A DNA stretch of 32,000 nt from Microcystis aeruginosa NIES-2549 (lineage in GTDB: Bacteria; Cyanobacteriota; Cyanobacteriia; Cyanobacteriales; Microcystaceae). This document shows positions 1 through 32,000 of the stretch, in pieces. The number at the start of each line of letters is the position of its first letter. The stretch's first letter is position 1. The translations under genes and the position numbers were made by a program. Below the pieces are notes generated by a model. The model saw only the letters and a program-made list of their open reading frames with translations. It was not told where the DNA came from and did no database searches. The DNA lies in contig NZ_CP011304.1 in assembly GCF_000981785.2 (NCBI RefSeq), positions 3,690,001-3,722,000 of the forward strand. The letters run 5' to 3'.

Positions 1-172
1 TTACCTTATAGGATTCACTAACTACCTTTCCCTTTAACTGTTCTCTGACTTTTAACAGAGAACTAACGGGTAAACGGGATATCAATTCATAGACGAGACG
101 TTCCTTTTCGGTATCTGCATATTCTTCCAGCGAGAATTCGCCAGAAAGAATTCTTTGGATAAAGTTGCTCAT
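1..172 (-). CDS. hypothetical protein, N-terminal part only (runs off left window edge)
   Basis: ATG at 172-170 (minus) lies 9 nt downstream of GGAGGA (complement of 182-187). The frame stays open for 57 codons to the window edge (MSNFIQRILSGEFSLEEYADTEKERLVYELISRLP...). It sits directly downstream of the 196-630 gene on the same strand. No family recognised. Confidence 0.35.
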   Translation of the reverse strand, partial: MSNFIQRILSGEFSLEEYADTEKERLVYELISRLPVSSLLKVREQLKGKVVSESYKV

Positions 173-195
173 TTGTGAGATTCCTCCTGCTAATT

Positions 196-630
196 TTATT
201 TCGACGGGTTTTTTTGTTGCGCTTCCGCTCGTTTTTGGGCTAGTTCTGGTGAATCTAATCTTTCAACTCCTAAGATTTCCGAAAAAATCTTACGATTCCA
301 ACCAACTAGGTGCATTTGAGTAAATTCCTGAAAGAAGATGTACATACGATTAGCTGGTACACTAAATCTTTCTAATAAAATATCACTGATGCTTTCTGTC
401 AGTTTTTTGGTAACTTCCGCAGACATAGTTAGACTGAGAAGTTGGACTACTGCCGCTGGTTTATCGTAATCCCCGCCAAAGGAGACATTGACTTTGGTGT
501 TAACAACAACCAAAATCATCTCCTTCGGATCCCCTTTGTTAATATGAACCTGCTCCGTAACCTGAGTGATGACATTTTGAATCACATCCCGCTCAAAGTC
601 ATGATTGGTCTCAATCCTCACAAATGGCAT
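196..630 (-). CDS. MIF / tautomerase-superfamily protein (macrophage migration inhibitory factor-like)
   Basis: 144 aa. N-terminal Met-Pro (MPFVRIETN) fits the catalytic Pro-1 of the tautomerase superfamily. Overall pattern (GDPKEMILVVV...FGG...KPAAVVQLLSL...RMYIFFQEF) resembles MIF-family proteins. Recognised by eye only. Confidence 0.6.
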   Translation of the reverse strand: MPFVRIETNHDFERDVIQNVITQVTEQVHINKGDPKEMILVVVNTKVNVSFGGDYDKPAAVVQLLSLTMSAEVTKKLTESISDILLERFSVPANRMYIFFQEFTQMHLVGWNRKIFSEILGVERLDSPELAQKRAEAQQKNPSK

Positions 631-1317
631 CTAAATCCTCCCCTTAGTAAAGTATGGGTAAATGGCGAATCGAACAGCCGAGAACAACCAAGAAGTCACC
701 CGACTACGAGAAAATTTCGGTCTCGGATAAAAATTTTTGGAAACTGTTTTTATCGCATTAGACCTTCAACATCCTCTTTCTTAAAACCTAGACTTTAACT
801 CTTGTCACTGTAATCGTTTTTCCTTTCCAACACAACCAAAGTTTACCAACTTAAGGAAAAAGTTCGTAAAATTCCCCAAACCCTTACCCTACCTAACCTC
901 CAGCCCATCCACTCCCTCGCAAAAATCCTTGACTTGGGAAAAATCCCCAACTTTACCAACTTAAGCCCAAGCTTTGTCAAAATACCCTGACAATCTCTCC
1001 ACTCTCCGACCCCCCAAACTTTGGCTTCATCCCCAAAATCACAAGAGCCGCGATCCACATCAAAAAAGGTCTTAACCCATGACAAACACTTCACCCAAGA
1101 GAACTTTCGGATTTTATTCCAGGATTCCAATTTTAATAACCTTACTTAGGGCTTGCTGAATAAATCTAAAAACCTTGTTGGGTAAGACTTTTAGGCTTTT
1201 TGTCAATCAAAAAGTACCAAATATGGGAGTGATCGGGGGAAAATTCAGGGACTTTTTCCCCGAAAATTAATTTGACCCTCTGAAAACGGGTAAAACCCTA
1301 CACCCTAGACCCGTTCG

Positions 1318-1412
1318 GACTTCGGACGTTCGGCGAGACTTCGGACGTTCGGCGAGACTTCGGCGTGAGCTTTTGTCGAACGCTCAGTCGAACGCTGAGC
1401 TCACGGCCGAAG
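1318..1412. repeat. GC-rich structured repeat module: 19-nt tandem repeats followed by a long imperfect hairpin
   Basis: GACTTCGGACGTTCGGCGA occurs at 1318-1336 and 1337-1355, with a partial third copy from 1356. GTCGAACGCT(C/G)A is duplicated at 1375-1398. CTTCGGCGTGAGC (1358-1370) pairs with GCTCACGGCCGAAG (1399-1412) with one bulge. The module sits in AT-rich non-coding sequence flanked by CCCTACAC-type runs. Confidence 0.6.
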
Positions 1413-1610
1413 CCTACACCCCACACCCTACCCCCACGAAAAACTTTTTGCCGCAAACCCTACTTAAGTACATAATAACTGTTCAAGGAGAATCATCAGC
1501 GAATTCACCAGGTTAAAATCCTGACTCCTAGTGCAAACTTTAAATCTTGTAAAAAAAGTAATTTTTTGTATCCCCATTGATTATCATAACAGAAAATTCT
1601 GCTAATCTCT

Positions 1611-1955
1611 ATGTTGATGAGGCAACTTATGGAACAGTCAAACGGTAAATCTTCTCGCCAACGGGGCGTAATCTTAACATCCATCGGCTACCAAAAACTG
1701 CACCGTGCTAAAGTGAATTGGGAAACAAAACAAAACACTCGCTGCACCTTAGACATTCTTAGCCAACAAACTGGACTGACCCCCAATACTCTCAGTAAAA
1801 TTTTTAGTTGCTCTGTCGCCGTTGATAAACGTAGTCTGTACGTCTGCTTTTCTGCCTTTAATCTCGATTTAGACGGTCAAGATTATTTATCCAGTTTTAC
1901 CCTTGCCTACAAAGACCGCCAATTTTCACATTGGGGGATAAATATGAACTTTTAA
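1611..1955 (+). pseudogene. probable truncated remnant: N-terminal HTH-like domain of a large cyanobacterial signalling (NACHT/WD40/vWA-associated type) protein
   Basis: The 114-aa ORF carries RGVILTSIGYQKLHRAK...LSQQTGLTPNTLSKIFS...DKRSLYVCFSAFNLDLDGQDY. This resembles the N-terminal HTH module that normally precedes more than 500 aa of NTPase and repeat domains. Here the frame ends shortly after, and no long ORF follows up to psbA. Confidence 0.35.
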
Positions 1956-2387
1956 AAGATCAATGATTGCGGCGTATAACAGAACTGTCTTTTATTCTCT
2001 CATAGCCATAATCGCCGCCGCTTATCAGAAAAAATGGGTTTAAAACCTCGCCCTTTAGGGCGACTTTATCCTAACATGAAATTAAGTCGTTGACTTTGGG
2101 AACGCAGGAAACAAGCGACACTCCGTAATCCCTAAATCTCTAACCATCACTGGTACAAAAGCTTTCATCGTCAGTCCACATGGTAAAAGCGAAAAACAAT
2201 TAAATACTGTGGGACACACAGAAATTTACGCTTGGAGAGTAGTCTTTAAGAGTGCTTGCCGTAAAAGGTGTAGTCGGACTAGACATGAAACTTTAAGACC
2301 AAAATTAGCTTTGCTAGTAGAGGCAAGATTCAGCCCAAGAATCACCGCACTTTTAGGGTGGTGATTGTCAACCCTCCCTTCTCAACG

Positions 2388-2412
2388 AAAAAGCACCCCC
2401 TCGCGGGAGTGC
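2388..2412 (-). terminator. rho-independent terminator of psbA
   Basis: On the minus strand, 20 nt after the psbA stop: GCACUCCC (2412-2405), loop GCGA, GGGGGUGC (2400-2393). This gives an 8-bp stem with one G-U pair, followed by UUUUU (2392-2388). Confidence 0.75.
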
Positions 2413-2432
2413 CTTTTCGTTCAGACTAGGAA

Positions 2433-3515
2433 TTAACCATTGATAGCGGGAGCAATCAGAGCTACGGGAGCCTGTTCACCACTAGCTAAGTCTAAGGGGA
2501 AGTTGTGAGCGTTGCGCTCGTGCATTACTTCCATACCGATACCAGCGCGGTTTAACACATCGGCCCAAGTACCGATTACACGACCTTGAGAATCGAGAAT
2601 CGACTGGTTGAAGTTGAAACCGTTGAGGTTGAACGCCATGGTGCTAACACCCATTGCGGTAAACCAGATACCGATTACCGGCCATGCACCTAAGAAGAAG
2701 TGCAGAGAGCGGCTATTGTTGAAAGAAGCGTATTGGAAGATTAAACGTCCGAAGTAACCGTGAGCGGCAACGATATTGTAGGTTTCTTCCTCTTGACCGA
2801 ATTTGTAACCGTAGTTCTGAGATTCGATTTCAGTGGTTTCACGCACTAAGGAAGAAGTTACTAAGGAACCGTGCATCGCGGAGAACAGAGAACCGCCGAA
2901 CACACCAGCCACACCTAACATATGGAAGGGGTGCATCAGGATGTTATGTTCTGCTTGGAACACGAACATAAAGTTGAAGGTTCCAGAGATTCCTAAAGGC
3001 ATACCATCAGAGAAAGAACCTTGTCCGATGGGATAGATTAAGAATACAGCAGTAGCGGCGGATACAGGTGCAGAGTAAGCTACACAGATCCAAGGACGCA
3101 TTCCTAAACGGAAAGACAGTTCCCACTGACGACCGAGGTAGCAGAAGACACCTAGTAAGAAGTGGAAAATGACTAACTGGTAGGGACCACCGTTGTATAA
3201 CCACTCATCTAAGGAAGCAGCTTCCCAGATGGGGTAGAAGTGGAGTCCAATCGCGTTGGAAGAGGGAACAACAGCACCAGAGATGATGTTGTTTCCGTAG
3301 AGTAGAGAACCAGCTACAGGCTCGCGGATACCGTCGATATCTACGGGAGGAGCGGCGATAAAGGCGATGATGAAGCAGGTGGTGGCGGTGAGCAGGGTGG
3401 GGATCATGATCACACCGAACCAACCGACATAAAGACGGTTGTTGGTGCTGGTGATCCACTGACAGAACTGCTCCCACAGGGAAGCGCTCTCGCGCTGTTG
3501 TAGAGTGGTGGTCAT
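2433..3515 (-). CDS. psbA: photosystem II reaction-centre protein D1
   Basis: 360 aa, unmistakable D1 sequence ([10 protein letters not shown]...[23 protein letters not shown]...[13 protein letters not shown] plus a 16-aa C-terminal extension [16 protein letters not shown]). Residue 130 is Gln (GRQWEL), the D1:1-type signature. Confidence 0.99.
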
Positions 3516-3568
3516 TGGTTTATGATTCCTATTAAGTTATCGAGGTACGATTGATTGATGATGTCTCT

Positions 3569-3597
3569 ATCTTAGAGAGTTTGTATCGGTTTGTAAA
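3569..3597 (-). promoter_or_regulatory. candidate sigma70-type psbA promoter
   Basis: On the minus strand: TTTACA (3597-3592), a 17-nt spacer, then TAAGAT (3574-3569). This would give a 5' UTR of roughly 45-50 nt before the ATG at 3515. Sequence-pattern call only. Confidence 0.5.
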
Positions 3598-3834
3598 GGG
3601 GTTTGACAAAAGTATTACTTGTTGAAATGATAAGTTGGGCTTATATATCTCAGTTTTCGGCTTCAAGTCCCAATTATCGGAACTTCCACTATTTATATCT
3701 ACTACAATAGCCAAAAACCCTTGTCCATCAATGGATATACCCGTTAACATCTCTTGATGTATCCATGTTTATTGTAGGATTTATTAATGGTCAGGGATGG
3801 AGCCTATTTGCTAAAATGCTAGTCATGTATGTAG

Positions 3835-4197
3835 AAAAAGTTTCTAACCGTTCTTTTCTTTTTATTTATGTTAGCTTATTATGTGGAATGGCATTTAAAA
3901 CAGTCCTTAGCTGCTTTATTCTTTGAAGATGAAGAAATTGATAATAGTTCCCTGAATGTGATTAAAATCAGTCGCAGTCAATCGGTGCAATCTAAGGAGA
4001 GAAAAAAACGGAATCAAGACAACATACCTAGGCATAGTTTTCGGACTTTATTGGAGGACTTGGAGACGATTTGCTTGAATAAGGTAGAATGTATGATTAG
4101 AGAGGGAAGTTATCGTTTTTCTAAGATAAATCGACCGATTTCTCTGCCAAAAAAGGCGTTAGATTTATTAGGGGTTTCCTTAATTTGTAGCCAGTAG
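3835..4197 (+). pseudogene. C-terminal fragment of an IS1634/IS4-like transposase (IS remnant)
   Basis: The frame opens just after a stop at 3832-3834 and reads KKFLTVLFFLFMLAYYVEWHLKQ...HSFRTLLEDLETI...KKALDLLGV. This matches my recollection of IS1634-family transposase C-termini. The roughly 400 aa of N-terminal transposase sequence is missing. Confidence 0.55.
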
Positions 4198-4525
4198 CGA
4201 GCGGCACAAATTCTTTGAATCTCCCCCACAGCACAGGTTATGGCCTTTTGTCAACGGGTAAGTCTAGATATTTAAAAGATCTAATTTCACCGAAAGATTA
4301 ATTTAACCTTGATCTGTGGCCTGGCGGGGATTGATTTCTTAACCTTTTAATAAATTGATTTTTCCCCCGGTCAGGCTAGAATCAGTAGGATTAGCATCCA
4401 AGATAATCGGGGTAACTTTGGTTAATCTGGGGCAATGTAGCCTAAAAAAACGCCCAAAATAGTCAAATTTAGGCTGAAGTGGCTTCTTACTAACTGTTTA
4501 ATCTATTATTTAGGTATTAGACTCT

Positions 4526-6694
4526 ATGGCTAAAGCTTCTACCGTAACTTCTGAAATCGATCTTAAAGATTCGCAATATTACTTTAACCGAGAATTAAGC
4601 TGGTTAGAATTTAATCGTCGCGTGCTTTATGAGGCACTTGATCCTCGGACTCCCCTACTAGAAAGATTAAAATTTACTGCCATTTTTTGTGCCAATCTCG
4701 ACGAATTTTTTATGGTACGCGTGGCAGTTCTTAAACAACAGGTAGAGGCAAATGTAGCCGTTTTAAGTGCCGATGGCAGGACTGCCTCGGAACAGCTAAC
4801 CGAGATAAGTAACCGTCTGCGTCCCCTTGTGCAGCAGCAGGATCATCTTTTTGAACACACCCTGAAAAACCTCTTAGTAGAACAGGGAATTCATCTGATT
4901 AACTATGTAGATTTACATCAAGAACAGCGCAATTATCTCCACGATTACTTTGAACAAAATATTTTCCCCGTTTTAACTCCCCTGGCGGTGGATCCTAGTC
5001 ATCCTTTTCCCTATATTTCTAATCTTAGTCTCAATTTAGCCGTAGTCGTTCGCGATCCCGAGACCGATAAAGAACTATTTGCCCGGGTGAAAGTACCGCA
5101 GGTTTTCCCCCGTTTTCTGGCATTATCCAAAGAATTACGCCACCAAGACGGAAAGGCTTCGATTTGGACGGGAGTACCCCTTGAACAGGTGGTAATGCAC
5201 AATTTAGAGGCACTTTTCCCCGGCATGATCATCCAAGAATGTTATCCTTTTCGGGTGACACGCAACGCCGATATCTCCGTCGAAGAAGATGAGGCCGATG
5301 ATTTATTATTAGCGATCGAGGAAGAAGTACGCAAGCGCCGCATCGGTAAATCGGCAGTACGTCTGGAAATTCACAGTTCTACCCCTAGCAATATTAAAAA
5401 CCGGATCATGCGCGATCTCGGACTTGAGGAGATTGATGTTTACGATGTGGATGGACTGCTGGGACACAAAGATTTATTTTATTTTATGTCTTTACCCTGT
5501 CCCGAACTGAAAGATCCGCCTTGGAATCCTGTCACCCCAACGGTTTTACAGGGATTGCGAGAAATAGTTGACGGTAACGAAGACGGCATCCCAGAACAGG
5601 ATGGCGAAGATATTTTTACTTTAATTCGCAATAACGATATTCTCGTTCATCACCCTTACCATTCCTTTAGTGCCTCGGTACAACAGTTTATCGCTCAGGC
5701 TGCCCATGATGCCCATGTTTTAGCGATTAAAATGACCTTGTATCGTACTTCCGGAGATTCCCCGATTGTCAATTCCCTGATTGCGGCGGCGGAAAATGGT
5801 AAACAGGTAGCGGCGTTAGTAGAACTAAAAGCTCGCTTTGATGAGGAAAATAACATTAATTGGGCGAAAAAGCTCGAACAAGCCGGAGTTCACGTTGTTT
5901 ATGGCTTAGTTGGTCTAAAAACCCATACGAAAGTGGTTCTCGTGGTCAGAAAAGAAGGGGATAAAATCCGTCGTTATTTCCATATTGGCACGGGTAATTA
6001 TAACCCAAAAACAGCTAAATTATACACTGATTTGGGTTTACTTAGCTGTCGCGAGGATTTGGGGGCAGATATCACCGATTTATTTAACTTTCTGACCGGA
6101 TACTCCCGTCAGCAATCCTATCGCAAACTTTTAATTGCTCCCGTGAGTTTGCGAAAACGGATGTTAGCAATGATCGATCGCGAGGCCAAAAACTGTAAAA
6201 ATGGCGGTACGGGGCGCATTGTGGCAAAAATGAACTCTATTGTCGATAAACCGATTATAGAAGCTTTATACGCCGCTTCTCGTGCCGGTGTGCAGATTGA
6301 CTTAATTATTCGCGGCATCTGTTGTTTACGGCCCGGATTGCCGGAAGTGAGCGAAAATATCCGAGTAATTAGCATTATCGGCCGCTTTTTGGAACATTCC
6401 CGCATTTTTTACTTCTACAATGGTGGTCAGGAGGAGGTTTATATTGGTAGCGCCGATTGGATGACGCGGAACCTGACTCGTCGCGTGGAAGCAGTGACAC
6501 CCATCGATGAACCAGCGATCGCCAAGGAACTGGAAGAAATTCTCGGCATCATGTTGTCAGATAACCGGCAAGCATGGGAATTACAATCCGACGGCAGTTA
6601 TATTCAGCGTCGTGCTGCCAACCAGGGACAGGAAAGCAGTACCCATGTAATTTTAATGGAAAAAGCCCTTAAATCTGCGGGTATTACTCAATAG
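4526..6694 (+). CDS. ppk: polyphosphate kinase 1
   Basis: 722 aa. Typical PPK1 start (YFNRELSWLEFNRRVL), the phosphohistidine region (GLKTHTKVVLVVR) and tandem PLD-like C-terminal domains (FLEHSRIFYF). Confidence 0.97.
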   Translation: MAKASTVTSEIDLKDSQYYFNRELSWLEFNRRVLYEALDPRTPLLERLKFTAIFCANLDEFFMVRVAVLKQQVEANVAVLSADGRTASEQLTEISNRLRPLVQQQDHLFEHTLKNLLVEQGIHLINYVDLHQEQRNYLHDYFEQNIFPVLTPLAVDPSHPFPYISNLSLNLAVVVRDPETDKELFARVKVPQVFPRFLALSKELRHQDGKASIWTGVPLEQVVMHNLEALFPGMIIQECYPFRVTRNADISVEEDEADDLLLAIEEEVRKRRIGKSAVRLEIHSSTPSNIKNRIMRDLGLEEIDVYDVDGLLGHKDLFYFMSLPCPELKDPPWNPVTPTVLQGLREIVDGNEDGIPEQDGEDIFTLIRNNDILVHHPYHSFSASVQQFIAQAAHDAHVLAIKMTLYRTSGDSPIVNSLIAAAENGKQVAALVELKARFDEENNINWAKKLEQAGVHVVYGLVGLKTHTKVVLVVRKEGDKIRRYFHIGTGNYNPKTAKLYTDLGLLSCREDLGADITDLFNFLTGYSRQQSYRKLLIAPVSLRKRMLAMIDREAKNCKNGGTGRIVAKMNSIVDKPIIEALYAASRAGVQIDLIIRGICCLRPGLPEVSENIRVISIIGRFLEHSRIFYFYNGGQEEVYIGSADWMTRNLTRRVEAVTPIDEPAIAKELEEILGIMLSDNRQAWELQSDGSYIQRRAANQGQESSTHVILMEKALKSAGITQ

Positions 6695-6697
6695 GAA

Positions 6698-6739
6698 CAG
6701 TTACCAGTTACCAGTTACCAGTGATCGGTTATCAGTGTC
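6698..6739. repeat. heptamer tandem repeat (STRR-like)
   Basis: Six consecutive 7-nt units follow the ppk stop: CAGTTAC x3, then CAGTGAT, CGGTTAT, CAGTGTC. Confidence 0.85.
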
Positions 6740-6791
6740 TGTGAGTTTTATTGCTATTCACTGTTTACTGATCACTGGAAAAAGCTGACTA

Positions 6792-6860
6792 ACTGGTTGA
6801 GAGGTTAAACCATCTCAAAAGCTGAGAGCAAGCATCTTGATCTGTATTTTCTCAACCAGT
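6792..6860. terminator. long inverted repeat between convergent ppk and flavodiiron genes (possible bidirectional terminator)
   Basis: ACTGGTTGAGA (6792-6802) is the exact reverse complement of TCTCAACCAGT (6850-6860). The loop is 47 nt and contains a smaller TCTCA/TGAGA hairpin. There is no clean U tract, so terminator function is uncertain. Confidence 0.3.
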
Positions 6861-6877
6861 CAAATCAAGCAAGAATC

Positions 6878-8602
6878 CTAATAATAATTACCGACTTTGC
6901 GATGGTGAACAGCCGTTAAACTATCAGGTTTAGAAACGCGACCATCGGTGACTTTATTGTAAACAATCCAGTGGTCAGCACATTCCATGCGACTAACTAC
7001 CTCACATTCTAAATAAGCGAGGGCATCGGCTAAAATCGGCGAACCATTATTAGCGGTGCGAGTATTGACTCCTGCAAAACGATCTTCCCCGGGTCCGAAA
7101 CGTTTTAAAAAGTGTTTCATCAGGGTTTGATAATTGCCTTCTTCCAGAATATTTAAAATGAATTGATCCCCCACTTGCATTAAAGACTCGATCGCCCGAT
7201 CTTTGGCCACAGCAACGGTAAAACCGGGAGGATCAAAACTTGCTTGAGTCACCCAAGAAGCGACCATTGCCCCGCTTCTGTCTCCTTTCTTGGTGGTAAT
7301 AATATATAGACCACCGCTAATCCGTCCGATGGCTTTATCGAGGTCAGTATCGAGGGATTTTCTTTGTTTAACTTTTACCTCTTGGGTTAATAGTTGTCCC
7401 ATATCTGTTCCCGCTTCTTCACAGCGTTGATAGAGACTCTCGTTAGGAGTTTCTGTGCTACGAATTGGTTCAAAAGCTTTGGTTAAGCCAACTTCACGAA
7501 ACTTATTAAATAGAGGTAAAATCGGTTCATCATCACCCCCTTGACATTCAAACATTCCGAGGTATTGTTTGGGGTTAACCGAGGCGAGAATTGTGCCTAG
7601 ATTACCCGTAATTTCTTGGGCATGAATACCAGAAACGGGGGGAGTCCCGATGACGATTCCCACCGCAGAAGAAGCTAATTCTTTTACCTCTTGGGGATCG
7701 GCAGATTTCAGATCTAAAGTTTCTACAGCCAAACCAGTTTTAGTAATACCTTTGGCAATAGATTGACAGAGGCGATCACTATAACCATAGTCGGAAATAT
7801 AGAAAACAGCGACGGTTTTTTCTGCCTTAGTTTGTGCCTGACTCCAATCACGATAATGGTTCAATAATTCGCTAATATTATGTTTTAATACCGGTCCATG
7901 ACCATTAGCCACGAAATTAATATTACCCAGGGGTTCCATCCGTTTCATCGCCGCTAGTACGGAACGAGCATTAGGAGCCATTAAACACTCATAATAGAAA
8001 CGATAATCCGGTTCAATAGCACTTAATTGCTCATCGTAAAGATCATCGGAACAGTAGTGCATTCCGAAGGCATCACAGGTAAATAAAATTCCCGAACCGT
8101 GATCGTAGGTAAAAATAGTATCGGGCCAGTGTAAATTAGGAGCGTTAACAAATTCGAGAATATGACCGTTGCCTAGGTCTAACTGATCGCCATTTTTGAC
8201 CAGTTGACGTTGAAAGGGATGATGAACTAAATTCTCTAAAAACTGAATTGCCACTTTCGCCCCAACGACGGTAATATTGGGAGCGAGTTGCAATATATCT
8301 CTGACCAATCCACTGTGATCGGGTTCGGTATGACTGATAATTAAATAATCGATTTCTTGGGGGTTAATTAATCCGTTGAGGCTATCAAAATATAGTTGAC
8401 GGAATTTTTCGTGAGAGGTATCCACAAGGGCGATTTTTTCCCCACGAATCAGATAGGAGTTATAAGTCGTACCGTTTTGTAATCCGAATTCAATATCGAA
8501 GCGATCGCGATCCCAATCGAGGGAACGAATAGCGGTGGTGTCTGCGGTGAGATCGGCCACCTGCATGGTGAGACGTTTTGTTTTGACTGGTGTAGCAACC
8601 AT
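6878..8602 (-). CDS. flavodiiron protein (A-type flavoprotein with C-terminal flavin-reductase domain), Flv3/Flv4-like
   Basis: 574 aa. It has a metallo-beta-lactamase-like domain with the canonical diiron ligand motif HTEPDH (IISHTEPDHSG), a flavodoxin-like middle domain and a C-terminal flavin reductase-like domain (GGLYIITT...MVASWVTQASFDPP). SD AAGGAGAG lies upstream. Which Flv paralogue it is cannot be settled by eye. Confidence 0.92.
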   Translation of the reverse strand: MVATPVKTKRLTMQVADLTADTTAIRSLDWDRDRFDIEFGLQNGTTYNSYLIRGEKIALVDTSHEKFRQLYFDSLNGLINPQEIDYLIISHTEPDHSGLVRDILQLAPNITVVGAKVAIQFLENLVHHPFQRQLVKNGDQLDLGNGHILEFVNAPNLHWPDTIFTYDHGSGILFTCDAFGMHYCSDDLYDEQLSAIEPDYRFYYECLMAPNARSVLAAMKRMEPLGNINFVANGHGPVLKHNISELLNHYRDWSQAQTKAEKTVAVFYISDYGYSDRLCQSIAKGITKTGLAVETLDLKSADPQEVKELASSAVGIVIGTPPVSGIHAQEITGNLGTILASVNPKQYLGMFECQGGDDEPILPLFNKFREVGLTKAFEPIRSTETPNESLYQRCEEAGTDMGQLLTQEVKVKQRKSLDTDLDKAIGRISGGLYIITTKKGDRSGAMVASWVTQASFDPPGFTVAVAKDRAIESLMQVGDQFILNILEEGNYQTLMKHFLKRFGPGEDRFAGVNTRTANNGSPILADALAYLECEVVSRMECADHWIVYNKVTDGRVSKPDSLTAVHHRKVGNYY

Positions 8603-8986
8603 CGAACCTCTCCTTATTGTTAAGTTTTTTATACTTTGTCTCTATTGTGCCACGAGGAAATAAGGTATGGGGATTTATTTTCCCATAATTACTGATAACA
8701 GTTATCTTAATGGTCAGGCTGCATCTCACATTTGCAGGAATACCGACAATCAGCAATTATCAGTGACTCTTAGATGATGACAAATGTATCAGCAGCAGCC
8801 TGTGAGCATCCCACCGAAAAGCTAATGCGCTCTAGGGTTTCGGGGGTTCTACCCCCAAAGGCTGGGATTGAGTGATAGAATCGGAAGTAATGCCAGATTT
8901 TAGCCGAGAGTTTCCCCGTAAAAATCCCAACTTGGTAGATTTACAAAAATGAGATGCACCCTGGACATTGCCCACCGTACTACTAT

Positions 8987-9694
8987 TTATTGAATTTTAA
9001 CATTTAATTTATAGGTGGCATTGCCGCGAGTTCCGCCTACAATTATTTCATAATTTCCAGTAGCAGGTAATTTTAAACTAGATTGGGTAGCTTCTGTTTT
9101 CAATATTTCCCCATTCGGTGCAATCACATCAAATACGGCATTATTTTCTAACGATGTAATTTTCACATCCATTCTCTGTCCTTGATTCGCTCTTAATAAA
9201 TAAATATCTCTACTCCCTCGCACAACCGATTGATTAACAGTGGCACTATTAGTTCCTGGTGCAAACCGGATTTGAGACAATAAACAAGGTTCTTTTTGAT
9301 AAACCACTCGTCCCGTATTCAAAGAATCTGCGGTTAACGTCCATATTTCTTGAGTTTTTTGGTTGTCTAACTCAATTTTTGTCCTGATATTTAAGTTTAA
9401 CTGATTCCCTTTTTTTGTTCCTTGTAAGGTTTGAGTATAGGAAGTATAATAGGATTCTTGTTCATTATGAATCGTAGCTTCTACCCGACCCGTGACTTGA
9501 TTTCCCTGAATATAAATCCTTGCCGTAGAATCCAGATTATCATTCGCGACTGAAAAACAATAACCCTGAATCGAAGAGGCACTGGGAGCTTGAGCAACTT
9601 GTAGGGGGAAATGATTTGCCATCCCTGGTGTAACATTCAGTAAACTGGCAAAAACGACTACACATCCTAATAATTTCATCATAATCATGACCAT
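8987..9694 (-). CDS. secreted hypothetical protein (signal peptide; beta-rich C-terminal domain)
   Basis: 235 aa. The N-terminus MVMIMMKLLGCVVVFASLLNVTPGMA looks like a Sec signal peptide. The remainder is a beta-strand-like alternating pattern ending ...ATGNYEIIVGGTRGNATYKLNVKIQ. The start could be any of the clustered Met codons. No family recognised. Confidence 0.6.
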   Translation of the reverse strand: MVMIMMKLLGCVVVFASLLNVTPGMANHFPLQVAQAPSASSIQGYCFSVANDNLDSTARIYIQGNQVTGRVEATIHNEQESYYTSYTQTLQGTKKGNQLNLNIRTKIELDNQKTQEIWTLTADSLNTGRVVYQKEPCLLSQIRFAPGTNSATVNQSVVRGSRDIYLLRANQGQRMDVKITSLENNAVFDVIAPNGEILKTEATQSSLKLPATGNYEIIVGGTRGNATYKLNVKIQ

Positions 9695-10019
9695 TCAAAA
9701 TTTTCACTAATGCTAAACTAATTATCGCCCCAACCGCCATAGCTGCAATTCCCCATTGACAAAAAGCCATAACCTCTAATGAAACCGAGCAAAAACAGTT
9801 TCTGGGACAATATGTGCATTCCCCCCGACGAGAATTGCCCTTGTCACCCATCGGCAGGGATGGATATTTCGCCATCAAAATTTCCCCACTCACCCTTGCT
9901 GAATTTGGGTATGTTAAAGAATAGGACAAAATTAACTTCTTGGTTAGAATAGGCAGTCATGCAAGAGACTTCGGCCGTGAGACGGCGGGCTATGGCTACA
10001 GAAGGGAGACGAATCAGCT

Positions 10020-13000
10020 ATGGTAAAACTAGAGGAACTTACTCGTGGCTCTATTGTTAACGGAATATTACCGAACCAAGCTGTCACCGTCATCGAGGCC
10101 AAGTGGCATGGCAGCGACACGGTAGAACTGACCTACAAAGATACCAACGGACAACCCTACACAGAACTGCTCTTTCGATACCGAGAGCCAACCCTAGAGA
10201 TTCTCACCGAAGGAAGACCGTGGGGTTTCGATGGCGATGGAGCTTTGCTGCGCCTAGTTTCCGAAGCCCACCGCATCCGGTTGGCCTACCTGTTTGACCC
10301 GCTTCTAGCCGTCCATACCTCTCTGGTGGAACCACTCCCTCATCAAATCACTGCTGTTTACGGTGAGATGCTCGATCGCCAACCTCTGCGCTTTTTGTTG
10401 GCCGATGACCCCGGGGCCGGGAAAACCATCATGGCGGGATTGTTAATTCGAGAACTCCTGATTCGAGGTGACTTAGCGCGCTGCCTGATCGTTTGTCCAG
10501 GCAGCCTCGCAGTGCAATGGCAAGACGAACTACATAACAAATTTCACCTTCCCTTCGATATCCTCACCAACGACCGCCTCGAAACGGCCCGCACCGGCAA
10601 CGCCTTCGCCGAAATGGGTCTGGTCATTGCTAGGCTTGATAAACTCAGCCGTAATCAAGACCTCCAGAAGAAACTCCAGCAGACTGATTGGGATCTGATT
10701 ATCTGCGACGAGGCCCACAAGATGTCCGCTTCGTTTTTCGGTGGGGATATTAAGGAAACAAAGCGTTACAAATTGGGCAAACTCCTCTCTAGCATTACCC
10801 GCCACTTCCTGCTGATGACGGCGACTCCCCACAACGGCAAAGAAGAAGACTTTCAGTTATTCTTAGCCCTACTTGATGGCGACCGCTTTGAGGGACGATT
10901 CCGCGACGGAGTTCCTGTTTCAGATACTTCCGACCTGATGCGCCGCATGGTCAAAGAAGAACTGCTCAAGTTTGACGGCAAGCCACTTTTCCCCGAAAGA
11001 ATCGCTCACACGGTCACTTACCCCCTCTCCGACCAAGAAGCGATCCTCTACAGTCGAGTCACCGAGTATGTGCGCGAAGAATTTAACCGAGCCGAAGCCC
11101 TGGCCAATAACGGGCGCAAGGGGACAGTCGGCTTTGCCCTCACCATTTTGCAACGCCGCCTCGCCTCCTCTCCGGAAGCCATCTATCAATCCTTGAAACG
11201 GCGACGAGAGCGGCTAGAAAAGCGACTCCGAGAAGAAGAATTGCTCAAGCGAGGCCAGTCGCTGGAGATGGAATTTGCCACCGTCCTTGACCAAGACGAC
11301 ATCGATGACGACTTTGAGGATACCGATAGCAGCGAGCGGGAGGCCACGGTCGAGGAGGTGGTCGATCAGGCTACAGCAGCCCGTACCATTGCCGAACTAC
11401 AGCTTGAAATCGCCCTGCTCAAAGAGCTTGAAGACTTAGCCAATACCGTCCGACGGAGCGGAAAAGACCGTAAGTGGGAAGAGTTTTCCCATCTTTTTCA
11501 GGATCAGGCGGAGATGTTCGATGCGGGAGGATACCGCCGCAAAATTGTCGTCTTCACCGAACATAGAGACACCCTCAACTACCTGAAAGAGCGGATCGGC
11601 ACACTCCTTGGCAACCCAGAAACTGTTGTCACCATTCACGGTGGCATGGGTCGGGAAGACCGCAAAAAAGCCGAAGAAGGCTTCAAGCAAGACGTAGGAG
11701 TACAGGTACTTCTGGCCACCGATGCCGCCGGAGAGGGGATCAACCTGCAACGAGCGCATCTCATGGTCAATTATGACCTACCCTGGAACCCAAACCGCCT
11801 AGAACAGCGATTCGGTCGCATTCACCGGATTGGACAGACCGAGGTTTGTCATCTCTGGAATTTGGTGGCCCACGAAACCCGCGAGGGAGATGTCTATCGG
11901 ACACTCCTCGAAAAACTCGAAGCCGAACAAAAAGCTTTAGGCGGACGGGTCTTTGATGTATTAGGTAAAGCCATTGCGGGAAAAGAATTGCGCGAACTTC
12001 TCATCAAAGCCATCCGCTACGGCGATCGCCCAGATATAAAAGCACGCTTAAACCAGGTCATCTCTGAAAAGCTCGATCAAGAGAGACTAAGGGAATTGCT
12101 GCAAGAACGCGCCCTAGCACGCGATTCGATGGATGCTTCCAAAGTTCAGAAAATTCGAGAAGATATGGAGCGAGCCGAAGCCAGAAGGTTACAGCCGCAC
12201 TTCATCGCCGCATTTTTCCTCGAAGCCTTCCAACGCTTAGGCGGCACCCTACGCCAGCGAGAGCCAAAGCGATACGAGATCACCAACGTCCCCGCCGTTA
12301 TCCGTAACAGAGACCGCTTTTTCGGGATAGGAGAGCCAATTCTCAAACGCTATGAGCGCATCTGTTTTGATAAAGAACTGATTAGTATTCCGGGGAAACC
12401 CGTTGCTACCTTTGTCTGTCCCGGCCATCCCCTGTTAGATGCCACTATCGATCTTGTCTTGGAACGGCATCGGGAATTACTCAGACGGGGAGCTATCCTA
12501 GTTGATGACAGTGATCCGAGCGAGGAAATTCGGGCGCTGGTGTACTTAGAACACGCCATTCAAGATGCTCGGCTAAATCCCGATGGTAGGAGGCGGGTGG
12601 TGTCGCGGCGGATGCAGTATGTGGAACTATTTGAACCACAGAGACACAGAGGACACGGAGAGAGGGATGCTGGGTATGCCCCTTATCTGGATTATCGTCC
12701 TTTGGCGGAGGAGGAGCGGGTGCTGGTGGAGCCTATCATTGATTCTCTGGATATTGGTAATGAGATTGAGAAGAAGGCTACCAGTTATGCGATCGCCAAC
12801 CTTGTCTCTTCCCATCTTCGGGAGGTACGGCAGCGCAAGGAAGAGCTAATTGAAAAGACCATTGCGGCAGTTAAAGACCGCCTGACCAAGGAGATCAACC
12901 ACTGGGACCATCGGGCGAACCAGTTGCGCCTACAGGAAGAAGCGGGAAAGACCAATGCCCGGATAAATTCCAACAAAGCCCGAGCCAGAGCCGATGAACT

Positions 13001-13544
13001 ACAAACGCGGTTGCAAAAGCGCTTGTCTGAATTGGAGCAGGAGCGCCAGCTTTCCCCTTTGCCGCCGGTGGTGGTGGGGGCAGCCCTCGTCGTACCGGGC
13101 GGACTGTTAGGAAGACTTTTAGGCAAGCCAATGTTTGCCAGAGACACTAAGCGCATCGAGCAGCTGGCGATGGCGGCAGTCATGGCGACCGAAAAAGCAT
13201 TAGGCTACGAGCCGCGGGATGTGAGCGCCGAGAAGTGCGGCTATGACATCGAATCGCGCAGGACCGGAACAGGCCGCTTACGGTTTATCGAAGTCAAGGG
13301 TAGAGTAGAAGGAGCCGATACGGTGACGGTGACTAAAAACGAGATTTGCCTAGCGTTGAACAAGTCCGAGAGTTTCTTACTTGCTTTAGTTTCCGTTTCT
13401 CCGTCAGAGGAAGTGCGGGTGAGATATGTGCGCCAGCCATTCCAGAGGGAACCGGATTTTGGGGTGTGTAGTGTTAATTATAATTGGAGAGAGTTATGGG
13501 ACAGGGGGGATATGATTGAACCACAAAGGCACAAAGGACACTAA
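10020..13544 (+). CDS. SNF2/DEAH-family helicase with C-terminal PD-(D/E)XK-like (DUF3883-type) domain; helicase component of an Hma-type defence locus
   Basis: 1174 aa. Helicase motifs: motif I GAGKT (10413-10427), motif II DEAH (10707-10718), motif III LMTATPHNG, motif VI QRFGRIHRIGQ. A coiled-coil region follows. The C-terminal module carries GYDIES...RFIEVKG (D at 13245-13247, EVK at 13290-13298). The last 8 codons and the stop (EPQRHKGH*) come from the first unit of the downstream repeat array. Confidence 0.93.
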   Translation: MVKLEELTRGSIVNGILPNQAVTVIEAKWHGSDTVELTYKDTNGQPYTELLFRYREPTLEILTEGRPWGFDGDGALLRLVSEAHRIRLAYLFDPLLAVHTSLVEPLPHQITAVYGEMLDRQPLRFLLADDPGAGKTIMAGLLIRELLIRGDLARCLIVCPGSLAVQWQDELHNKFHLPFDILTNDRLETARTGNAFAEMGLVIARLDKLSRNQDLQKKLQQTDWDLIICDEAHKMSASFFGGDIKETKRYKLGKLLSSITRHFLLMTATPHNGKEEDFQLFLALLDGDRFEGRFRDGVPVSDTSDLMRRMVKEELLKFDGKPLFPERIAHTVTYPLSDQEAILYSRVTEYVREEFNRAEALANNGRKGTVGFALTILQRRLASSPEAIYQSLKRRRERLEKRLREEELLKRGQSLEMEFATVLDQDDIDDDFEDTDSSEREATVEEVVDQATAARTIAELQLEIALLKELEDLANTVRRSGKDRKWEEFSHLFQDQAEMFDAGGYRRKIVVFTEHRDTLNYLKERIGTLLGNPETVVTIHGGMGREDRKKAEEGFKQDVGVQVLLATDAAGEGINLQRAHLMVNYDLPWNPNRLEQRFGRIHRIGQTEVCHLWNLVAHETREGDVYRTLLEKLEAEQKALGGRVFDVLGKAIAGKELRELLIKAIRYGDRPDIKARLNQVISEKLDQERLRELLQERALARDSMDASKVQKIREDMERAEARRLQPHFIAAFFLEAFQRLGGTLRQREPKRYEITNVPAVIRNRDRFFGIGEPILKRYERICFDKELISIPGKPVATFVCPGHPLLDATIDLVLERHRELLRRGAILVDDSDPSEEIRALVYLEHAIQDARLNPDGRRRVVSRRMQYVELFEPQRHRGHGERDAGYAPYLDYRPLAEEERVLVEPIIDSLDIGNEIEKKATSYAIANLVSSHLREVRQRKEELIEKTIAAVKDRLTKEINHWDHRANQLRLQEEAGKTNARINSNKARARADELQTRLQKRLSELEQERQLSPLPPVVVGAALVVPGGLLGRLLGKPMFARDTKRIEQLAMAAVMATEKALGYEPRDVSAEKCGYDIESRRTGTGRLRFIEVKGRVEGADTVTVTKNEICLALNKSESFLLALVSVSPSEEVRVRYVRQPFQREPDFGVCSVNYNWRELWDRGDMIEPQRHKGH
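12633..12656 (+). repeat. degenerate copy of the AACCACAAAGGCACAAAGGACAC repeat inside the helicase CDS, in frame
   Basis: GAACCACAGAGACACAGAGGACAC compared with the array unit GAACCACAAAGGCACAAAGGACAC (13518-13541). It is translated EPQRHRGH, close to the EPQRHKGH that ends the same protein. Confidence 0.7.
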
Positions 13545-13749
13545 GGGGATTAACCACAAAGGCACGAAGGACACTAAGGGGATTAACCACAAAGGCACAA
13601 AGGACACTAAGGGGATTAACCACAAAGGCACGAAGGACACGAAGATAGAAGAACCACAAAGGCACAAAGGACACGAAGATAGAAGAACCACAAAGGCACG
13701 AAGGACACGAAGATAGAAGAACCACAAAGGCACGAAGGACACTAAGGTT
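13518..13749 (+). repeat. tandem array, 7 units of 30-34 bp, forward orientation (core AACCACAAAGGCAC(A/G)AAGGACAC)
   Basis: Units start at 13518, 13552, 13585, 13618, 13652, 13686 and 13720. There are two linker types: TAAGGGGATT in units 1-3 and GAAGATAGAAG in units 4-6. The array begins inside the helicase 3' end and stops exactly at the ATG of the GxxExxY gene (13750). Confidence 0.95.
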
Positions 13750-14130
13750 ATGGATGAGAGGGCTAATGATTTATCTAAGGAGATTATTGGGGCGGCGATC
13801 GCTGTTCATCGGGAGTTGGGGCCAGGACTATTGGAGTCGGCCTATGAGGCCTGTTTAGAGTACGAGTTATTGGATAGGGGGATAGCGGTGGAGCGTCAAG
13901 TTCCTCAATCAGTGATTTATCGCGGTGTTAAACTTGATTGTGGTTATCGTCTCGATCTATTGGTGGAAAATCTGGTTATTGTCGAACTGAAAACTGTTGA
14001 ACAACTTACCCCCATTCACGAGGCCCAGTTGTTAACCTATCTCAAATTACGCCGGCTTTGGCTAGGATTACTGATTAATTTTAACGTTCCCGTTCTCAAA
14101 CAAGGCATCAAACGCCTTGTCAACAATTAA
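13750..14130 (+). CDS. GxxExxY-family protein (PD-(D/E)XK nuclease-fold, PDDEXK_3-like)
   Basis: 126 aa. It has the eponymous motif GPGLLESAY (G-x-x-E-x-x-Y) and a D...ExK-like core ([16 protein letters not shown]). The C-terminus (LLINFN) is typical of this family as I recall it. Confidence 0.85.
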
Positions 14131-14135
14131 TCTTT

Positions 14136-14192
14136 GTGTCCTTTGTGCCTTTGTGGTTCCTCAATCTTCGTGTCCTTTGTGCCTTTGTGGTT
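14136..14192 (-). repeat. two units of the same repeat in reverse orientation
   Basis: GTGTCCTTTGTGCCTTTGTGGTT occurs at 14136-14158 and 14170-14192. It is the reverse complement of the core in the 13518-13749 array. The repeat starts 5 nt after the GxxExxY stop and ends 12 nt before the methylase ATG. Confidence 0.95.
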
Positions 14193-14204
14193 CTTTTATC
14201 TCCC

Positions 14205-17198
14205 ATGACCTACCGTAAAAAACTCATTGAAGTGGCCCTACCCCTAGAAGCCATTAACGTCGAATCGGCATACGAAAAGAAACCAGGTATTGGTTCCCAT
14301 CCTAGAGGAGTTCATCTCTGGTGGGCGCGGCGACCTTTAGCAACTTGTCGCGCCGTTCTGTGGGCTTCATTAGTGGATGACCCGTCGAGTTGGCCAGATA
14401 AATTTCCCACCGAGGAGGAGCAGAATCGGGAACGACAGAGATTGTTCGATATATTAGGAAGAATTCATATTGAAACAGATAAGAAGGGAAACACGAAGCA
14501 GGTCGTAAAGGGACTGGTATCGTGGAAGGAAATCAATAAACCCACTTCCAACGTATTAGACGCGGCACAGCGAGAAATTGCGCGCTGTTTAGCTTGGGAA
14601 CGTGGGGAAGAACCCCCCACTAAACCGGATGCTATACGCGACTATATCGCTAAATATGCCCCCTCCGCCTATGACCCGTTTTGTGGTGGTGGTTCCATTC
14701 CTTTGGAGGCCCAGCGCTTGGGTTTGCAGGCCCACGGTAGTGACCTCAATCCGGTGGCGGTGTTGATTACTAAGGCTTTGATCGAGATTCCGCCCAAGTT
14801 TAAGGATAAACCGCCGGTTAATCCCGATTCTCGCCAAAAACAAAAGATTTCTTCCTGGGAAGGGGCCCAGGGATTGGCCGCAGATGTGCGCTATTACGGT
14901 CAGTGGATGCGGGATGAGGCTTTTAAAAGGATTGGCTATCTTTATCCGATGGTGGAAACCAACCACAAAGGCACAAAGGACACTAAGGTGATTGCTTGGC
15001 TTTGGGCCAGGACGGTGAAGTGTCCTAATCCGGCCTGTGGCTGTCAGATGCCTCTGGTCCGCAGTTTTCAGCTTTCGACGAAGAAGGGTAAGGAGGCTTG
15101 GGTTGAGCCTTTTGTGGGAGATGTTAACACTGAGGGGGATTTTAACCACAAAGGCACTGAGGACACAAAGGGGGATGATTTTGGTGTCTCTGGGGTGCCA
15201 CCCAAAATCCGCTTTGAGGTGAAGACGGGTAAGGGTACGGCCCCGGAATCTCCCAAGACTGGTCGAGGAGCTACGTTTCGGTGTTTAGCCTGTGGTCAGC
15301 CAGTTAACGATAAGCATATTAAGGCAGAAGGAATGGCGGGACGGATGGATGCTCAACTCATGGCAATTGTTGCTGAGGGGAAAGGTGGACGGATTTATCT
15401 TTCTCCTAACTCTGAACATGAAGCAATCGCTAAGAGTGCAAAACCAACATGGTATCCAGATGCTCAAATAAGCGATGATAGGCGGTCAATGTTCACACCG
15501 CTTTATGGACTGACGCATTTTCATCATCTTTTTACTCCCCGTCAACTCGTCGCCCTCACTACTTTTAGCGATTTAGTAAGTGAAGCCAGAGAAAAAATTA
15601 AAGCTGATGCAGTAGCCGCAGGAATCCCTGATGATGATTTACCTCTTAATGATGGGGGAATAGGCGCGACGGCTTATGCGGATGCAGTGGCGACTTATTT
15701 GGCATTTGTGATTGATCGATGCGCTGACTTTAACTGTTCTGTAACGAGGTGGGCATCTAGTAATGAAAAAATAATGAATTTATTTGCCCGCCAAGCAATC
15801 CCTATGGTTTGGGATTATTCAGAAGCTAATATTCTAGAGAAGGTGGTTGGAGGATTTGAGACGTGCAATGAATATGTTAGTGACTGTATCGCAATATTGC
15901 CGACAACAATCACATCTAAGGGAGAAGTGAATCAAAAAGATGCTTCCCAAAACAACTGTGATTTGTCGCTATGTCCCGTAATATCAACCGATCCACCATA
16001 TTATGACAATATAAGCTATGCAGATCTTTCAGACTTTTTTTACGTCTGGTTGCGCCGTTCTTTAAATTCAATCTATCCCAATCTTTTCAGCACTTTACTC
16101 GTTCCCAAAGCACCCGAATTAGTCGCTACTCCCTATCGTTTTGGGGGTGATAAGAAAAAAGCTCAATCCTTTTTTGAGGAGGGCTTAGGCAAAGCATTCG
16201 GACGAATGAATGCGATGGCTCACTCAGATTACCCTCTGACGGTTTACTACGCTTTCAAGCAGTCAGAAACCAAAGACAGCGATGATGACGCAGGAAATAC
16301 TTTTGTATCATCCACCGGGTGGGAAACAATGCTCGAAGGTTTGATTAAATCCGATTTTTCGATTGGCGGCACATGGCCAATGAGAAGTGAACAAAATGAA
16401 AGGATGGTAGCAACTGGCACAAATGCCCTCGCCTCATCTATAGTCCTCGTGTGTCGTCCCCGTCCCGCCGACGCGCCCAAAGCCAGCCGCCGGCAATTCC
16501 TCAACGAACTGAAGCGAGACCTTCCCCAAGCCCTAAAACTGCTGCAACAGGGCAATATTGCCCCCGTTGACCTCGCCCAAGCCAGTATTGGGCCCGGGAT
16601 GGCAATCTACTCCAAATACGCCGCTATCCTCGAATCTAACGGCTCCTCCATGGGTGTTCGCACGGCCCTGCAACTGATTAACCAGATTCTCGACGAATTT
16701 CTCACCGAACAAGAAGGAGAATTTGATAGTGATACCCGTTGGGCGCTGACTTGGTTCGAGCAGTACCAATTCAACGAAGGACTATATGGCAATGCAGAAA
16801 CCCTCTCCAAAGCCAAAAACACCAGTATTCAGGGCATGGTTGAAGCTGGCATACTAGAAGCAAAAGCCGGTAAAGTGCGACTACTCAAGCGCGAAGATCT
16901 TAAAACCGATTGGAAGCCAGAAAAAGATGAGCGGACACCCATCTGGGAAATCACCCAACACCTCATCCATACCCTCGATAAAAACGGCGAAACCGGAGCC
17001 GCAGAACTCTTGGCCAAACTAGGAAACAGAGCCGATTTAGCCAAAGAACTCGCCTATAGACTTTATAGCCTCTGTGACAGAAAAGGTTGGACCCAAGAAG
17101 CCATAGCCTACAATAGCCTCGTCACCTCTTGGCCAGAAATCACCCGCCTAGCCAACGAATATAAACCCTCCCCCGAACAACTATCCTTTTCTTTGTGA
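14205..17198 (+). CDS. DUF1156-type DNA methyltransferase (DPPY, N6-adenine/N4-cytosine class) with split Zn ribbon; methylase component of the Hma-type locus
   Basis: The start is moved to ATG 14205 (MTYRKKLIEVALPLEAINVESAYEK is the characteristic DUF1156 N-terminus). The 23 codons upstream in the ORF track are repeat sequence. Motif I DPFCGGGS at 14673-14696. Cys pairs CPNPAC and CLAC form the Zn ribbon. Motif IV DPPY at 15990-16001. The stop TGA (17196-17198) lies in the first unit of the downstream array. Confidence 0.9.
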   Translation: MTYRKKLIEVALPLEAINVESAYEKKPGIGSHPRGVHLWWARRPLATCRAVLWASLVDDPSSWPDKFPTEEEQNRERQRLFDILGRIHIETDKKGNTKQVVKGLVSWKEINKPTSNVLDAAQREIARCLAWERGEEPPTKPDAIRDYIAKYAPSAYDPFCGGGSIPLEAQRLGLQAHGSDLNPVAVLITKALIEIPPKFKDKPPVNPDSRQKQKISSWEGAQGLAADVRYYGQWMRDEAFKRIGYLYPMVETNHKGTKDTKVIAWLWARTVKCPNPACGCQMPLVRSFQLSTKKGKEAWVEPFVGDVNTEGDFNHKGTEDTKGDDFGVSGVPPKIRFEVKTGKGTAPESPKTGRGATFRCLACGQPVNDKHIKAEGMAGRMDAQLMAIVAEGKGGRIYLSPNSEHEAIAKSAKPTWYPDAQISDDRRSMFTPLYGLTHFHHLFTPRQLVALTTFSDLVSEAREKIKADAVAAGIPDDDLPLNDGGIGATAYADAVATYLAFVIDRCADFNCSVTRWASSNEKIMNLFARQAIPMVWDYSEANILEKVVGGFETCNEYVSDCIAILPTTITSKGEVNQKDASQNNCDLSLCPVISTDPPYYDNISYADLSDFFYVWLRRSLNSIYPNLFSTLLVPKAPELVATPYRFGGDKKKAQSFFEEGLGKAFGRMNAMAHSDYPLTVYYAFKQSETKDSDDDAGNTFVSSTGWETMLEGLIKSDFSIGGTWPMRSEQNERMVATGTNALASSIVLVCRPRPADAPKASRRQFLNELKRDLPQALKLLQQGNIAPVDLAQASIGPGMAIYSKYAAILESNGSSMGVRTALQLINQILDEFLTEQEGEFDSDTRWALTWFEQYQFNEGLYGNAETLSKAKNTSIQGMVEAGILEAKAGKVRLLKREDLKTDWKPEKDERTPIWEITQHLIHTLDKNGETGAAELLAKLGNRADLAKELAYRLYSLCDRKGWTQEAIAYNSLVTSWPEITRLANEYKPSPEQLSFSL
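14961..14988 (+). repeat. perfect repeat unit inside the methylase CDS, in frame
   Basis: AACCACAAAGGCACAAAGGACACTAAGG is 28/28 identical to array unit 13585-13612. It is read as NHKGTKDTK within ...[25 protein letters not shown]..., a different frame from that used at the helicase C-terminus. Confidence 0.9.
15131..15177 (+). repeat. second repeat-derived segment (linker plus unit) inside the methylase CDS, in frame
   Basis: TGAGGGGGATTTTAACCACAAAGGCACTGAGGACACAAAGGGGGAT resembles linker TAAGGGGATT plus the core. It is read as EGDFNHKGTEDTKGD and lies between the two Cys pairs of the Zn ribbon. Confidence 0.8.
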
Positions 17199-17700
17199 CC
17201 TTTGTGCCTTTGTGGTTAATCCCCCTTCGTGTTCTTTGTGCCTTTGTGGTAAATCCCCCTTCGTGACCTTCGTGCCTTTGTGGTAAATCCCCCTTCGTGA
17301 CCTTTGTGCCTTTGTGGTAAATCCCCCTTCGTGTTCTTTGTGCCTTTGTGGTTCCCCAAACTTTGTGACCTTTGTGCCTTTGTGGTTCAAAATCCCCCTT
17401 CGTGTTCTTTGTGGTTCAAAATCCCCCTTTGTGCCTTTGTGGTTCAAAATCCCCCTTCGTGACCTTTGTGCCTTTGTGGTTCAAAATCCCCCTTCGTGAC
17501 CTTTGTGCCTTTGTGGTAAATCCCCCTTCGTGACCTTTGTGCCTTTGTGGTAAATCCCCCTTCGTGTTCTTTGTGCCTTTGTGGTTCCCCAAACTTTGTG
17601 ACCTTTGTGCCTTTGTGGTTCAAAATCCCCCTTCGTGTTCTTTGTGGTTCAAAATCCCCCTTCGTGTTCTTTGTGGTTCAAAATCCCCCTTCGTGTGGTT
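17191..17700 (-). repeat. tandem array of about 15-16 units (28-37 bp), reverse orientation, with a 233-bp higher-order duplication
   Basis: Units have the form TTCGTG(AC/TT)CTTTGTGCCTTTGTGGT plus linker AAATCCCCC, TCAAAATCCCCC or TCCCCAAAC. Some units are shortened (TTCGTGTTCTTTGTGGTTCAAAATCCCCC). Segment 17260-17427 recurs at 17493-17660 with a single mismatch. Confidence 0.95.
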
Positions 17701-17748
17701 ATCTCTCCCAAATTGAGGCATTATAAAAATAACTCCTCATCAAATCCC

Positions 17749-20700
17749 ATGGCAATCAGCAATCGTGAACGAGTCGGACGCGCCCTAGATTTCCTCAGAG
17801 AGGGACTATACCCCTTCATTGAACGAGAAATGAAAGCAAGCTACGGCCAGAAGTGGCTCGCCGTGGCCTTAAGTTGCCTCCCTGAGAGCTATACGATCCG
17901 CAGGACAGGTGATGCCGTCCTCAAGGAAGACGTTTCGGCCCTGCTAATTGTCCTCTGGGAGCAGTGGAATGAAGTTTTTAAGAAAACCCTAGGCAGAAGC
18001 GATCGCTCTCTGGCCAGTGAACTAAGAGATGTCCGCAACGCCTGGGCCCATAACGATGCTTTCAGCCTCGACGATGCTTACCGGGCTTTTGATAGCATCT
18101 CTCGCCTACTGAGTTCGGTTTCCGCCGACACCCAAGAGGTGGAGAAGCAGAAGCAAGAAATCCTCAGACTTCGCTTTGAAGAACAGGCCCGGCGAGAGAC
18201 AAGGCGCCAAGCGATCGCACCGACGGAGGGACAACCGATGTCGGGATTGAAACCCTGGCGGGAAATCGCCACCCCCCACCCCGATGTGGCTTCCGGACGC
18301 TTCCAACAGGCCGAATTTGCCGCCGACCTCTGGCAAGTCTATCTCGATGAAGGCTCTGACGAATACCGCGACCCGACGGAATTTTTCCGCCGCACCTACC
18401 TCACCGAAGGACTCAAGCAACTTCTGACCAATGCCCTGCTGCGTCTGAGTGGTAATGGCGGAGAGCCGGTGATTGAACTGCAAACTAACTTCGGTGGCGG
18501 AAAAACCCACGCCATGCTGGCCCTCTACCATCTGTGCAATGCTTTGGCGATCGAAGATCTTCCCGGTATGGAGTCGATATTCCAAGCTCTGAACATTAAA
18601 AAACCCCCCGAAAATGTCAACATTGCTGTTCTGGTCGGCACTAAAGTCCAGCCTAGTGGCATCCCCCCCTACAAACCGGAACACAACAAGCAAAATCGCC
18701 CAGAAATCAAGACCCTGTGGGGAGAAATAGCTTGGCAACTCGGCGGCGCTGAGGGCTACGCTCTGGTTCGCAACGCCGATGAAACTTCCACTAATCCGGG
18801 AGACGCACTCAAAATATTGTTTAATCGTTTTTCACCCTGTTTGATCTTGATCGACGAATGGGTTGCCTATGCCAGGCAATTGCACGACAAGAACGATATT
18901 GCCGGCGGTAGTTTTGACACCCAGTTTACTTTTGCCCAAACCCTGAGCGAGTCGGCGAAAAATGCCCAGCAGACGCTTTTGGCTGTGAGTATCCCCGCTT
19001 CGGAAACCGTTGACGAAAAAACCGGAGAAGTACGGACTACAGATGTTGAAACCGGAGGAGAACGGGGTACAGAGGCCCTAGACCGCCTTAAAAATGCGAT
19101 CGGGCGCATCCAATCCCCTTGGCGACCCGCTAGTGCCGAGGAGAGTTTCGAGATCGTCCGCCGCCGTCTCTTTCAAACCACTACTGACCCGCAACTATTT
19201 GTCGCACGGGATGCGGTTATTAAAGCCTTCTCCGAGATGTATCGCACCCAGGCCCAGGAATTTCCTAGCGAATGCCTGGAGGCTGACTACAGACGCCGCC
19301 TGCGGGAAGCCTATCCCATTCACCCAGAATTTTTCGATCGCCTCTACTCCGACTGGTCAACCCTCGATAAATTCCAGCGCACCAGGGGTGTTTTGCGACT
19401 CATGGCCAAGGTCATCCATTCCCTTTGGGAGCGAGAGGACAAGAGCTTGTTGATCATGCCGTCCCACGTCCCGATGGATGATGCTCAGGTTCAGTCGGAG
19501 TTAACCCGCTACTTAGATGATAATTGGGTTCCGATCATCGAAAAGGATGTGGATGGCCCCAATTCTCTGCCCCTCGACATCGATCGCCAAAATTCCAACC
19601 TGGGACGCTATTCTGCTTGCCGTCGGGTTACGCGCACTATTTACCTTGGCTCGGCCCCCACGATTCGGGCTGCTAACCGAGGACTAGAAGATAAGAGGAT
19701 AAAACTCGGTTGCGTGCAGCCGGGGGAGACTGTAGCCACTTTTGGTGATGCCCTACGGCGGCTAACAGATCGGGCCACCTACCTCTACATCGATGGCAAC
19801 CGCTACTGGATTTCCAATCAGCCGAACGTCACCCGCACAGCCCAAGATCGGGCAAACCTGCTCTTTGAGGAGCGGTATAAAGTGACAGAAGAAATCGTCC
19901 GGCGCTTGAAGTCCGACCAGCAGCGGGGCGAGTTTGGAGGGATTCATATTGCCCCAGAATCTACTGCCGATATTCCTGATGATCCTAATCTCGGCGTGCG
20001 GCTCGTCGTTCTCGGTCCTGGGCAACCCCACAGCAAATCCGCCGAAGATAGCCCCGCTCGGCGTTTAGTGGCGGAAATTCTCAATCAGAGAGGGGGTAGC
20101 CCCCGCTATTACAAGAATACGCTTGTATTTGTTGCCGCTGACAAATCGAACTTGGAAAACTTAGAGAAGAACGTCGCCGGATATCTTGCCTGGAATTCAA
20201 TTGTGGCGGATCAGGAAACCCTCAATCTCGATGTTTCTCAGAATAAACAGGCGATCACTAAGCGCGATCAAGCCGACAAGGACGTAAGCCTGATCCTCAA
20301 CCAAACCTATAAGTGGCTGCTGGTTCCGGAGCAACCCGACCCCCAGAAAGGCATCCACTGGACTGATACCAACGCTCAGGGGGACGATTCGCCTATCGAT
20401 CGAGCCAGCCGCAAACTGGTTCATGAGGGGCAACTGATTACCCATTACTCTGGTGACAACCTGCGGATGGAGGCCCTCGACAAATACCTGTGGCGTTCAA
20501 CTAACCACATCGATCTGAAACGTCTGTGGGAGTACCTAGCGCAGTATCTTTACTTGCCCCGTCTCAAGAACCCGGATGTTCTGCTTCAGGCTGTGCGGGA
20601 GGGATTGGTCTCAATGCTTGTGCAGGAAAATTTTGCTTATGCAGAGGGCTGGGACGAGGCAAGGCAAAGATATACTGGTCTTGTCATCCTTCGGGATATC

Positions 20701-21141
20701 AACCCGAGTATCAGCAGTCACAGCCTTCTGGTTAAGCCTGATGTAGCTATGGGGCAGCTAGAGGCCGAGAAACCAGCTAACCCCCCGACCACTGCCGAGA
20801 CTGATTCGGTTATCTCCAGTGACCGTGATCGGCCGCCATCTTTACCCTCTGGTGTTGGATTAACTGTGACAGAGACTCCCGGTGATCTGGTTGAGAAAAA
20901 GCTGGTTCTGCGGAGGTTTTACGGCAGTGTTGAGATCGATCCCCTGCGAATTAATCGAGACGCTTCCGCGATCGCTGACGAGGTAATCCAGCATCTCACC
21001 CGACTCAATGGGGCCAGCGTTAAGGTAACACTGGAGATCGAGGCTGATATTCCTGATGGAACACCCGATGATGTGGTGCGGACGGTGACGGAGAATTGTC
21101 GGACACTAAAATTTAATAATCAGTCGTTTGAGCAGGAGTGA
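17749..21141 (+). CDS. DUF499-type P-loop ATPase with N-terminal Swt1-like HEPN domain; ATPase component of the Hma-type locus
   Basis: The start is moved to ATG 17749 (MAISNRERVGRALDFLREGLYPFIEREMK). The 48 codons upstream in the ORF track are repeat-array translation. HEPN Rx4H motif RNAWAH at 18034-18051. Walker A NFGGGKTH (GGGKT at 18493-18507). Walker B CLILIDEW. About 1130 aa, as expected for DUF499 proteins. Confidence 0.88.
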   Translation: MAISNRERVGRALDFLREGLYPFIEREMKASYGQKWLAVALSCLPESYTIRRTGDAVLKEDVSALLIVLWEQWNEVFKKTLGRSDRSLASELRDVRNAWAHNDAFSLDDAYRAFDSISRLLSSVSADTQEVEKQKQEILRLRFEEQARRETRRQAIAPTEGQPMSGLKPWREIATPHPDVASGRFQQAEFAADLWQVYLDEGSDEYRDPTEFFRRTYLTEGLKQLLTNALLRLSGNGGEPVIELQTNFGGGKTHAMLALYHLCNALAIEDLPGMESIFQALNIKKPPENVNIAVLVGTKVQPSGIPPYKPEHNKQNRPEIKTLWGEIAWQLGGAEGYALVRNADETSTNPGDALKILFNRFSPCLILIDEWVAYARQLHDKNDIAGGSFDTQFTFAQTLSESAKNAQQTLLAVSIPASETVDEKTGEVRTTDVETGGERGTEALDRLKNAIGRIQSPWRPASAEESFEIVRRRLFQTTTDPQLFVARDAVIKAFSEMYRTQAQEFPSECLEADYRRRLREAYPIHPEFFDRLYSDWSTLDKFQRTRGVLRLMAKVIHSLWEREDKSLLIMPSHVPMDDAQVQSELTRYLDDNWVPIIEKDVDGPNSLPLDIDRQNSNLGRYSACRRVTRTIYLGSAPTIRAANRGLEDKRIKLGCVQPGETVATFGDALRRLTDRATYLYIDGNRYWISNQPNVTRTAQDRANLLFEERYKVTEEIVRRLKSDQQRGEFGGIHIAPESTADIPDDPNLGVRLVVLGPGQPHSKSAEDSPARRLVAEILNQRGGSPRYYKNTLVFVAADKSNLENLEKNVAGYLAWNSIVADQETLNLDVSQNKQAITKRDQADKDVSLILNQTYKWLLVPEQPDPQKGIHWTDTNAQGDDSPIDRASRKLVHEGQLITHYSGDNLRMEALDKYLWRSTNHIDLKRLWEYLAQYLYLPRLKNPDVLLQAVREGLVSMLVQENFAYAEGWDEARQRYTGLVILRDINPSISSHSLLVKPDVAMGQLEAEKPANPPTTAETDSVISSDRDRPPSLPSGVGLTVTETPGDLVEKKLVLRRFYGSVEIDPLRINRDASAIADEVIQHLTRLNGASVKVTLEIEADIPDGTPDDVVRTVTENCRTLKFNNQSFEQE

Positions 21142-21237
21142 ACGAACCCCTTGCTTTTTGCCTCATCTCCACAAGCAATTTAAATCGCGAGCAGAGCTTA
21201 TCCAACAAGGTTTTGAGATTTATTCAGCCAGCCCTAT

Positions 21238-21525
21238 TTAACGATCGCTGCCGTTTTCCTGTACCGATCCTAACTGTTGACGCACATCATCGATCGCTAG
21301 ATTTAACTGGGCAATTTTATCTTCTAAACTGCGGCGGGCCATTTCCATGCCTTCCTCGGGAGTCAAGCGCCCATGGCGGATATCTTCCAAAAAGGACTGA
21401 TTATCACCAGCTGCTAAACTGCGACGGCTGCGATTAGCCAACACTGTCCCCAAAACACCGCCCACTAAACCACCGACAATCGCACCAGCCAAAAAACCGC
21501 CCGCAAACCCATCTCGCTGACTCAT
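21238..21525 (-). CDS. YtxH-domain-like small membrane-associated protein
   Basis: 95 aa. It has a glycine-rich hydrophobic N-terminus (GFAGGFLAGAIVGGLVGGVLGTVLA) followed by a charged helical region, the typical YtxH layout. Confidence 0.6.
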   Translation of the reverse strand: MSQRDGFAGGFLAGAIVGGLVGGVLGTVLANRSRRSLAAGDNQSFLEDIRHGRLTPEEGMEMARRSLEDKIAQLNLAIDDVRQQLGSVQENGSDR

Positions 21526-21539
21526 AATCCGTTTTTCTC

Positions 21540-22193
21540 CTAATAGGTTCCAAAAGCTCGATCGCCGGCATCGCCCAACCCTGGCACGATGTAACCGCGG
21601 CTATTTAGTCCTTCATCGATAATAGCCGTATAGATGTTCAAGCTGGGATAATTCTGACTCAATTTCTGTAAAGCGGGCGGGGCAGCCACCACCGAAATCA
21701 GGCGAATTAGGGCAGGATCAACGCCTCTGCTGGTAATTTCTGCCATTGCCGTTGAAATTGATCCCCCCGTGGCTAACATCGGTTCAAGAATTAACACTCT
21801 CGTGGCCGGATCAAAACTAGCCGGTAATTTATTTAAATAACAACTCGCCTCTAGGGTTTCCTCATTTCTGGCTAAACCGAGGTGATAGGTACTAGCTAGG
21901 GGTAAAAGACTTTGCGCCCCTTCCAACAGGGCTAATCCTGCGCGTAAAATTGGGACTACGGCGATCGGTACGCTAGGATCGATAAAAGTAGCGGGACATT
22001 CCGCTAGAGGGGTTTTAACGCTAGTTTCCAGGGTCGGCAGCCATTGCCGCGCCGCTTCGTAGGTTAACCAGCGCCCTAGTTCCGTCATCGCTGTTTTAAA
22101 CAGTACCGGGGGGGTATTTTGATCGCGGGCGATCGCCAGCCAATGCTTAACCAGAGGGTGTTCGGGAACATAGACGCGCAGTTGTAAAACCAT
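21540..22193 (-). CDS. upp: uracil phosphoribosyltransferase
   Basis: The start is moved to ATG 22193-22191 (MVLQLRVYVPEHPLVKHWL...), giving 217 aa. It has the PRPP-binding motif LILEPMLATGGS and the C-terminal YIVPGLGDAGDRAFGT. The upstream 34 codons in the ORF track have no UPRT counterpart. Confidence 0.93.
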   Translation of the reverse strand: MVLQLRVYVPEHPLVKHWLAIARDQNTPPVLFKTAMTELGRWLTYEAARQWLPTLETSVKTPLAECPATFIDPSVPIAVVPILRAGLALLEGAQSLLPLASTYHLGLARNEETLEASCYLNKLPASFDPATRVLILEPMLATGGSISTAMAEITSRGVDPALIRLISVVAAPPALQKLSQNYPSLNIYTAIIDEGLNSRGYIVPGLGDAGDRAFGTY

Positions 22194-22508
22194 GAAAACA
22201 CGAGGACTCGATCGAGGGCTAAACTTTATCTTAAGCCAAAAAGCCATCAGCCTTGAATTAGTTATCAGTTTCTGAAGGCAAGGGGCGACAGGCACTCATG
22301 CAAAAGAAAGAATCTGGCAATTCTCCTACCTAAAAAGAAGGGCAAAAACTAAGTACATCAAAGCTTTTAGCTTAACCAATTAGGTTTTAGATTCGGCCTT
22401 TGGTATCGGTTATCAGTTCACTGATGACTGAAAAAGCCCTTGTCAGAGGTCTGCCCGAATATGTAACAATTTATGGGAGAAACCCCCAGCAAATTCAACG
22501 AGAAAAAC

Positions 22509-22724
22509 ATGGCAGCTACAATTAAGAAAGGAGCTTTAGTCCGCGTGGTGACGGGAAACCTAGAAAATAGCCTCGAAGCCCTAGCCAGCGATCGCCGTTT
22601 ACCCAGTTATATGTTCAACTCGACAGCAGAAGTCTTGGATGTAAAAGATGATTACGCTTTGATTAAATTCTATGTTCCTACCCCCAGTGTGTGGCTAAAG
22701 CTCGAACAACTGGAACCCGCCTGA
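22509..22724 (+). CDS. ndhO: NAD(P)H-quinone oxidoreductase (NDH-1) subunit O
   Basis: The start is moved to ATG 22509, giving 71 aa. MAATIKKGALVRVV...NSLEALASDRRLPSYMF...YALIKFYVPTPSVWLKLEQLE matches my recollection of the cyanobacterial NdhO consensus (KKG-LVR...SLEA-ASD-R-P-Y...PTP--WL--DQLE). Confidence 0.75.
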   Translation: MAATIKKGALVRVVTGNLENSLEALASDRRLPSYMFNSTAEVLDVKDDYALIKFYVPTPSVWLKLEQLEPA

Positions 22725-22750
22725 TGAGGATATTGCCTCATCCATAAATC

Positions 22751-23728
22751 ATGGTTGACTTCTACGATAAACCCCTCCCCTGTCAATCGCCCCGAGTCTC
22801 GGTTATTGGTGCCGGTAACGTCGGACGCACCTTGGCCCAACGCATCGCCGAAAAAAACCTCGCCGATGTGGTTCTCCTCGATATCGTCAATGGTTTGCCC
22901 CAGGGTATTGCCCTAGATTTGATGGAAGCTCAGGGCATAGAACTGCACGACAGCGAGATTATCGGCACTAATAACTATGAAGACACGGCAGGCTCGAATA
23001 TTGTCGTGATTACGGCTGGATTAGCCAGAAAACCGGGCATGAGTCGCGATGATCTCATGAATGTCAATGCCAAAATTGTCGTCGAGGCCGCCACTAAATG
23101 CCTCCAGTATTCTCCAGAGGCCATTTTTATCGTCATCACTAATCCCCTTGATGTGATGACCTATCTAGTCTGGCAAGCAACCGGTTTACCCCCCCAAAGA
23201 GTGATGGGAATGGCGGGAGTCCTCGATTCTTCCCGTTTACAAAGCTTTATCGCCATGGAATTGGGGGTTAGTACCGCCGACGTTCATGCTATGGTTTTGG
23301 GTGGTCACGGTGATTTAATGTTACCCCTACCCCGTTACTGTACCGTCAGTGGTGTGCCGATTACCGAATTAATGGACGAGATGACGATTAATCGTCTAGT
23401 GGAGAGAACTCGCAACGGTGGGGCTGAAATCGTCAAATTACTGCAAACTGGCGGCGCTTATTACGCCCCTGCTTCCTCTGCCTGTACCATGGTCGAGACG
23501 ATATTGAGAAATCAATCCCGTTTACTGCCGGCGGCAGCCTATCTCAAGGGTGAATACGGTTTACAGGATGTTTATCTGGGGGTTCCCTGTCGCTTAGGAT
23601 GTCGGGGTGTGGAAAGTATTCTGGAAGTGCGTTTGACCGATGCTGAACGTCTGGATTTACACACTTCTGCCGCCTCAGTTCGTCAAAATGTTCATTTAGC
23701 CCTTGACAGTCTCAAGGTTTTGATGTAG
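22751..23728 (+). CDS. mdh: malate dehydrogenase (LDH-like MDH family)
   Basis: 325 aa. It has the Rossmann motif VSVIGAGNVGRTLA, the substrate arginine region GLARKPGMSRDDL, ITNPLDVMT and the catalytic GGHGD. Confidence 0.93.
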   Translation: MVDFYDKPLPCQSPRVSVIGAGNVGRTLAQRIAEKNLADVVLLDIVNGLPQGIALDLMEAQGIELHDSEIIGTNNYEDTAGSNIVVITAGLARKPGMSRDDLMNVNAKIVVEAATKCLQYSPEAIFIVITNPLDVMTYLVWQATGLPPQRVMGMAGVLDSSRLQSFIAMELGVSTADVHAMVLGGHGDLMLPLPRYCTVSGVPITELMDEMTINRLVERTRNGGAEIVKLLQTGGAYYAPASSACTMVETILRNQSRLLPAAAYLKGEYGLQDVYLGVPCRLGCRGVESILEVRLTDAERLDLHTSAASVRQNVHLALDSLKVLM

Positions 23729-23762
23729 TCAGGGTTTGCTGAAAAAGTTTGTTGGTGGGGTT

Positions 23763-23806
23763 AGGAGTCAGGAGTCTCCGAGTCAGGAGTCAGGAGGGGA
23801 AGTCAG
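23763..23806. repeat. heptamer tandem repeat (AGGAGTC type)
   Basis: AGGAGTC at 23763-23769, 23770-23776 and 23785-23791, then AGGAGGG and GAAGTCA, interrupted by TCCGAGTC. Confidence 0.8.
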
Positions 23807-23882
23807 AATAACAGAATGACCTCGCGCACTGGGAAGCGGAACCCTTTGTGTGATAAGTTTAACTTATATAGGATCGATCAAT

Positions 23883-23910
23883 CTTTGTGTCCTTTGTGTC
23901 TTTGTGGTTC
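23883..23910 (-). repeat. solo copy of the island repeat, outside the island
   Basis: CTTTGTGTCCTTTGTGTCTTTGTGGTTC has the same core as 14136-14158 with one substitution. It lies in the mdh / methyltransferase intergenic region. Confidence 0.85.
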
Positions 23911-24013
23911 TTCCCACTCCCTCGCCAGCAGGACTGTATCTTAGAATACATTTTACCCACCAAACCTAAGAGAACCGCTAATCTAAGAATAAGCGGCTTA
24001 AATGCGTCTTAGC

Positions 24014-25141
24014 TTAATACAACTCATATTTTAAGAGGGTACAGGGCAAAGAACCGTTATACAAGGGAGTGCGACGGGAAGAACGCAGACCGATTTGTTT
24101 AGTCAGTTCTTTGTTTCCCGATAAAATATAGGCTGTCCAACCCTTAAACCTCTGTTTTAAGACATCACCGAAGGATTTATATAAGGCCCCTAATTCTTCG
24201 GTATTGCCCAATCTTTTGCCGTAAGGGGGATTACAGAGAATAATCCCTCGATCGCTCGCAGGTTCTAAGTCGGTGATGCTTTGCAAGCTAAAATTAATAT
24301 GGTCCTGCACTTGACAAAAATAGGCGTTATCCTCGGCCTGATGTAGAACCTCATAATCGGCATCACTAGCATAAATTGGCGCATTTAGCTGAGATTTTTG
24401 TTTTTCTTTAGCTTCCTTAACCAAAGATTGCCATAAATCCGGTTGATAGTCTGGCCATTTCTGAAATCCGAACTGGGAACGAGATAAACCGGGGGCAATA
24501 TTTAAAGCTTTTAACGTCGCTTCGATGACAATGGTTCCCGAACCACAAAAAGGGTCTAAAAGCGCCATATCATCCTGCCATGCCGATAATTCTACCAAAG
24601 CAGCGGCGAGACTTTCTTTCAGAGGTGCGACTCCCATGGCCCGATGATACCCGCGACGATGTAAACTGTGACCAGAACTATCTAAACTAAGCACACAGCG
24701 ATTTTTCTCGATATGAGCGTTAATTTGCAGGTCGGGGTTTTCTGTATCCACAAAAGAACGGGGATTCCCCTGTTGACGCTGTTGGTCGATAATAGCGTTT
24801 TTGATGCTTAAGGCGGTGTAATGGCTGTGATTGAGGCGATCGTTCGTTCCCGTACATTGTACCGCTAAAGTTTCCTCACTGGTGAGATAATCGCGCCAAT
24901 CAATGGCTTGAATGCCATCATACAGTTCCTTCCCATCCCCACAGGGAATTTCGGCAATGGGAACCAAAACCCGAAAAATAATTCTTGACCAAAGATTGAC
25001 TCGATAGAGTAGGGCCAGATCTCCCTGAAAATGGACTCCCGTGAATACGGGTTTCACTTCTTTGGCCCCTAGGAATTCTAATTCCCTAGCGGCAATTTCT
25101 TCTAGTCCCCTCGCGGTAGTAGCAAAATAGGATCGAGTCAT
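24014..25141 (-). CDS. THUMP-domain class I SAM-dependent RNA methyltransferase (RlmL N-terminal-module-like, m2G type)
   Basis: 375 aa. It is collinear with my recollection of E. coli RlmL residues 1-380: FATTARGLEEIAARELEFLGA, LWSRI, LHRRGY, PLKESLAAA, DPFCGSGTIVIEA and the catalytic NPPYGKRL. Confidence 0.88.
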   Translation of the reverse strand: MTRSYFATTARGLEEIAARELEFLGAKEVKPVFTGVHFQGDLALLYRVNLWSRIIFRVLVPIAEIPCGDGKELYDGIQAIDWRDYLTSEETLAVQCTGTNDRLNHSHYTALSIKNAIIDQQRQQGNPRSFVDTENPDLQINAHIEKNRCVLSLDSSGHSLHRRGYHRAMGVAPLKESLAAALVELSAWQDDMALLDPFCGSGTIVIEATLKALNIAPGLSRSQFGFQKWPDYQPDLWQSLVKEAKEKQKSQLNAPIYASDADYEVLHQAEDNAYFCQVQDHINFSLQSITDLEPASDRGIILCNPPYGKRLGNTEELGALYKSFGDVLKQRFKGWTAYILSGNKELTKQIGLRSSRRTPLYNGSLPCTLLKYELY

Positions 25142-25143
25142 TT

Positions 25144-25178
25144 CAGTTATCAGTTTTCAGGTTTCAGTTATCAGTGAC
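25144..25178. repeat. heptamer tandem repeat (CAGTTAT type)
   Basis: Five units immediately upstream of the methyltransferase ATG: CAGTTAT, CAGTTTT, CAGGTTT, CAGTTAT, CAGTGAC. Confidence 0.85.
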
Positions 25179-25558
25179 TAGCACCGGTCGTTGGTAGCTT
25201 GAAATCAGAAAGATTTTAATTTTTGTCCCCTTGTAAATTCCCTTTCTGATTTGCTCAAGTCAGTTAAAATCGTCTAATACTAAATCCGTTGAGTATAGGC
25301 TACATATCAGGATAGGCAATCATGCAAGAGGCAAAAGGGAGAATAAATAATCAGTTTTTAATAACCGGATTTAGTCTAATGCCACAGGATTTAGTCGATG
25401 GGAAAATTTTGCCCAATCACGATCATAACAATCCTCTTTTGTCAAGGCAGAAATGTTTAAGAATTGTGTCCCTGTGGTCATTAGTTTTATCCCGACTCTA
25501 TGGCTCTCTCCTCTCCCCTGAAGTCTTAACAAGTAATTGAGATGCACGAGCAGCTAAT

Positions 25559-25909
25559 CTACTGGGAAACCCAAAAAATGCGTCTTTGATTGGGATCCCG
25601 TCGGGGACTTTGTTCCCCCATCACTTGCCGCGCTTGACTAGGATCAAAGCTGCGAGTAAATTGATCTCGCAATTGATTAACCCGTTCCTCTTTTTCTTGG
25701 GCTGCCAAACGCACTTCTTCTAATTTTGTTTGTTGCATCTGTTGGTAGGGTAACAAACGAGCGATCGCAAAAACTGCCGTGATCGAAAGAGCGCTATAGG
25801 CAATAATTCGCAGCCAAATCTCGATAACTTGCCAGTTTTGGGATTTATTGCCGCTTTTTGGCTTTTTTTGTGTTTTTTTGTCGGTTTGGTTTCGTGTTCG
25901 TGCGGTCAT
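25559..25909 (-). CDS. hypothetical membrane protein: basic N-terminus, one TM helix, coiled coil (FtsB/DivIC-like architecture)
   Basis: 116 aa. It has a Lys-rich N-terminus, the TM segment IEIWLRIIAYSALSITAVFAIARLL, then a heptad-like charged region (QTKLEEVRLAAQEKEERVNQLRDQF). The function is a guess from architecture only. Confidence 0.55.
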   Translation of the reverse strand: MTARTRNQTDKKTQKKPKSGNKSQNWQVIEIWLRIIAYSALSITAVFAIARLLPYQQMQQTKLEEVRLAAQEKEERVNQLRDQFTRSFDPSQARQVMGEQSPRRDPNQRRIFWVSQ

Positions 25910-25998
25910 AGATTTATGAGTATAAGTAAAACCGGTCAGAAAAGTGGCTAATTACTTTTAAGTTACACCCAATCACCGATAACTGATAACCGATAACC

Positions 25999-26050
25999 AA
26001 AAAAACCCCAATCGGTCTATCCTATAGGTAGGTCAGACGGGATTAGGGTT
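25999..26050 (-). terminator. rho-independent terminator of psaM
   Basis: On the minus strand after the psaM stop, AACCCUAAUC (26050-26041) pairs with GAUUGGGGUU (26013-26004). This is a 10-bp stem with one G-U pair and a structured loop, followed by a U run (A run 25999-26005 on the plus strand). Confidence 0.6.
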
Positions 26051-26064
26051 TATTGAAAGCGGTT

Positions 26065-26157
26065 TTACTTATAAAGTTCCGTCGCTAGACGAAAAGCCAA
26101 AATCCCGGGGATTAAAGCAATTACCAGAGCGACTAAAACTTGAGTATCAGAAAGCAT
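26065..26157 (-). CDS. psaM: photosystem I reaction-centre subunit XII
   Basis: Hand translation of the minus strand gives MLSDTQVLVALVIALIPGILAFRLATELYK* (30 aa). This closely matches the PsaM consensus as I recall it (M..TDTQV.VALVIAL.P..LAFRL.TELYK). GAGGAG lies about 10 nt upstream of the ATG. It is below the ORF-track length cutoff. Confidence 0.88.
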   Translation of the reverse strand: MLSDTQVLVALVIALIPGILAFRLATELYK

Positions 26158-26346
26158 TGCTGATTATCTCCTCATAAAGATATTCATCCAATACTTTCCG
26201 ACATCATCGGGGTTCTCTGCATCATTTCGTTACAAGACTTCATATCTCCCCACCCCGATGACGGTTATCTCCCCTAGAAAAGAAAGTTGTAAAAGCGTTA
26301 AGCTGAGGTATTGCCATGATTACATTTATTTTTACCTGCGGCCTCA

Positions 26347-27066
26347 ATGTTAGACTCGCTCCTTGATTCATCTCTAACCCTTAGTCTAAAAACCCCGTTA
26401 ATTCTGTTGGTTCTCATTGCCCTAGAAGCGGTATTATCAGCAGATAACGCCATTGCTCTCGCTTCCATAGCACAGGGATTAGGAGATCATCAGCGTCAAC
26501 GTCAGGCCTTGAATATTGGCTTAGTTTTCGCCTATATTCTCCGTATGGTCTTGATTCTTACCGCCACCTGGGTGGTTAAATACTGGCAGTTTGAACTTTT
26601 GGGAGCAGTATATTTGCTCTGGTTAGTCTTTAATTACTTTGCCTCCCCCGAAGACAAGGATCACACCCATCATAGTCTCCAGTTTCAATCTCTCTGGCAA
26701 GCTATCCCCCTAATTGCCGTTACCGATTTAGCTTTTTCCCTTGATAGTGTCACCACTTCCATTGCCGTGGCCGATGATACTTGGTTGATCCTGCTTGGTG
26801 GTACGATCGGAGTAGTTACCCTGCGCTTTATGGCGGGTTTATTTATTCGCTGGTTAGAGGAATACACCCACCTAGAAGATGCTGGTTTTGTCACCGTCGG
26901 TTTGGTGGGTTTAAGATTGCTGTTGCGGGTGATTAATCCCGATTTTGTGCCGCCAGAATGGATTATGATTAGTTTAATTGCTATCCTCTTTGCTTGGGGT
27001 TTCTCAAAACGCAATGATCGAGAACCAGTAGAGAGTGATACCATCCAATCTGATAAATTGCCATAA
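26347..27066 (+). CDS. TerC-family integral membrane protein
   Basis: 239 aa, multi-pass membrane protein with the TerC-type motif LEAVLSADNAIALA and a second half-repeat (DLAFSLDSVTTSIAV). Confidence 0.8.
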   Translation: MLDSLLDSSLTLSLKTPLILLVLIALEAVLSADNAIALASIAQGLGDHQRQRQALNIGLVFAYILRMVLILTATWVVKYWQFELLGAVYLLWLVFNYFASPEDKDHTHHSLQFQSLWQAIPLIAVTDLAFSLDSVTTSIAVADDTWLILLGGTIGVVTLRFMAGLFIRWLEEYTHLEDAGFVTVGLVGLRLLLRVINPDFVPPEWIMISLIAILFAWGFSKRNDREPVESDTIQSDKLP

Positions 27067-27073
27067 AATAATC

Positions 27074-27143
27074 ATCAGGAGTCAGTCATCAGTGATCGGA
27101 TTTGAGTTTTCAGTTCACTGATTACTGTTTACTGTTCACTGTC
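27074..27143. repeat. heptamer-periodic repeat tract (CAGT/CTGTTTA types)
   Basis: ...CAGGAGTCAGTCATCAGTGATCGG...CAGTTCA CTGATTA CTGTTTA CTGTTCA CTGTCGG. The 7-nt periodicity is clearest over 27111-27145. Confidence 0.7.
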
Positions 27144-27153
27144 GGGAGAATCC

Positions 27154-27313
27154 CTAGTGGTCTGTCAAAGCAATTATGTCGGATAATAGGAATGTAAATA
27201 AGCTAACCCCGAAAAACAATGCCAGCCAAACAATACATTGTCTGCTTAACTGAAGATGCCCGAATTAAATTAAAAAGATTGTATCCGTCAATAACATCTT
27301 GACAGACCACTAG
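27154..27313. mobile_element. MITE, deletion derivative of an IS630-family element
   Basis: CTAGTGGTCTGTCAA (27154-27168) is the perfect reverse complement of TTGACAGACCACTAG (27299-27313). This reads as 12-bp TIRs GTGGTCTGTCAA flanked by TA on each side (27155-27156 and 27311-27312), the IS630/Tc1 target duplication. The interior retains a 24-codon ORF MPAKQYIVCLTEDARIKLKRL..., resembling IS630 transposase N-termini. Confidence 0.75.
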
Positions 27314-27321
27314 ACATCATT

Positions 27322-28686
27322 CTAAAAGTCGGCACTCAAGGGGGTACGGGGGAAAGGAATCACATCGCGAATATTGGTCATTCCCGTCATGAATTGTACC
27401 AGACGCTCGAATCCTAAACCAAAACCGGCGTGGGGAACGGAACCGTAGCGACGCAGATCTAAATACCACCACAAATCATCGGGATTCATTCCCTGTTCCT
27501 GCATTCTTTGGATTAATACATCTAATCGTTCTTCCCGTTGGGAACCGCCGATAATTTCGCCGATCTTGGGTGCTAAAATATCCATAGCAGAAACGGTTTT
27601 ATTATTGTCATCTAGACGCATATAAAAAGCTTTGATTGTCTTGGGATAATTGGTGACAATCACGGGTTTTTTAAATAGTTCTTCCGCTAGATAACGTTCG
27701 TGTTCTGACTGTAAATCTACGCCCCATTCTACCGGAAACTCGAACTGACGATCGGCTTTTTCTAATAACTCGATCGCTTCACTGTAGGTAATCCGGCCAA
27801 ACTCACTATTAACGATATTCTCGGCCGTACTTAACACCGTTTTATCGATACGTTCGTTAAAAAACTGCAAATCTTCGGGACAATTTTCTAGGACGAATTT
27901 AAAGATATATTTCAGAAAAGCTTCCGCTAAATCCTGATCTCCTTCCAGATCACAAAAAGCCATTTCCGGTTCCACCATCCAAAACTCGGCCAGATGACGG
28001 GAAGTATTAGAATTTTCGGCGCGAAAAGTCGGGCCAAAAGTGTAAACATTAGATAAAGCCATGGCCATTACTTCCGCTTGTAATTGTCCACTGACGGTTA
28101 AATAGGCCCGTTTACCAAAGAAATCCTCGGCAAAATTAGCTGGTTTTTTTAAATCTAAACTGGTGACAGTAAATAATTCTCCCGCACCTTCGCAGTCGTT
28201 AGCGGTAATAATGGGAGTATGTACCCAAATAAAGCCCTTTTCTTGGAAAAAAGTGTGTATAGCGGTGGCGCAAGCGTTTCTAACCCGCATTACTGCTCCT
28301 AGAGTGTTGGTTCTTGCTCGCAGATGGGCAATGGTTCTCAGAAATTCAAAGGAATGACGTTTCTTTTGTAGGGGATAATCTGGGGGACAGTCACCATAAA
28401 GGGTGATTTCGGCCGCTTTTAACTCGATATTTTGCCCTTTACCCGGGGAAGGAACCAAATTTCCCGAAACAGCGATCGCCGTTCCTGTACTAATTGTTTT
28501 TAGTACATTGTCATAATCGGGTAAAGTCGGTTCGAGGATAACTTGTAAGTTGGCTAGGGATGAGCCATCATTAACTTCCAGGAAAGTAAATTCTTTTAAT
28601 TCTCGTTTTGTTCTCACCCAACCCTGCACGGTGACGGATTGATCCGGTTGTCCTGTTTGAAAGATTTCCTTGATTCTGGTAGTCAT
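27322..28686 (-). CDS. asnS: asparagine--tRNA ligase
   Basis: 454 aa. The N-terminal OB-fold region [30 protein letters not shown] parallels E. coli AsnRS (GWVRTRRDSK..FLAVYDGS). Class II motifs are present, including the C-terminal [10 protein letters not shown]. Confidence 0.93.
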
Positions 28687-28701
28687 CGCTTATCCCTATG
28701 T

Positions 28702-28956
28702 TAAGTGGCTGAGTGGAATTAAATATAAGATGAACGTAGGTTGGGTTGAAGCATGAAACCCAACGCCAGATTATGTTACGCTACCGCTAACCCATCCTAC
28801 AAATAATTGTGTCTCCCTACTTAGAACCAAAGAGTAAGTGGGTGGGTGGAATTAAATATAAGATGAACGTAAGTTGGGTTGAAGCATGAAACCCAACGGC
28901 CGATTATGTTACGCTACCGCTAACCCATCCTACAAATAATTGTGCCTCCCTACTTA
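28702..28956. repeat. two direct copies of a ~122-bp element (period 133 bp), each with an internal hairpin
   Basis: 28713-28823 and 28846-28956 are 111-bp stretches differing at only a few positions (e.g. GTAGG/GTAAG, GCCAG/GGCCG, GTGTC/GTGCC). The similarity extends about 11 bp further left. Each copy contains GTTGGGTT-N9-AACCCAAC (copy 1: 28740-28764). Confidence 0.9.
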
Positions 28957-29007
28957 TTTTAGAATAGAAGGTTCAGATCAGGCTAAAATCAATCTCGAAC
29001 AGGTCTC

Positions 29008-29403
29008 ATGCTTCTGGTGGAAAAATTATTAAGTAAGCCCAAAAGCCGTAAATTAGCGATTTTTTTGGCTTTTATCGGCAGCATTCTCGCTTTACCCTTT
29101 CCTATCGCCGGTATTCATAAATTCTATCTCGGTCAACCTCTCTGGGGAATTATCTATCTTCTCCTCTGGCAAACTCCGATTCCCCGGGTGGCTTGCGCGA
29201 TCGATGCAGTGTGGTATTTAATCCAAGATAACCAATTTTTGGCTAACTATTTTCCCACTGCCACCGCTGCTGCCACTGTACCCAGTTTAGAGCCTAAACA
29301 AGTAGAGGCGATCGGGGCAGCTTTAAGGGAATTAGAGAGCCTCCGGCAAGAAGGATTAATTTCTGAGTACGAATTTGAAGAAAAACGGCGACAACTACTA
29401 TAA
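29008..29403 (+). CDS. TM2-domain membrane protein with C-terminal SHOCT-like domain
   Basis: 131 aa. It has the TM2 signature AGIHKFYLGQPLWGIIYLLL and a SHOCT-like C-terminus LRELESLRQEGLISEYEFEEKRRQLL. Confidence 0.7.
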   Translation: MLLVEKLLSKPKSRKLAIFLAFIGSILALPFPIAGIHKFYLGQPLWGIIYLLLWQTPIPRVACAIDAVWYLIQDNQFLANYFPTATAAATVPSLEPKQVEAIGAALRELESLRQEGLISEYEFEEKRRQLL

Positions 29404-29933
29404 TGACACCGCAAAACTGGTTAGGACGCACTTTTAACCCTTTAAAAGCCAAAATTAGCAATGATCCCTATTATCGCTTTCGTTCCCTCGATGAGATCGC
29501 TATGGCGGCACAATTGGGCATTAAAATTAATGTCAGTCAAGCGGGTGTGGATGATTGGCTGCGATTGCCGGGGATATCCATCCATCAAGCGCGGATGTTG
29601 GTGGAATTGTTGGGTATGGGGGTAGAATTGCTTTGTCTTGAAGATCTAGCCGCTGCTTTGAGTGTTCCTGTGGCTAGATTGAAAGCTTGGGAACCGATTC
29701 TAGAATTTGCCTATTATAGTCCCGAAAGTCACCTCGCACCCCCTAAAATCAATCCTAACACCGCCTCGATCGAGCAGTTAACCACCCTACCCCTGATCAG
29801 CGATAATTTAGCAGCTGCCATTATTAAAAATAGAGAAGAACAGGGATTATTTAAGAATATTGTGGATTTTAAAGGGCGTTTATCCCTAGACGCTCAGGAA
29901 ATCTCCCAATTAATGCACTTTTTTCAGTTTTAA
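29403..29933 (+). CDS. ComEA-like helix-hairpin-helix DNA-binding protein
   Basis: 176 aa. The C-terminal INPNTASIEQLTTLPLISDNLAAAIIKNREEQGLFKNIVDF matches the ComEA HhH pattern (IN-NTA...L..LPGI....A..I...R...G.F....D). The start overlaps the upstream stop (TAATG at 29401-29405), which suggests translational coupling. Confidence 0.7.
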   Translation: MTPQNWLGRTFNPLKAKISNDPYYRFRSLDEIAMAAQLGIKINVSQAGVDDWLRLPGISIHQARMLVELLGMGVELLCLEDLAAALSVPVARLKAWEPILEFAYYSPESHLAPPKINPNTASIEQLTTLPLISDNLAAAIIKNREEQGLFKNIVDFKGRLSLDAQEISQLMHFFQF

Positions 29934-29949
29934 TCCCAAATCCTCAGAA

Positions 29950-29977
29950 CAGGAGTCAGGAGACAGGAGATAGGAGA
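29950..29977. repeat. heptamer tandem repeat (CAGGAGA type)
   Basis: CAGGAGT, CAGGAGA, CAGGAGA, TAGGAGA, followed by a CCCCACA/CTTCCCA-type run up to the gyrA stop. Confidence 0.8.
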
Positions 29978-30026
29978 TTATTTTTATTTATTCTCCCCAC
30001 ACCCCACTTCCCACTTCCCAGCAAAT

Positions 30027-32000
30027 CTAAATGTCTTCAGATTCCTCGCCATCACTAGGGGGAACTAGGGCGACAGCAGCGATCGCATCGTCCTCATCGA
30101 GTTTTTGTACCCGGATACCTCCGGCCGATCGCGATTGAGGAGTAATCGCATCGACGGATTGACGGATGATAATGCCCCGTTCGGTGATAATCATAAATTC
30201 CTCGTTGGGGTTAACAACGTGCAGAGCCGCTAATTTATCGTTCTTTTTGCGGAATTTAATCACTCTGACTCCTAATCCCGCCCGATTTTGCAGACGTAGG
30301 AGGGTAACGGGAACCCGTTTTCCTAGTCCTGCCATGGTAATTGCTAACACCCAGGGGCCATTATTAGCCACTTCGGGGTTAATTTCTTCGCTTTCGTCCT
30401 CGGTTTCTTCTTGGTTAGATTCAGCGATTTGGGCGACAATTTGACTAGGCAGAATGTCCATACTAATTAATTCGTCACCTGAGCGCAATTTCATCGATTT
30501 TACGCCTTTAGTTGCCCTTCCCAAGGAGCGCAATTGTTGACTATCGGCCTTAAAATGAATTGCCATCCCCTGACGAGAACCGATAATGACGCTATCTTCC
30601 TCTTTAGCCAAGCGAACCCAACGCAGTTGATCACCGTCTTCGAGAGAAATGGCGATTAAACCGTTCGATCGAATATTACTAAAGGCAGCGAGGGCGGTTT
30701 TCTTGATAAATCCCTTTTGTGTGAGCATAATCAGGTAATTATCCTCGCTGAACTCGCTGACTGCCACCACCGAGGTGATTTTCTCCCCTTTGGGAATCTC
30801 TAACAGTTGCACGATGGGAACCCCGCGAGCGGTGCGGGAACCGGTGGGGATATGATAGGCATTGAGACTATAGACAACCCCGCGATCGGTGAAAAAGAGG
30901 ACGCTATCGTGATCGCGGCAGGTGATAAAGTGATCGATGCCGTCGTCTTCTTTCATTTTTGCGCCAGCTTTGCCCCTTGTCGCCCGATTTTGGGACTCAA
31001 AGGTATTAACGGGCATTCTTTTGATGTAACCCTGTTCAGTGACGAGAATTAAGGCCTGTTCGTTGGCAATCAGGTCAGTTTCGGCGATTTCTCCTTCCCG
31101 TTGTTCAATATGACTGCGACGGGGGGTAGCGTGAATCGTTTTGATCTGTTGCAGTTCTTCCTCGATAATGCTGTCGATCCGTTCTTTTCTGGCTAAAATA
31201 TCCTGAAGATCGCCGATTTTTGTCAGTAATTCCCCGTGTTCTTGCTGAATTTTCTCCGATTCTAGGGCGGTTAACCGTCGCAGCTGCATTTGTAGGATTG
31301 CGTCCGCTTGCACCTCTGAAAGACCAAAATTCTGCACTAATCCCTCTTTTGCACTAGCTGTGTCGGCAGCACTGCGAATCAGGGCAATGACTGCATCGAG
31401 ACTAGCGAGGGCAATTAGTAAACCCTGAAGGAGATGATCTCTTTCCTCGGCCTTGCGGAGTTCATAACGGGTACGACGGGTGATAACTTCTAGGCGAAAA
31501 TCGAGGAAAACCCGGAGAAACTCCCTTAAAGTCAGTAATCTCGGTTCGTTATCGACTAATGCCAACATATTCGCCCCAAAATTGGACTGGAGGGGCGTTT
31601 GTTTATAAAGATTGTTGAGGACGACGCGGGGATAGGCATCTCGTTTCAGTTCGATCACCACCCGGATGCCGTCGCGATCGCTTTCGTCCCGCACATCGGA
31701 AATACCGTCTATTTTGCGATCATTGACCAAATCGGCGATTTTTTCGATTAATGCCGCTTTATTGGTTTGATAGGGCAGTTCGGTGATGATAATAGCATCT
31801 CGATCGGGTCTTCCCCTTTGTTCGATGGTTTCAATGGTGGCCACTCCCCGCAGGGTAATGGAACCGCGGCCGGTGGTGTAAGCTTCCTGAATGCCGTCTC
31901 TACCGAGGATATGTCCCCCGGTGGGAAAGTCCGGCCCTGGGATATAACGCTGTAATTCCGTATCGGTGAGATCGGGGTTATGGATGAGGGCAACGGTTCC
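30027..32000 (-). CDS. gyrA: DNA gyrase subunit A, C-terminal ~657 aa (5' end beyond right window edge)
   Basis: The frame stays open from 31844 to the window edge (...[61 protein letters not shown]...). It includes the tower and coiled-coil domains, the beta-pinwheel C-terminal domain and an acidic tail (DGEESEDI). Confidence 0.97.

Follow-up and report, generated by a model that had tools for sequence, protein, structure and literature searches.

An Hma-type defence locus in a strain-variable Microcystis island and the GxxExxY nuclease gene embedded in it

Introduction

The stretch of Microcystis aeruginosa NIES-2549 DNA analysed here (32,000 nucleotides, referred to as the window) contains three large co-directional genes for a helicase, a DNA methyltransferase and an ATPase. 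A preliminary description made from the sequence alone had read them as a restriction-modification-like defence locus of the Hma type, with no known mechanism and no biochemical or infection-level characterisation. This raises the questions of which system the genes belong to, how such a system would work and whether the locus contains anything besides it.

The operon of HEPN-DUF499, DUF1156 and SNF2-DUF3883 genes was first described in 2013 by Anantharaman et al. (PMC3710099), with Ava_2192 of Anabaena as the prototype HEPN-DUF499 protein, and the name Hma comes from PADLOC (Payne et al. 2021, PMC8565338). Rakesh and Krishnan reclassified the system in 2026 as Type-1 BREX-related (PMC12839542). 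A majority of the taxa with the system, 1370 of 2446, have the variant with the HEPN fusion (PMC12839542). The view that nothing is known of the mechanism is outdated: HmaA was tested in 2024, the reclassification dates from 2026 and the sister system MANTIS has been dissected biochemically. The restriction-modification-like model with a HEPN back-up arm that had been offered for this locus is also the model already proposed in the literature (PMC3710099, PMC12839542), and the accompanying suggestion of two nuclease chemistries agrees with the published hypothesis but is not a new idea. As originally given, the finding carries little weight, as it adds one Microcystis example to a family present in more than 2400 taxa. 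It does correct the belief that the family is uncharacterised, and part of its value is that a complete Type-1 system has so far not been reconstituted by anyone.

Identity and conservation of the three genes

All three open reading frames were found where the preliminary description had placed them (Table 1) and every motif quoted there could be read directly in the translations. The PADLOC profiles HmaA, HmaB and HmaC matched over their full length at E=0 (1707, 1211 and 1082 bits, respectively), and a Pfam profile search matched SNF2-rel_dom, Helicase_C, NOV_C (=DUF3883), DUF1156, HEPN_Swt1 and DUF499. The locus is of an already described kind: it is an ordinary Hma copy and a standard member of the catalogued family, for which DUF499-centred Type-1 BREX-related (BR) system is a synonym. 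It is like the known Hma systems in core genes, gene order and domain architecture (SNF2 with a C-terminal PD-(D/E)XK; DUF1156 methyltransferase; HEPN with DUF499) and we found no essential difference.

Table 1. Coordinates of the features of the locus, as positions in the window.
Feature	Position	Strand	Basis
Strain-variable island carrying the whole system (11,458 bp)	9762..21219	.	
hmaA: SNF2 helicase with C-terminal NOV_C/DUF3883 PD-(D/E)XK nuclease, 1174 aa	10020..13544	+	PADLOC, Pfam
Tandem array, 7 copies of a 33-34-nt unit (AACCACAAAGGCACRAAGGACACKAAG plus linker)	13516..13750	+	
GxxExxY / PDDEXK_3 small nuclease gene between hmaA and hmaB, 126 aa	13750..14130	+	Pfam, TIGR04256
Two inverted copies of the 33-34-nt unit (3' arm); the arm stops 3 nt short of the hmaB start	14129..14201	-	
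hmaB: DUF1156 N6-adenine-type DNA methyltransferase, 997 aa	14205..17198	+	PADLOC, Pfam
Allelic mosaic segment of hmaB, aa 346-592	15240..15980	+	Comparison with strain L001
Tandem array in the hmaB-hmaC gap, about 13-15 inverted copies of the 33-34-nt unit	17190..17700	-	
hmaC: N-terminal Swt1-type HEPN (about aa 11-125) and DUF499 AAA+ ATPase, 1130 aa	17749..21141	+	Pfam, PADLOC

The match of HmaA covers model positions 1-1170 of 1176. Its helicase motifs (GAGKT, DEAH, TATP, QRFGRIHRIGQ) are followed by the C-terminal GYDIES...FIEVKG, in which D...E-V-K is intact (NOV_C 3.7e-22), and these motifs are kept in 35-41 of 38-44 homologues. For HmaB (DUF1156 4.7e-28) we observed MTYRKKLIEVALPLEAIN, motif I FCGGGS at residue 159, CPNPACGC...CLACGQ and motif IV DPPY at residue 596. 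A long insert separates motif I from motif IV, and DPPY is conserved in 55 of 55 homologues. A Cys4 ribbon had been noted in this protein. The cysteines are present here, but only two of them are invariant among seven homologues and the others are absent in a Bacillota homologue. HmaC (HEPN_Swt1 1.4e-39, DUF499 4.3e-33) has an N-terminal Swt1/Abi2-type HEPN with the Rx4H motif RNAWAH, followed by GGGKT and LILIDE. RN.WAH was found in 77 of 78 homologues, and GGGKT and the Walker B DE each in 80 of 80. The preferred translation starts of hmaB and hmaC are the ATGs given in the table and not those of the longest reading frames (GTG 14136 and TTG 17605), because the additional N-terminal residues are translated from an intergenic repeat, and alignments to homologues and HMMs start at the ATGs.

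Structural comparison added little. Neither HmaB nor HmaC had a usable relative in the PDB when the proteins and their profiles served as queries. The AF2 model of HmaC was poor (19 sequences, pLDDT 59.9); it gave a weak fold match to ORC (5uj7_C, probability 0.96, E 0.024), and the fold comparison with this model did not recover BrxC.

The co-occurrence of the three genes that had been claimed is widespread. Among 44 informative loci, each with 8 kb or more of sequence upstream of hmaC, both hmaA and hmaB were present in 41, and 39 of these have all three genes on one strand as A-B-C. The catalytic motifs of all three proteins are conserved across 38-80 homologues, which come from Cyanobacteriota, Planctomycetota, Verrucomicrobiota, Acidobacteriota, Chloroflexota, Pseudomonadota, Bacillota, Bacteroidota and one archaeon.

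DISARM, BREX type 3 and MANTIS (Gao_RL, Type-2 BR) also combine an ATPase, a methylase and a helicase, and any of them might have been mislabelled as Hma. HmaA does match DrmD (435 bits), BrxHI/II (342 and 295 bits) and DpdE, HmaB has a weak match to PglXI, and HmaC matches the Gao_RL DUF499 model. The equivalogs of Gao_RL/MANTIS are hit as well (DUF499_antiphage 3e-52, DUF1156_antiphage 6e-37 and, in the helicase part, phospholipD_antiphage 4e-51). However, these matches are partial and score far less than the Hma profiles; they also miss the NCBIfam equivalog cutoffs, with 174 against 1100 for NF042964, 178 against 1200 for NF042962 and 127 against 1000 for NF042963. DrmB and DrmC were not found, and the partial DrmD and DrmA matches are to the helicase core of HmaA (368 against a cutoff of 610). 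BREX PglZ, BrxA and BrxB had no match among 18 scanned ORFs of the window, MtsB (DUF3780) of MANTIS had none either, the only small gene of the island being PDDEXK_3/GxxExxY, and Pfam detected no PLD (HKD) domain on the helicase. Neither the island nor the other scanned ORFs hold PglZ, BrxA/B, DrmA/B/C, DUF3780 or PLD, and the probability of a mislabelled relative is close to nil. What the locus has in common with BREX type 3 (BrxC, PglXI, BrxHII) and DISARM class 1 (DrmD, DrmMI) is an ATPase, an N6-adenine methylase and an SNF2 helicase; it differs from them in having no PglZ, BrxA/B/F or DrmA/B/C and in a helicase that bears its own nuclease. Its DUF499 AAA+ protein, DUF1156-type methylase and SF2 helicase effector each have a homologue in MANTIS. 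MtsB and the N-terminal PLD nuclease of the MANTIS helicase have no counterpart here, where the nuclease is a C-terminal PD-(D/E)XK and a HEPN domain, absent from MANTIS, is present.

Proposed mechanism

Among these relatives MANTIS has the only mechanism with an experimental basis. The system of P. aeruginosa has been reconstituted and dissected biochemically (bioRxiv 10.64898/2026.09.23.753747): the ATPase-loaded methylase hemimethylates 6-bp sites, inverted sites stimulate restriction, the methylase and the AAA+ protein are both required for modification and restriction, and MtsB/DUF3780 is needed for methylation.

From the homology of HmaA, HmaB and HmaC to MANTIS and BREX proteins we infer the following scheme. 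HmaC, an ORC/Cdc6-type AAA+ protein like BrxC and MtsA, would spend ATP on loading HmaB onto DNA. HmaB would then mark self DNA by methylating adenine within a short site that is probably asymmetric, and the variable insert that separates its motifs I and IV would set its specificity. On unmodified sites the HmaB-HmaC complex would recruit or license HmaA, an SNF2 translocase that would nick or cut foreign DNA. The HEPN RNase of HmaC may act as a second, probably abortive, effector that is released upon failed restriction. The embedded GxxExxY nuclease could either assist as an auxiliary nuclease or be a selfish cassette riding in the operon. Methylation by MANTIS depends on MtsB/DUF3780, a protein missing from Type-1 systems, so that loading may proceed differently in the latter.

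The HmaA of Halomonas is the sole Hma protein with published experimental data (PMC11232893). In that 2024 study HmaA alone guarded E. coli from T4, working without HmaB or HmaC; the protection depended on helicase motif VI and was lowered by mutation of the PD-(D/E)XK glutamate (PMC11232893). The study also reports that the nuclease domain acts as a nickase (PMC11232893). T4 raised on a host expressing HmaB was not protected, in an assay that did not include HmaC (PMC11232893). HmaA might accordingly be a stand-alone helicase-nickase defence that does not depend on modification, with HmaB and HmaC as separate or regulatory modules rather than a protective methylase and its loader. T4 DNA is hypermodified. 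The survey figures point the same way, as hmaB accompanies hmaA in only 85% and hmaC in only 81% of the hmaA loci surveyed (PMC11232893). However, the synteny sample and the conserved catalytic motifs described above, DPPY in particular, speak against such independence, all three proteins are homologous to those of MANTIS, where methylase and AAA+ protein serve modification and restriction, and the variable insert of HmaB behaves like a specificity domain. We regard a stand-alone HmaA as unlikely and retain the three-protein scheme.

Variation of hmaB and of the island between strains

The behaviour of the HmaB insert became apparent in the comparison with Microcystis strain L001. Identity drops to 49.5% across aa 346-440 and to 33% across aa 506-592, whereas the remaining HmaB is 92-96%, HmaA 100% and HmaC 99% identical. 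The other HmaB allele occurs, for example, in CP012375.1. Mosaicism confined to the insert between motifs I and IV, next to HmaA and HmaC at 99-100%, is what would be expected of a specificity determinant under diversifying selection. Based on these alignments, the mosaic segment is probably the target-recognition insert.

The whole system lies on a strain-variable island. In a Microcystis contig with an empty site (L221) homology ends at 9761 and restarts at 21220, with 539 unrelated bp in place of the island; the strain with the empty site is represented by the BJCH01000035 assembly. The G+C content is 0.50-0.55 within the island and 0.40-0.44 outside. We saw no integrase, tRNA or target duplication at the island, and promoter and terminator scans did not rise above the shuffled expectation. 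Close to the right end, ORF 21138-21437 (+ strand) is not a true gene; the genuine one at this place is 21238-21525 (- strand). Three further strains (L002, L222 and L223) carry a two-gene cassette inside the hmaB-hmaC array, consisting of an AAA_21/DUF3696 gene (446 aa) and a 172 aa gene.

Several features could suggest that the copy in the window is a decaying, inactive relic under invasion by short repeats. Copies of the repeat motif lie in frame inside hmaA (12634-12656) and hmaB (14961-14983 and 15144-15166), the final 8 codons of hmaA and its stop codon fall within the first repeat copy, an otherwise invariant DUF1156 motif of this HmaB contains a divergent 36-nt patch, and both gaps are filled by arrays. 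Because of this patch and the in-frame copies the activity of this particular allele is not guaranteed. Decay is nevertheless very improbable: the three ORFs are unbroken over 1000-1170 codons, each catalytic motif is intact, HmaA and HmaC are 100% and 99% identical in other Microcystis strains, and the in-frame copies sit where other cyanobacterial homologues show similar sequence. The best explanation of the locus as a whole, judged from these sequence comparisons, is very likely a complete and apparently functional Hma system of the common HEPN-fused variant on a horizontally acquired Microcystis island.

Repeat arrays and the embedded GxxExxY gene

The gene inventory of the preliminary description was incomplete, as it had missed a GxxExxY nuclease gene between hmaA and hmaB and the repeat arrays in both gaps. 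Extra nuclease genes within the operon are also a habit of known Hma systems. The local peculiarities compared with other Hma loci are this GxxExxY cassette, the arrays in both gaps and the strain-specific variable segment of HmaB. The gene scored 7.5e-44 for Pfam PF13366 and 155.8 bits for TIGR04256 (curated cutoff 35), and the residues G26, E29, Y32, D69, E79 and K81 of its product are invariant in 22 homologues. The AF2 model has a pLDDT of 88 and its Foldseek matches to lambda-exonuclease/Cas4-type nucleases are weak.

The last copies of the first array form the 5' arm of an inverted repeat around the gene. The two arms (13643-13714 and 14130-14201) extend over 72 nt with 93% complementarity, and RNA folding of 13500-14215 gave a stem of ~70 bp around the ORF (z = -12.9). 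The array between hmaB and hmaC holds a 183-nt internal duplication. Across the window we counted 24 matches of the 27-nt motif of these repeats against 0 expected, and an Rfam scan at gathering thresholds assigned no RNA family to them. The anatomy does not fit integron attC sites: here the ORF lies inside the hairpin with AAC/GTT at the outer ends, whereas in the attC layout the ORF lies between the sites and AAC/GTT at the inner ends.

The motif is not specific to Hma, since exact matches were found in at least 120 metagenome contigs (G+C 0.36-0.71) with only 3 Hma loci among them. Nor does it always lie beside a GxxExxY gene, as only 4 of 120 loci selected by the motif have one. We found no gene family common to the surroundings of the motif copies, and no exact 27-nt match in viral contigs. 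The converse relation stands, with members of the motif family on both sides of GxxExxY genes. Inverted copies bracket 14 of 17 such genes, which come from at least six phyla, compared to 0.17% of control ORFs, and a literature search with the motif sequence and GxxExxY/PDDEXK_3 found no published account of such bracketing.

Small genes between inverted copies of a short repeat are known from REP/REPIN-RAYT and from ORF-bearing 23S rRNA intervening sequences. By analogy, and tentatively, the fourth gene could represent, in autonomous form, a class of operon-invading cassettes that spans phyla and has not been described before, a possibility that we rate well below an even chance. Such a cassette may consist of a GxxExxY PD-(D/E)XK nuclease of ~125 aa between inverted arms of 25-35 nt with three CRCRRAG sub-repeats each; gene-less hairpins may be its non-autonomous copies, as in REPIN/RAYT. 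The arm arrays in Microcystis would then mark accessory-cassette junctions, and the amplified arms may show where AAA_21/DUF3696, VapBC-like and HNH defence cassettes come and go in the Hma operon. If mobile, the GxxExxY cassette and its repeats would explain small nuclease genes inside defence and housekeeping operons (e.g. fabD-fabG) of many phyla and would offer a mechanism for the turnover of cassettes within defence islands. The gene and its unusual inverted repeat merit a separate look.

The proposed cassette shares with both comparators the bracket of inverted short repeats, gene-less hairpins elsewhere, co-directional insertion in operons and arms able to form a long transcript stem. 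It differs in its protein, a PD-(D/E)XK nuclease compared to an HUH transposase in REP/REPIN-RAYT and a four-helix-bundle protein in the 23S rRNA intervening sequences, and in the three CRCRRAG sub-repeats of its arms.

Core genes, family assignment and conservation

The preliminary description had claimed three co-directional genes forming an Hma-type (helicase, methylase, ATPase) triad. Long open reading frames (ORFs) are present at these coordinates, and all of the motifs listed there could be read from the translations: GAGKT, DEAH, TATP, QRFGRIHRIGQ and the C-terminal GYDIES...FIEVKG for HmaA, MTYRKKLIEVALPLEAIN, FCGGGS, CPNPACGC...CLACGQ and DPPY for HmaB, and RNAWAH, GGGKT and LILIDE for HmaC. 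Searches with the Pfam families and the PADLOC Hma models matched all three proteins, and the naming as Hma is correct. Pfam assigned SNF2-rel_dom, Helicase_C and NOV_C (the former DUF3883) to HmaA, DUF1156 to HmaB, and HEPN_Swt1 (1.4e-39) and DUF499 (4.3e-33) to HmaC; the PADLOC matches were end-to-end with 1707, 1211 and 1082 bits, respectively. The ATG starts originally chosen for hmaB and hmaC are the right ones, because the longest-ORF extensions are translated intergenic repeat and the gene calls of identical contigs use these ATGs. In a 36-nt patch of hmaB (14271-14313) the most conserved DUF1156 motif reads YEKKPGIGSHPRGV, compared to REKSIRHG-HPSTL in six other homologues, with the frame intact. 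The nearest solved relative of HmaA in the PDB is RapA, and no PDB relatives of HmaB and HmaC were detectable by sequence. The HmaC structure predicted by AF2 was of poor quality (pLDDT 59.9) and matched the human ORC ATPase module only weakly (probability 0.96, E 0.024), which would fit, as weak support, the published ORC/Cdc6-type assignment.

Features of the Hma locus and its surroundings (window positions)
Feature	Position	Strand or orientation	Remark
hmaA	10020-13544	+	long ORF, co-directional with hmaB and hmaC
motif copy in hmaA	12634-12656		in frame
tandem array	13516-13750		seven copies, hmaA-hmaB gap
GxxExxY gene	13750-14130		126 aa, hmaA-hmaB gap; PDDEXK_3 7.5e-44; TIGR04256 156 bits (cutoff 35)
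repeat copies	14129-14201	inverted	two
hmaB	14205-17198	+	long ORF, ATG start; longest ORF from 14136
motif copies in hmaB	14961-14983, 15144-15166		in frame
divergent HmaB segment	15240-15980		aa 346-592; identity compared with other Microcystis allele
tandem array	17190-17700	inverted	about 13-15 copies
hmaC	17749-21141	+	long ORF, ATG start; longest ORF from 17605
gene near hmaC stop	21238-21525	-	95-aa Y2009_N/Ssl2009_C protein
motif copy	23887-23909

The statement that such systems lacked characterisation was out of date: the operon was described in 2013, named in 2021 and its HmaA tested in 2024. Anantharaman et al. (2013) reported restriction-modification components with an SNF2 helicase-DUF3883 fusion, DUF3883 being 'a novel REase domain', and a Swt1-type HEPN fused to a DUF499 AAA+, with Ava_2192 of Anabaena as the prototype (PMC3710099). 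The name Hma comes from Payne et al. (2021), who counted 1,638 instances in 26 phyla (PMC8565338). Under the new classification of Rakesh and Krishnan (2026) the family forms the Type-1 DUF499-centred BREX-related systems, found in 2446 taxa, with the HEPN fusion in 1370 and the helicase-nuclease fusion in 79% (PMC12839542). The window locus is a standard member of this known, partly characterised family. The remaining interest lies in the fact that a complete Type-1 system has never been reconstituted, in an apparent natural HmaB allele swap, and in the GxxExxY cassette and the repeat family associated with it.

We searched contigs of one genome per species with an HmaC-homologue profile and obtained 80 loci from Cyanobacteriota, Planctomycetota, Verrucomicrobiota, Acidobacteriota, Chloroflexota, Pseudomonadota, Bacillota, Bacteroidota, Nitrospirota, Spirochaetota and one archaeon. 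HEPN-DUF499 was full-length in all 80 (52-94% identity). Synteny was counted in the 44 loci whose contigs extend 8 kb or further upstream of hmaC. Both HmaA and HmaB were encoded in 41 of these (39 as A-B-C on a single strand, 2 as B-C-A), and the co-occurrence cited in the preliminary description holds. GAGKT of HmaA was kept in 35 of 38 homologues, DEAH in 39/40, motif VI in 41/42 and the nuclease EVK in 43/44. DPPY of HmaB was kept in 55/55, and for HmaC the HEPN RN.WAH was kept in 77/78 and both GGGKT and the Walker B DE in 80/80.

Proposed mechanism and specificity

The Type-2 sister system Gao_RL, now called MANTIS, has been studied in reconstituted form. Loaded by the DUF499 ATPase MtsA together with MtsB, the methylase MtsC hemimethylates asymmetric 6-bp sites; at unmodified sites this same complex triggers the helicase-nuclease, with inverted sites preferred (bioRxiv 10.64898/2026.09.23.753747). 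The MANTIS equivalogs are homologous to all three window proteins (3e-52, 6e-37 and 4e-51), but the scores are far under the curated cutoffs (178 compared to 1200, 127 to 1000 and 174 to 1100). As the island encodes neither a DUF3780 protein nor a PLD domain, Type-2 membership is ruled out. BREX and DISARM are ruled out as well, since we found no PglZ, BrxA/B or DrmA/B/C; DISARM DrmD and BREX BrxH match HmaA partially, across the helicase core only.

Judging by homology, the most likely mechanism is that HmaC, using ATP, would load HmaB on DNA, and HmaB would methylate adenine in a short site and thereby mark self DNA. On unmodified sites the complex would license HmaA to translocate and then nick or cut, and the HEPN RNase would form a second, probably abortive arm. 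The main rival explanation has HmaA working on its own, with HmaB and HmaC forming no modification pair: Liu et al. (2024) observed that Halomonas HmaA alone reduced T4 propagation about 100-fold, an effect that was abolished by R610A (motif VI) and weaker with E1104A (nuclease) (PMC11232893). This rival is weakened by how strictly the triad and DPPY are conserved, and by the absence of HmaC from the negative methylation test; T4 DNA is, moreover, hypermodified.

In the three-component mechanism HmaB would be the specificity subunit, and the comparison with the Microcystis strain L001 supports this role. HmaA is 100% and HmaC 99% identical between the two strains, but HmaB drops to 49.5% across aa 346-440 and 33% across aa 506-592, with 92-96% for the remainder. 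Motif I (residue 159) and motif IV (residue 596) enclose both divergent blocks, and this is the region in which Rakesh and Krishnan placed a target-recognition insert (PMC12839542). One of the blocks resembles a Nostoc allele. The alignments suggest that the target-recognition segment was exchanged.

A strain-variable island

The 4.29-Mb chromosome CP012375.1 and further contigs encode an identical HmaA, near-identical HmaC proteins carry the source name Microcystis aeruginosa, and the closest genome locus is that of Microcystis aeruginosa NIES-4325. The G+C content is 0.50-0.55 over 10-21 kb, compared to 0.40-0.44 in the flanks. In the Microcystis contig L221 the flanking genes (upp, the 95-aa Ssl2009-like gene, a 235-aa gene and the flavodiiron gene) adjoin. 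Homology to the window ends at 9761 and restarts at 21220, and in between there are only 539 unrelated bases, located between the 95-aa and the 235-aa gene; the whole island is absent. The Hma system therefore sits on a strain-variable island of 11,458 bp (9762-21219). No integrase, tRNA or target duplication was seen at the island. It is surrounded by housekeeping genes (psbA, ppk, flavodiiron, upp, ndhO, mdh, rRNA methylase, terC, class II aminoacyl-tRNA synthetase, gyrA), and PADLOC gave no matches among the other window ORFs scanned. A 99-aa ORF over the hmaC stop (21138-21437, + strand) is without family match and was rejected as a gene.

Several minor features were noted in the surroundings. 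A 45-nt inverted repeat (1142-1186 / 21197-21241, 89% complementary) has one arm crossing the right island junction 21219/21220. Contigs L220 and L221, from two other strains, carry an IS605 OrfB/TnpB-like gene (418 aa, 3801-5057) between upp and ndhO that the window lacks. Intergenic heptamer runs of the CAGTTAC/CAGTGAT and GGAGTCA types occur at 6691-6740, 23758-23796, 25144-25179, 27076-27111 and 29953-29969 and resemble cyanobacterial short tandemly repeated (STRR) sequences. Upstream of the 29008 gene there is a 122-nt direct repeat (28702-28823 / 28835-28956, 95% identical), and a 109-aa ORF (3868-4197) scored below threshold against 'Histidine kinase domain observed in conflict contexts' (E 7e-4, 19.8 bits, cutoff 27).

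Repeat arrays and junction cassettes

The preliminary description listed neither the intergenic repeat arrays nor the GxxExxY gene embedded between hmaA and hmaB. A tandem 33-34-nt unit with the 27-nt core AAC-CACAAAG-G-CACRAAG-GA-CACRAAG (motif AACCACAAAGGCACRAAGGACACRAAG) fills both Hma gaps. We counted 24 matches in the window with 0 expected, 23 of them in the operon. The last 8 codons of hmaA, together with its stop codon, come from the first array copy (13519-13544). The in-frame copies translate as EPQRHRGHG, NHKGTKDTK and NHKGTEDTK, and other cyanobacterial hmaB genes have like sequence at the hmaB positions. In other cyanobacterial Hma operons (L006, L011, L016) the motif is found inside the operon and is absent from the flanks. 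As a Hma-specific element it was nevertheless rejected: a metagenome scan gave the exact 23-mer in at least 120 contigs with unrelated flanks (L084-L203 listed, G+C 0.36-0.71). Among the matches listed, roughly one copy in two forms a hairpin pair with an inverted copy 12-150 nt further downstream (58 downstream, 7 upstream), the neighbours share no common gene family, and the GxxExxY gene is present in only 4 of 120 loci. Viral contigs gave no exact matches.

About two thirds of hma loci contain extra genes between the core genes (Liu et al. 2024, PMC11232893). In different phyla the A-B and B-C gaps are occupied by Schlafen-AlbA2/HATPase, YhcG/DUF1016, AAA_21 and PIN genes, as already reported by others. 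The cyanobacterial junction cassettes are bounded by motif copies and their content differs by strain or species. In L002 (14037-16290), L222 and L223 the hmaB-hmaC array contains a cassette of an AAA_21/AAA_15/DUF3696 protein (446 aa) and a 172-aa protein, flanked on both sides by same-orientation copies; the window gap holds the array alone, with a 183-nt internal duplication. In the Microcystis metagenome contig L118 (8350-10142) an antitoxin-like ORF and the gene of a PIN protein stand beside GxxExxY, with one motif copy between each. In L155 (473-2494) inverted copies enclose an HNH gene together with a duplicated hmaB 3' fragment. A Uma2 and VapBC cassette was seen at the Hma junction of L217 (1396-3598).

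The GxxExxY gene and its inverted arms

Rakesh and Krishnan would read the GxxExxY gene as an auxiliary nuclease, which it may be. Across 22 homologues its GxxExxY and D...ExK residues do not vary, and the confident protein model (pLDDT 88) is weakly like lambda-exonuclease/Cas4-type nucleases. In the window the gene is enclosed by arms of 72 nt that are 93% complementary (13643-14201), and the predicted RNA stem of ~70 bp encloses the ORF and stops 3 nt short of hmaB (z = -12.9). We examined 17 GxxExxY genes (the window gene, 3 found via HmaC, 7 by tblastn of plasmid/chromid records, 4 by exact-protein look-ups and 2 ascertained via the motif itself), and in 14 of them the 5' and 3' flanks formed an inverted repeat with a score of 14 or more, compared to 0.17% of 1197 control ORFs. 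The bracketed genes come from at least 6 phyla (e.g. window, L011, L016, L046, L204-L207, L211, L214, L216, L217), and homologues with 72-79% identity from three. This arrangement recalls RAYT genes, which have inverted REP flanks, or ORF-bearing intervening sequences. The repeat matched no Rfam family, and the cassette with its repeat arms is the one observation in this analysis for which we found no description in the literature.

The build of the arms is constant: (W)AAC is followed by three CRCRRAG sub-repeats with 8-9 nt spacing, and arms of 25-35 nt lie 377-510 nt apart. Their sequence is lineage-specific and both arms change together, with CACAAAG in Cyanobacteria and Kallotenue, CACAGAG in Bacteroides and Bernardetia, CGCAGAG in Gemmatirosa and Gemmataceae, CGCGAAG in Sphingomonas, CGCAAAG in Caldilineaceae and CACGGAG in Thermoleptolyngbya. 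In every annotated context the gene is co-directional between two operon genes: fabD-[GxxExxY]-fabG-acpP-fabF (Sphingomonas), radA-[GxxExxY]-FAD protein (Bacteroides), ade-[GxxExxY]-mannose-1-phosphate guanylyltransferase (Bernardetia), SNF2 helicase-[GxxExxY]-MmeI/Eco57I-type methylase (Kallotenue, Gemmataceae) and hmaA-Uma2-[GxxExxY]-77aa-PIN-hmaB (Thermoleptolyngbya). In L211 (Kallotenue, Chloroflexota) and L214 (Gemmataceae, Planctomycetota) the GxxExxY proteins are 75-79% identical to that of the window and are encoded next to an SNF2 helicase without NOV_C; the gene takes the same place between helicase and methylase as in Hma, in a different defence system.

Follow-up and report, generated by a model that had tools for sequence, protein, structure and literature searches.

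GxxExxY genes and their cognate inverted repeats form discrete units in a Microcystis hmaABC operon and across bacterial phyla

Introduction

A close described counterpart of the locus reported here is the RAYT/REPIN system, in which a small gene sits between inverted short repeats that are also dispersed as gene-less doublets, and each gene lineage has its own cognate repeat. These features recur around the GxxExxY gene of Microcystis and its relatives, as does, in some loci, a [doublet]-gene-[doublet] layout, and the Microcystis gene likewise occupies a single locus and looks vertically inherited. The differences lie in the enzyme, predicted to be a PD-(D/E)XK nuclease and not an HUH Y1 (IS200-like) enzyme; in the repeat arm, built from three direct 8-9-nt subrepeats without self-complementarity where a REP is self-palindromic; and in the many genomes that hold several GxxExxY paralogues. 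Autonomous insertion sequences with their MITEs share with the GxxExxY unit the ~29-nt terminal inverted repeats, discrete boundaries, unrelated contexts and gene-less derivatives (as in locus L006, below), but the unit has no DDE, HUH, serine or tyrosine recombinase (its sole ORF belongs to PF13366), shows no target-site duplication and measures only ~0.45 kb as a whole.

Other systems resemble it in part. Homing endonuclease genes, among whose products I-Ssp6803I of cyanobacteria is a PD-(D/E)XK enzyme, lie in introns or inteins or free-standing in phage genomes and are normally without inverted terminal repeats, which sets them apart from a unit with inverted arms; the likeness is in an insertion that contains nothing but a small nuclease gene, in the lack of a target-site duplication and in the forward-reverse doublet, which could be an empty site that the gene would split at a putative cleavage point. 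Rickettsia palindromic elements are short repeats inserted in-frame into protein-coding genes, and to our knowledge they have no linked nuclease gene; the in-frame units at tolerated loops described below recall them, but are unrelated in sequence and in host. Each cassette of the Microcystis Hma island has a reverse unit behind it, which recalls the attC-type site after every promoterless integron gene cassette. A single unit, though, is no imperfect palindrome of the attC kind, and none of the 10 ORFs of the analysed stretch scanned with Pfam matched an integrase-family domain.

The host locus has a precedent of its own. hmaABC operons are a hotspot of gene insertion, with unrelated insertions at the hmaA-hmaB and hmaB-hmaC junctions in about two thirds of them (Liu et al., 2024; PMC11232893), which bears out the statement in a preliminary description of this DNA that Hma loci carry genes embedded between their core genes. 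Both junctions here and in relatives likewise hold variable toxin-antitoxin/ATPase cassettes, but that paper describes inserted defence genes, and neither a repeat-bounded nuclease unit nor the repeats.

We analyse here a stretch of 32,000 nucleotides of Microcystis aeruginosa NIES-2549 (contig NZ_CP011304.1, positions 3,690,001 to 3,722,000; hereafter the window). We put at about 0.6 the probability that its segment 13518-14196 is a resident selfish unit, a nuclease with its own repeat, analogous to RAYT/REPIN or to a transposon with MITEs and not a working part of the Hma system. This reading draws on the way the unit is built, on its cognate specificity and sharp boundaries, on how well arms and protein are conserved, on the insertion contexts and on the predicted nuclease fold.

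Results

The window holds an hmaABC operon with repeat units at both junctions and inside two of its genes:

10020-13544, + strand: hmaA, SNF2 helicase with a NOV_C/DUF3883 nuclease domain (PADLOC HmaA, 1707 bits; Pfam)
12633-12662, + strand: single in-frame forward unit in an hmaA loop (GAACCACAGAGACACAGAGGACACGGAGAG, peptide EPQRHRGH)
13518-13747, + strand: seven tandem forward units of 33-34 nt each, head-to-tail, core AACCACAAAGGCACRAAGGACAC; the array is an amplified 5' arm
13720-13747, + strand: 5' arm proper, the gene-proximal forward unit (AAC + CACAAAGG + CACGAAGGA + CACTAAGG)
13750-14130, + strand: GxxExxY ORF, 126 aa (ATG 13750, stop 14128-14130)
14132-14159 and 14166-14193, - strand: 3' arm, two reverse units complementary to the forward units
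14205-17198, + strand: hmaB, DUF1156 methyltransferase-like protein (PADLOC HmaB, 1210 bits; true start ATG 14205)
14961-14988, + strand: in-frame forward unit in hmaB loop 1 (peptide NHKGTKDTK)
15144-15199, + strand: doublet in hmaB loop 2, an in-frame forward unit plus a decayed reverse unit (peptide NHKGTEDTKGDDFGVSGV)
17191-17696, - strand: array of ~14 reverse units filling the hmaB-hmaC spacer
17749-21141, + strand: hmaC, HEPN_Swt1 + DUF499 ATPase (likely start ATG 17749, downstream of the repeat array; Pfam, PADLOC)
23882-23910, - strand: solitary reverse unit, intergenic, outside the Hma locus

The seven forward units (13518-13747) and two reverse units (14132-14193) that abut the GxxExxY ORF stand as first described, except that the full 3' unit starts at 14132, 1-2 nt after the stop codon; the 5-nt distance given earlier runs to 14136, the start of the 20-nt core. 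The inverted arms at the gene reach up to 72-74 nt with 91-93% complementarity. With at most 3 mismatches allowed, the window has 24 matches to that core against 0.00 expected from 100 shuffles: the repeat does flank the gene, but it is not confined to the flanks, being found also in hmaA, in hmaB, in the hmaB-hmaC spacer and at 23882-23910. Because the stop codon of hmaA (13542-13544) lies inside the first forward unit, the C-terminal tail of HmaA, EPQRHKGH, is repeat-encoded; at the other end of the array, the gene-proximal unit ends in AAGG, 4 nt 5' of the ATG, and resembles a Shine-Dalgarno site there. The units within the coding loops differ among cyanobacterial Hma lineages. In the orthologue alignment L095, L096 and L097 share the hmaA loop peptide EPQRHRGH at this position and L091-L094 do not have it, the hmaB loop 1 unit (14961-14988) is absent from the orthologues in L092, L093 and L097, and an intact forward-reverse doublet is found at the position of hmaB loop 2 in L095. 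No Rfam covariance model matched the window at its gathering threshold, with chance-level matches only in 13400-14300, and no sigma-70-like promoter site was found in 13300-14400, which is weak evidence, as cyanobacterial promoters vary. A literature search for the repeat sequences themselves returned nothing.

The 126-aa protein was assigned by full-length profile score above the curated cut-off, with 155.8 bits against TIGR04256 (cut-off 35) and 149.3 bits against PF13366 (PDDEXK_3; cut-off 22). Its GxxExxY motif reads G26-L-L-E29-S-A-Y32, and residues E29, D69, E79, K81, Q93 and Y97 are all invariant in 51 aligned sequences, which upholds the initial PD-(D/E)XK assignment. The AF2 model (pLDDT 93.5) has the helix-helix-strand-strand-strand-helix-strand order of a restriction-endonuclease-like fold, and its best structural matches in the PDB are Cas4 SSO0001 and lambda-exonuclease relatives (probability 0.99, TM-score only ~0.5); by sequence, no relative was found in the PDB. 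As modelled, the protein has a minimal Cas4/RecB/lambda-exonuclease-like PD-(D/E)XK nuclease fold. With Cas4/RecB nucleases, its best structural matches, it has the E...D...ExK...QxxxY residue pattern in common, but at ~125 aa it lacks the Fe-S cluster cysteines and the CRISPR association, and the likeness stays at a TM-score of ~0.5 with no solved sequence relative. The Microcystis and Merismopedia copies differ with pN 0.09 and pS 0.76 (saturated), a pN/pS of 0.12 that indicates purifying selection. The GxxExxY/PDDEXK_3 family comprises 23,273 clusters (50% identity) at E<=1e-3, several paralogues being present in many genomes, and no viral contig was found to encode a relative of two diverged GxxExxY paralogues. 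Searches of the literature with the family name and accessions retrieved few papers with passing mentions only, and no demonstrated function or biochemical data.

To describe the arms in other bacteria, we scored them by motif scans, an ungapped inverted-repeat scan under-calling them owing to 1-nt spacing differences. An arm is ~29 nt long: (T)T(C/A)ACC comes first, and three direct subrepeats of 8-9 nt each come after it. The copy upstream of the gene is in forward orientation and the copy downstream in reverse. Our first sample held 72 loci from GTDB genomes of many phyla, selected solely by protein similarity (58-100% identity): the strict arm motif was found forward upstream in 62 loci, reverse downstream in 61, on both sides in 52 and on at least one side in 71. 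At shifted positions within these loci, used as controls (n=243), the counts were 3 forward, 4 reverse and 0 both. The second consisted of 74 metagenome loci of a subfamily with 36% identity to the window protein, where a CRCGAAW-type motif was present forward in 65, reverse in 63, on both sides in 56 and on either in 72, and the window-type CRCRRAG motif in none; reciprocally, the CRCGAAW motif was detected in 1 of the 72 window-type loci. The preliminary description had asked whether other GxxExxY copies are associated with the repeat. They are flanked by their own arms, with at least one cognate arm in 143 of 146 loci (71/72 plus 72/74), and paralogues that share a contig each have their own arm type. 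The two arms of one gene agree at 0.88-0.97 of variable positions, versus 0.39-0.66 for the arms of other loci. Arm sequence tracks protein subfamily, almost without crossover, and the gene with its inverted arms is a general unit across bacterial phyla, not a Microcystis oddity.

The boundaries of the unit were read from the closest non-Microcystis relative, a Merismopedia copy (87% amino acid identity) that has a PAP_fibrillin gene on one side and a PDDEXK_1 gene on the other, outside any Hma context. Homology between the two runs exactly from AAACCACAAAGG to TTTGTGGTTCCTC, the ends of the arms, and the flanks are unrelated; this marks the gene with its arms as a discrete unit. The arms of the two copies are identical at 25/27 and 28/30 positions (~93%) while synonymous sites are saturated. 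Gene-less doublets are arranged forward-reverse (54), reverse-forward (16), forward-forward (11) or reverse-reverse (7) and occur on either strand, and locus L006 carries a 140-bp gene-less family of four copies with identical ends. Some loci have an exact [doublet]-gene-[doublet] layout. Units lie densely next to the gene, at 9.2 per kb up to a distance of 100 nt, and thin out to ~0.08 per kb at 2-5 kb. We found no target-site duplication, the best direct repeat at element edges averaging 1.44 nt versus 1.49 nt in controls (n=190), so that the signature of classical cut-and-paste transposition is missing. In 42 of 66 loci the genes on the two sides share one orientation, and the 111 neighbours of subfamily 1 represent 181 Pfam families, mostly housekeeping, with DUF1156 in 2 of the 111. 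Four-helix-bundle "23S IVS" proteins are possible further users of such arms; in the loci examined, no other cargo recurred between forward and reverse arms.

Within Microcystis, an identical GxxExxY protein lies directly after hmaA at each of the 10 sites listed out of 23 contigs and in strain W13-11, and at the sites listed it is confined to this Hma junction; the same element in another context was seen only between genera. The array alone varies, from 4 to 21 units between strains, and such arrays are Microcystis amplifications of single arms. The hmaB-hmaC slot of other strains holds toxin-antitoxin or ATPase cassettes. In Microcystis, units are also found behind further cassettes (VapBC, a PIN pair, an ATPase) and in arrays of a single orientation, which a simple two-arm element fails to account for.

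Five further cyanobacterial lineages (L091, L095, L096, L097 and L099) have a GxxExxY gene at the same hmaA junction, and 3 of 9 cyanobacterial Hma lineages examined lack it, namely Cylindrospermopsis, Chroococcopsis and Dactylococcopsis (L092-L094; HmaA 74-79% identical). Units are present in all Hma loci with the gene and in none of those three. The Cylindrospermopsis site (L092) is empty, at a divergence too great for base-precise comparison, and in L181 (HmaA 89% identical) the contig ends right after hmaA. In the same-junction lineages the GxxExxY protein is 73-78% identical versus 77-81% for HmaA, a similar divergence that is in line with long vertical residence and leaves room for domestication. 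In the comparison of orthologous loci proposed at the outset, the gene is fixed in Microcystis and absent from 3 of 9 lineages, and it is not a repeat-free component, units being found wherever it is present. The suggestion of a selfish repeat-bounded cassette that had landed in the operon holds for the cassette, a discrete unit whose arms are general, and not for a recent landing, the gene being fixed after hmaA in Microcystis and found at the same junction in five other lineages.

The preliminary description's other suggestion, an accessory effector of the Hma system, is not supported. On this account the nuclease would work with HmaA, HmaB and HmaC as a domesticated extra effector or regulator, the repeats being incidental, and the gene does always come first after hmaA, with close spacing and in the same orientation, both in Microcystis and in the five further lineages, with intact catalytic residues, purifying selection and a divergence similar to that of HmaA. 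We nevertheless consider it unlikely: 0 PADLOC families match the 126-aa protein, the Hma loci of Cylindrospermopsis, Chroococcopsis and Dactylococcopsis lack the gene, the closest outside relative of the Microcystis protein (87%) sits in a non-Hma locus, elsewhere too the gene is accompanied by its arms (at least one in 143/146 loci), the neighbours in subfamily 1 are housekeeping genes, and about two thirds of hma operons have unrelated genes inserted at the same two places (PMC11232893).

A predicted 70-bp stem encloses the ORF (-230 kcal/mol, z = -11.3), which raises the alternative of an RNA-level module, modelled on the ORF-bearing intervening sequences in 23S rRNA, whose arms would pair in the polycistronic transcript and loop out the ORF for RNase III-type processing or for buffering of polar effects. 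As a rule the units share the orientation of the host operon, and the two arms co-vary, both of which speak for this account; yet arm mismatches show no G·U-compatible excess over the A·C type (51:50 and 49:56 in the two subfamilies), solo units and same-orientation arrays are unable to pair, the in-frame units in coding loops and the doublets on either strand point to a DNA-level entity, and a plain stem offers no evident use for the threefold subrepeat within each arm. We regard this account as improbable.

The unit encodes no transposase-like catalytic class, gene-less doublets exist and Microcystis units also bound other cassettes, all of which would suit a passive GxxExxY gene riding on arms that an unlinked transposase, recombinase or host factor recognises. 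The chances of this seem slim to us, as arm type changes with protein subfamily essentially without crossover in 146 loci, even within one contig, no other gene is consistently linked among the 181 neighbour families, and, in the loci examined, nothing recurs among other genes between forward and reverse arms. Finally, a generic Microcystis intergenic repeat that merely chanced to flank the gene, as its further copies within the locus and the single one beyond it might suggest, can be dismissed almost entirely in view of the association across phyla (both arms at 0 of 243 controls), the homology boundaries exactly at the arms and arm conservation far above that of synonymous sites.

Discussion

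If the locus is a resident selfish unit, as we favour, we infer that the nuclease would bind the iterated subrepeats of its cognate arms and would nick or cut at or beside them, and that arms and gene might spread through break-induced copying or, alternatively, be excised and inserted with no staggered cut involved. Expression of the gene may come from read-through of the host operon, with the purine-rich end of the 5' arm as its putative ribosome-binding site. Units are mostly wedged between co-oriented operon genes, and their gene-less doublets, resembling MITEs or REPINs, cluster near the GxxExxY genes and can lie in-frame within tolerant protein loops. The Microcystis copy would then be an old, fixed occupant of the hmaA-hmaB insertion hotspot, its 5' arm tandemly amplified into a length-variable array. 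Against this reading stand the absence of direct evidence of movement, the one conserved position in Microcystis, the HmaA-like divergence in five other lineages, the lack of a target-site duplication and the units beside other Microcystis cassettes. We know of no PD-(D/E)XK protein this small that acts alone as a transposase.

More tentatively, and at somewhat less than even odds in our estimation, GxxExxY proteins in general could be the catalytic partners of an unrecognised minimal class of mobile DNA, made of ~0.45-kb units and doublets and spread through the bacterial phyla, in which the Cas4/RecB-like nuclease of ~125 aa would recognise the iterated 8-9-nt subrepeats of its arms and propagate them without target-site duplication. 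If true, a nuclease that drives such spread would be a new enzyme class among repeat-propagating systems, a nuclease-based counterpart of RAYT/REPIN, and the mobile-unit reading would explain the large paralogous sets and the operon-wedged genes.

The tie of subfamily to arm supplies biochemistry with a predicted substrate, which makes the function testable, and it explains the habit of GxxExxY genes of sitting between operon genes. The proteins may also be of use as a compact sequence-specific DNA-binding or DNA-cutting module, with specificities read off natural protein-arm pairs. For Hma biology, the embedded GxxExxY gene would have to be tested before it is listed among the defence components. 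For annotation, the repeats account for repeat-encoded peptide tails in real proteins, over-extended ORF calls through arrays, and contig breaks at such loci.

One minor observation concerns the composition of the arms. Locus GC was considered as a cause of the CAC versus CGC arm type and rejected (p=0.19), whereas the AAAG/AGAG arm difference does follow GC (p=0.001).

Repeat units and Hma genes in the window

The features of the region are listed below in window coordinates, with the strand given for the repeat units and the GxxExxY ORF where it was assigned.

10020-13544: HmaA, flanking the GxxExxY ORF upstream
12633-12662: in-frame unit inside hmaA
13518-13747, + strand: array of seven head-to-tail forward units of 33-34 nt each, core AACCACAAAGGCACRAAGGACAC
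13750-14130, + strand: GxxExxY ORF, 126 codons (ATG at 13750, stop at 14128-14130)
14132-14159 and 14166-14193, - strand: two reverse units, the 3' arm
14205-17198: HmaB (14205 being the true start)
14961-14988 and 15144-15199: in-frame units inside hmaB
17191-17696, - strand: about 14 reverse units, gene-free, filling the hmaB-hmaC spacer
17749-21141: likely extent of HmaC (likely start ATG 17749)
23882-23910: solo unit copy

The inverted arms around the ORF are 72-74 nt long with 91-93% complementarity, and a count of the 20-nt core over the window, allowing at most 3 mismatches, gave 24 occurrences against 0.00 expected. The sequence agrees with the preliminary description in having seven forward units up to the ATG and a reverse pair after the ORF, but the first reverse unit lies 1-2 nt past the stop codon and not 5 nt. 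The first forward unit contains the hmaA stop codon, the hmaA frame reading into the unit and ending there (13518-13544), and the repeat variant determines both the length of HmaA across strains (1171-1181 aa) and its EPQRHKGH tail. For hmaC, the mechanical ORF call started at 17605, inside the reverse array.

The GxxExxY protein

The window ORF was assigned to the GxxExxY proteins with scores of 155.8 bits (TIGR04256) and 149.3 bits (PF13366), a family of 23,273 clusters at 50% identity. Its AlphaFold model, a confident one (pLDDT 93.5), has the core order of the restriction-endonuclease-like fold; the nearest solved structures to this predicted model were Cas4 SSO0001 and lambda-exonuclease relatives (TM ~0.5), and a sequence search of the PDB with the protein returned no relative. 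The nuclease-fold residues expected from the preliminary description are present on alignment: 51 relatives share E29, D69, E79, K81, Q93 and Y97 without exception, and these residues fit the RecB-family nuclease pattern E...D...ExK...QxxxY.

Some predicted proteins of 270-295 aa in the family (P0361-P0371 and others) carry two GxxExxY domains; they may be genuine tandem fusions or the product of reading through two neighbouring units. A 203-aa gene call named "GxxExxY protein" (P0001), representative of a 90%-identity cluster with 73 member sequences, is probably an annotation artefact in which the 126-aa protein is extended upstream through the repeat array.

Association of the gene with its arms across phyla

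We scanned one genome per species using the window protein alone, yielding 436 relatives, and kept the best 80 (58-100% identity) as loci. These best 80 of 436 span Cyanobacteria, Chloroflexota, Planctomycetota, Acidobacteriota, Verrucomicrobiota, Proteobacteria, Bacteroidota and others, and in almost all of them the 5' flank holds (T)T(C/A)ACC and then three direct subrepeats of 8-9 nt, the 3' flank holding the reverse complement. A strict arm motif (two consecutive CRCNVAG heptamers) was scored in the 72 loci with both flanks and in 243 shifted controls. The forward motif was found upstream in 62/72 loci (3/243 controls), the reverse motif downstream in 61/72 (4/243), both in 52/72 (0/243), and at least one in 71/72. 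Arms are ~29 nt long, with median gaps of 20 nt from arm to start codon and 24 nt from gene end to 3' arm. Where the arms vary, those belonging to the same gene match each other in 88-97% of loci, versus 39-66% for arms from different loci, and locus GC content did not account for the CAC or CGC arm variant (p=0.19).

Three diverged paralogues on the fetched contigs have arms built in the same way, although two use different subrepeats (CACGGATN and CACGAATN). We therefore aligned the relatives of one paralogue (36% identical to the window protein) as a second subfamily set, fetching 80 metagenome loci, and cross-tested the motifs between the two subfamilies. Every lineage of the nuclease is thus accompanied by arms of its own type.

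Table. Loci with each arm type, by protein subfamily (forward upstream; reverse downstream; both; either)
Window subfamily (n=72), window-type arms: 62; 61; 52; 71
Window subfamily (n=72), CRCGAAW-type arms: 1; 0; 0; 1
Diverged subfamily (n=74), window-type arms: 0; 0; 0; 0
Diverged subfamily (n=74), CRCGAAW-type arms: 65; 63; 56; 72

Unit density was 9.2 per kb within 100 nt of the gene, 2.1 per kb at 100-300 nt, 0.17-0.24 per kb at 0.3-2 kb and ~0.08 per kb at 2-5 kb. Gene-less arms are mostly forward-reverse doublets (forward-reverse 54, reverse-forward 16, forward-forward 11, reverse-reverse 7) spaced by 11-55 nt or ~90 nt; doublets flank the gene on both sides in some loci, and one Terriglobia contig carries all four copies of a gene-less family of 140 bp.

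Boundaries and selection

The closest relative outside Microcystis, from Merismopedia glauca (87% aa identity), lies outside any Hma locus, its neighbours being PAP_fibrillin and PDDEXK_1 genes, and carries a single arm of the Microcystis type in each orientation. In the DNA alignment of the two copies, homology extends from exactly AAACCACAAAGG to exactly TTTGTGGTTCCTC, with unrelated flanks. Synonymous sites are saturated (pS 0.76), pN is 0.09, and the non-coding arms are identical at 25/27 and 28/30 positions, a pattern that points to purifying selection on both protein and arms. No target-site duplication was detected: over 190 elements, the longest direct repeat shared by the two edges averaged 1.44 nt, versus 1.49 nt for mismatched flanks.

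In a read-through transcript, the arms would form a 70-bp stem round the ORF (-230 kcal/mol, z = -11.3). Arm mismatches show no excess of the G·U-compatible over the A·C type (51:50 and 49:56), and the target of selection seems to be the DNA sequence of both arms rather than RNA pairing.

Genomic context and expression

Across phyla, the unit is co-oriented with both neighbours in 42/66 loci. The 111 co-oriented neighbours match 181 Pfam families, including NADH dehydrogenase subunits, AAA ATPases, ClpB and chorismate synthase, with no enrichment of defence genes among them. No sigma-70-like promoter was found in 13300-14400, and the purine-rich end of the 5' arm lies a few bases before the GxxExxY start codon; it is reasonable to suppose that the gene would be expressed by read-through, with an arm-borne ribosome-binding site.

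Microcystis and other cyanobacterial Hma loci

An identical GxxExxY protein directly follows hmaA in 10/10 places shown (23 contigs) and in strain W13-11. Depending on the Microcystis strain, the forward array has 4 to 21 units; the arrays of this genus are arms that have been amplified locally. Strains also vary in the cassettes among hmaA, hmaB and hmaC (VapBC, a PIN pair, TacAT, or an AAA_15/DUF3696 pair), and a reverse unit follows the majority of these. According to a published survey, about two thirds of hma operons contain insertions, and its authors term the region an insertion hotspot (PMC11232893). In the comparison of orthologous loci proposed in the preliminary description, GxxExxY is the first gene after hmaA in five further cyanobacterial lineages (HmaA 73-78% identical), the junction is empty in Cylindrospermopsis, and other toxin-antitoxin genes occupy it in Chroococcopsis and Dactylococcopsis. 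Every Hma locus examined with a GxxExxY gene contains units, and none were found in Hma loci without one (L092-L094).

Cyanobacterial Hma genes also contain in-frame units, located in two loops of hmaB and one of hmaA, encoding peptides such as NHKGTKDTK and EPQRHKGH that are absent from orthologues; orthologues without such units have short loops at the same points of HmaA and HmaB. HmaB of Dactylococcopsis (L094, 12705-16304) and of another cyanobacterial locus (L091, 11057-14056) has large low-complexity insertions with SSLLTP/EERREK-type repeats, which occupy the same two loops as the octamer units of Microcystis; it seems that insertions of any kind are tolerated there. In three further loci (L095-L097), a conserved 25-aa HmaA stretch is bracketed by one forward and one reverse unit.

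Interpretation

Our reading is that the region holds, as a resident copy, a selfish nuclease paired with its own repeats. Of the two readings offered in the preliminary description, a repeat-bounded selfish cassette is supported in a broader form, as a unit conserved across phyla with discrete boundaries, and an accessory effector of Hma is unsupported. Domestication of the unit into Hma function has a minority chance because of its long residence at one Hma junction. For the selfish nuclease, the putative mechanism is that the protein would bind and cut its arms and that copies would spread thereby; this is the weakest step, suggested by cognate pairing, conservation and the predicted fold. 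In this reading the pairing resembles RAYT/REPIN, or an insertion sequence with its MITEs, and differs from both in enzyme class and repeat design. In the literature searched, the family name and Pfam accession appeared only in passing mentions and the arm sequences were not found; the gene-arm association is absent there and may still be published elsewhere.

Other observations at the NIES-2549 locus

The Hma island of NIES-2549 has a different neighbourhood from that of 10 other Microcystis genomes (L081-L090): genes for polyphosphate kinase and a flavodiiron protein, together with a 235-aa ORF (4526-9929), precede hmaA in the window, and TENA/THI-4, DUF2605, DUF2973 and hydrolase genes precede it in the others. 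The hmaB-hmaC slot of other Microcystis strains holds a 69-aa + PIN, a TacA/acetyltransferase or an AAA_15/DUF3696 pair, most of these pairs being bounded by the same repeat units. Window HmaA lacks ~22 residues within the NOV_C nuclease region (HmaA residues ~1085-1100; window 13260-13330, ...SPSEEVR--VRYVRQ...) that are present in 7/7 aligned orthologues. Intergenic tandem heptamers unrelated to the octamer-based units (types CAGTTAC, AGGAGTC, TCAGTTA, GTTCACT and ACAGGAG) lie at 6698-6737, 23763-23796, 25143-25175, 27113-27142 and 29949-29977, and a 133-nt intergenic tandem duplication (1.9 copies, 95% identical) at 28702-28956.

Follow-up and report, generated by a model that had tools for sequence, protein, structure and literature searches.

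Translated copies of a hairpin repeat in two loops of a Microcystis defence methyltransferase: probably old and near-neutral passengers

Introduction

How does a repeat that forms intergenic arrays come to be translated within a defence gene, and does the protein, or the operon as a whole, draw any benefit from it? The question is raised in Microcystis aeruginosa NIES-2549 by hmaB, the gene of a DUF1156 N6-adenine methyltransferase, which lies in a stretch of 32,000 nt of genomic DNA (the whole of it is called the window below). An initial annotation had read two stretches of this gene as copies of the neighbouring intergenic repeat, inserted recently or kept alike by gene conversion. Here we describe what stands at both sites, how old it would be, and whether it is better seen as an adaptation, as a sign of some activity of the nucleic acid itself, or as the passage of a selfish element.

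The Hma operon and its repeat units

The genes around the repeats comprise a SNF2 helicase with a NOV_C domain, a DUF1156 N6-methyltransferase and a DUF499 ATPase (PADLOC, Pfam), the composition of the Hma or type-1 DUF499-centred BREX-related system (described in PMC11232893 and PMC12839542). The features of the window are the following.

10020..13544 (+): hmaA, SNF2 helicase with C-terminal NOV_C nuclease (Pfam; PADLOC HmaA, 1707 bits)
12634..12660 (+): third unit within a coding sequence, in hmaA; AACCACAGAGACACAGAGGACACGGAG, read in frame +3 as EPQRHRGHG
13519..13747 (+): direct array, 7 units with a period of 33-34 nt; 2 nt separate it from the start codon of PDDEXK_3
13750..14130 (+): small nuclease gene of the PDDEXK_3 (GxxExxY) type (Pfam, 7.5e-44)
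14131..14192 (-): two inverted units abutting the PDDEXK_3 stop codon, the 3′ arm of the cargo hairpin
14205..17198 (+): hmaB, DUF1156 N6-adenine methyltransferase (Pfam DUF1156; PADLOC HmaB, 1210 bits)
14949..14987 (+): codons of the site 1 loop, HmaB residues 249-261, just N-terminal of the first Cys pair
14961..14988 (+): site 1 unit, a perfect 28-nt copy, read in frame +1 as NHKGTKDTK
15111..15206 (+): site 2 composite, HmaB residues 303-334, between CPNPAC and CLAC (360-363)
15126..15135 (+): in site 2, partial-unit remnant left after a strain-specific 9-bp deletion
15135..15143 (+): in site 2, linker GGGGATTTT
15144..15171 (+): in site 2, unit read as NHKGTEDTK
about 15180..15197: in site 2, decayed inverted arm, separated from the unit by a short loop
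17190..17700 (-): reverse array between hmaB and hmaC, about 13 reverse units and truncated units
17749..21141 (+): hmaC, HEPN_Swt1 and DUF499 ATPase (Pfam; PADLOC HmaC, 1082 bits)
23882..23909 (-): the lone unit of the window outside the Hma operon, intergenic, with 3 mismatches

The unit, AACCACAAAGGCACAAAGGACACTAAGG, is matched 22 times in the window at up to 3 mismatches, against none expected in 100 shuffles, by which a chance resemblance can be set aside. The units reach into the genes themselves: the TAA stop codon of hmaA (13542-13544) comes from the first unit of the direct array, and that of hmaB lies within the first reverse unit. The start of hmaC is probably at 17749, and a longer reading frame from 17605 runs through repeats. 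Annotation of such loci calls for caution, as units lengthen or shorten reading frames, supply stop codons and produce spurious N-terminal extensions. The direct array differs in length from strain to strain. The PDDEXK_3 gene exactly occupies the gap between the direct and the inverted units; it is found at the equivalent position in three other genera, and the contexts listed for the exact protein (10/10) are all hmaA-hmaB, in Microcystis.

Two translated units in HmaB

Both in-frame copies are true copies of the unit, as first annotated. The stretch 14961-14988 agrees with it at 28/28 positions and has the same letters as 13519-13546 and 13585-13612, and 15144-15171 matches at 25/28 (3 mismatches). 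A single open frame runs through both in the translation of 14136-17198, where site 2 reads EGDFNHKGTEDTKGD, and the product from 14205, 997 aa long, matches an annotated DUF1156 protein of M. aeruginosa at 100% identity. The first Cys pair is CPNPAC (residues 273-278), so the more diverged unit does lie between the two Cys pairs. With both of its catalytic motifs, DPFxGGGS and DPPY, invariant, hmaB looks intact; that the repeats had not destroyed the reading frame is borne out.

In a structure prediction, both sites are coil of pLDDT below 50 with confident strands around them: residues 255-257 of site 1 stand between helix 221-246 and strand 260-272, and residues 308-330 of site 2 between strands 298-305 and 334-341. 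The proposed loops beside a Zn ribbon are recovered in part, as low-confidence loops that flank the first Zn-knuckle; their placement on the surface is read from local confidence, because the whole model is poor (mean pLDDT 58.7, pTM 0.35). Compared with the PDB by Foldseek, this model, of a quality too low for trust, matched nothing at E below 0.5, and a sequence search of the PDB with HmaB gave no match either.

Could these residues be native HmaB sequence, or chance sequence, that merely resembles the repeat? The site 1 loop is close in length to that of homologues (13 against 14 aa), which is what native sequence would give. Nevertheless, about 70 non-cyanobacterial homologues, and many cyanobacterial ones, carry canonical short loops of unrelated sequence, namely KVxLPKEYGGGEAT at site 1 and VIDRxQTPPx or IVDHxAKx at site 2 (for example KVKLPKEYGGGEAT and VIDRSQTPPV), and the same DNA unit is found in noncoding hairpins of many phyla, so that this explanation is almost certainly wrong. 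Equivalent residues in repeat-free homologues, which would have made the copies ancestral, are not seen; sequence comparison indicates that both sites are derived, with the qualification that the neighbour-joining tree behind the judgement of gain and loss is blurred by recombination. The word insertion, however, suits site 2, where 22 residues are added to a canonical loop of 10, and does not suit site 1, where 13 residues replace a loop of 14. Indeed, in several lineages the native loop has been swapped for repeat sequence of the same length.

Old elements in probably permissive loops

The identity of site 1 to the arrays had been taken as the mark of a recent event. The insertion is not recent, because the same two junctions are occupied in all 15 Microcystis DNA alleles, in about 40 Microcystis proteins (77-100% identity), and also in Roseofilum, Planktothricoides, Thermoleptolyngbya and uncultured lineages. 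Moreover, in three loci (L002, L005 and L006) a hairpin occupies site 2 alone while the rest of the locus is without units, and the site 2 hairpin therefore travels with hmaB.

Recent insertion, or a continuing gene conversion that holds site 1 to the consensus of the arrays, is in our view very doubtful. In its favour are the 28/28 identity, the absence of polymorphism in the unit (0/28 positions in 15 alleles, against a background of about 9%; P about 0.07), the same-length replacement of loops, which fits patch conversion, and a Microcystis-specific T at unit position 24 (CACTAAGG), common to site 1 and four upstream array units, where other genera have A or G. Against it, the whole block 14565-15215 is nearly identical between strains (98-100% among most), and for this reason the identity of site 1 is not special; with 15 alleles and P about 0.07, its excess conservation is not significant; and site 2 holds a signature of its own across genera (GACAC, NHEDTKDTK), unlike the local arrays, and is present in loci that have no other unit. 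What persists of the proposed conversion is the shared T variant, which weakly favours it.

Site 2 behaves differently. It varies between strains by in-frame indels, three of them independent within about 100 nt, against none in the other 600 nt or so, and one allele (P0037) lacks it entirely. In the window neither inserted copy is palindromic: site 1 is reduced to a solo arm and the hairpin of site 2 has decayed, with RNA folds of z -0.25 and -0.54, respectively. In two orthologous loci (L081, L082), site 2 is an intact in-frame hairpin, NHEDTKDTK-ENLRD-LCAFVV, whose RNA fold has a z of about -4.2.

The content of the two loops is strikingly diverse. Orientation and number of units at both sites vary freely across genera; the same loop elsewhere holds the opposite-strand peptide SCSLCLCG or arrays of up to 95 aa, and other repeat families (GNREEGTGN, SSLLTP, PSPxGEG) occupy these loops in other cyanobacteria. 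Loop 1 can even hold a complete in-frame DUF559 endonuclease domain (P0046, P0097, P0108 and P0118), and inteins interrupt other HmaB positions in homologues P0051 and P0067. Judged from this variety of peptides, repeat families and domains, the content of the loops would be under no constraint at the protein level. Of the third translated unit, hmaA orthologues retain both arms, as EPQRHKGH ... PLCSLCLRG.

The repeat element beyond hmaB

The unit is 27-28 nt long and made of three nonamers (AACC-ACRAAGG-CACRAAGGA-CACRAAG), and its common variants are open in all six frames. An exact 23-base core was found in public genomes at more than 120 loci of at least 10 phyla, where the unit forms the arm of intergenic hairpins with termini AACCAC...GTGGTT. 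Fifty-four plus/minus pairs constitute terminal inverted repeats, with loops of 9-500 nt that fall into two classes, one of 9-200 nt and one of 377-496 nt that mostly encodes PDDEXK_3.

The window was searched against Rfam 15 at the gathering threshold without a match, and eight intergenic hairpins searched by E-value returned just sub-threshold miRNA-like noise. Among the loci sampled, no transposase lies between the termini or nearby and no RAYT nearby; for target-site duplication, flanks match no better than a displaced control. Phage origin is unlikely (1 match in 2.9 million viral contigs). A CRISPR array does not fit either, as units stand just 5-6 nt apart (period 33-34 nt), where such an array would have unique spacers of similar length. 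The unit was also considered as the coding N-terminus of the cargo proteins and rejected: an ATG precedes 16/137 copies, and the three forward frames downstream are about equally open. No description of the repeat turned up in the literature searched on GxxExxY, PDDEXK_3, intervening sequences and four-helix bundles, and the unit DNA; this hairpin element, present in many bacterial phyla, is apparently undescribed.

Nor is this a general intergenic repeat that happened to land in a gene: its core is pan-bacterial, and in five cyanobacterial genera the units are concentrated 38-fold in the Hma operons, whose 61 kb contain 113 of them, against 3 in the 63 kb of flanks. Non-cyanobacterial Hma operons hold none (72 loci, 626 kb), from which it follows that the Hma system does not need them. 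Among about 235 units sampled outside Hma, no genuine copy within a coding sequence was found; units in long reading frames at the 120 loci scanned were, in all non-Hma cases, read-through, with no domain on both sides.

A possible role in cis or in the protein

This concentration in one operon is a reason to ask whether the units act in cis as nucleic acid, the copies in coding sequences being retained for that role. The direct units (site 1 included) and the inverted ones could pair in the polycistronic transcript into long duplexes, open to cleavage or sensing by RNase III or by HmaC through its HEPN domain; or the units could be binding or cleavage sites of the resident PDDEXK_3 nuclease. 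Such a role would accord with the enrichment itself, with the position of units exactly at gene boundaries, where they provide two stop codons, with the constant place of the nuclease gene, direct units on one side and inverted units on the other, in four genera and the 10/10 Microcystis contexts listed, with a 23-nt core conserved between phyla, which implies a sequence-specific partner, with the invariance of site 1 in the population, and with the finding that the arms of one hairpin are more similar than randomly paired arms. It is nonetheless unlikely: non-cyanobacterial Hma operons lack units, the hairpin at site 2 has been lost in Microcystis, units at both sites are free to change in orientation and number, mismatches between hairpin arms show no strand bias of G.U over A.C (63 against 53), and no Rfam family matches. 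We would only tentatively entertain, as a rather unlikely whole, the joint reading that AACCAC(RAAGG.CAC)n is the arm of an undescribed pan-bacterial hairpin family with an autonomous form carrying PDDEXK_3, a specific partner and a cis-acting role in Hma, be it processing or regulation of the transcript, or nuclease-guided capture of cassettes and rewriting of loops of the target-recognition module. The dense filling of the cyanobacterial operon, precise at gene boundaries and extending to loops of HmaB and HmaA, would then mirror that role and not an accumulation of junk.

As for the protein, the initial annotation had also raised altered specificity. Flexible loops rich in Lys, Thr and His beside the Zn ribbon could tune DNA binding or specificity, with slippage at site 2 supplying variation. 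The insert that follows core strand 2, to which target recognition has been assigned (PMC12839542), contains both sites, and these flank the first Cys pair; site 2 is polymorphic in length through in-frame indels; and the Microcystis hmaB alleles are mosaics with exchanged variable modules, as diversifying specificity predicts. These arguments meet several difficulties, and we hold an adaptive role of the peptides to be quite improbable. The residues are not conserved across lineages, the same loops are filled elsewhere by opposite-strand peptides, by repeats of other families or by a DUF559 domain in full, P0037 has no site 2, and the variable modules swap at conserved coding blocks without regard to the units. 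Indeed, allele breakpoints map to the blocks CPNPACG, IRFEVKTGKGTAP and LFTPRQLVALTTFSDLV and none to units; those of P0037 are at CPNPACG and LFTPRQL, and one of the six breakpoints falls within about 40 nt of site 2, at the conserved IRFEVKTGKGTAP block. The suggestion that the units serve as recombination handles is not borne out.

A probable history of passengers

The units of hmaB are, in our judgement, probably old, near-neutral translated passengers rather than adaptations, by which the methyltransferase has not been inactivated. Among the options first proposed, that of neutral passengers is thus favoured in the form of near-neutrality, which we infer from the diversity of the loops. 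The element occurs as short intergenic hairpins and at times as a cargo hairpin around a PDDEXK_3 gene, and the cyanobacterial Hma operon is saturated with it. Before the Microcystis hmaB alleles diverged, elements would have entered two loops of the target-recognition and Zn-ribbon module of HmaB, either as a templated patch resembling gene conversion or by insertion followed by trimming, routes that fit because several lineages show loop replacement at constant length. The hairpins may then have collapsed or decayed, leaving site 1 with a solo arm and site 2 with a first arm, a partial copy of it in tandem and a degenerate remnant of the second; at site 2, in-frame slippage would continue. 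The units would persist because they are free of stop codons, encode a hydrophilic Lys/Thr/His peptide in the frame used, and sit in permissive loops.

Two observations stand as counterpoints to passengers. Neutrality is deduced, and the invariance of site 1, marginal as it is (P about 0.07), leans towards constraint or conversion. In addition, the 38-fold concentration in Hma, together with the lack of genuine copies in coding sequences elsewhere in the sample, is not explained by random insertion followed by a filter.

Comparison with known repeats

The closest precedent is that of the Rickettsia palindromic elements (RPE; Ogata et al., 2000) and other repeats that have become in-frame parts of genes, as reviewed in PMC3184786. 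Like them, the present element is a dispersed palindromic repeat, intergenic as well as within reading frames, which keeps the frame and leaves the host gene intact, is absent from some orthologues, occupies probably permissive parts of proteins and is best read as selfish DNA. Unlike them, it has an arm of 27-28 nt and hairpins from about 65 nt (105-146 nt for RPE), is present in the window as just solo or decayed arms, replaces, in at least one site, a loop by one of the same length, clusters in a single defence operon instead of across housekeeping genes, and has a core common to many phyla instead of one genus.

With MITEs and REP/REPIN sequences it shares short, noncoding, multi-copy inverted-repeat hairpins, often placed after stop codons, and longer relatives that bear genes. 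It differs from MITEs in having no target-site duplication above control and a PD-(D/E)XK nuclease as cargo, with no transposase seen, and from REP/REPIN-RAYT systems in the lack of a GTAG/CGTC tag and of a nearby RAYT and in not being species-specific (at least 10 phyla). The cyanobacterial STRR heptamers and SDR are likewise short repeats in tandem arrays of intergenic DNA; SDR (Elhai et al., 2008) are reported in Nostocaceae only, as cited in PMC5861425, whereas the present unit is a nonamer triplet of other sequence, found far outside cyanobacteria. Other STRR/SDR-like families are translated at these same two HmaB loops in other genera. Finally, the small selfish reading frame within inverted repeats, here PDDEXK_3, recalls the intervening sequences of 23S rRNA of the Coxiella/Leptospira type (PMC4990558), and the DUF559 endonuclease in loop 1 of other cyanobacteria recalls inteins and free-standing homing endonuclease genes. 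In contrast to both, the HmaB of the window has no Hint/splicing or endonuclease domain (Pfam), and the copies within its coding sequences carry no cargo.

Concluding remarks

A 23-base core present in at least 10 phyla, with no match in Rfam or the literature searched and a link to PDDEXK_3, suggests that a small element, mobile or structured, is widespread and has seemingly escaped characterization. Repeats translated inside genes were already known; in the present case they pick out two loops within the target-recognition module of a defence methyltransferase, loops that take almost any insert, from a 9-aa unit to a whole endonuclease domain. Such tolerance would be useful for engineering, as well as for understanding how defence genes bear selfish DNA.

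Repeat Units Translated Within a Defence Operon

Twenty-two copies of the 28-nt unit AACCACAAAGGCACAAAGGACACTAAGG occur in the window at ≤3 mismatches, where chance would give none. Two of them, at sites 1 and 2, lie in hmaB, the DUF1156 methyltransferase gene, in a single ORF that starts at 14205 and encodes a 997-aa protein, identical (100%) to a Microcystis aeruginosa protein annotated as DUF1156. The initial annotation, which described units translated in frame in the methyltransferase coding sequence, made a genuine observation that is correct as written.

12634-12660, + strand: third in-CDS unit, in hmaA, frame +3, reading EPQRHRGHG
13519-13747: seven direct units, between hmaA and hmaB
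13750-14130: PDDEXK_3 gene (small GxxExxY-type nuclease), between the direct and inverted units
14131-14192: two inverted units, between hmaA and hmaB
14961-14988: site 1 unit, 0 mismatches, translated NHKGTKDTK, in the long hmaB ORF
15144-15171: site 2 unit, 3 mismatches, translated NHKGTEDTK, in the same long ORF
17190-17700: long reverse-orientation unit array, between hmaB and hmaC

PADLOC assigns hmaB to the Hma system (HmaA 1707 bits, HmaB 1210 bits, HmaC 1082 bits), and Pfam finds SNF2 and NOV_C, DUF1156, and HEPN_Swt1 and DUF499 in the three proteins, respectively. Payne et al. gave the system its name; defence by HmaA against T4 has been shown in Halomonas, where the hma region was termed an insertion hotspot (PMC11232893). 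A re-description treats the system as BREX-related and centred on DUF499, with a methyltransferase in which core strand 2 is followed by a target-recognition insert (PMC12839542). This insert contains both site 1 (HmaB residues 249-261), N-terminal to the first Cys pair CPNPAC, and site 2 (residues 303-334), between that pair and CLAC.

Units also supply the stop codons of hmaA (TAA, 13542-13544) and hmaB (TGA, 17196-17198), and read-through of reverse units artificially lengthens ORFs 14136-17198 and 17605-21141 at their 5′ ends, the true starts being probably 14205 and 17749. Common unit variants have stop codons in none of the six frames; the Microcystis variant with T at unit position 24 (T24) has TAA in frame +3, which serves as the hmaA stop. 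In other genera, HmaA has translated units at three internal sites in frame +3, one of which is the site occupied in the window at 12634-12660. At that site, orthologues from four genera keep both unit arms, on either side of a conserved AGYAPYLDYRPL segment; two more hairpins that these orthologues carry in frame are missing from HmaA of the window.

GC content of the operon (window 10001-21000) is 0.48-0.55 versus 0.40-0.45 in the flanks, consistent with horizontal acquisition. On comparing window 13519-14192 with L001, L004, L081-L084 and L205-L214, the gaps between the hma genes were seen to be filled by variable small cassettes (PDDEXK_3, VapBC/PIN, PemK/MazF, TacAT, Uma2, HNH), each bounded by units in a cassette-array-like layout that differs across strains and genera. 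Strains differ in the length of the arrays and in the toxin-antitoxin cassettes nearby; PDDEXK_3 next to hmaA is fixed in four genera, and identical copies of the window's PDDEXK_3 protein lie between hmaA and hmaB in all 10 contexts listed.

Derived State and Age of the Loop Units

The loop comparison covered 120 HmaB homologues and about 80 metagenome loci in translation. Outside cyanobacteria, and in many cyanobacterial proteins too, the loops are canonical: site 1 reads KVxLPKEYGGGEAT or has a 24-aa variant, and site 2 reads VIDRxQTPPx or IVDHxAKx. The unit-bearing state is therefore derived. The idea of insertion holds in this respect, and site 2 has grown to 32 aa versus 10 aa; site 1 in Microcystis, at 13 aa versus 14 aa, is a loop replacement with no net gain. 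Same-length replacements at site 2 exist elsewhere (ENHKDTKDTK, 10 aa, in Planktothricoides; VVETHKGTEGTK, 12 aa, in homologue P0041).

A recent origin of the site 1 copy, which had been proposed from its perfect match, does not stand. Among Microcystis HmaB proteins (77-100% identity) the site 1 unit is present in all and the site 2 unit in all but P0037, which reads KINGQD. At the DNA level, the site 1 unit is present and invariant in 15/15 Microcystis alleles; all 14 alleles in which site 2 is readable have a unit there, and so does the fifteenth, L008. Roseofilum, Planktothricoides, Thermoleptolyngbya and uncultured lineages also carry units at these junctions. In loci L002, L005 and L006 the site 2 hairpin is the only unit occurrence, so it was inherited with hmaB.

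Microcystis hmaB alleles are sharp mosaics: against L001, L004, L008 and L009, the modules 14265-14565, 15216-15575 and 15696-16415 are 45-70% identical and the alternating blocks 98-100% identical, a pattern suggesting that modules of the target-recognition region are swapped. Since both sites fall inside the identical block 14565-15215, the 28/28 match says little on recency. Allele breakpoints coincide with the conserved coding blocks CPNPACG, IRFEVKTGKGTAP and LFTPRQLVALTTFSDLV, outside the units, which tells against the suggested role of units as recombination handles. Within the site 1 unit, 0/28 positions are polymorphic against a background of about 9% (P ~0.07). As to ongoing conversion with the arrays, the Microcystis-specific T24 (CACTAAGG) common to site 1 and the upstream array is the one hint.

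Site 2 of other genera forms an intact hairpin that is read in frame (NHEDTKDTK-ENLRD-LCAFVV; RNA fold z ~ -4.2). Its counterpart in the window has a decayed second arm (z -0.54), and site 1 there consists of a single arm. Site 2 varies among strains through substitutions and three in-frame indels of independent origin (9, 18 and 3 nt), and indels are absent from the remaining ~600 nt of the block; in Thermoleptolyngbya, site 2 holds three 90-nt copies in tandem.

Tolerance of the Loops

Across homologues the two loops contain forward units, reverse units (SCSLCLCG), both orientations, or other repeat families (GNREEGTGN..., SSLLTP..., PSPxGEG...), the longest arrays reaching 95 aa. In P0046, P0097, P0108 and P0118, site 1 holds a complete in-frame DUF559 endonuclease domain (PF04480, positions 2-108/109), flanked by translated PSPxGEG-type palindromic repeats. 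P0051 and P0067 have inteins elsewhere in HmaB. At window 23764-23800 lies another short tandem repeat family (GGAGTCAGGAGTC...), which the homologues P0062 and P0115 translate as SEEKRE / SSLLTP at both sites. No residue is conserved across all these loop states, which argues against a protein-level function. AlphaFold predicts both sites as coil (pLDDT <50) between confident strands, in a model that is weak overall (mean pLDDT 58.7); neither PDB search for HmaB was informative.

The Element Beyond Hma

A scan for the 23-nt core AACCACRAAGGCACRAAGGACAC, with one genome per species, gave at least 120 loci (L085-L204). Among the matches listed, the core is exact in at least 10 bacterial phyla (isolates and MAGs), including Planctomycetota, Verrucomicrobiota, Acidobacteriota, Bacteroidota, Chloroflexota, Desulfobacterota, Gemmatimonadota, Actinomycetota, Pseudomonadota (Azospirillum), Bacillota (Pelosinus) and cyanobacteria. 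The usual form is a hairpin of unit, loop and inverted unit, mostly intergenic and directly after stop codons, with loops of 9 to ~200 nt and a separate class of 377-496 nt that is mostly PDDEXK_3-coding; for L200, the fold energy is -52 kcal/mol (z -12.8). Arms within one hairpin are more alike than random arm pairs, and mismatch types have no strand bias. In Planctomycetota, the core loci also include two further families, one related (AACCGCCAAGGACGCCAAG...) and one nested (GACAGGATTTACAGGATCAACAGGAT). The element is almost absent from viral contigs, no target-site duplication was found around the hairpins, Rfam has no family for the unit or hairpin, and literature searches found no description of the repeat.

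In five cyanobacterial Hma loci, units are enriched 38-fold in the operon (113 in 61 kb) relative to the flanks (3 in 63 kb), and 72 non-cyanobacterial Hma loci (626 kb) hold none. Of the ~235 units that the 120 scanned loci contain, genuine in-CDS copies occur only in Microcystis hma genes.

The hmaB units are the same kind of thing as the Rickettsia palindromic elements (PMC3184786). Unlike these, however, the unit is a very short nonamer triplet that replaces a native loop rather than being purely inserted, it is strongly confined to one defence operon, and its core sequence is common to several phyla. The last two features are not explained by a passenger model, so that a cis-acting or nuclease-linked role may exist. 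The lack of any residue conserved across loop states agrees with the neutral passengers considered in the initial annotation, and the best-supported reading of the hmaB units is old selfish DNA that is tolerated in a pair of permissive loops.

What the first reader, a model, noticed from the sequence alone, without database searches (positions are those of the whole stretch)
17749..18200. HEPN (Rx4H) RNase-type domain fused to the N-terminus of the DUF499 ATPase
Seen: the first ~150 aa form a helical region ending in ELRDVRNAWAHNDAF, with R-N-A-W-A-H at 18034-18051. This fits the Rx4-6H catalytic signature of HEPN domains. The P-loop (GGGKT, 18493-18507) starts about 150 aa later. Established: HEPN domains are metal-independent RNases in Cas13, Csm6/Csx1, RnlA, Abi and toxin systems, and a Swt1-like HEPN clade was reported fused to DUF499-type NTPases. 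Inference: the locus may couple DNA restriction or modification to an NTP-gated RNase, giving an abortive-infection-like output. That would be unusual for an R-M-like system.
Basis: partly seen in the sequence, partly recalled or inferred. Interest (0 to 1): 0.65.

Follow-up and report, generated by a model that had tools for sequence, protein, structure and literature searches.

The report
Known HEPN-fused ATPase of Hma defence
The first 125 residues of this Microcystis defence ATPase are a real, well-conserved Swt1-family HEPN (RNase-type) domain, but this exact fusion was described in 2013, occurs in over half of such systems, and is already named in public annotation, so it is ordinary.

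Summary
ORF 17749-21141 (1130 aa) carries RNAWAH at 18034-18051 and GGGKT at 18493-18507. Pfam matches aa 11-125 to HEPN_Swt1 over the whole profile (E 1.3e-39), followed by DUF499.

The three large genes are a complete Hma system, also called a Type-1 BREX-related system. They are a SNF2 helicase with a NOV_C nuclease, a DUF1156 N6-adenine methylase, and the DUF499 ATPase. They sit in a GC-rich island of a Microcystis genome.

R96 and H101 are both kept in 313 of 320 homologues. An AlphaFold model (pLDDT about 91) puts the motif at the end of one helix and the start of the loop to the next, as described for canonical HEPN domains.

Foldseek found no significant match to any solved structure, so the 3-D superposition test is inconclusive.

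Anantharaman et al. 2013 described this architecture (Ava_2192). A 2026 survey found it in 1370 of 2446 taxa with Type-1 systems. NCBI already names these proteins "Swt1 family HEPN domain-containing protein".

RNase activity has not been tested for any member, as far as the held library shows. The likely role is a latent back-up RNase switched on by ATPase assembly; this is inference.

Verdict: real, already known, low interest.

The parts
10020..13544 (+). hmaA: SNF2/DEAD-type helicase with a C-terminal NOV_C (DUF3883) PD-(D/E)XK nuclease domain. It is the presumed primary DNA effector.
   Evidence: Pfam SNF2-rel_dom, Helicase_C and NOV_C (aa 1046-1136, E 3.7e-22). PADLOC HmaA at 1707 bits, full length.
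13750..14130 (+). Small PDDEXK_3 (PD-(D/E)XK superfamily) ORF inserted between hmaA and hmaB. It is not a core Hma gene. Inverted arrays of a ~34-nt repeat flank it.
   Evidence: Pfam PF13366 at E 7.5e-44. No PADLOC hit. Inverted arms of 72 nt, 93% complementary. 100% aa identity in Microcystis loci L001, L005 and L006.
14205..17198 (+). hmaB: DUF1156 N6-adenine DNA methyltransferase. The mechanical ORF starts at GTG 14136, but its first 23 codons read through the repeat, so the likely start is M24 at 14205.
   Evidence: Pfam DUF1156. PADLOC HmaB at 1211 bits, aligned from aa 24. Motif I DPFCGGGS and motif IV DPPY are visible in the translation.
17191..17696 (+). Tandem array (about 13.5 copies of a ~34-nt unit, CTTCGTGACCTTTGTGCCTTTGTGGTAAATCCCC) that fills the gap between hmaB and hmaC.
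   Evidence: TRF, sequence and pattern count (23 matches against 0 expected).
17749..21141 (+). hmaC: HEPN_Swt1 + DUF499 AAA+/STAND-like ATPase, 1130 aa.
   Evidence: PADLOC HmaC at 1082 bits over aa 167-1128. Full-length homologues of 1100-1155 aa are named 'Swt1 family HEPN domain-containing protein'.
17779..18123 (+). Swt1-family HEPN domain (aa 11-125).
   Evidence: Pfam PF18731 at E 1.3e-39, profile 1-115/115. AF2 helices 5-42, 54-77 (kinked), 83-100 and 107-123.
18034..18051 (+). R96-N-A-W-A-H101, the Rx4H motif, with the typical polar residue (N) after the R.
   Evidence: Sequence. R in 321/322 and H in 314/320 homologues. The motif sits at the end of a helix that runs into the loop before helix 107-123, as described for canonical HEPN.
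18133..18216 (+). Long linker helix (aa 129-156) between the HEPN domain and the HmaC core.
   Evidence: AF2 model, H129-156.
18247..21138 (+). Canonical HmaC/DUF499 core (aa 167-1130). The segment at aa 143-230 (KPWREI..DVASGR..QQAEFAADLWQV) is the most conserved part, and the last ~230 aa are the most variable.
   Evidence: The PADLOC HmaC model begins at aa 167.
18493..18507 (+). Walker A, GGGKT (aa 249-253).
18841..18858 (+). Walker B, LILIDE (aa 365-370).

Best explanation
The feature is the N-terminal Swt1-family HEPN domain of HmaC, the DUF499 AAA+/STAND-like ATPase of a complete Hma system. The same system is also called a Type-1 DUF499-centred BREX-related system. It lies in a horizontally acquired island of a Microcystis genome.

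Shown here:
- the domain identity;
- the intact, strongly conserved R-N-x-W-A-H motif;
- intact Walker A and B motifs;
- the conserved three-gene context.

Inferred mechanism, step by step:
- HmaB methylates host DNA at N6-adenine.
- HmaC, like BrxC, scans and recognises unmodified invader DNA through its variable C-terminal domains, and assembles in an ATP-dependent way.
- HmaA (SNF2 helicase plus PD-(D/E)XK nuclease) is the primary DNA effector.
ATP-driven oligomerisation of HmaC would therefore bring the N-terminal HEPN domains together through the long linker helix.
- That would switch on a metal-independent RNase that cuts cellular and/or phage RNA.
- The RNase would serve as a back-up, abortive-infection-type output when DNA restriction fails or is inhibited.
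For: Identity:
- Pfam HEPN_Swt1 at E 1.3e-39 over the full profile, plus DUF499.
- PADLOC HmaA, HmaB and HmaC at 1707, 1211 and 1082 bits.
- Sub-threshold matches of family members to other families named or described as HEPN: DUF4145 in 21 of 38, HEPN_RiboL-PSP in 8 of 38, and HEPN_Apea for the window protein.

Catalytic competence:
- R and H are both present in 313 of 320 homologous domains. N97, W99, A100 and E91 are near-invariant.
- The polar residue after the R, and the motif's place at the end of a helix running into a loop, match the published description of active HEPN sites.

Integral part of the protein:
- Across phyla, HEPN identity (48-66%) tracks that of the ATPase (56-77%) and the middle region (50-69%).
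- 118 of the 120 closest relatives of the ATPase part alone carry the domain.

Context:
- hmaA and hmaB are present next to hmaC in related loci from Cyanobacteria, Chloroflexota and Actinomycetota.
- The island is 48-54% GC against 41-44% in the flanks.

Literature:
- The same architecture and the same functional hypothesis appear in PMC3710099 and PMC12839542.
- Anti-phage activity of an Hma system is shown in PMC11232893, for HmaA only.
Against: - No member of the HEPN-DUF499 group has had RNase activity, toxicity or an abortive-infection phenotype tested in any paper I could find.
- The one Hma system tested experimentally has a 958-aa HmaC without HEPN, and only HmaA was needed for defence against T4.
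- Foldseek searches of two confident models found no significant match to any solved HEPN structure. The best E was 0.25-0.5. The HEPN toxin HepT appeared only at rank 17, with E 1.7 and TM 0.31. A profile search of PDB sequences found nothing.
- Activation by oligomerisation is an analogy. Multimers could not be modelled here.
- Eukaryotic Swt1, which names the family, has an inactive HEPN.
Confidence: 0.6

Rival explanations
1. The HEPN domain is an active but specific RNase, for example a tRNA anticodon nuclease like PrrC or RloC. HmaA/HmaB would hold it latent, and it would be released only when a phage anti-restriction factor disables the restriction arm. It would not be a general suicide RNase gated simply by ATPase assembly.
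For: - PrrC and RloC are listed among HEPN RNases whose conserved H (and, for PrrC, the R) is essential. That PrrC pairs an NTPase with a HEPN nuclease and is embedded in a type I R-M locus is my background knowledge.
- The motif is strictly conserved.
- Anantharaman et al. note that HEPN domains in R-M systems fuse to helicase, ATPase or REase subunits.
Against: - The domain order is reversed: HEPN is N-terminal here.
- The ATPase is of a different class (DUF499, ORC/STAND-like), and no PrrC-type family appears in the Pfam or PADLOC results.
- There are no data on substrate.
Confidence: 0.2
2. The HEPN domain is not catalytic in vivo. It would act as an RNA- or nucleic-acid-binding sensor, or as a dimerisation module that regulates the ATPase, as proposed for the inactive HEPN of eukaryotic Swt1.
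For: - The family's namesake is thought to be inactive and to bind RNA.
- No activity has been shown for any HmaC.
- About 44% of Type-1 systems do without the domain.
Against: - Inactive HEPNs typically lose the Rx4-6H motif. Here R and H are both kept in 313 of 320 sequences, together with the polar N after the R.
- Anantharaman et al. score the Ava_2192 group as 'Active'.
Confidence: 0.12
3. The match is fortuitous. The N-terminus would be a generic helical extension that happens to contain an R-x4-H.
For: - The bare Rx4-6H pattern occurs 6 times in this protein against 4.2 expected.
- Foldseek returns only generic four-helix bundles, none significant.
Against: - The profile match is full-length at E 1.3e-39.
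- 2152 cluster representatives match at E<=1e-3.
- The motif residues are near-invariant.
Confidence: 0.02

Closest known systems
Ava_2192-type HEPN-DUF499 ATPase of Anabaena variabilis (Anantharaman et al. 2013, Biol Direct 8:15), now 'Type-1 BR system, HEPN-fused variant' (NAR 2026, gkag035)
   Same: Same domain order: an N-terminal Swt1/Abi2-clade HEPN with an intact Rx4H, then an AAA+ ATPase that overlaps DUF499. Same operon partners: a SNF2 helicase fused to a DUF3883/NOV_C REase, and an N6-adenine methylase. It is also cyanobacterial.
   Different: Nothing substantive. This copy is in Microcystis. It has a PDDEXK_3 ORF inserted between hmaA and hmaB, and Microcystis-specific tandem repeats at the gene junctions.
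Hma system (HmaA-HmaB-HmaC) of Halomonas meridiana (Microb Biotechnol 2024, e14524); PADLOC Hma (Payne et al. 2021)
   Same: The three core genes match the PADLOC HmaA/B/C models over their full length. Foreign genes are inserted inside the operon, as in about 66% of hma loci.
   Different: The Halomonas HmaC is 958 aa and has no HEPN domain, and only HmaA was shown to be needed against T4. The PADLOC HmaC model starts at aa 167 of the window protein, so it does not include the HEPN domain.
PrrC / RloC anticodon nucleases linked to R-M systems
   Same: An NTPase domain and a HEPN RNase lie on one polypeptide, and the conserved H of the motif is essential for activity. That PrrC is functionally coupled to an R-M system and acts as a latent second-line defence is my background knowledge.
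   Different: HEPN is C-terminal in PrrC and RloC, and the NTPase is of another class. Neither Pfam nor PADLOC gives any match to those families here. This is a working analogy, not membership.
Type 3 BREX (BrxC, PglXI, BrxHII)
   Same: The ATPase, methylase and helicase cores are homologous according to the 2026 survey. PADLOC gives secondary hits of hmaA to BrxHI/BrxHII and of hmaB to PglXI.
   Different: None of the scanned ORFs of the window is a PglZ. DUF499 ATPases form clades separate from BrxC. The HEPN fusion is specific to the BR Type-1 ATPase.
Eukaryotic Swt1 (PIN + HEPN dyad)
   Same: It belongs to the same Pfam family, PF18731.
   Different: The Swt1 HEPN has lost the catalytic motif, is fused to a PIN RNase, and works in nuclear pre-mRNA surveillance. 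The bacterial version keeps R and H.

Membership tests
HEPN superfamily, Swt1-like family (Pfam PF18731) | Profile match above the curated threshold across the domain | tested here: met
   135.5 bits against a cut-off of 27.5, E 1.3e-39, profile 1-115/115, aa 11-125. All 38 aligned homologues also match.
HEPN superfamily, Swt1-like family (Pfam PF18731) | Rx4-6H motif with a polar residue after the R, conserved in relatives | tested here: met
   R96-N-A-W-A-H101. R in 321/322, N in 314, H in 314/320, and both R and H in 313/320.
HEPN superfamily, Swt1-like family (Pfam PF18731) | [quoted passage not shown] | tested here: met
   In the AF2 models (pLDDT 90.7 and 90.8) the motif closes a helix (83-100, or 73-100 in the trimmed model), followed by loop 101-106 and helix 107-123. 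This matches the published description.
HEPN superfamily, Swt1-like family (Pfam PF18731) | 3-D similarity to solved HEPN structures | tested here: inconclusive
   Foldseek against PDB gave a best E of 0.25 (full model) and 0.49 (trimmed model). All hits were generic four-helix bundles, and the HEPN toxin HepT (6m6w_D, 7bxo) reached only E 1.7-2.1 and TM about 0.31. BFVD gave nothing, and a PDB sequence-profile search gave nothing.
HEPN superfamily, Swt1-like family (Pfam PF18731) | Metal-independent endoribonuclease activity that depends on the R and H | not testable with these tools
   This needs biochemistry. No published test for HEPN-DUF499 proteins was found.
Hma / Type-1 DUF499-centred BREX-related system | A cluster of a SNF2 helicase (with a C-terminal PD-(D/E)XK NOV_C/DUF3883 domain), a DUF1156 N6-methylase and a DUF499 ATPase | tested here: met
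   Pfam. PADLOC HmaA, HmaB and HmaC matched full-length at 1707, 1211 and 1082 bits. All three are on the + strand at 10020-21141.
Hma / Type-1 DUF499-centred BREX-related system | ATPase with intact Walker A and Walker B motifs | tested here: met
   GGGKT at aa 249-253 and LILIDE at aa 365-370.
Hma / Type-1 DUF499-centred BREX-related system | The gene neighbourhood is conserved in relatives | tested here: met
   hmaB and/or hmaA lie next to the HEPN-hmaC gene in most of 24 related loci from several phyla, wherever the contig is long enough.
Hma / Type-1 DUF499-centred BREX-related system | Protection against phage | not testable with these tools
   Shown only for a Halomonas system whose HmaC lacks HEPN.
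BREX proper | Presence of PglZ and of a BrxC-clade ATPase | tested here: not met
   None of the 17 ORFs scanned has a PglZ domain. The ATPase matches HmaC/DUF499, not BrxC, in PADLOC.
PrrC/RloC anticodon nucleases | An N-terminal ABC-type NTPase followed by a C-terminal HEPN anticodon-nuclease domain | tested here: not met
   The order is reversed, with HEPN at aa 11-125 and the P-loop at aa 249. There is no match to such families.

The most novel reading that the evidence does not exclude
In HEPN-bearing Hma systems the RNase, not the HmaA DNA nuclease, could be the main output. HmaC would read the methylation state or the shape of invading DNA. Its ATP-driven assembly would pair the N-terminal HEPN domains into an RNase that may be specific for one substrate, such as a tRNA. 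The system would then be a DNA-sensing, RNA-cutting abortive-infection device built on an R-M chassis. Nothing here excludes this, because no HEPN-HmaC has been assayed.
Probability: 0.15. Interest if true: 0.5.

Novelty: already known. Interest (0 to 1): 0.15.

Why it matters
For genome annotation this is routine. The protein belongs to a family that NCBI already names 'Swt1 family HEPN domain-containing protein', and the operon is a catalogued defence system (Hma, or Type-1 BR).

The remaining value is experimental. The HEPN-fused form is the majority form of a very widespread defence system (26 phyla according to PADLOC; 1370 taxa in the 2026 survey). Yet its predicted RNase has apparently never been assayed. 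Showing that an ORC/STAND-like ATPase of an R-M-like system gates an RNase would clarify how BREX-related systems combine DNA restriction with a suicide back-up.

The Microcystis copy itself adds only local colour: a GC-rich island, repeat arrays, and a methylase whose central region (probably its target-recognition part) varies between strains.

Tried and rejected
1. Foldseek on the 166-aa model against PDB and BFVD, and on a trimmed 128-aa model against PDB. There were no significant hits, only generic four-helix bundles. I did not count the weak HepT hits (E about 2) as support.

2. A profile search of PDB sequences with the family alignment. The only hit was a designed protein at E 0.82.

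3. One search suggested that HEPN is far more conserved than the rest of HmaC. This was my own artefact: the 'rest' query was translated one base out of frame. The corrected analysis shows HEPN evolving at about the same rate as the ATPase and the middle domains.

4. The first homologue search, with the 166-aa N-terminus, returned only proteins of 95-290 aa. That might have meant that stand-alone HEPN genes are common. The alignment shows most are contig-end fragments or frameshifted N-termini that run on into the HmaC core sequence. The two long-contig cases I examined are decayed remnants. I therefore took the architecture statistics from the query with the ATPase part alone.

5. An Rfam scan of the whole window found no known RNA family, so the intergenic repeats are not a catalogued RNA.

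6. The promoter/terminator scan of the hmaB-hmaC gap found no + strand promoter-like or terminator-like site. Whether hmaC is co-transcribed cannot be decided from this.

7. I considered an Ex3[KR] motif. E7-x3-[KR]11 is well conserved, but it lies at the start of the first helix, not in helix 2 as described for canonical HEPNs. I make no claim about it.
Full report
**Observation.** The ORF list and translation show an ATG at 17749 that opens a 1130-aa reading frame ending at 21141. ELRDVRNAWAHNDAF is residues 91-105. A Walker B motif (LILIDE, aa 365-370) follows. The longer TTG-initiated ORF from 17605 only reads through an upstream tandem repeat. Homologues start at the MAISN... methionine, so 17749 is the real start.

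**Is it more than chance?** The bare pattern R-x4-6-H is not evidence. It occurs six times in this protein, against 4.2 expected from composition. What matters is the following:
- Pfam HEPN_Swt1 (PF18731) matches aa 11-125 over the whole profile (1-115 of 115), at E 1.3e-39 and 135.5 bits against a gathering score of 27.5. DUF499 follows at aa 288-905.
- An exhaustive phmmer search with aa 1-142 found 2152 cluster representatives at E<=1e-3 and 948 at E<=1e-10.
R96 is kept in 321 of 322, H101 in 314 of 320, and both in 313 of 320. N97, W99, A100, E91, D61, R112 and D115 are also near-invariant.
- The polar residue directly after the arginine is typical of catalytically competent HEPN motifs (Anantharaman et al. 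2013, read).

**Structure.** AlphaFold2 with the family alignment gave confident all-helical models. The 166-aa model has pLDDT 90.7 and pTM 0.81. The trimmed 128-aa model has pLDDT 90.8 and pTM 0.85.
- The helices are 5-42, 54-77 (kinked), 83-100 (merged with the preceding helix, as 73-100, in the trimmed model) and 107-123. A long linker helix follows at 129-156.
- The Rx4H motif sits at the C-terminal end of a helix and runs into the loop before the next one. [quoted passage not shown]
Foldseek against the PDB gave no hit better than E 0.25 (full model) or 0.49 (trimmed model).
- The hits were generic four-helix bundles. The HEPN toxin HepT (6m6w_D, 7bxo) appeared only at E 1.7-2.1 with TM about 0.31.
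- BFVD gave nothing, and a PDB sequence-profile search gave nothing.
- I record the 3-D test as inconclusive. It does not contradict a four-helix bundle, but it does not independently establish a HEPN fold.
- Some independent sequence support comes from recurrent sub-threshold matches of family members to other families named or described as HEPN: DUF4145 in 21 of 38, HEPN_RiboL-PSP in 8 of 38, and HEPN_Apea for the window protein.

**Context.** PADLOC models identify three genes:
- 10020-13544 is HmaA, at 1707 bits. It is a SNF2 helicase with a C-terminal NOV_C/DUF3883 PD-(D/E)XK domain.
- 14136-17198 is HmaB, at 1211 bits. It is a DUF1156 methylase, with motif I DPFCGGGS and motif IV DPPY visible.
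- 17749-21141 is HmaC, at 1082 bits.

The HmaC model aligns only from aa 167. The HEPN domain and its linker helix are therefore an N-terminal add-on to the canonical HmaC.

None of the other scanned ORFs is a PglZ or another defence gene. The flanks are cyanobacterial housekeeping genes: psbA-like, ppk, a flavodiiron protein, upp, mdh and gyrA. The island is 48-54% GC against 41-44% in the flanks, which fits horizontal acquisition.

The closest loci are Microcystis, at 93-98% identity. Related loci from other Cyanobacteria, Chloroflexota and Actinomycetota keep hmaA and hmaB beside a HEPN-bearing hmaC. Gene order varies, and foreign insertions are frequent between hmaB and hmaC.

**Evolutionary behaviour of the domain.** My first comparison suggested that HEPN is much better conserved than the rest of HmaC. 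That was an error: the query for the rest of the protein was one base out of frame.

The corrected analysis gives these identities to the 19 full-length relatives from other genera (L003, L004 and L007-L024, leaving out the contig-truncated L020):

| Segment | Identity |
|---|---|
| HEPN (aa 1-142) | 48-66% |
| ATPase (aa 231-560) | 56-77% |
| Middle region (aa 561-900) | 50-69% |
| Segment aa 143-230 | 67-89% (most conserved) |
| Last 230 aa | 33-61% (most variable) |

HEPN therefore evolves as an integral, constrained part of the protein. It is neither a fast-evolving appendage nor an unusually frozen one. When I searched with the ATPase part alone (aa 167-1130), 118 of the 120 best hits carried PF18731 plus PF04465. 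The two exceptions lie on contigs of about 3 kb.

**Comparison with what is known.** This architecture is in the literature.
- Table 1 of Anantharaman et al. [quoted passage not shown] Active.'.
- Payne et al. 2021 named the three-gene system Hma and found 1638 instances in 26 phyla.
- The 2026 NAR survey renames it the Type-1 DUF499-centred BREX-related system. [quoted passage not shown]
- NCBI annotation already calls these proteins 'Swt1 family HEPN domain-containing protein', including in Microcystis aeruginosa PCC 7806.

The experimental side is thin. The only tested Hma system (Halomonas meridiana) has a 958-aa HmaC without HEPN, and only HmaA was shown to be required. I found no paper that tests RNase activity of a HEPN-HmaC.

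**Mechanism.**

Shown:
- the domain identity;
- intact and conserved catalytic-type residues;
- intact Walker motifs;
- a complete and conserved operon.

Inferred, by homology with BREX-type systems and by analogy with HEPN RNases that act as dimers (the dimer requirement is my background knowledge, not from a paper read here):
- HmaB marks self DNA.
- HmaC recognises unmodified DNA through its variable C-terminal modules and assembles with ATP.
- HmaA cuts DNA.
- Assembly of HmaC brings the N-terminal HEPN domains, held on a long linker helix, into an active pair that degrades RNA. This would act as a back-up or abortive output.

I give about 0.95 to the identity and about 0.5-0.6 to this mechanism. 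The rivals are:
- a PrrC-like specific anticodon nuclease released when restriction is inhibited (0.2);
- a non-catalytic sensor or dimerisation role as in eukaryotic Swt1 (0.12), which the 98% retention of R and H argues against;
- a chance resemblance (0.02).

**Verdict.** The feature is an ordinary member of a family and a system that are already described and already annotated. Interest is low, at 0.15. The only open point is the untested RNase activity of this widespread variant.

**Side observations.**
- The operon junctions carry Microcystis-specific arrays of a ~34-nt repeat. The repeat also occurs in frame inside hmaB.
- A PDDEXK_3 ORF sits between inverted arrays of that repeat.
- The central part of hmaB, probably its target-recognition region, differs strongly between strains.

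These are listed under Noticed in passing.

Noticed in passing
window 13518-13747 (-), 14129-14193 (+), 17191-17696 (+); also 23891-23908: Every intergenic junction of the hma operon holds tandem arrays of one ~34-nt unit (CTTCGTGACCTTTGTGCCTTTGTGGTAAATCCCC). The 18-nt core has 23 matches in the window against 0 expected. The unit sits at the same junctions in four other Microcystis loci, is absent from L003 and L004, and occurs once in L007. Copy number varies: the hmaB-hmaC gap is 551 nt here and 891-1006 nt in L001, L002, L005 and L006. There is no Rfam match. Its function is unknown (mobile repeat, regulatory element or recombination substrate).
   Followed up: partly
window 13750-14130 (+), arms 13643-13714 / 14130-14201: A 126-aa PDDEXK_3 (PF13366) ORF is inserted between hmaA and hmaB. 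Inverted arrays of the repeat bracket it (72-nt arms, 93% complementary). Its protein is 100% identical in three other Microcystis strains, although the neighbouring hmaB is only about 80% identical. It looks like a discrete, possibly mobile, cassette.
   Followed up: partly
window 14961-14987 and 15144-15170 (inside hmaB): The same repeat occurs in frame inside the methylase gene, where it is translated as NHKGTKDTK and NHKGTEDTK. Strain L005 has an extra partial copy (FNHKGTEGD). The repeat has therefore been incorporated into coding sequence, with copy-number variation.
   Followed up: partly
window 14136-14204: The mechanical GVG-type start of hmaB, GTG at 14136, reads through the repeat ([23 protein letters not shown]). 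The PADLOC and Pfam models begin at M24, so the likely true start is 14205.
   Followed up: yes
window about 15200-16400 (hmaB aa about 350-750), compared with L001, L005 and L006: Between Microcystis strains, hmaB is 96-100% identical in aa about 150-300 and 80-100% beyond aa about 750, but only 38-76% in most of the central region. L006 rises to 90-96% around aa 650-750. This pattern suggests swapping of the target-recognition region, and so different methylation specificities.
   Followed up: partly
window 20449-21138 (HmaC aa 901-1130): The C-terminal 230 aa of HmaC are the most variable segment. They are 33-61% identical across genera and 87-92% within Microcystis, where the ATPase is 96-100% identical. 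This fits the 'hypervariable C-terminal RRM-fold domain' of the 2026 BREX survey.
   Followed up: partly
window 10001-22000: The hma island is 48-54% GC, against 41-44% in the flanking housekeeping DNA, which suggests horizontal acquisition. No integrase or transposase was seen among the ORFs scanned.
   Followed up: partly
L027/L028 8001-8513; L029 8001-8675: These are decayed relatives. In L027 and L028, a 170-aa HEPN_Swt1-only ORF sits in a truncated hma locus (shortened helicase and DUF1156 genes), with an MNT/HEPN toxin-antitoxin pair inserted just upstream. In L029, a 224-aa ORF joins the HEPN domain directly to the last ~55 aa of HmaC, with no hmaA or hmaB nearby.
   Followed up: partly
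window 21138-21437 (+): A 99-aa ORF overlaps the hmaC stop codon. It has no Pfam or PADLOC match and no tblastn match in any related locus, including Microcystis loci that extend downstream. It is probably not a gene.
   Followed up: partly
window 28702-28956; 6698-6737, 25143-25175, 29949-29977, 23763-23796: A 133-nt unit is repeated 1.9 times upstream of the 29008 ORF. Several short heptamer tandem repeats lie in intergenic regions and resemble cyanobacterial STRR-type repeats.
   Followed up: no
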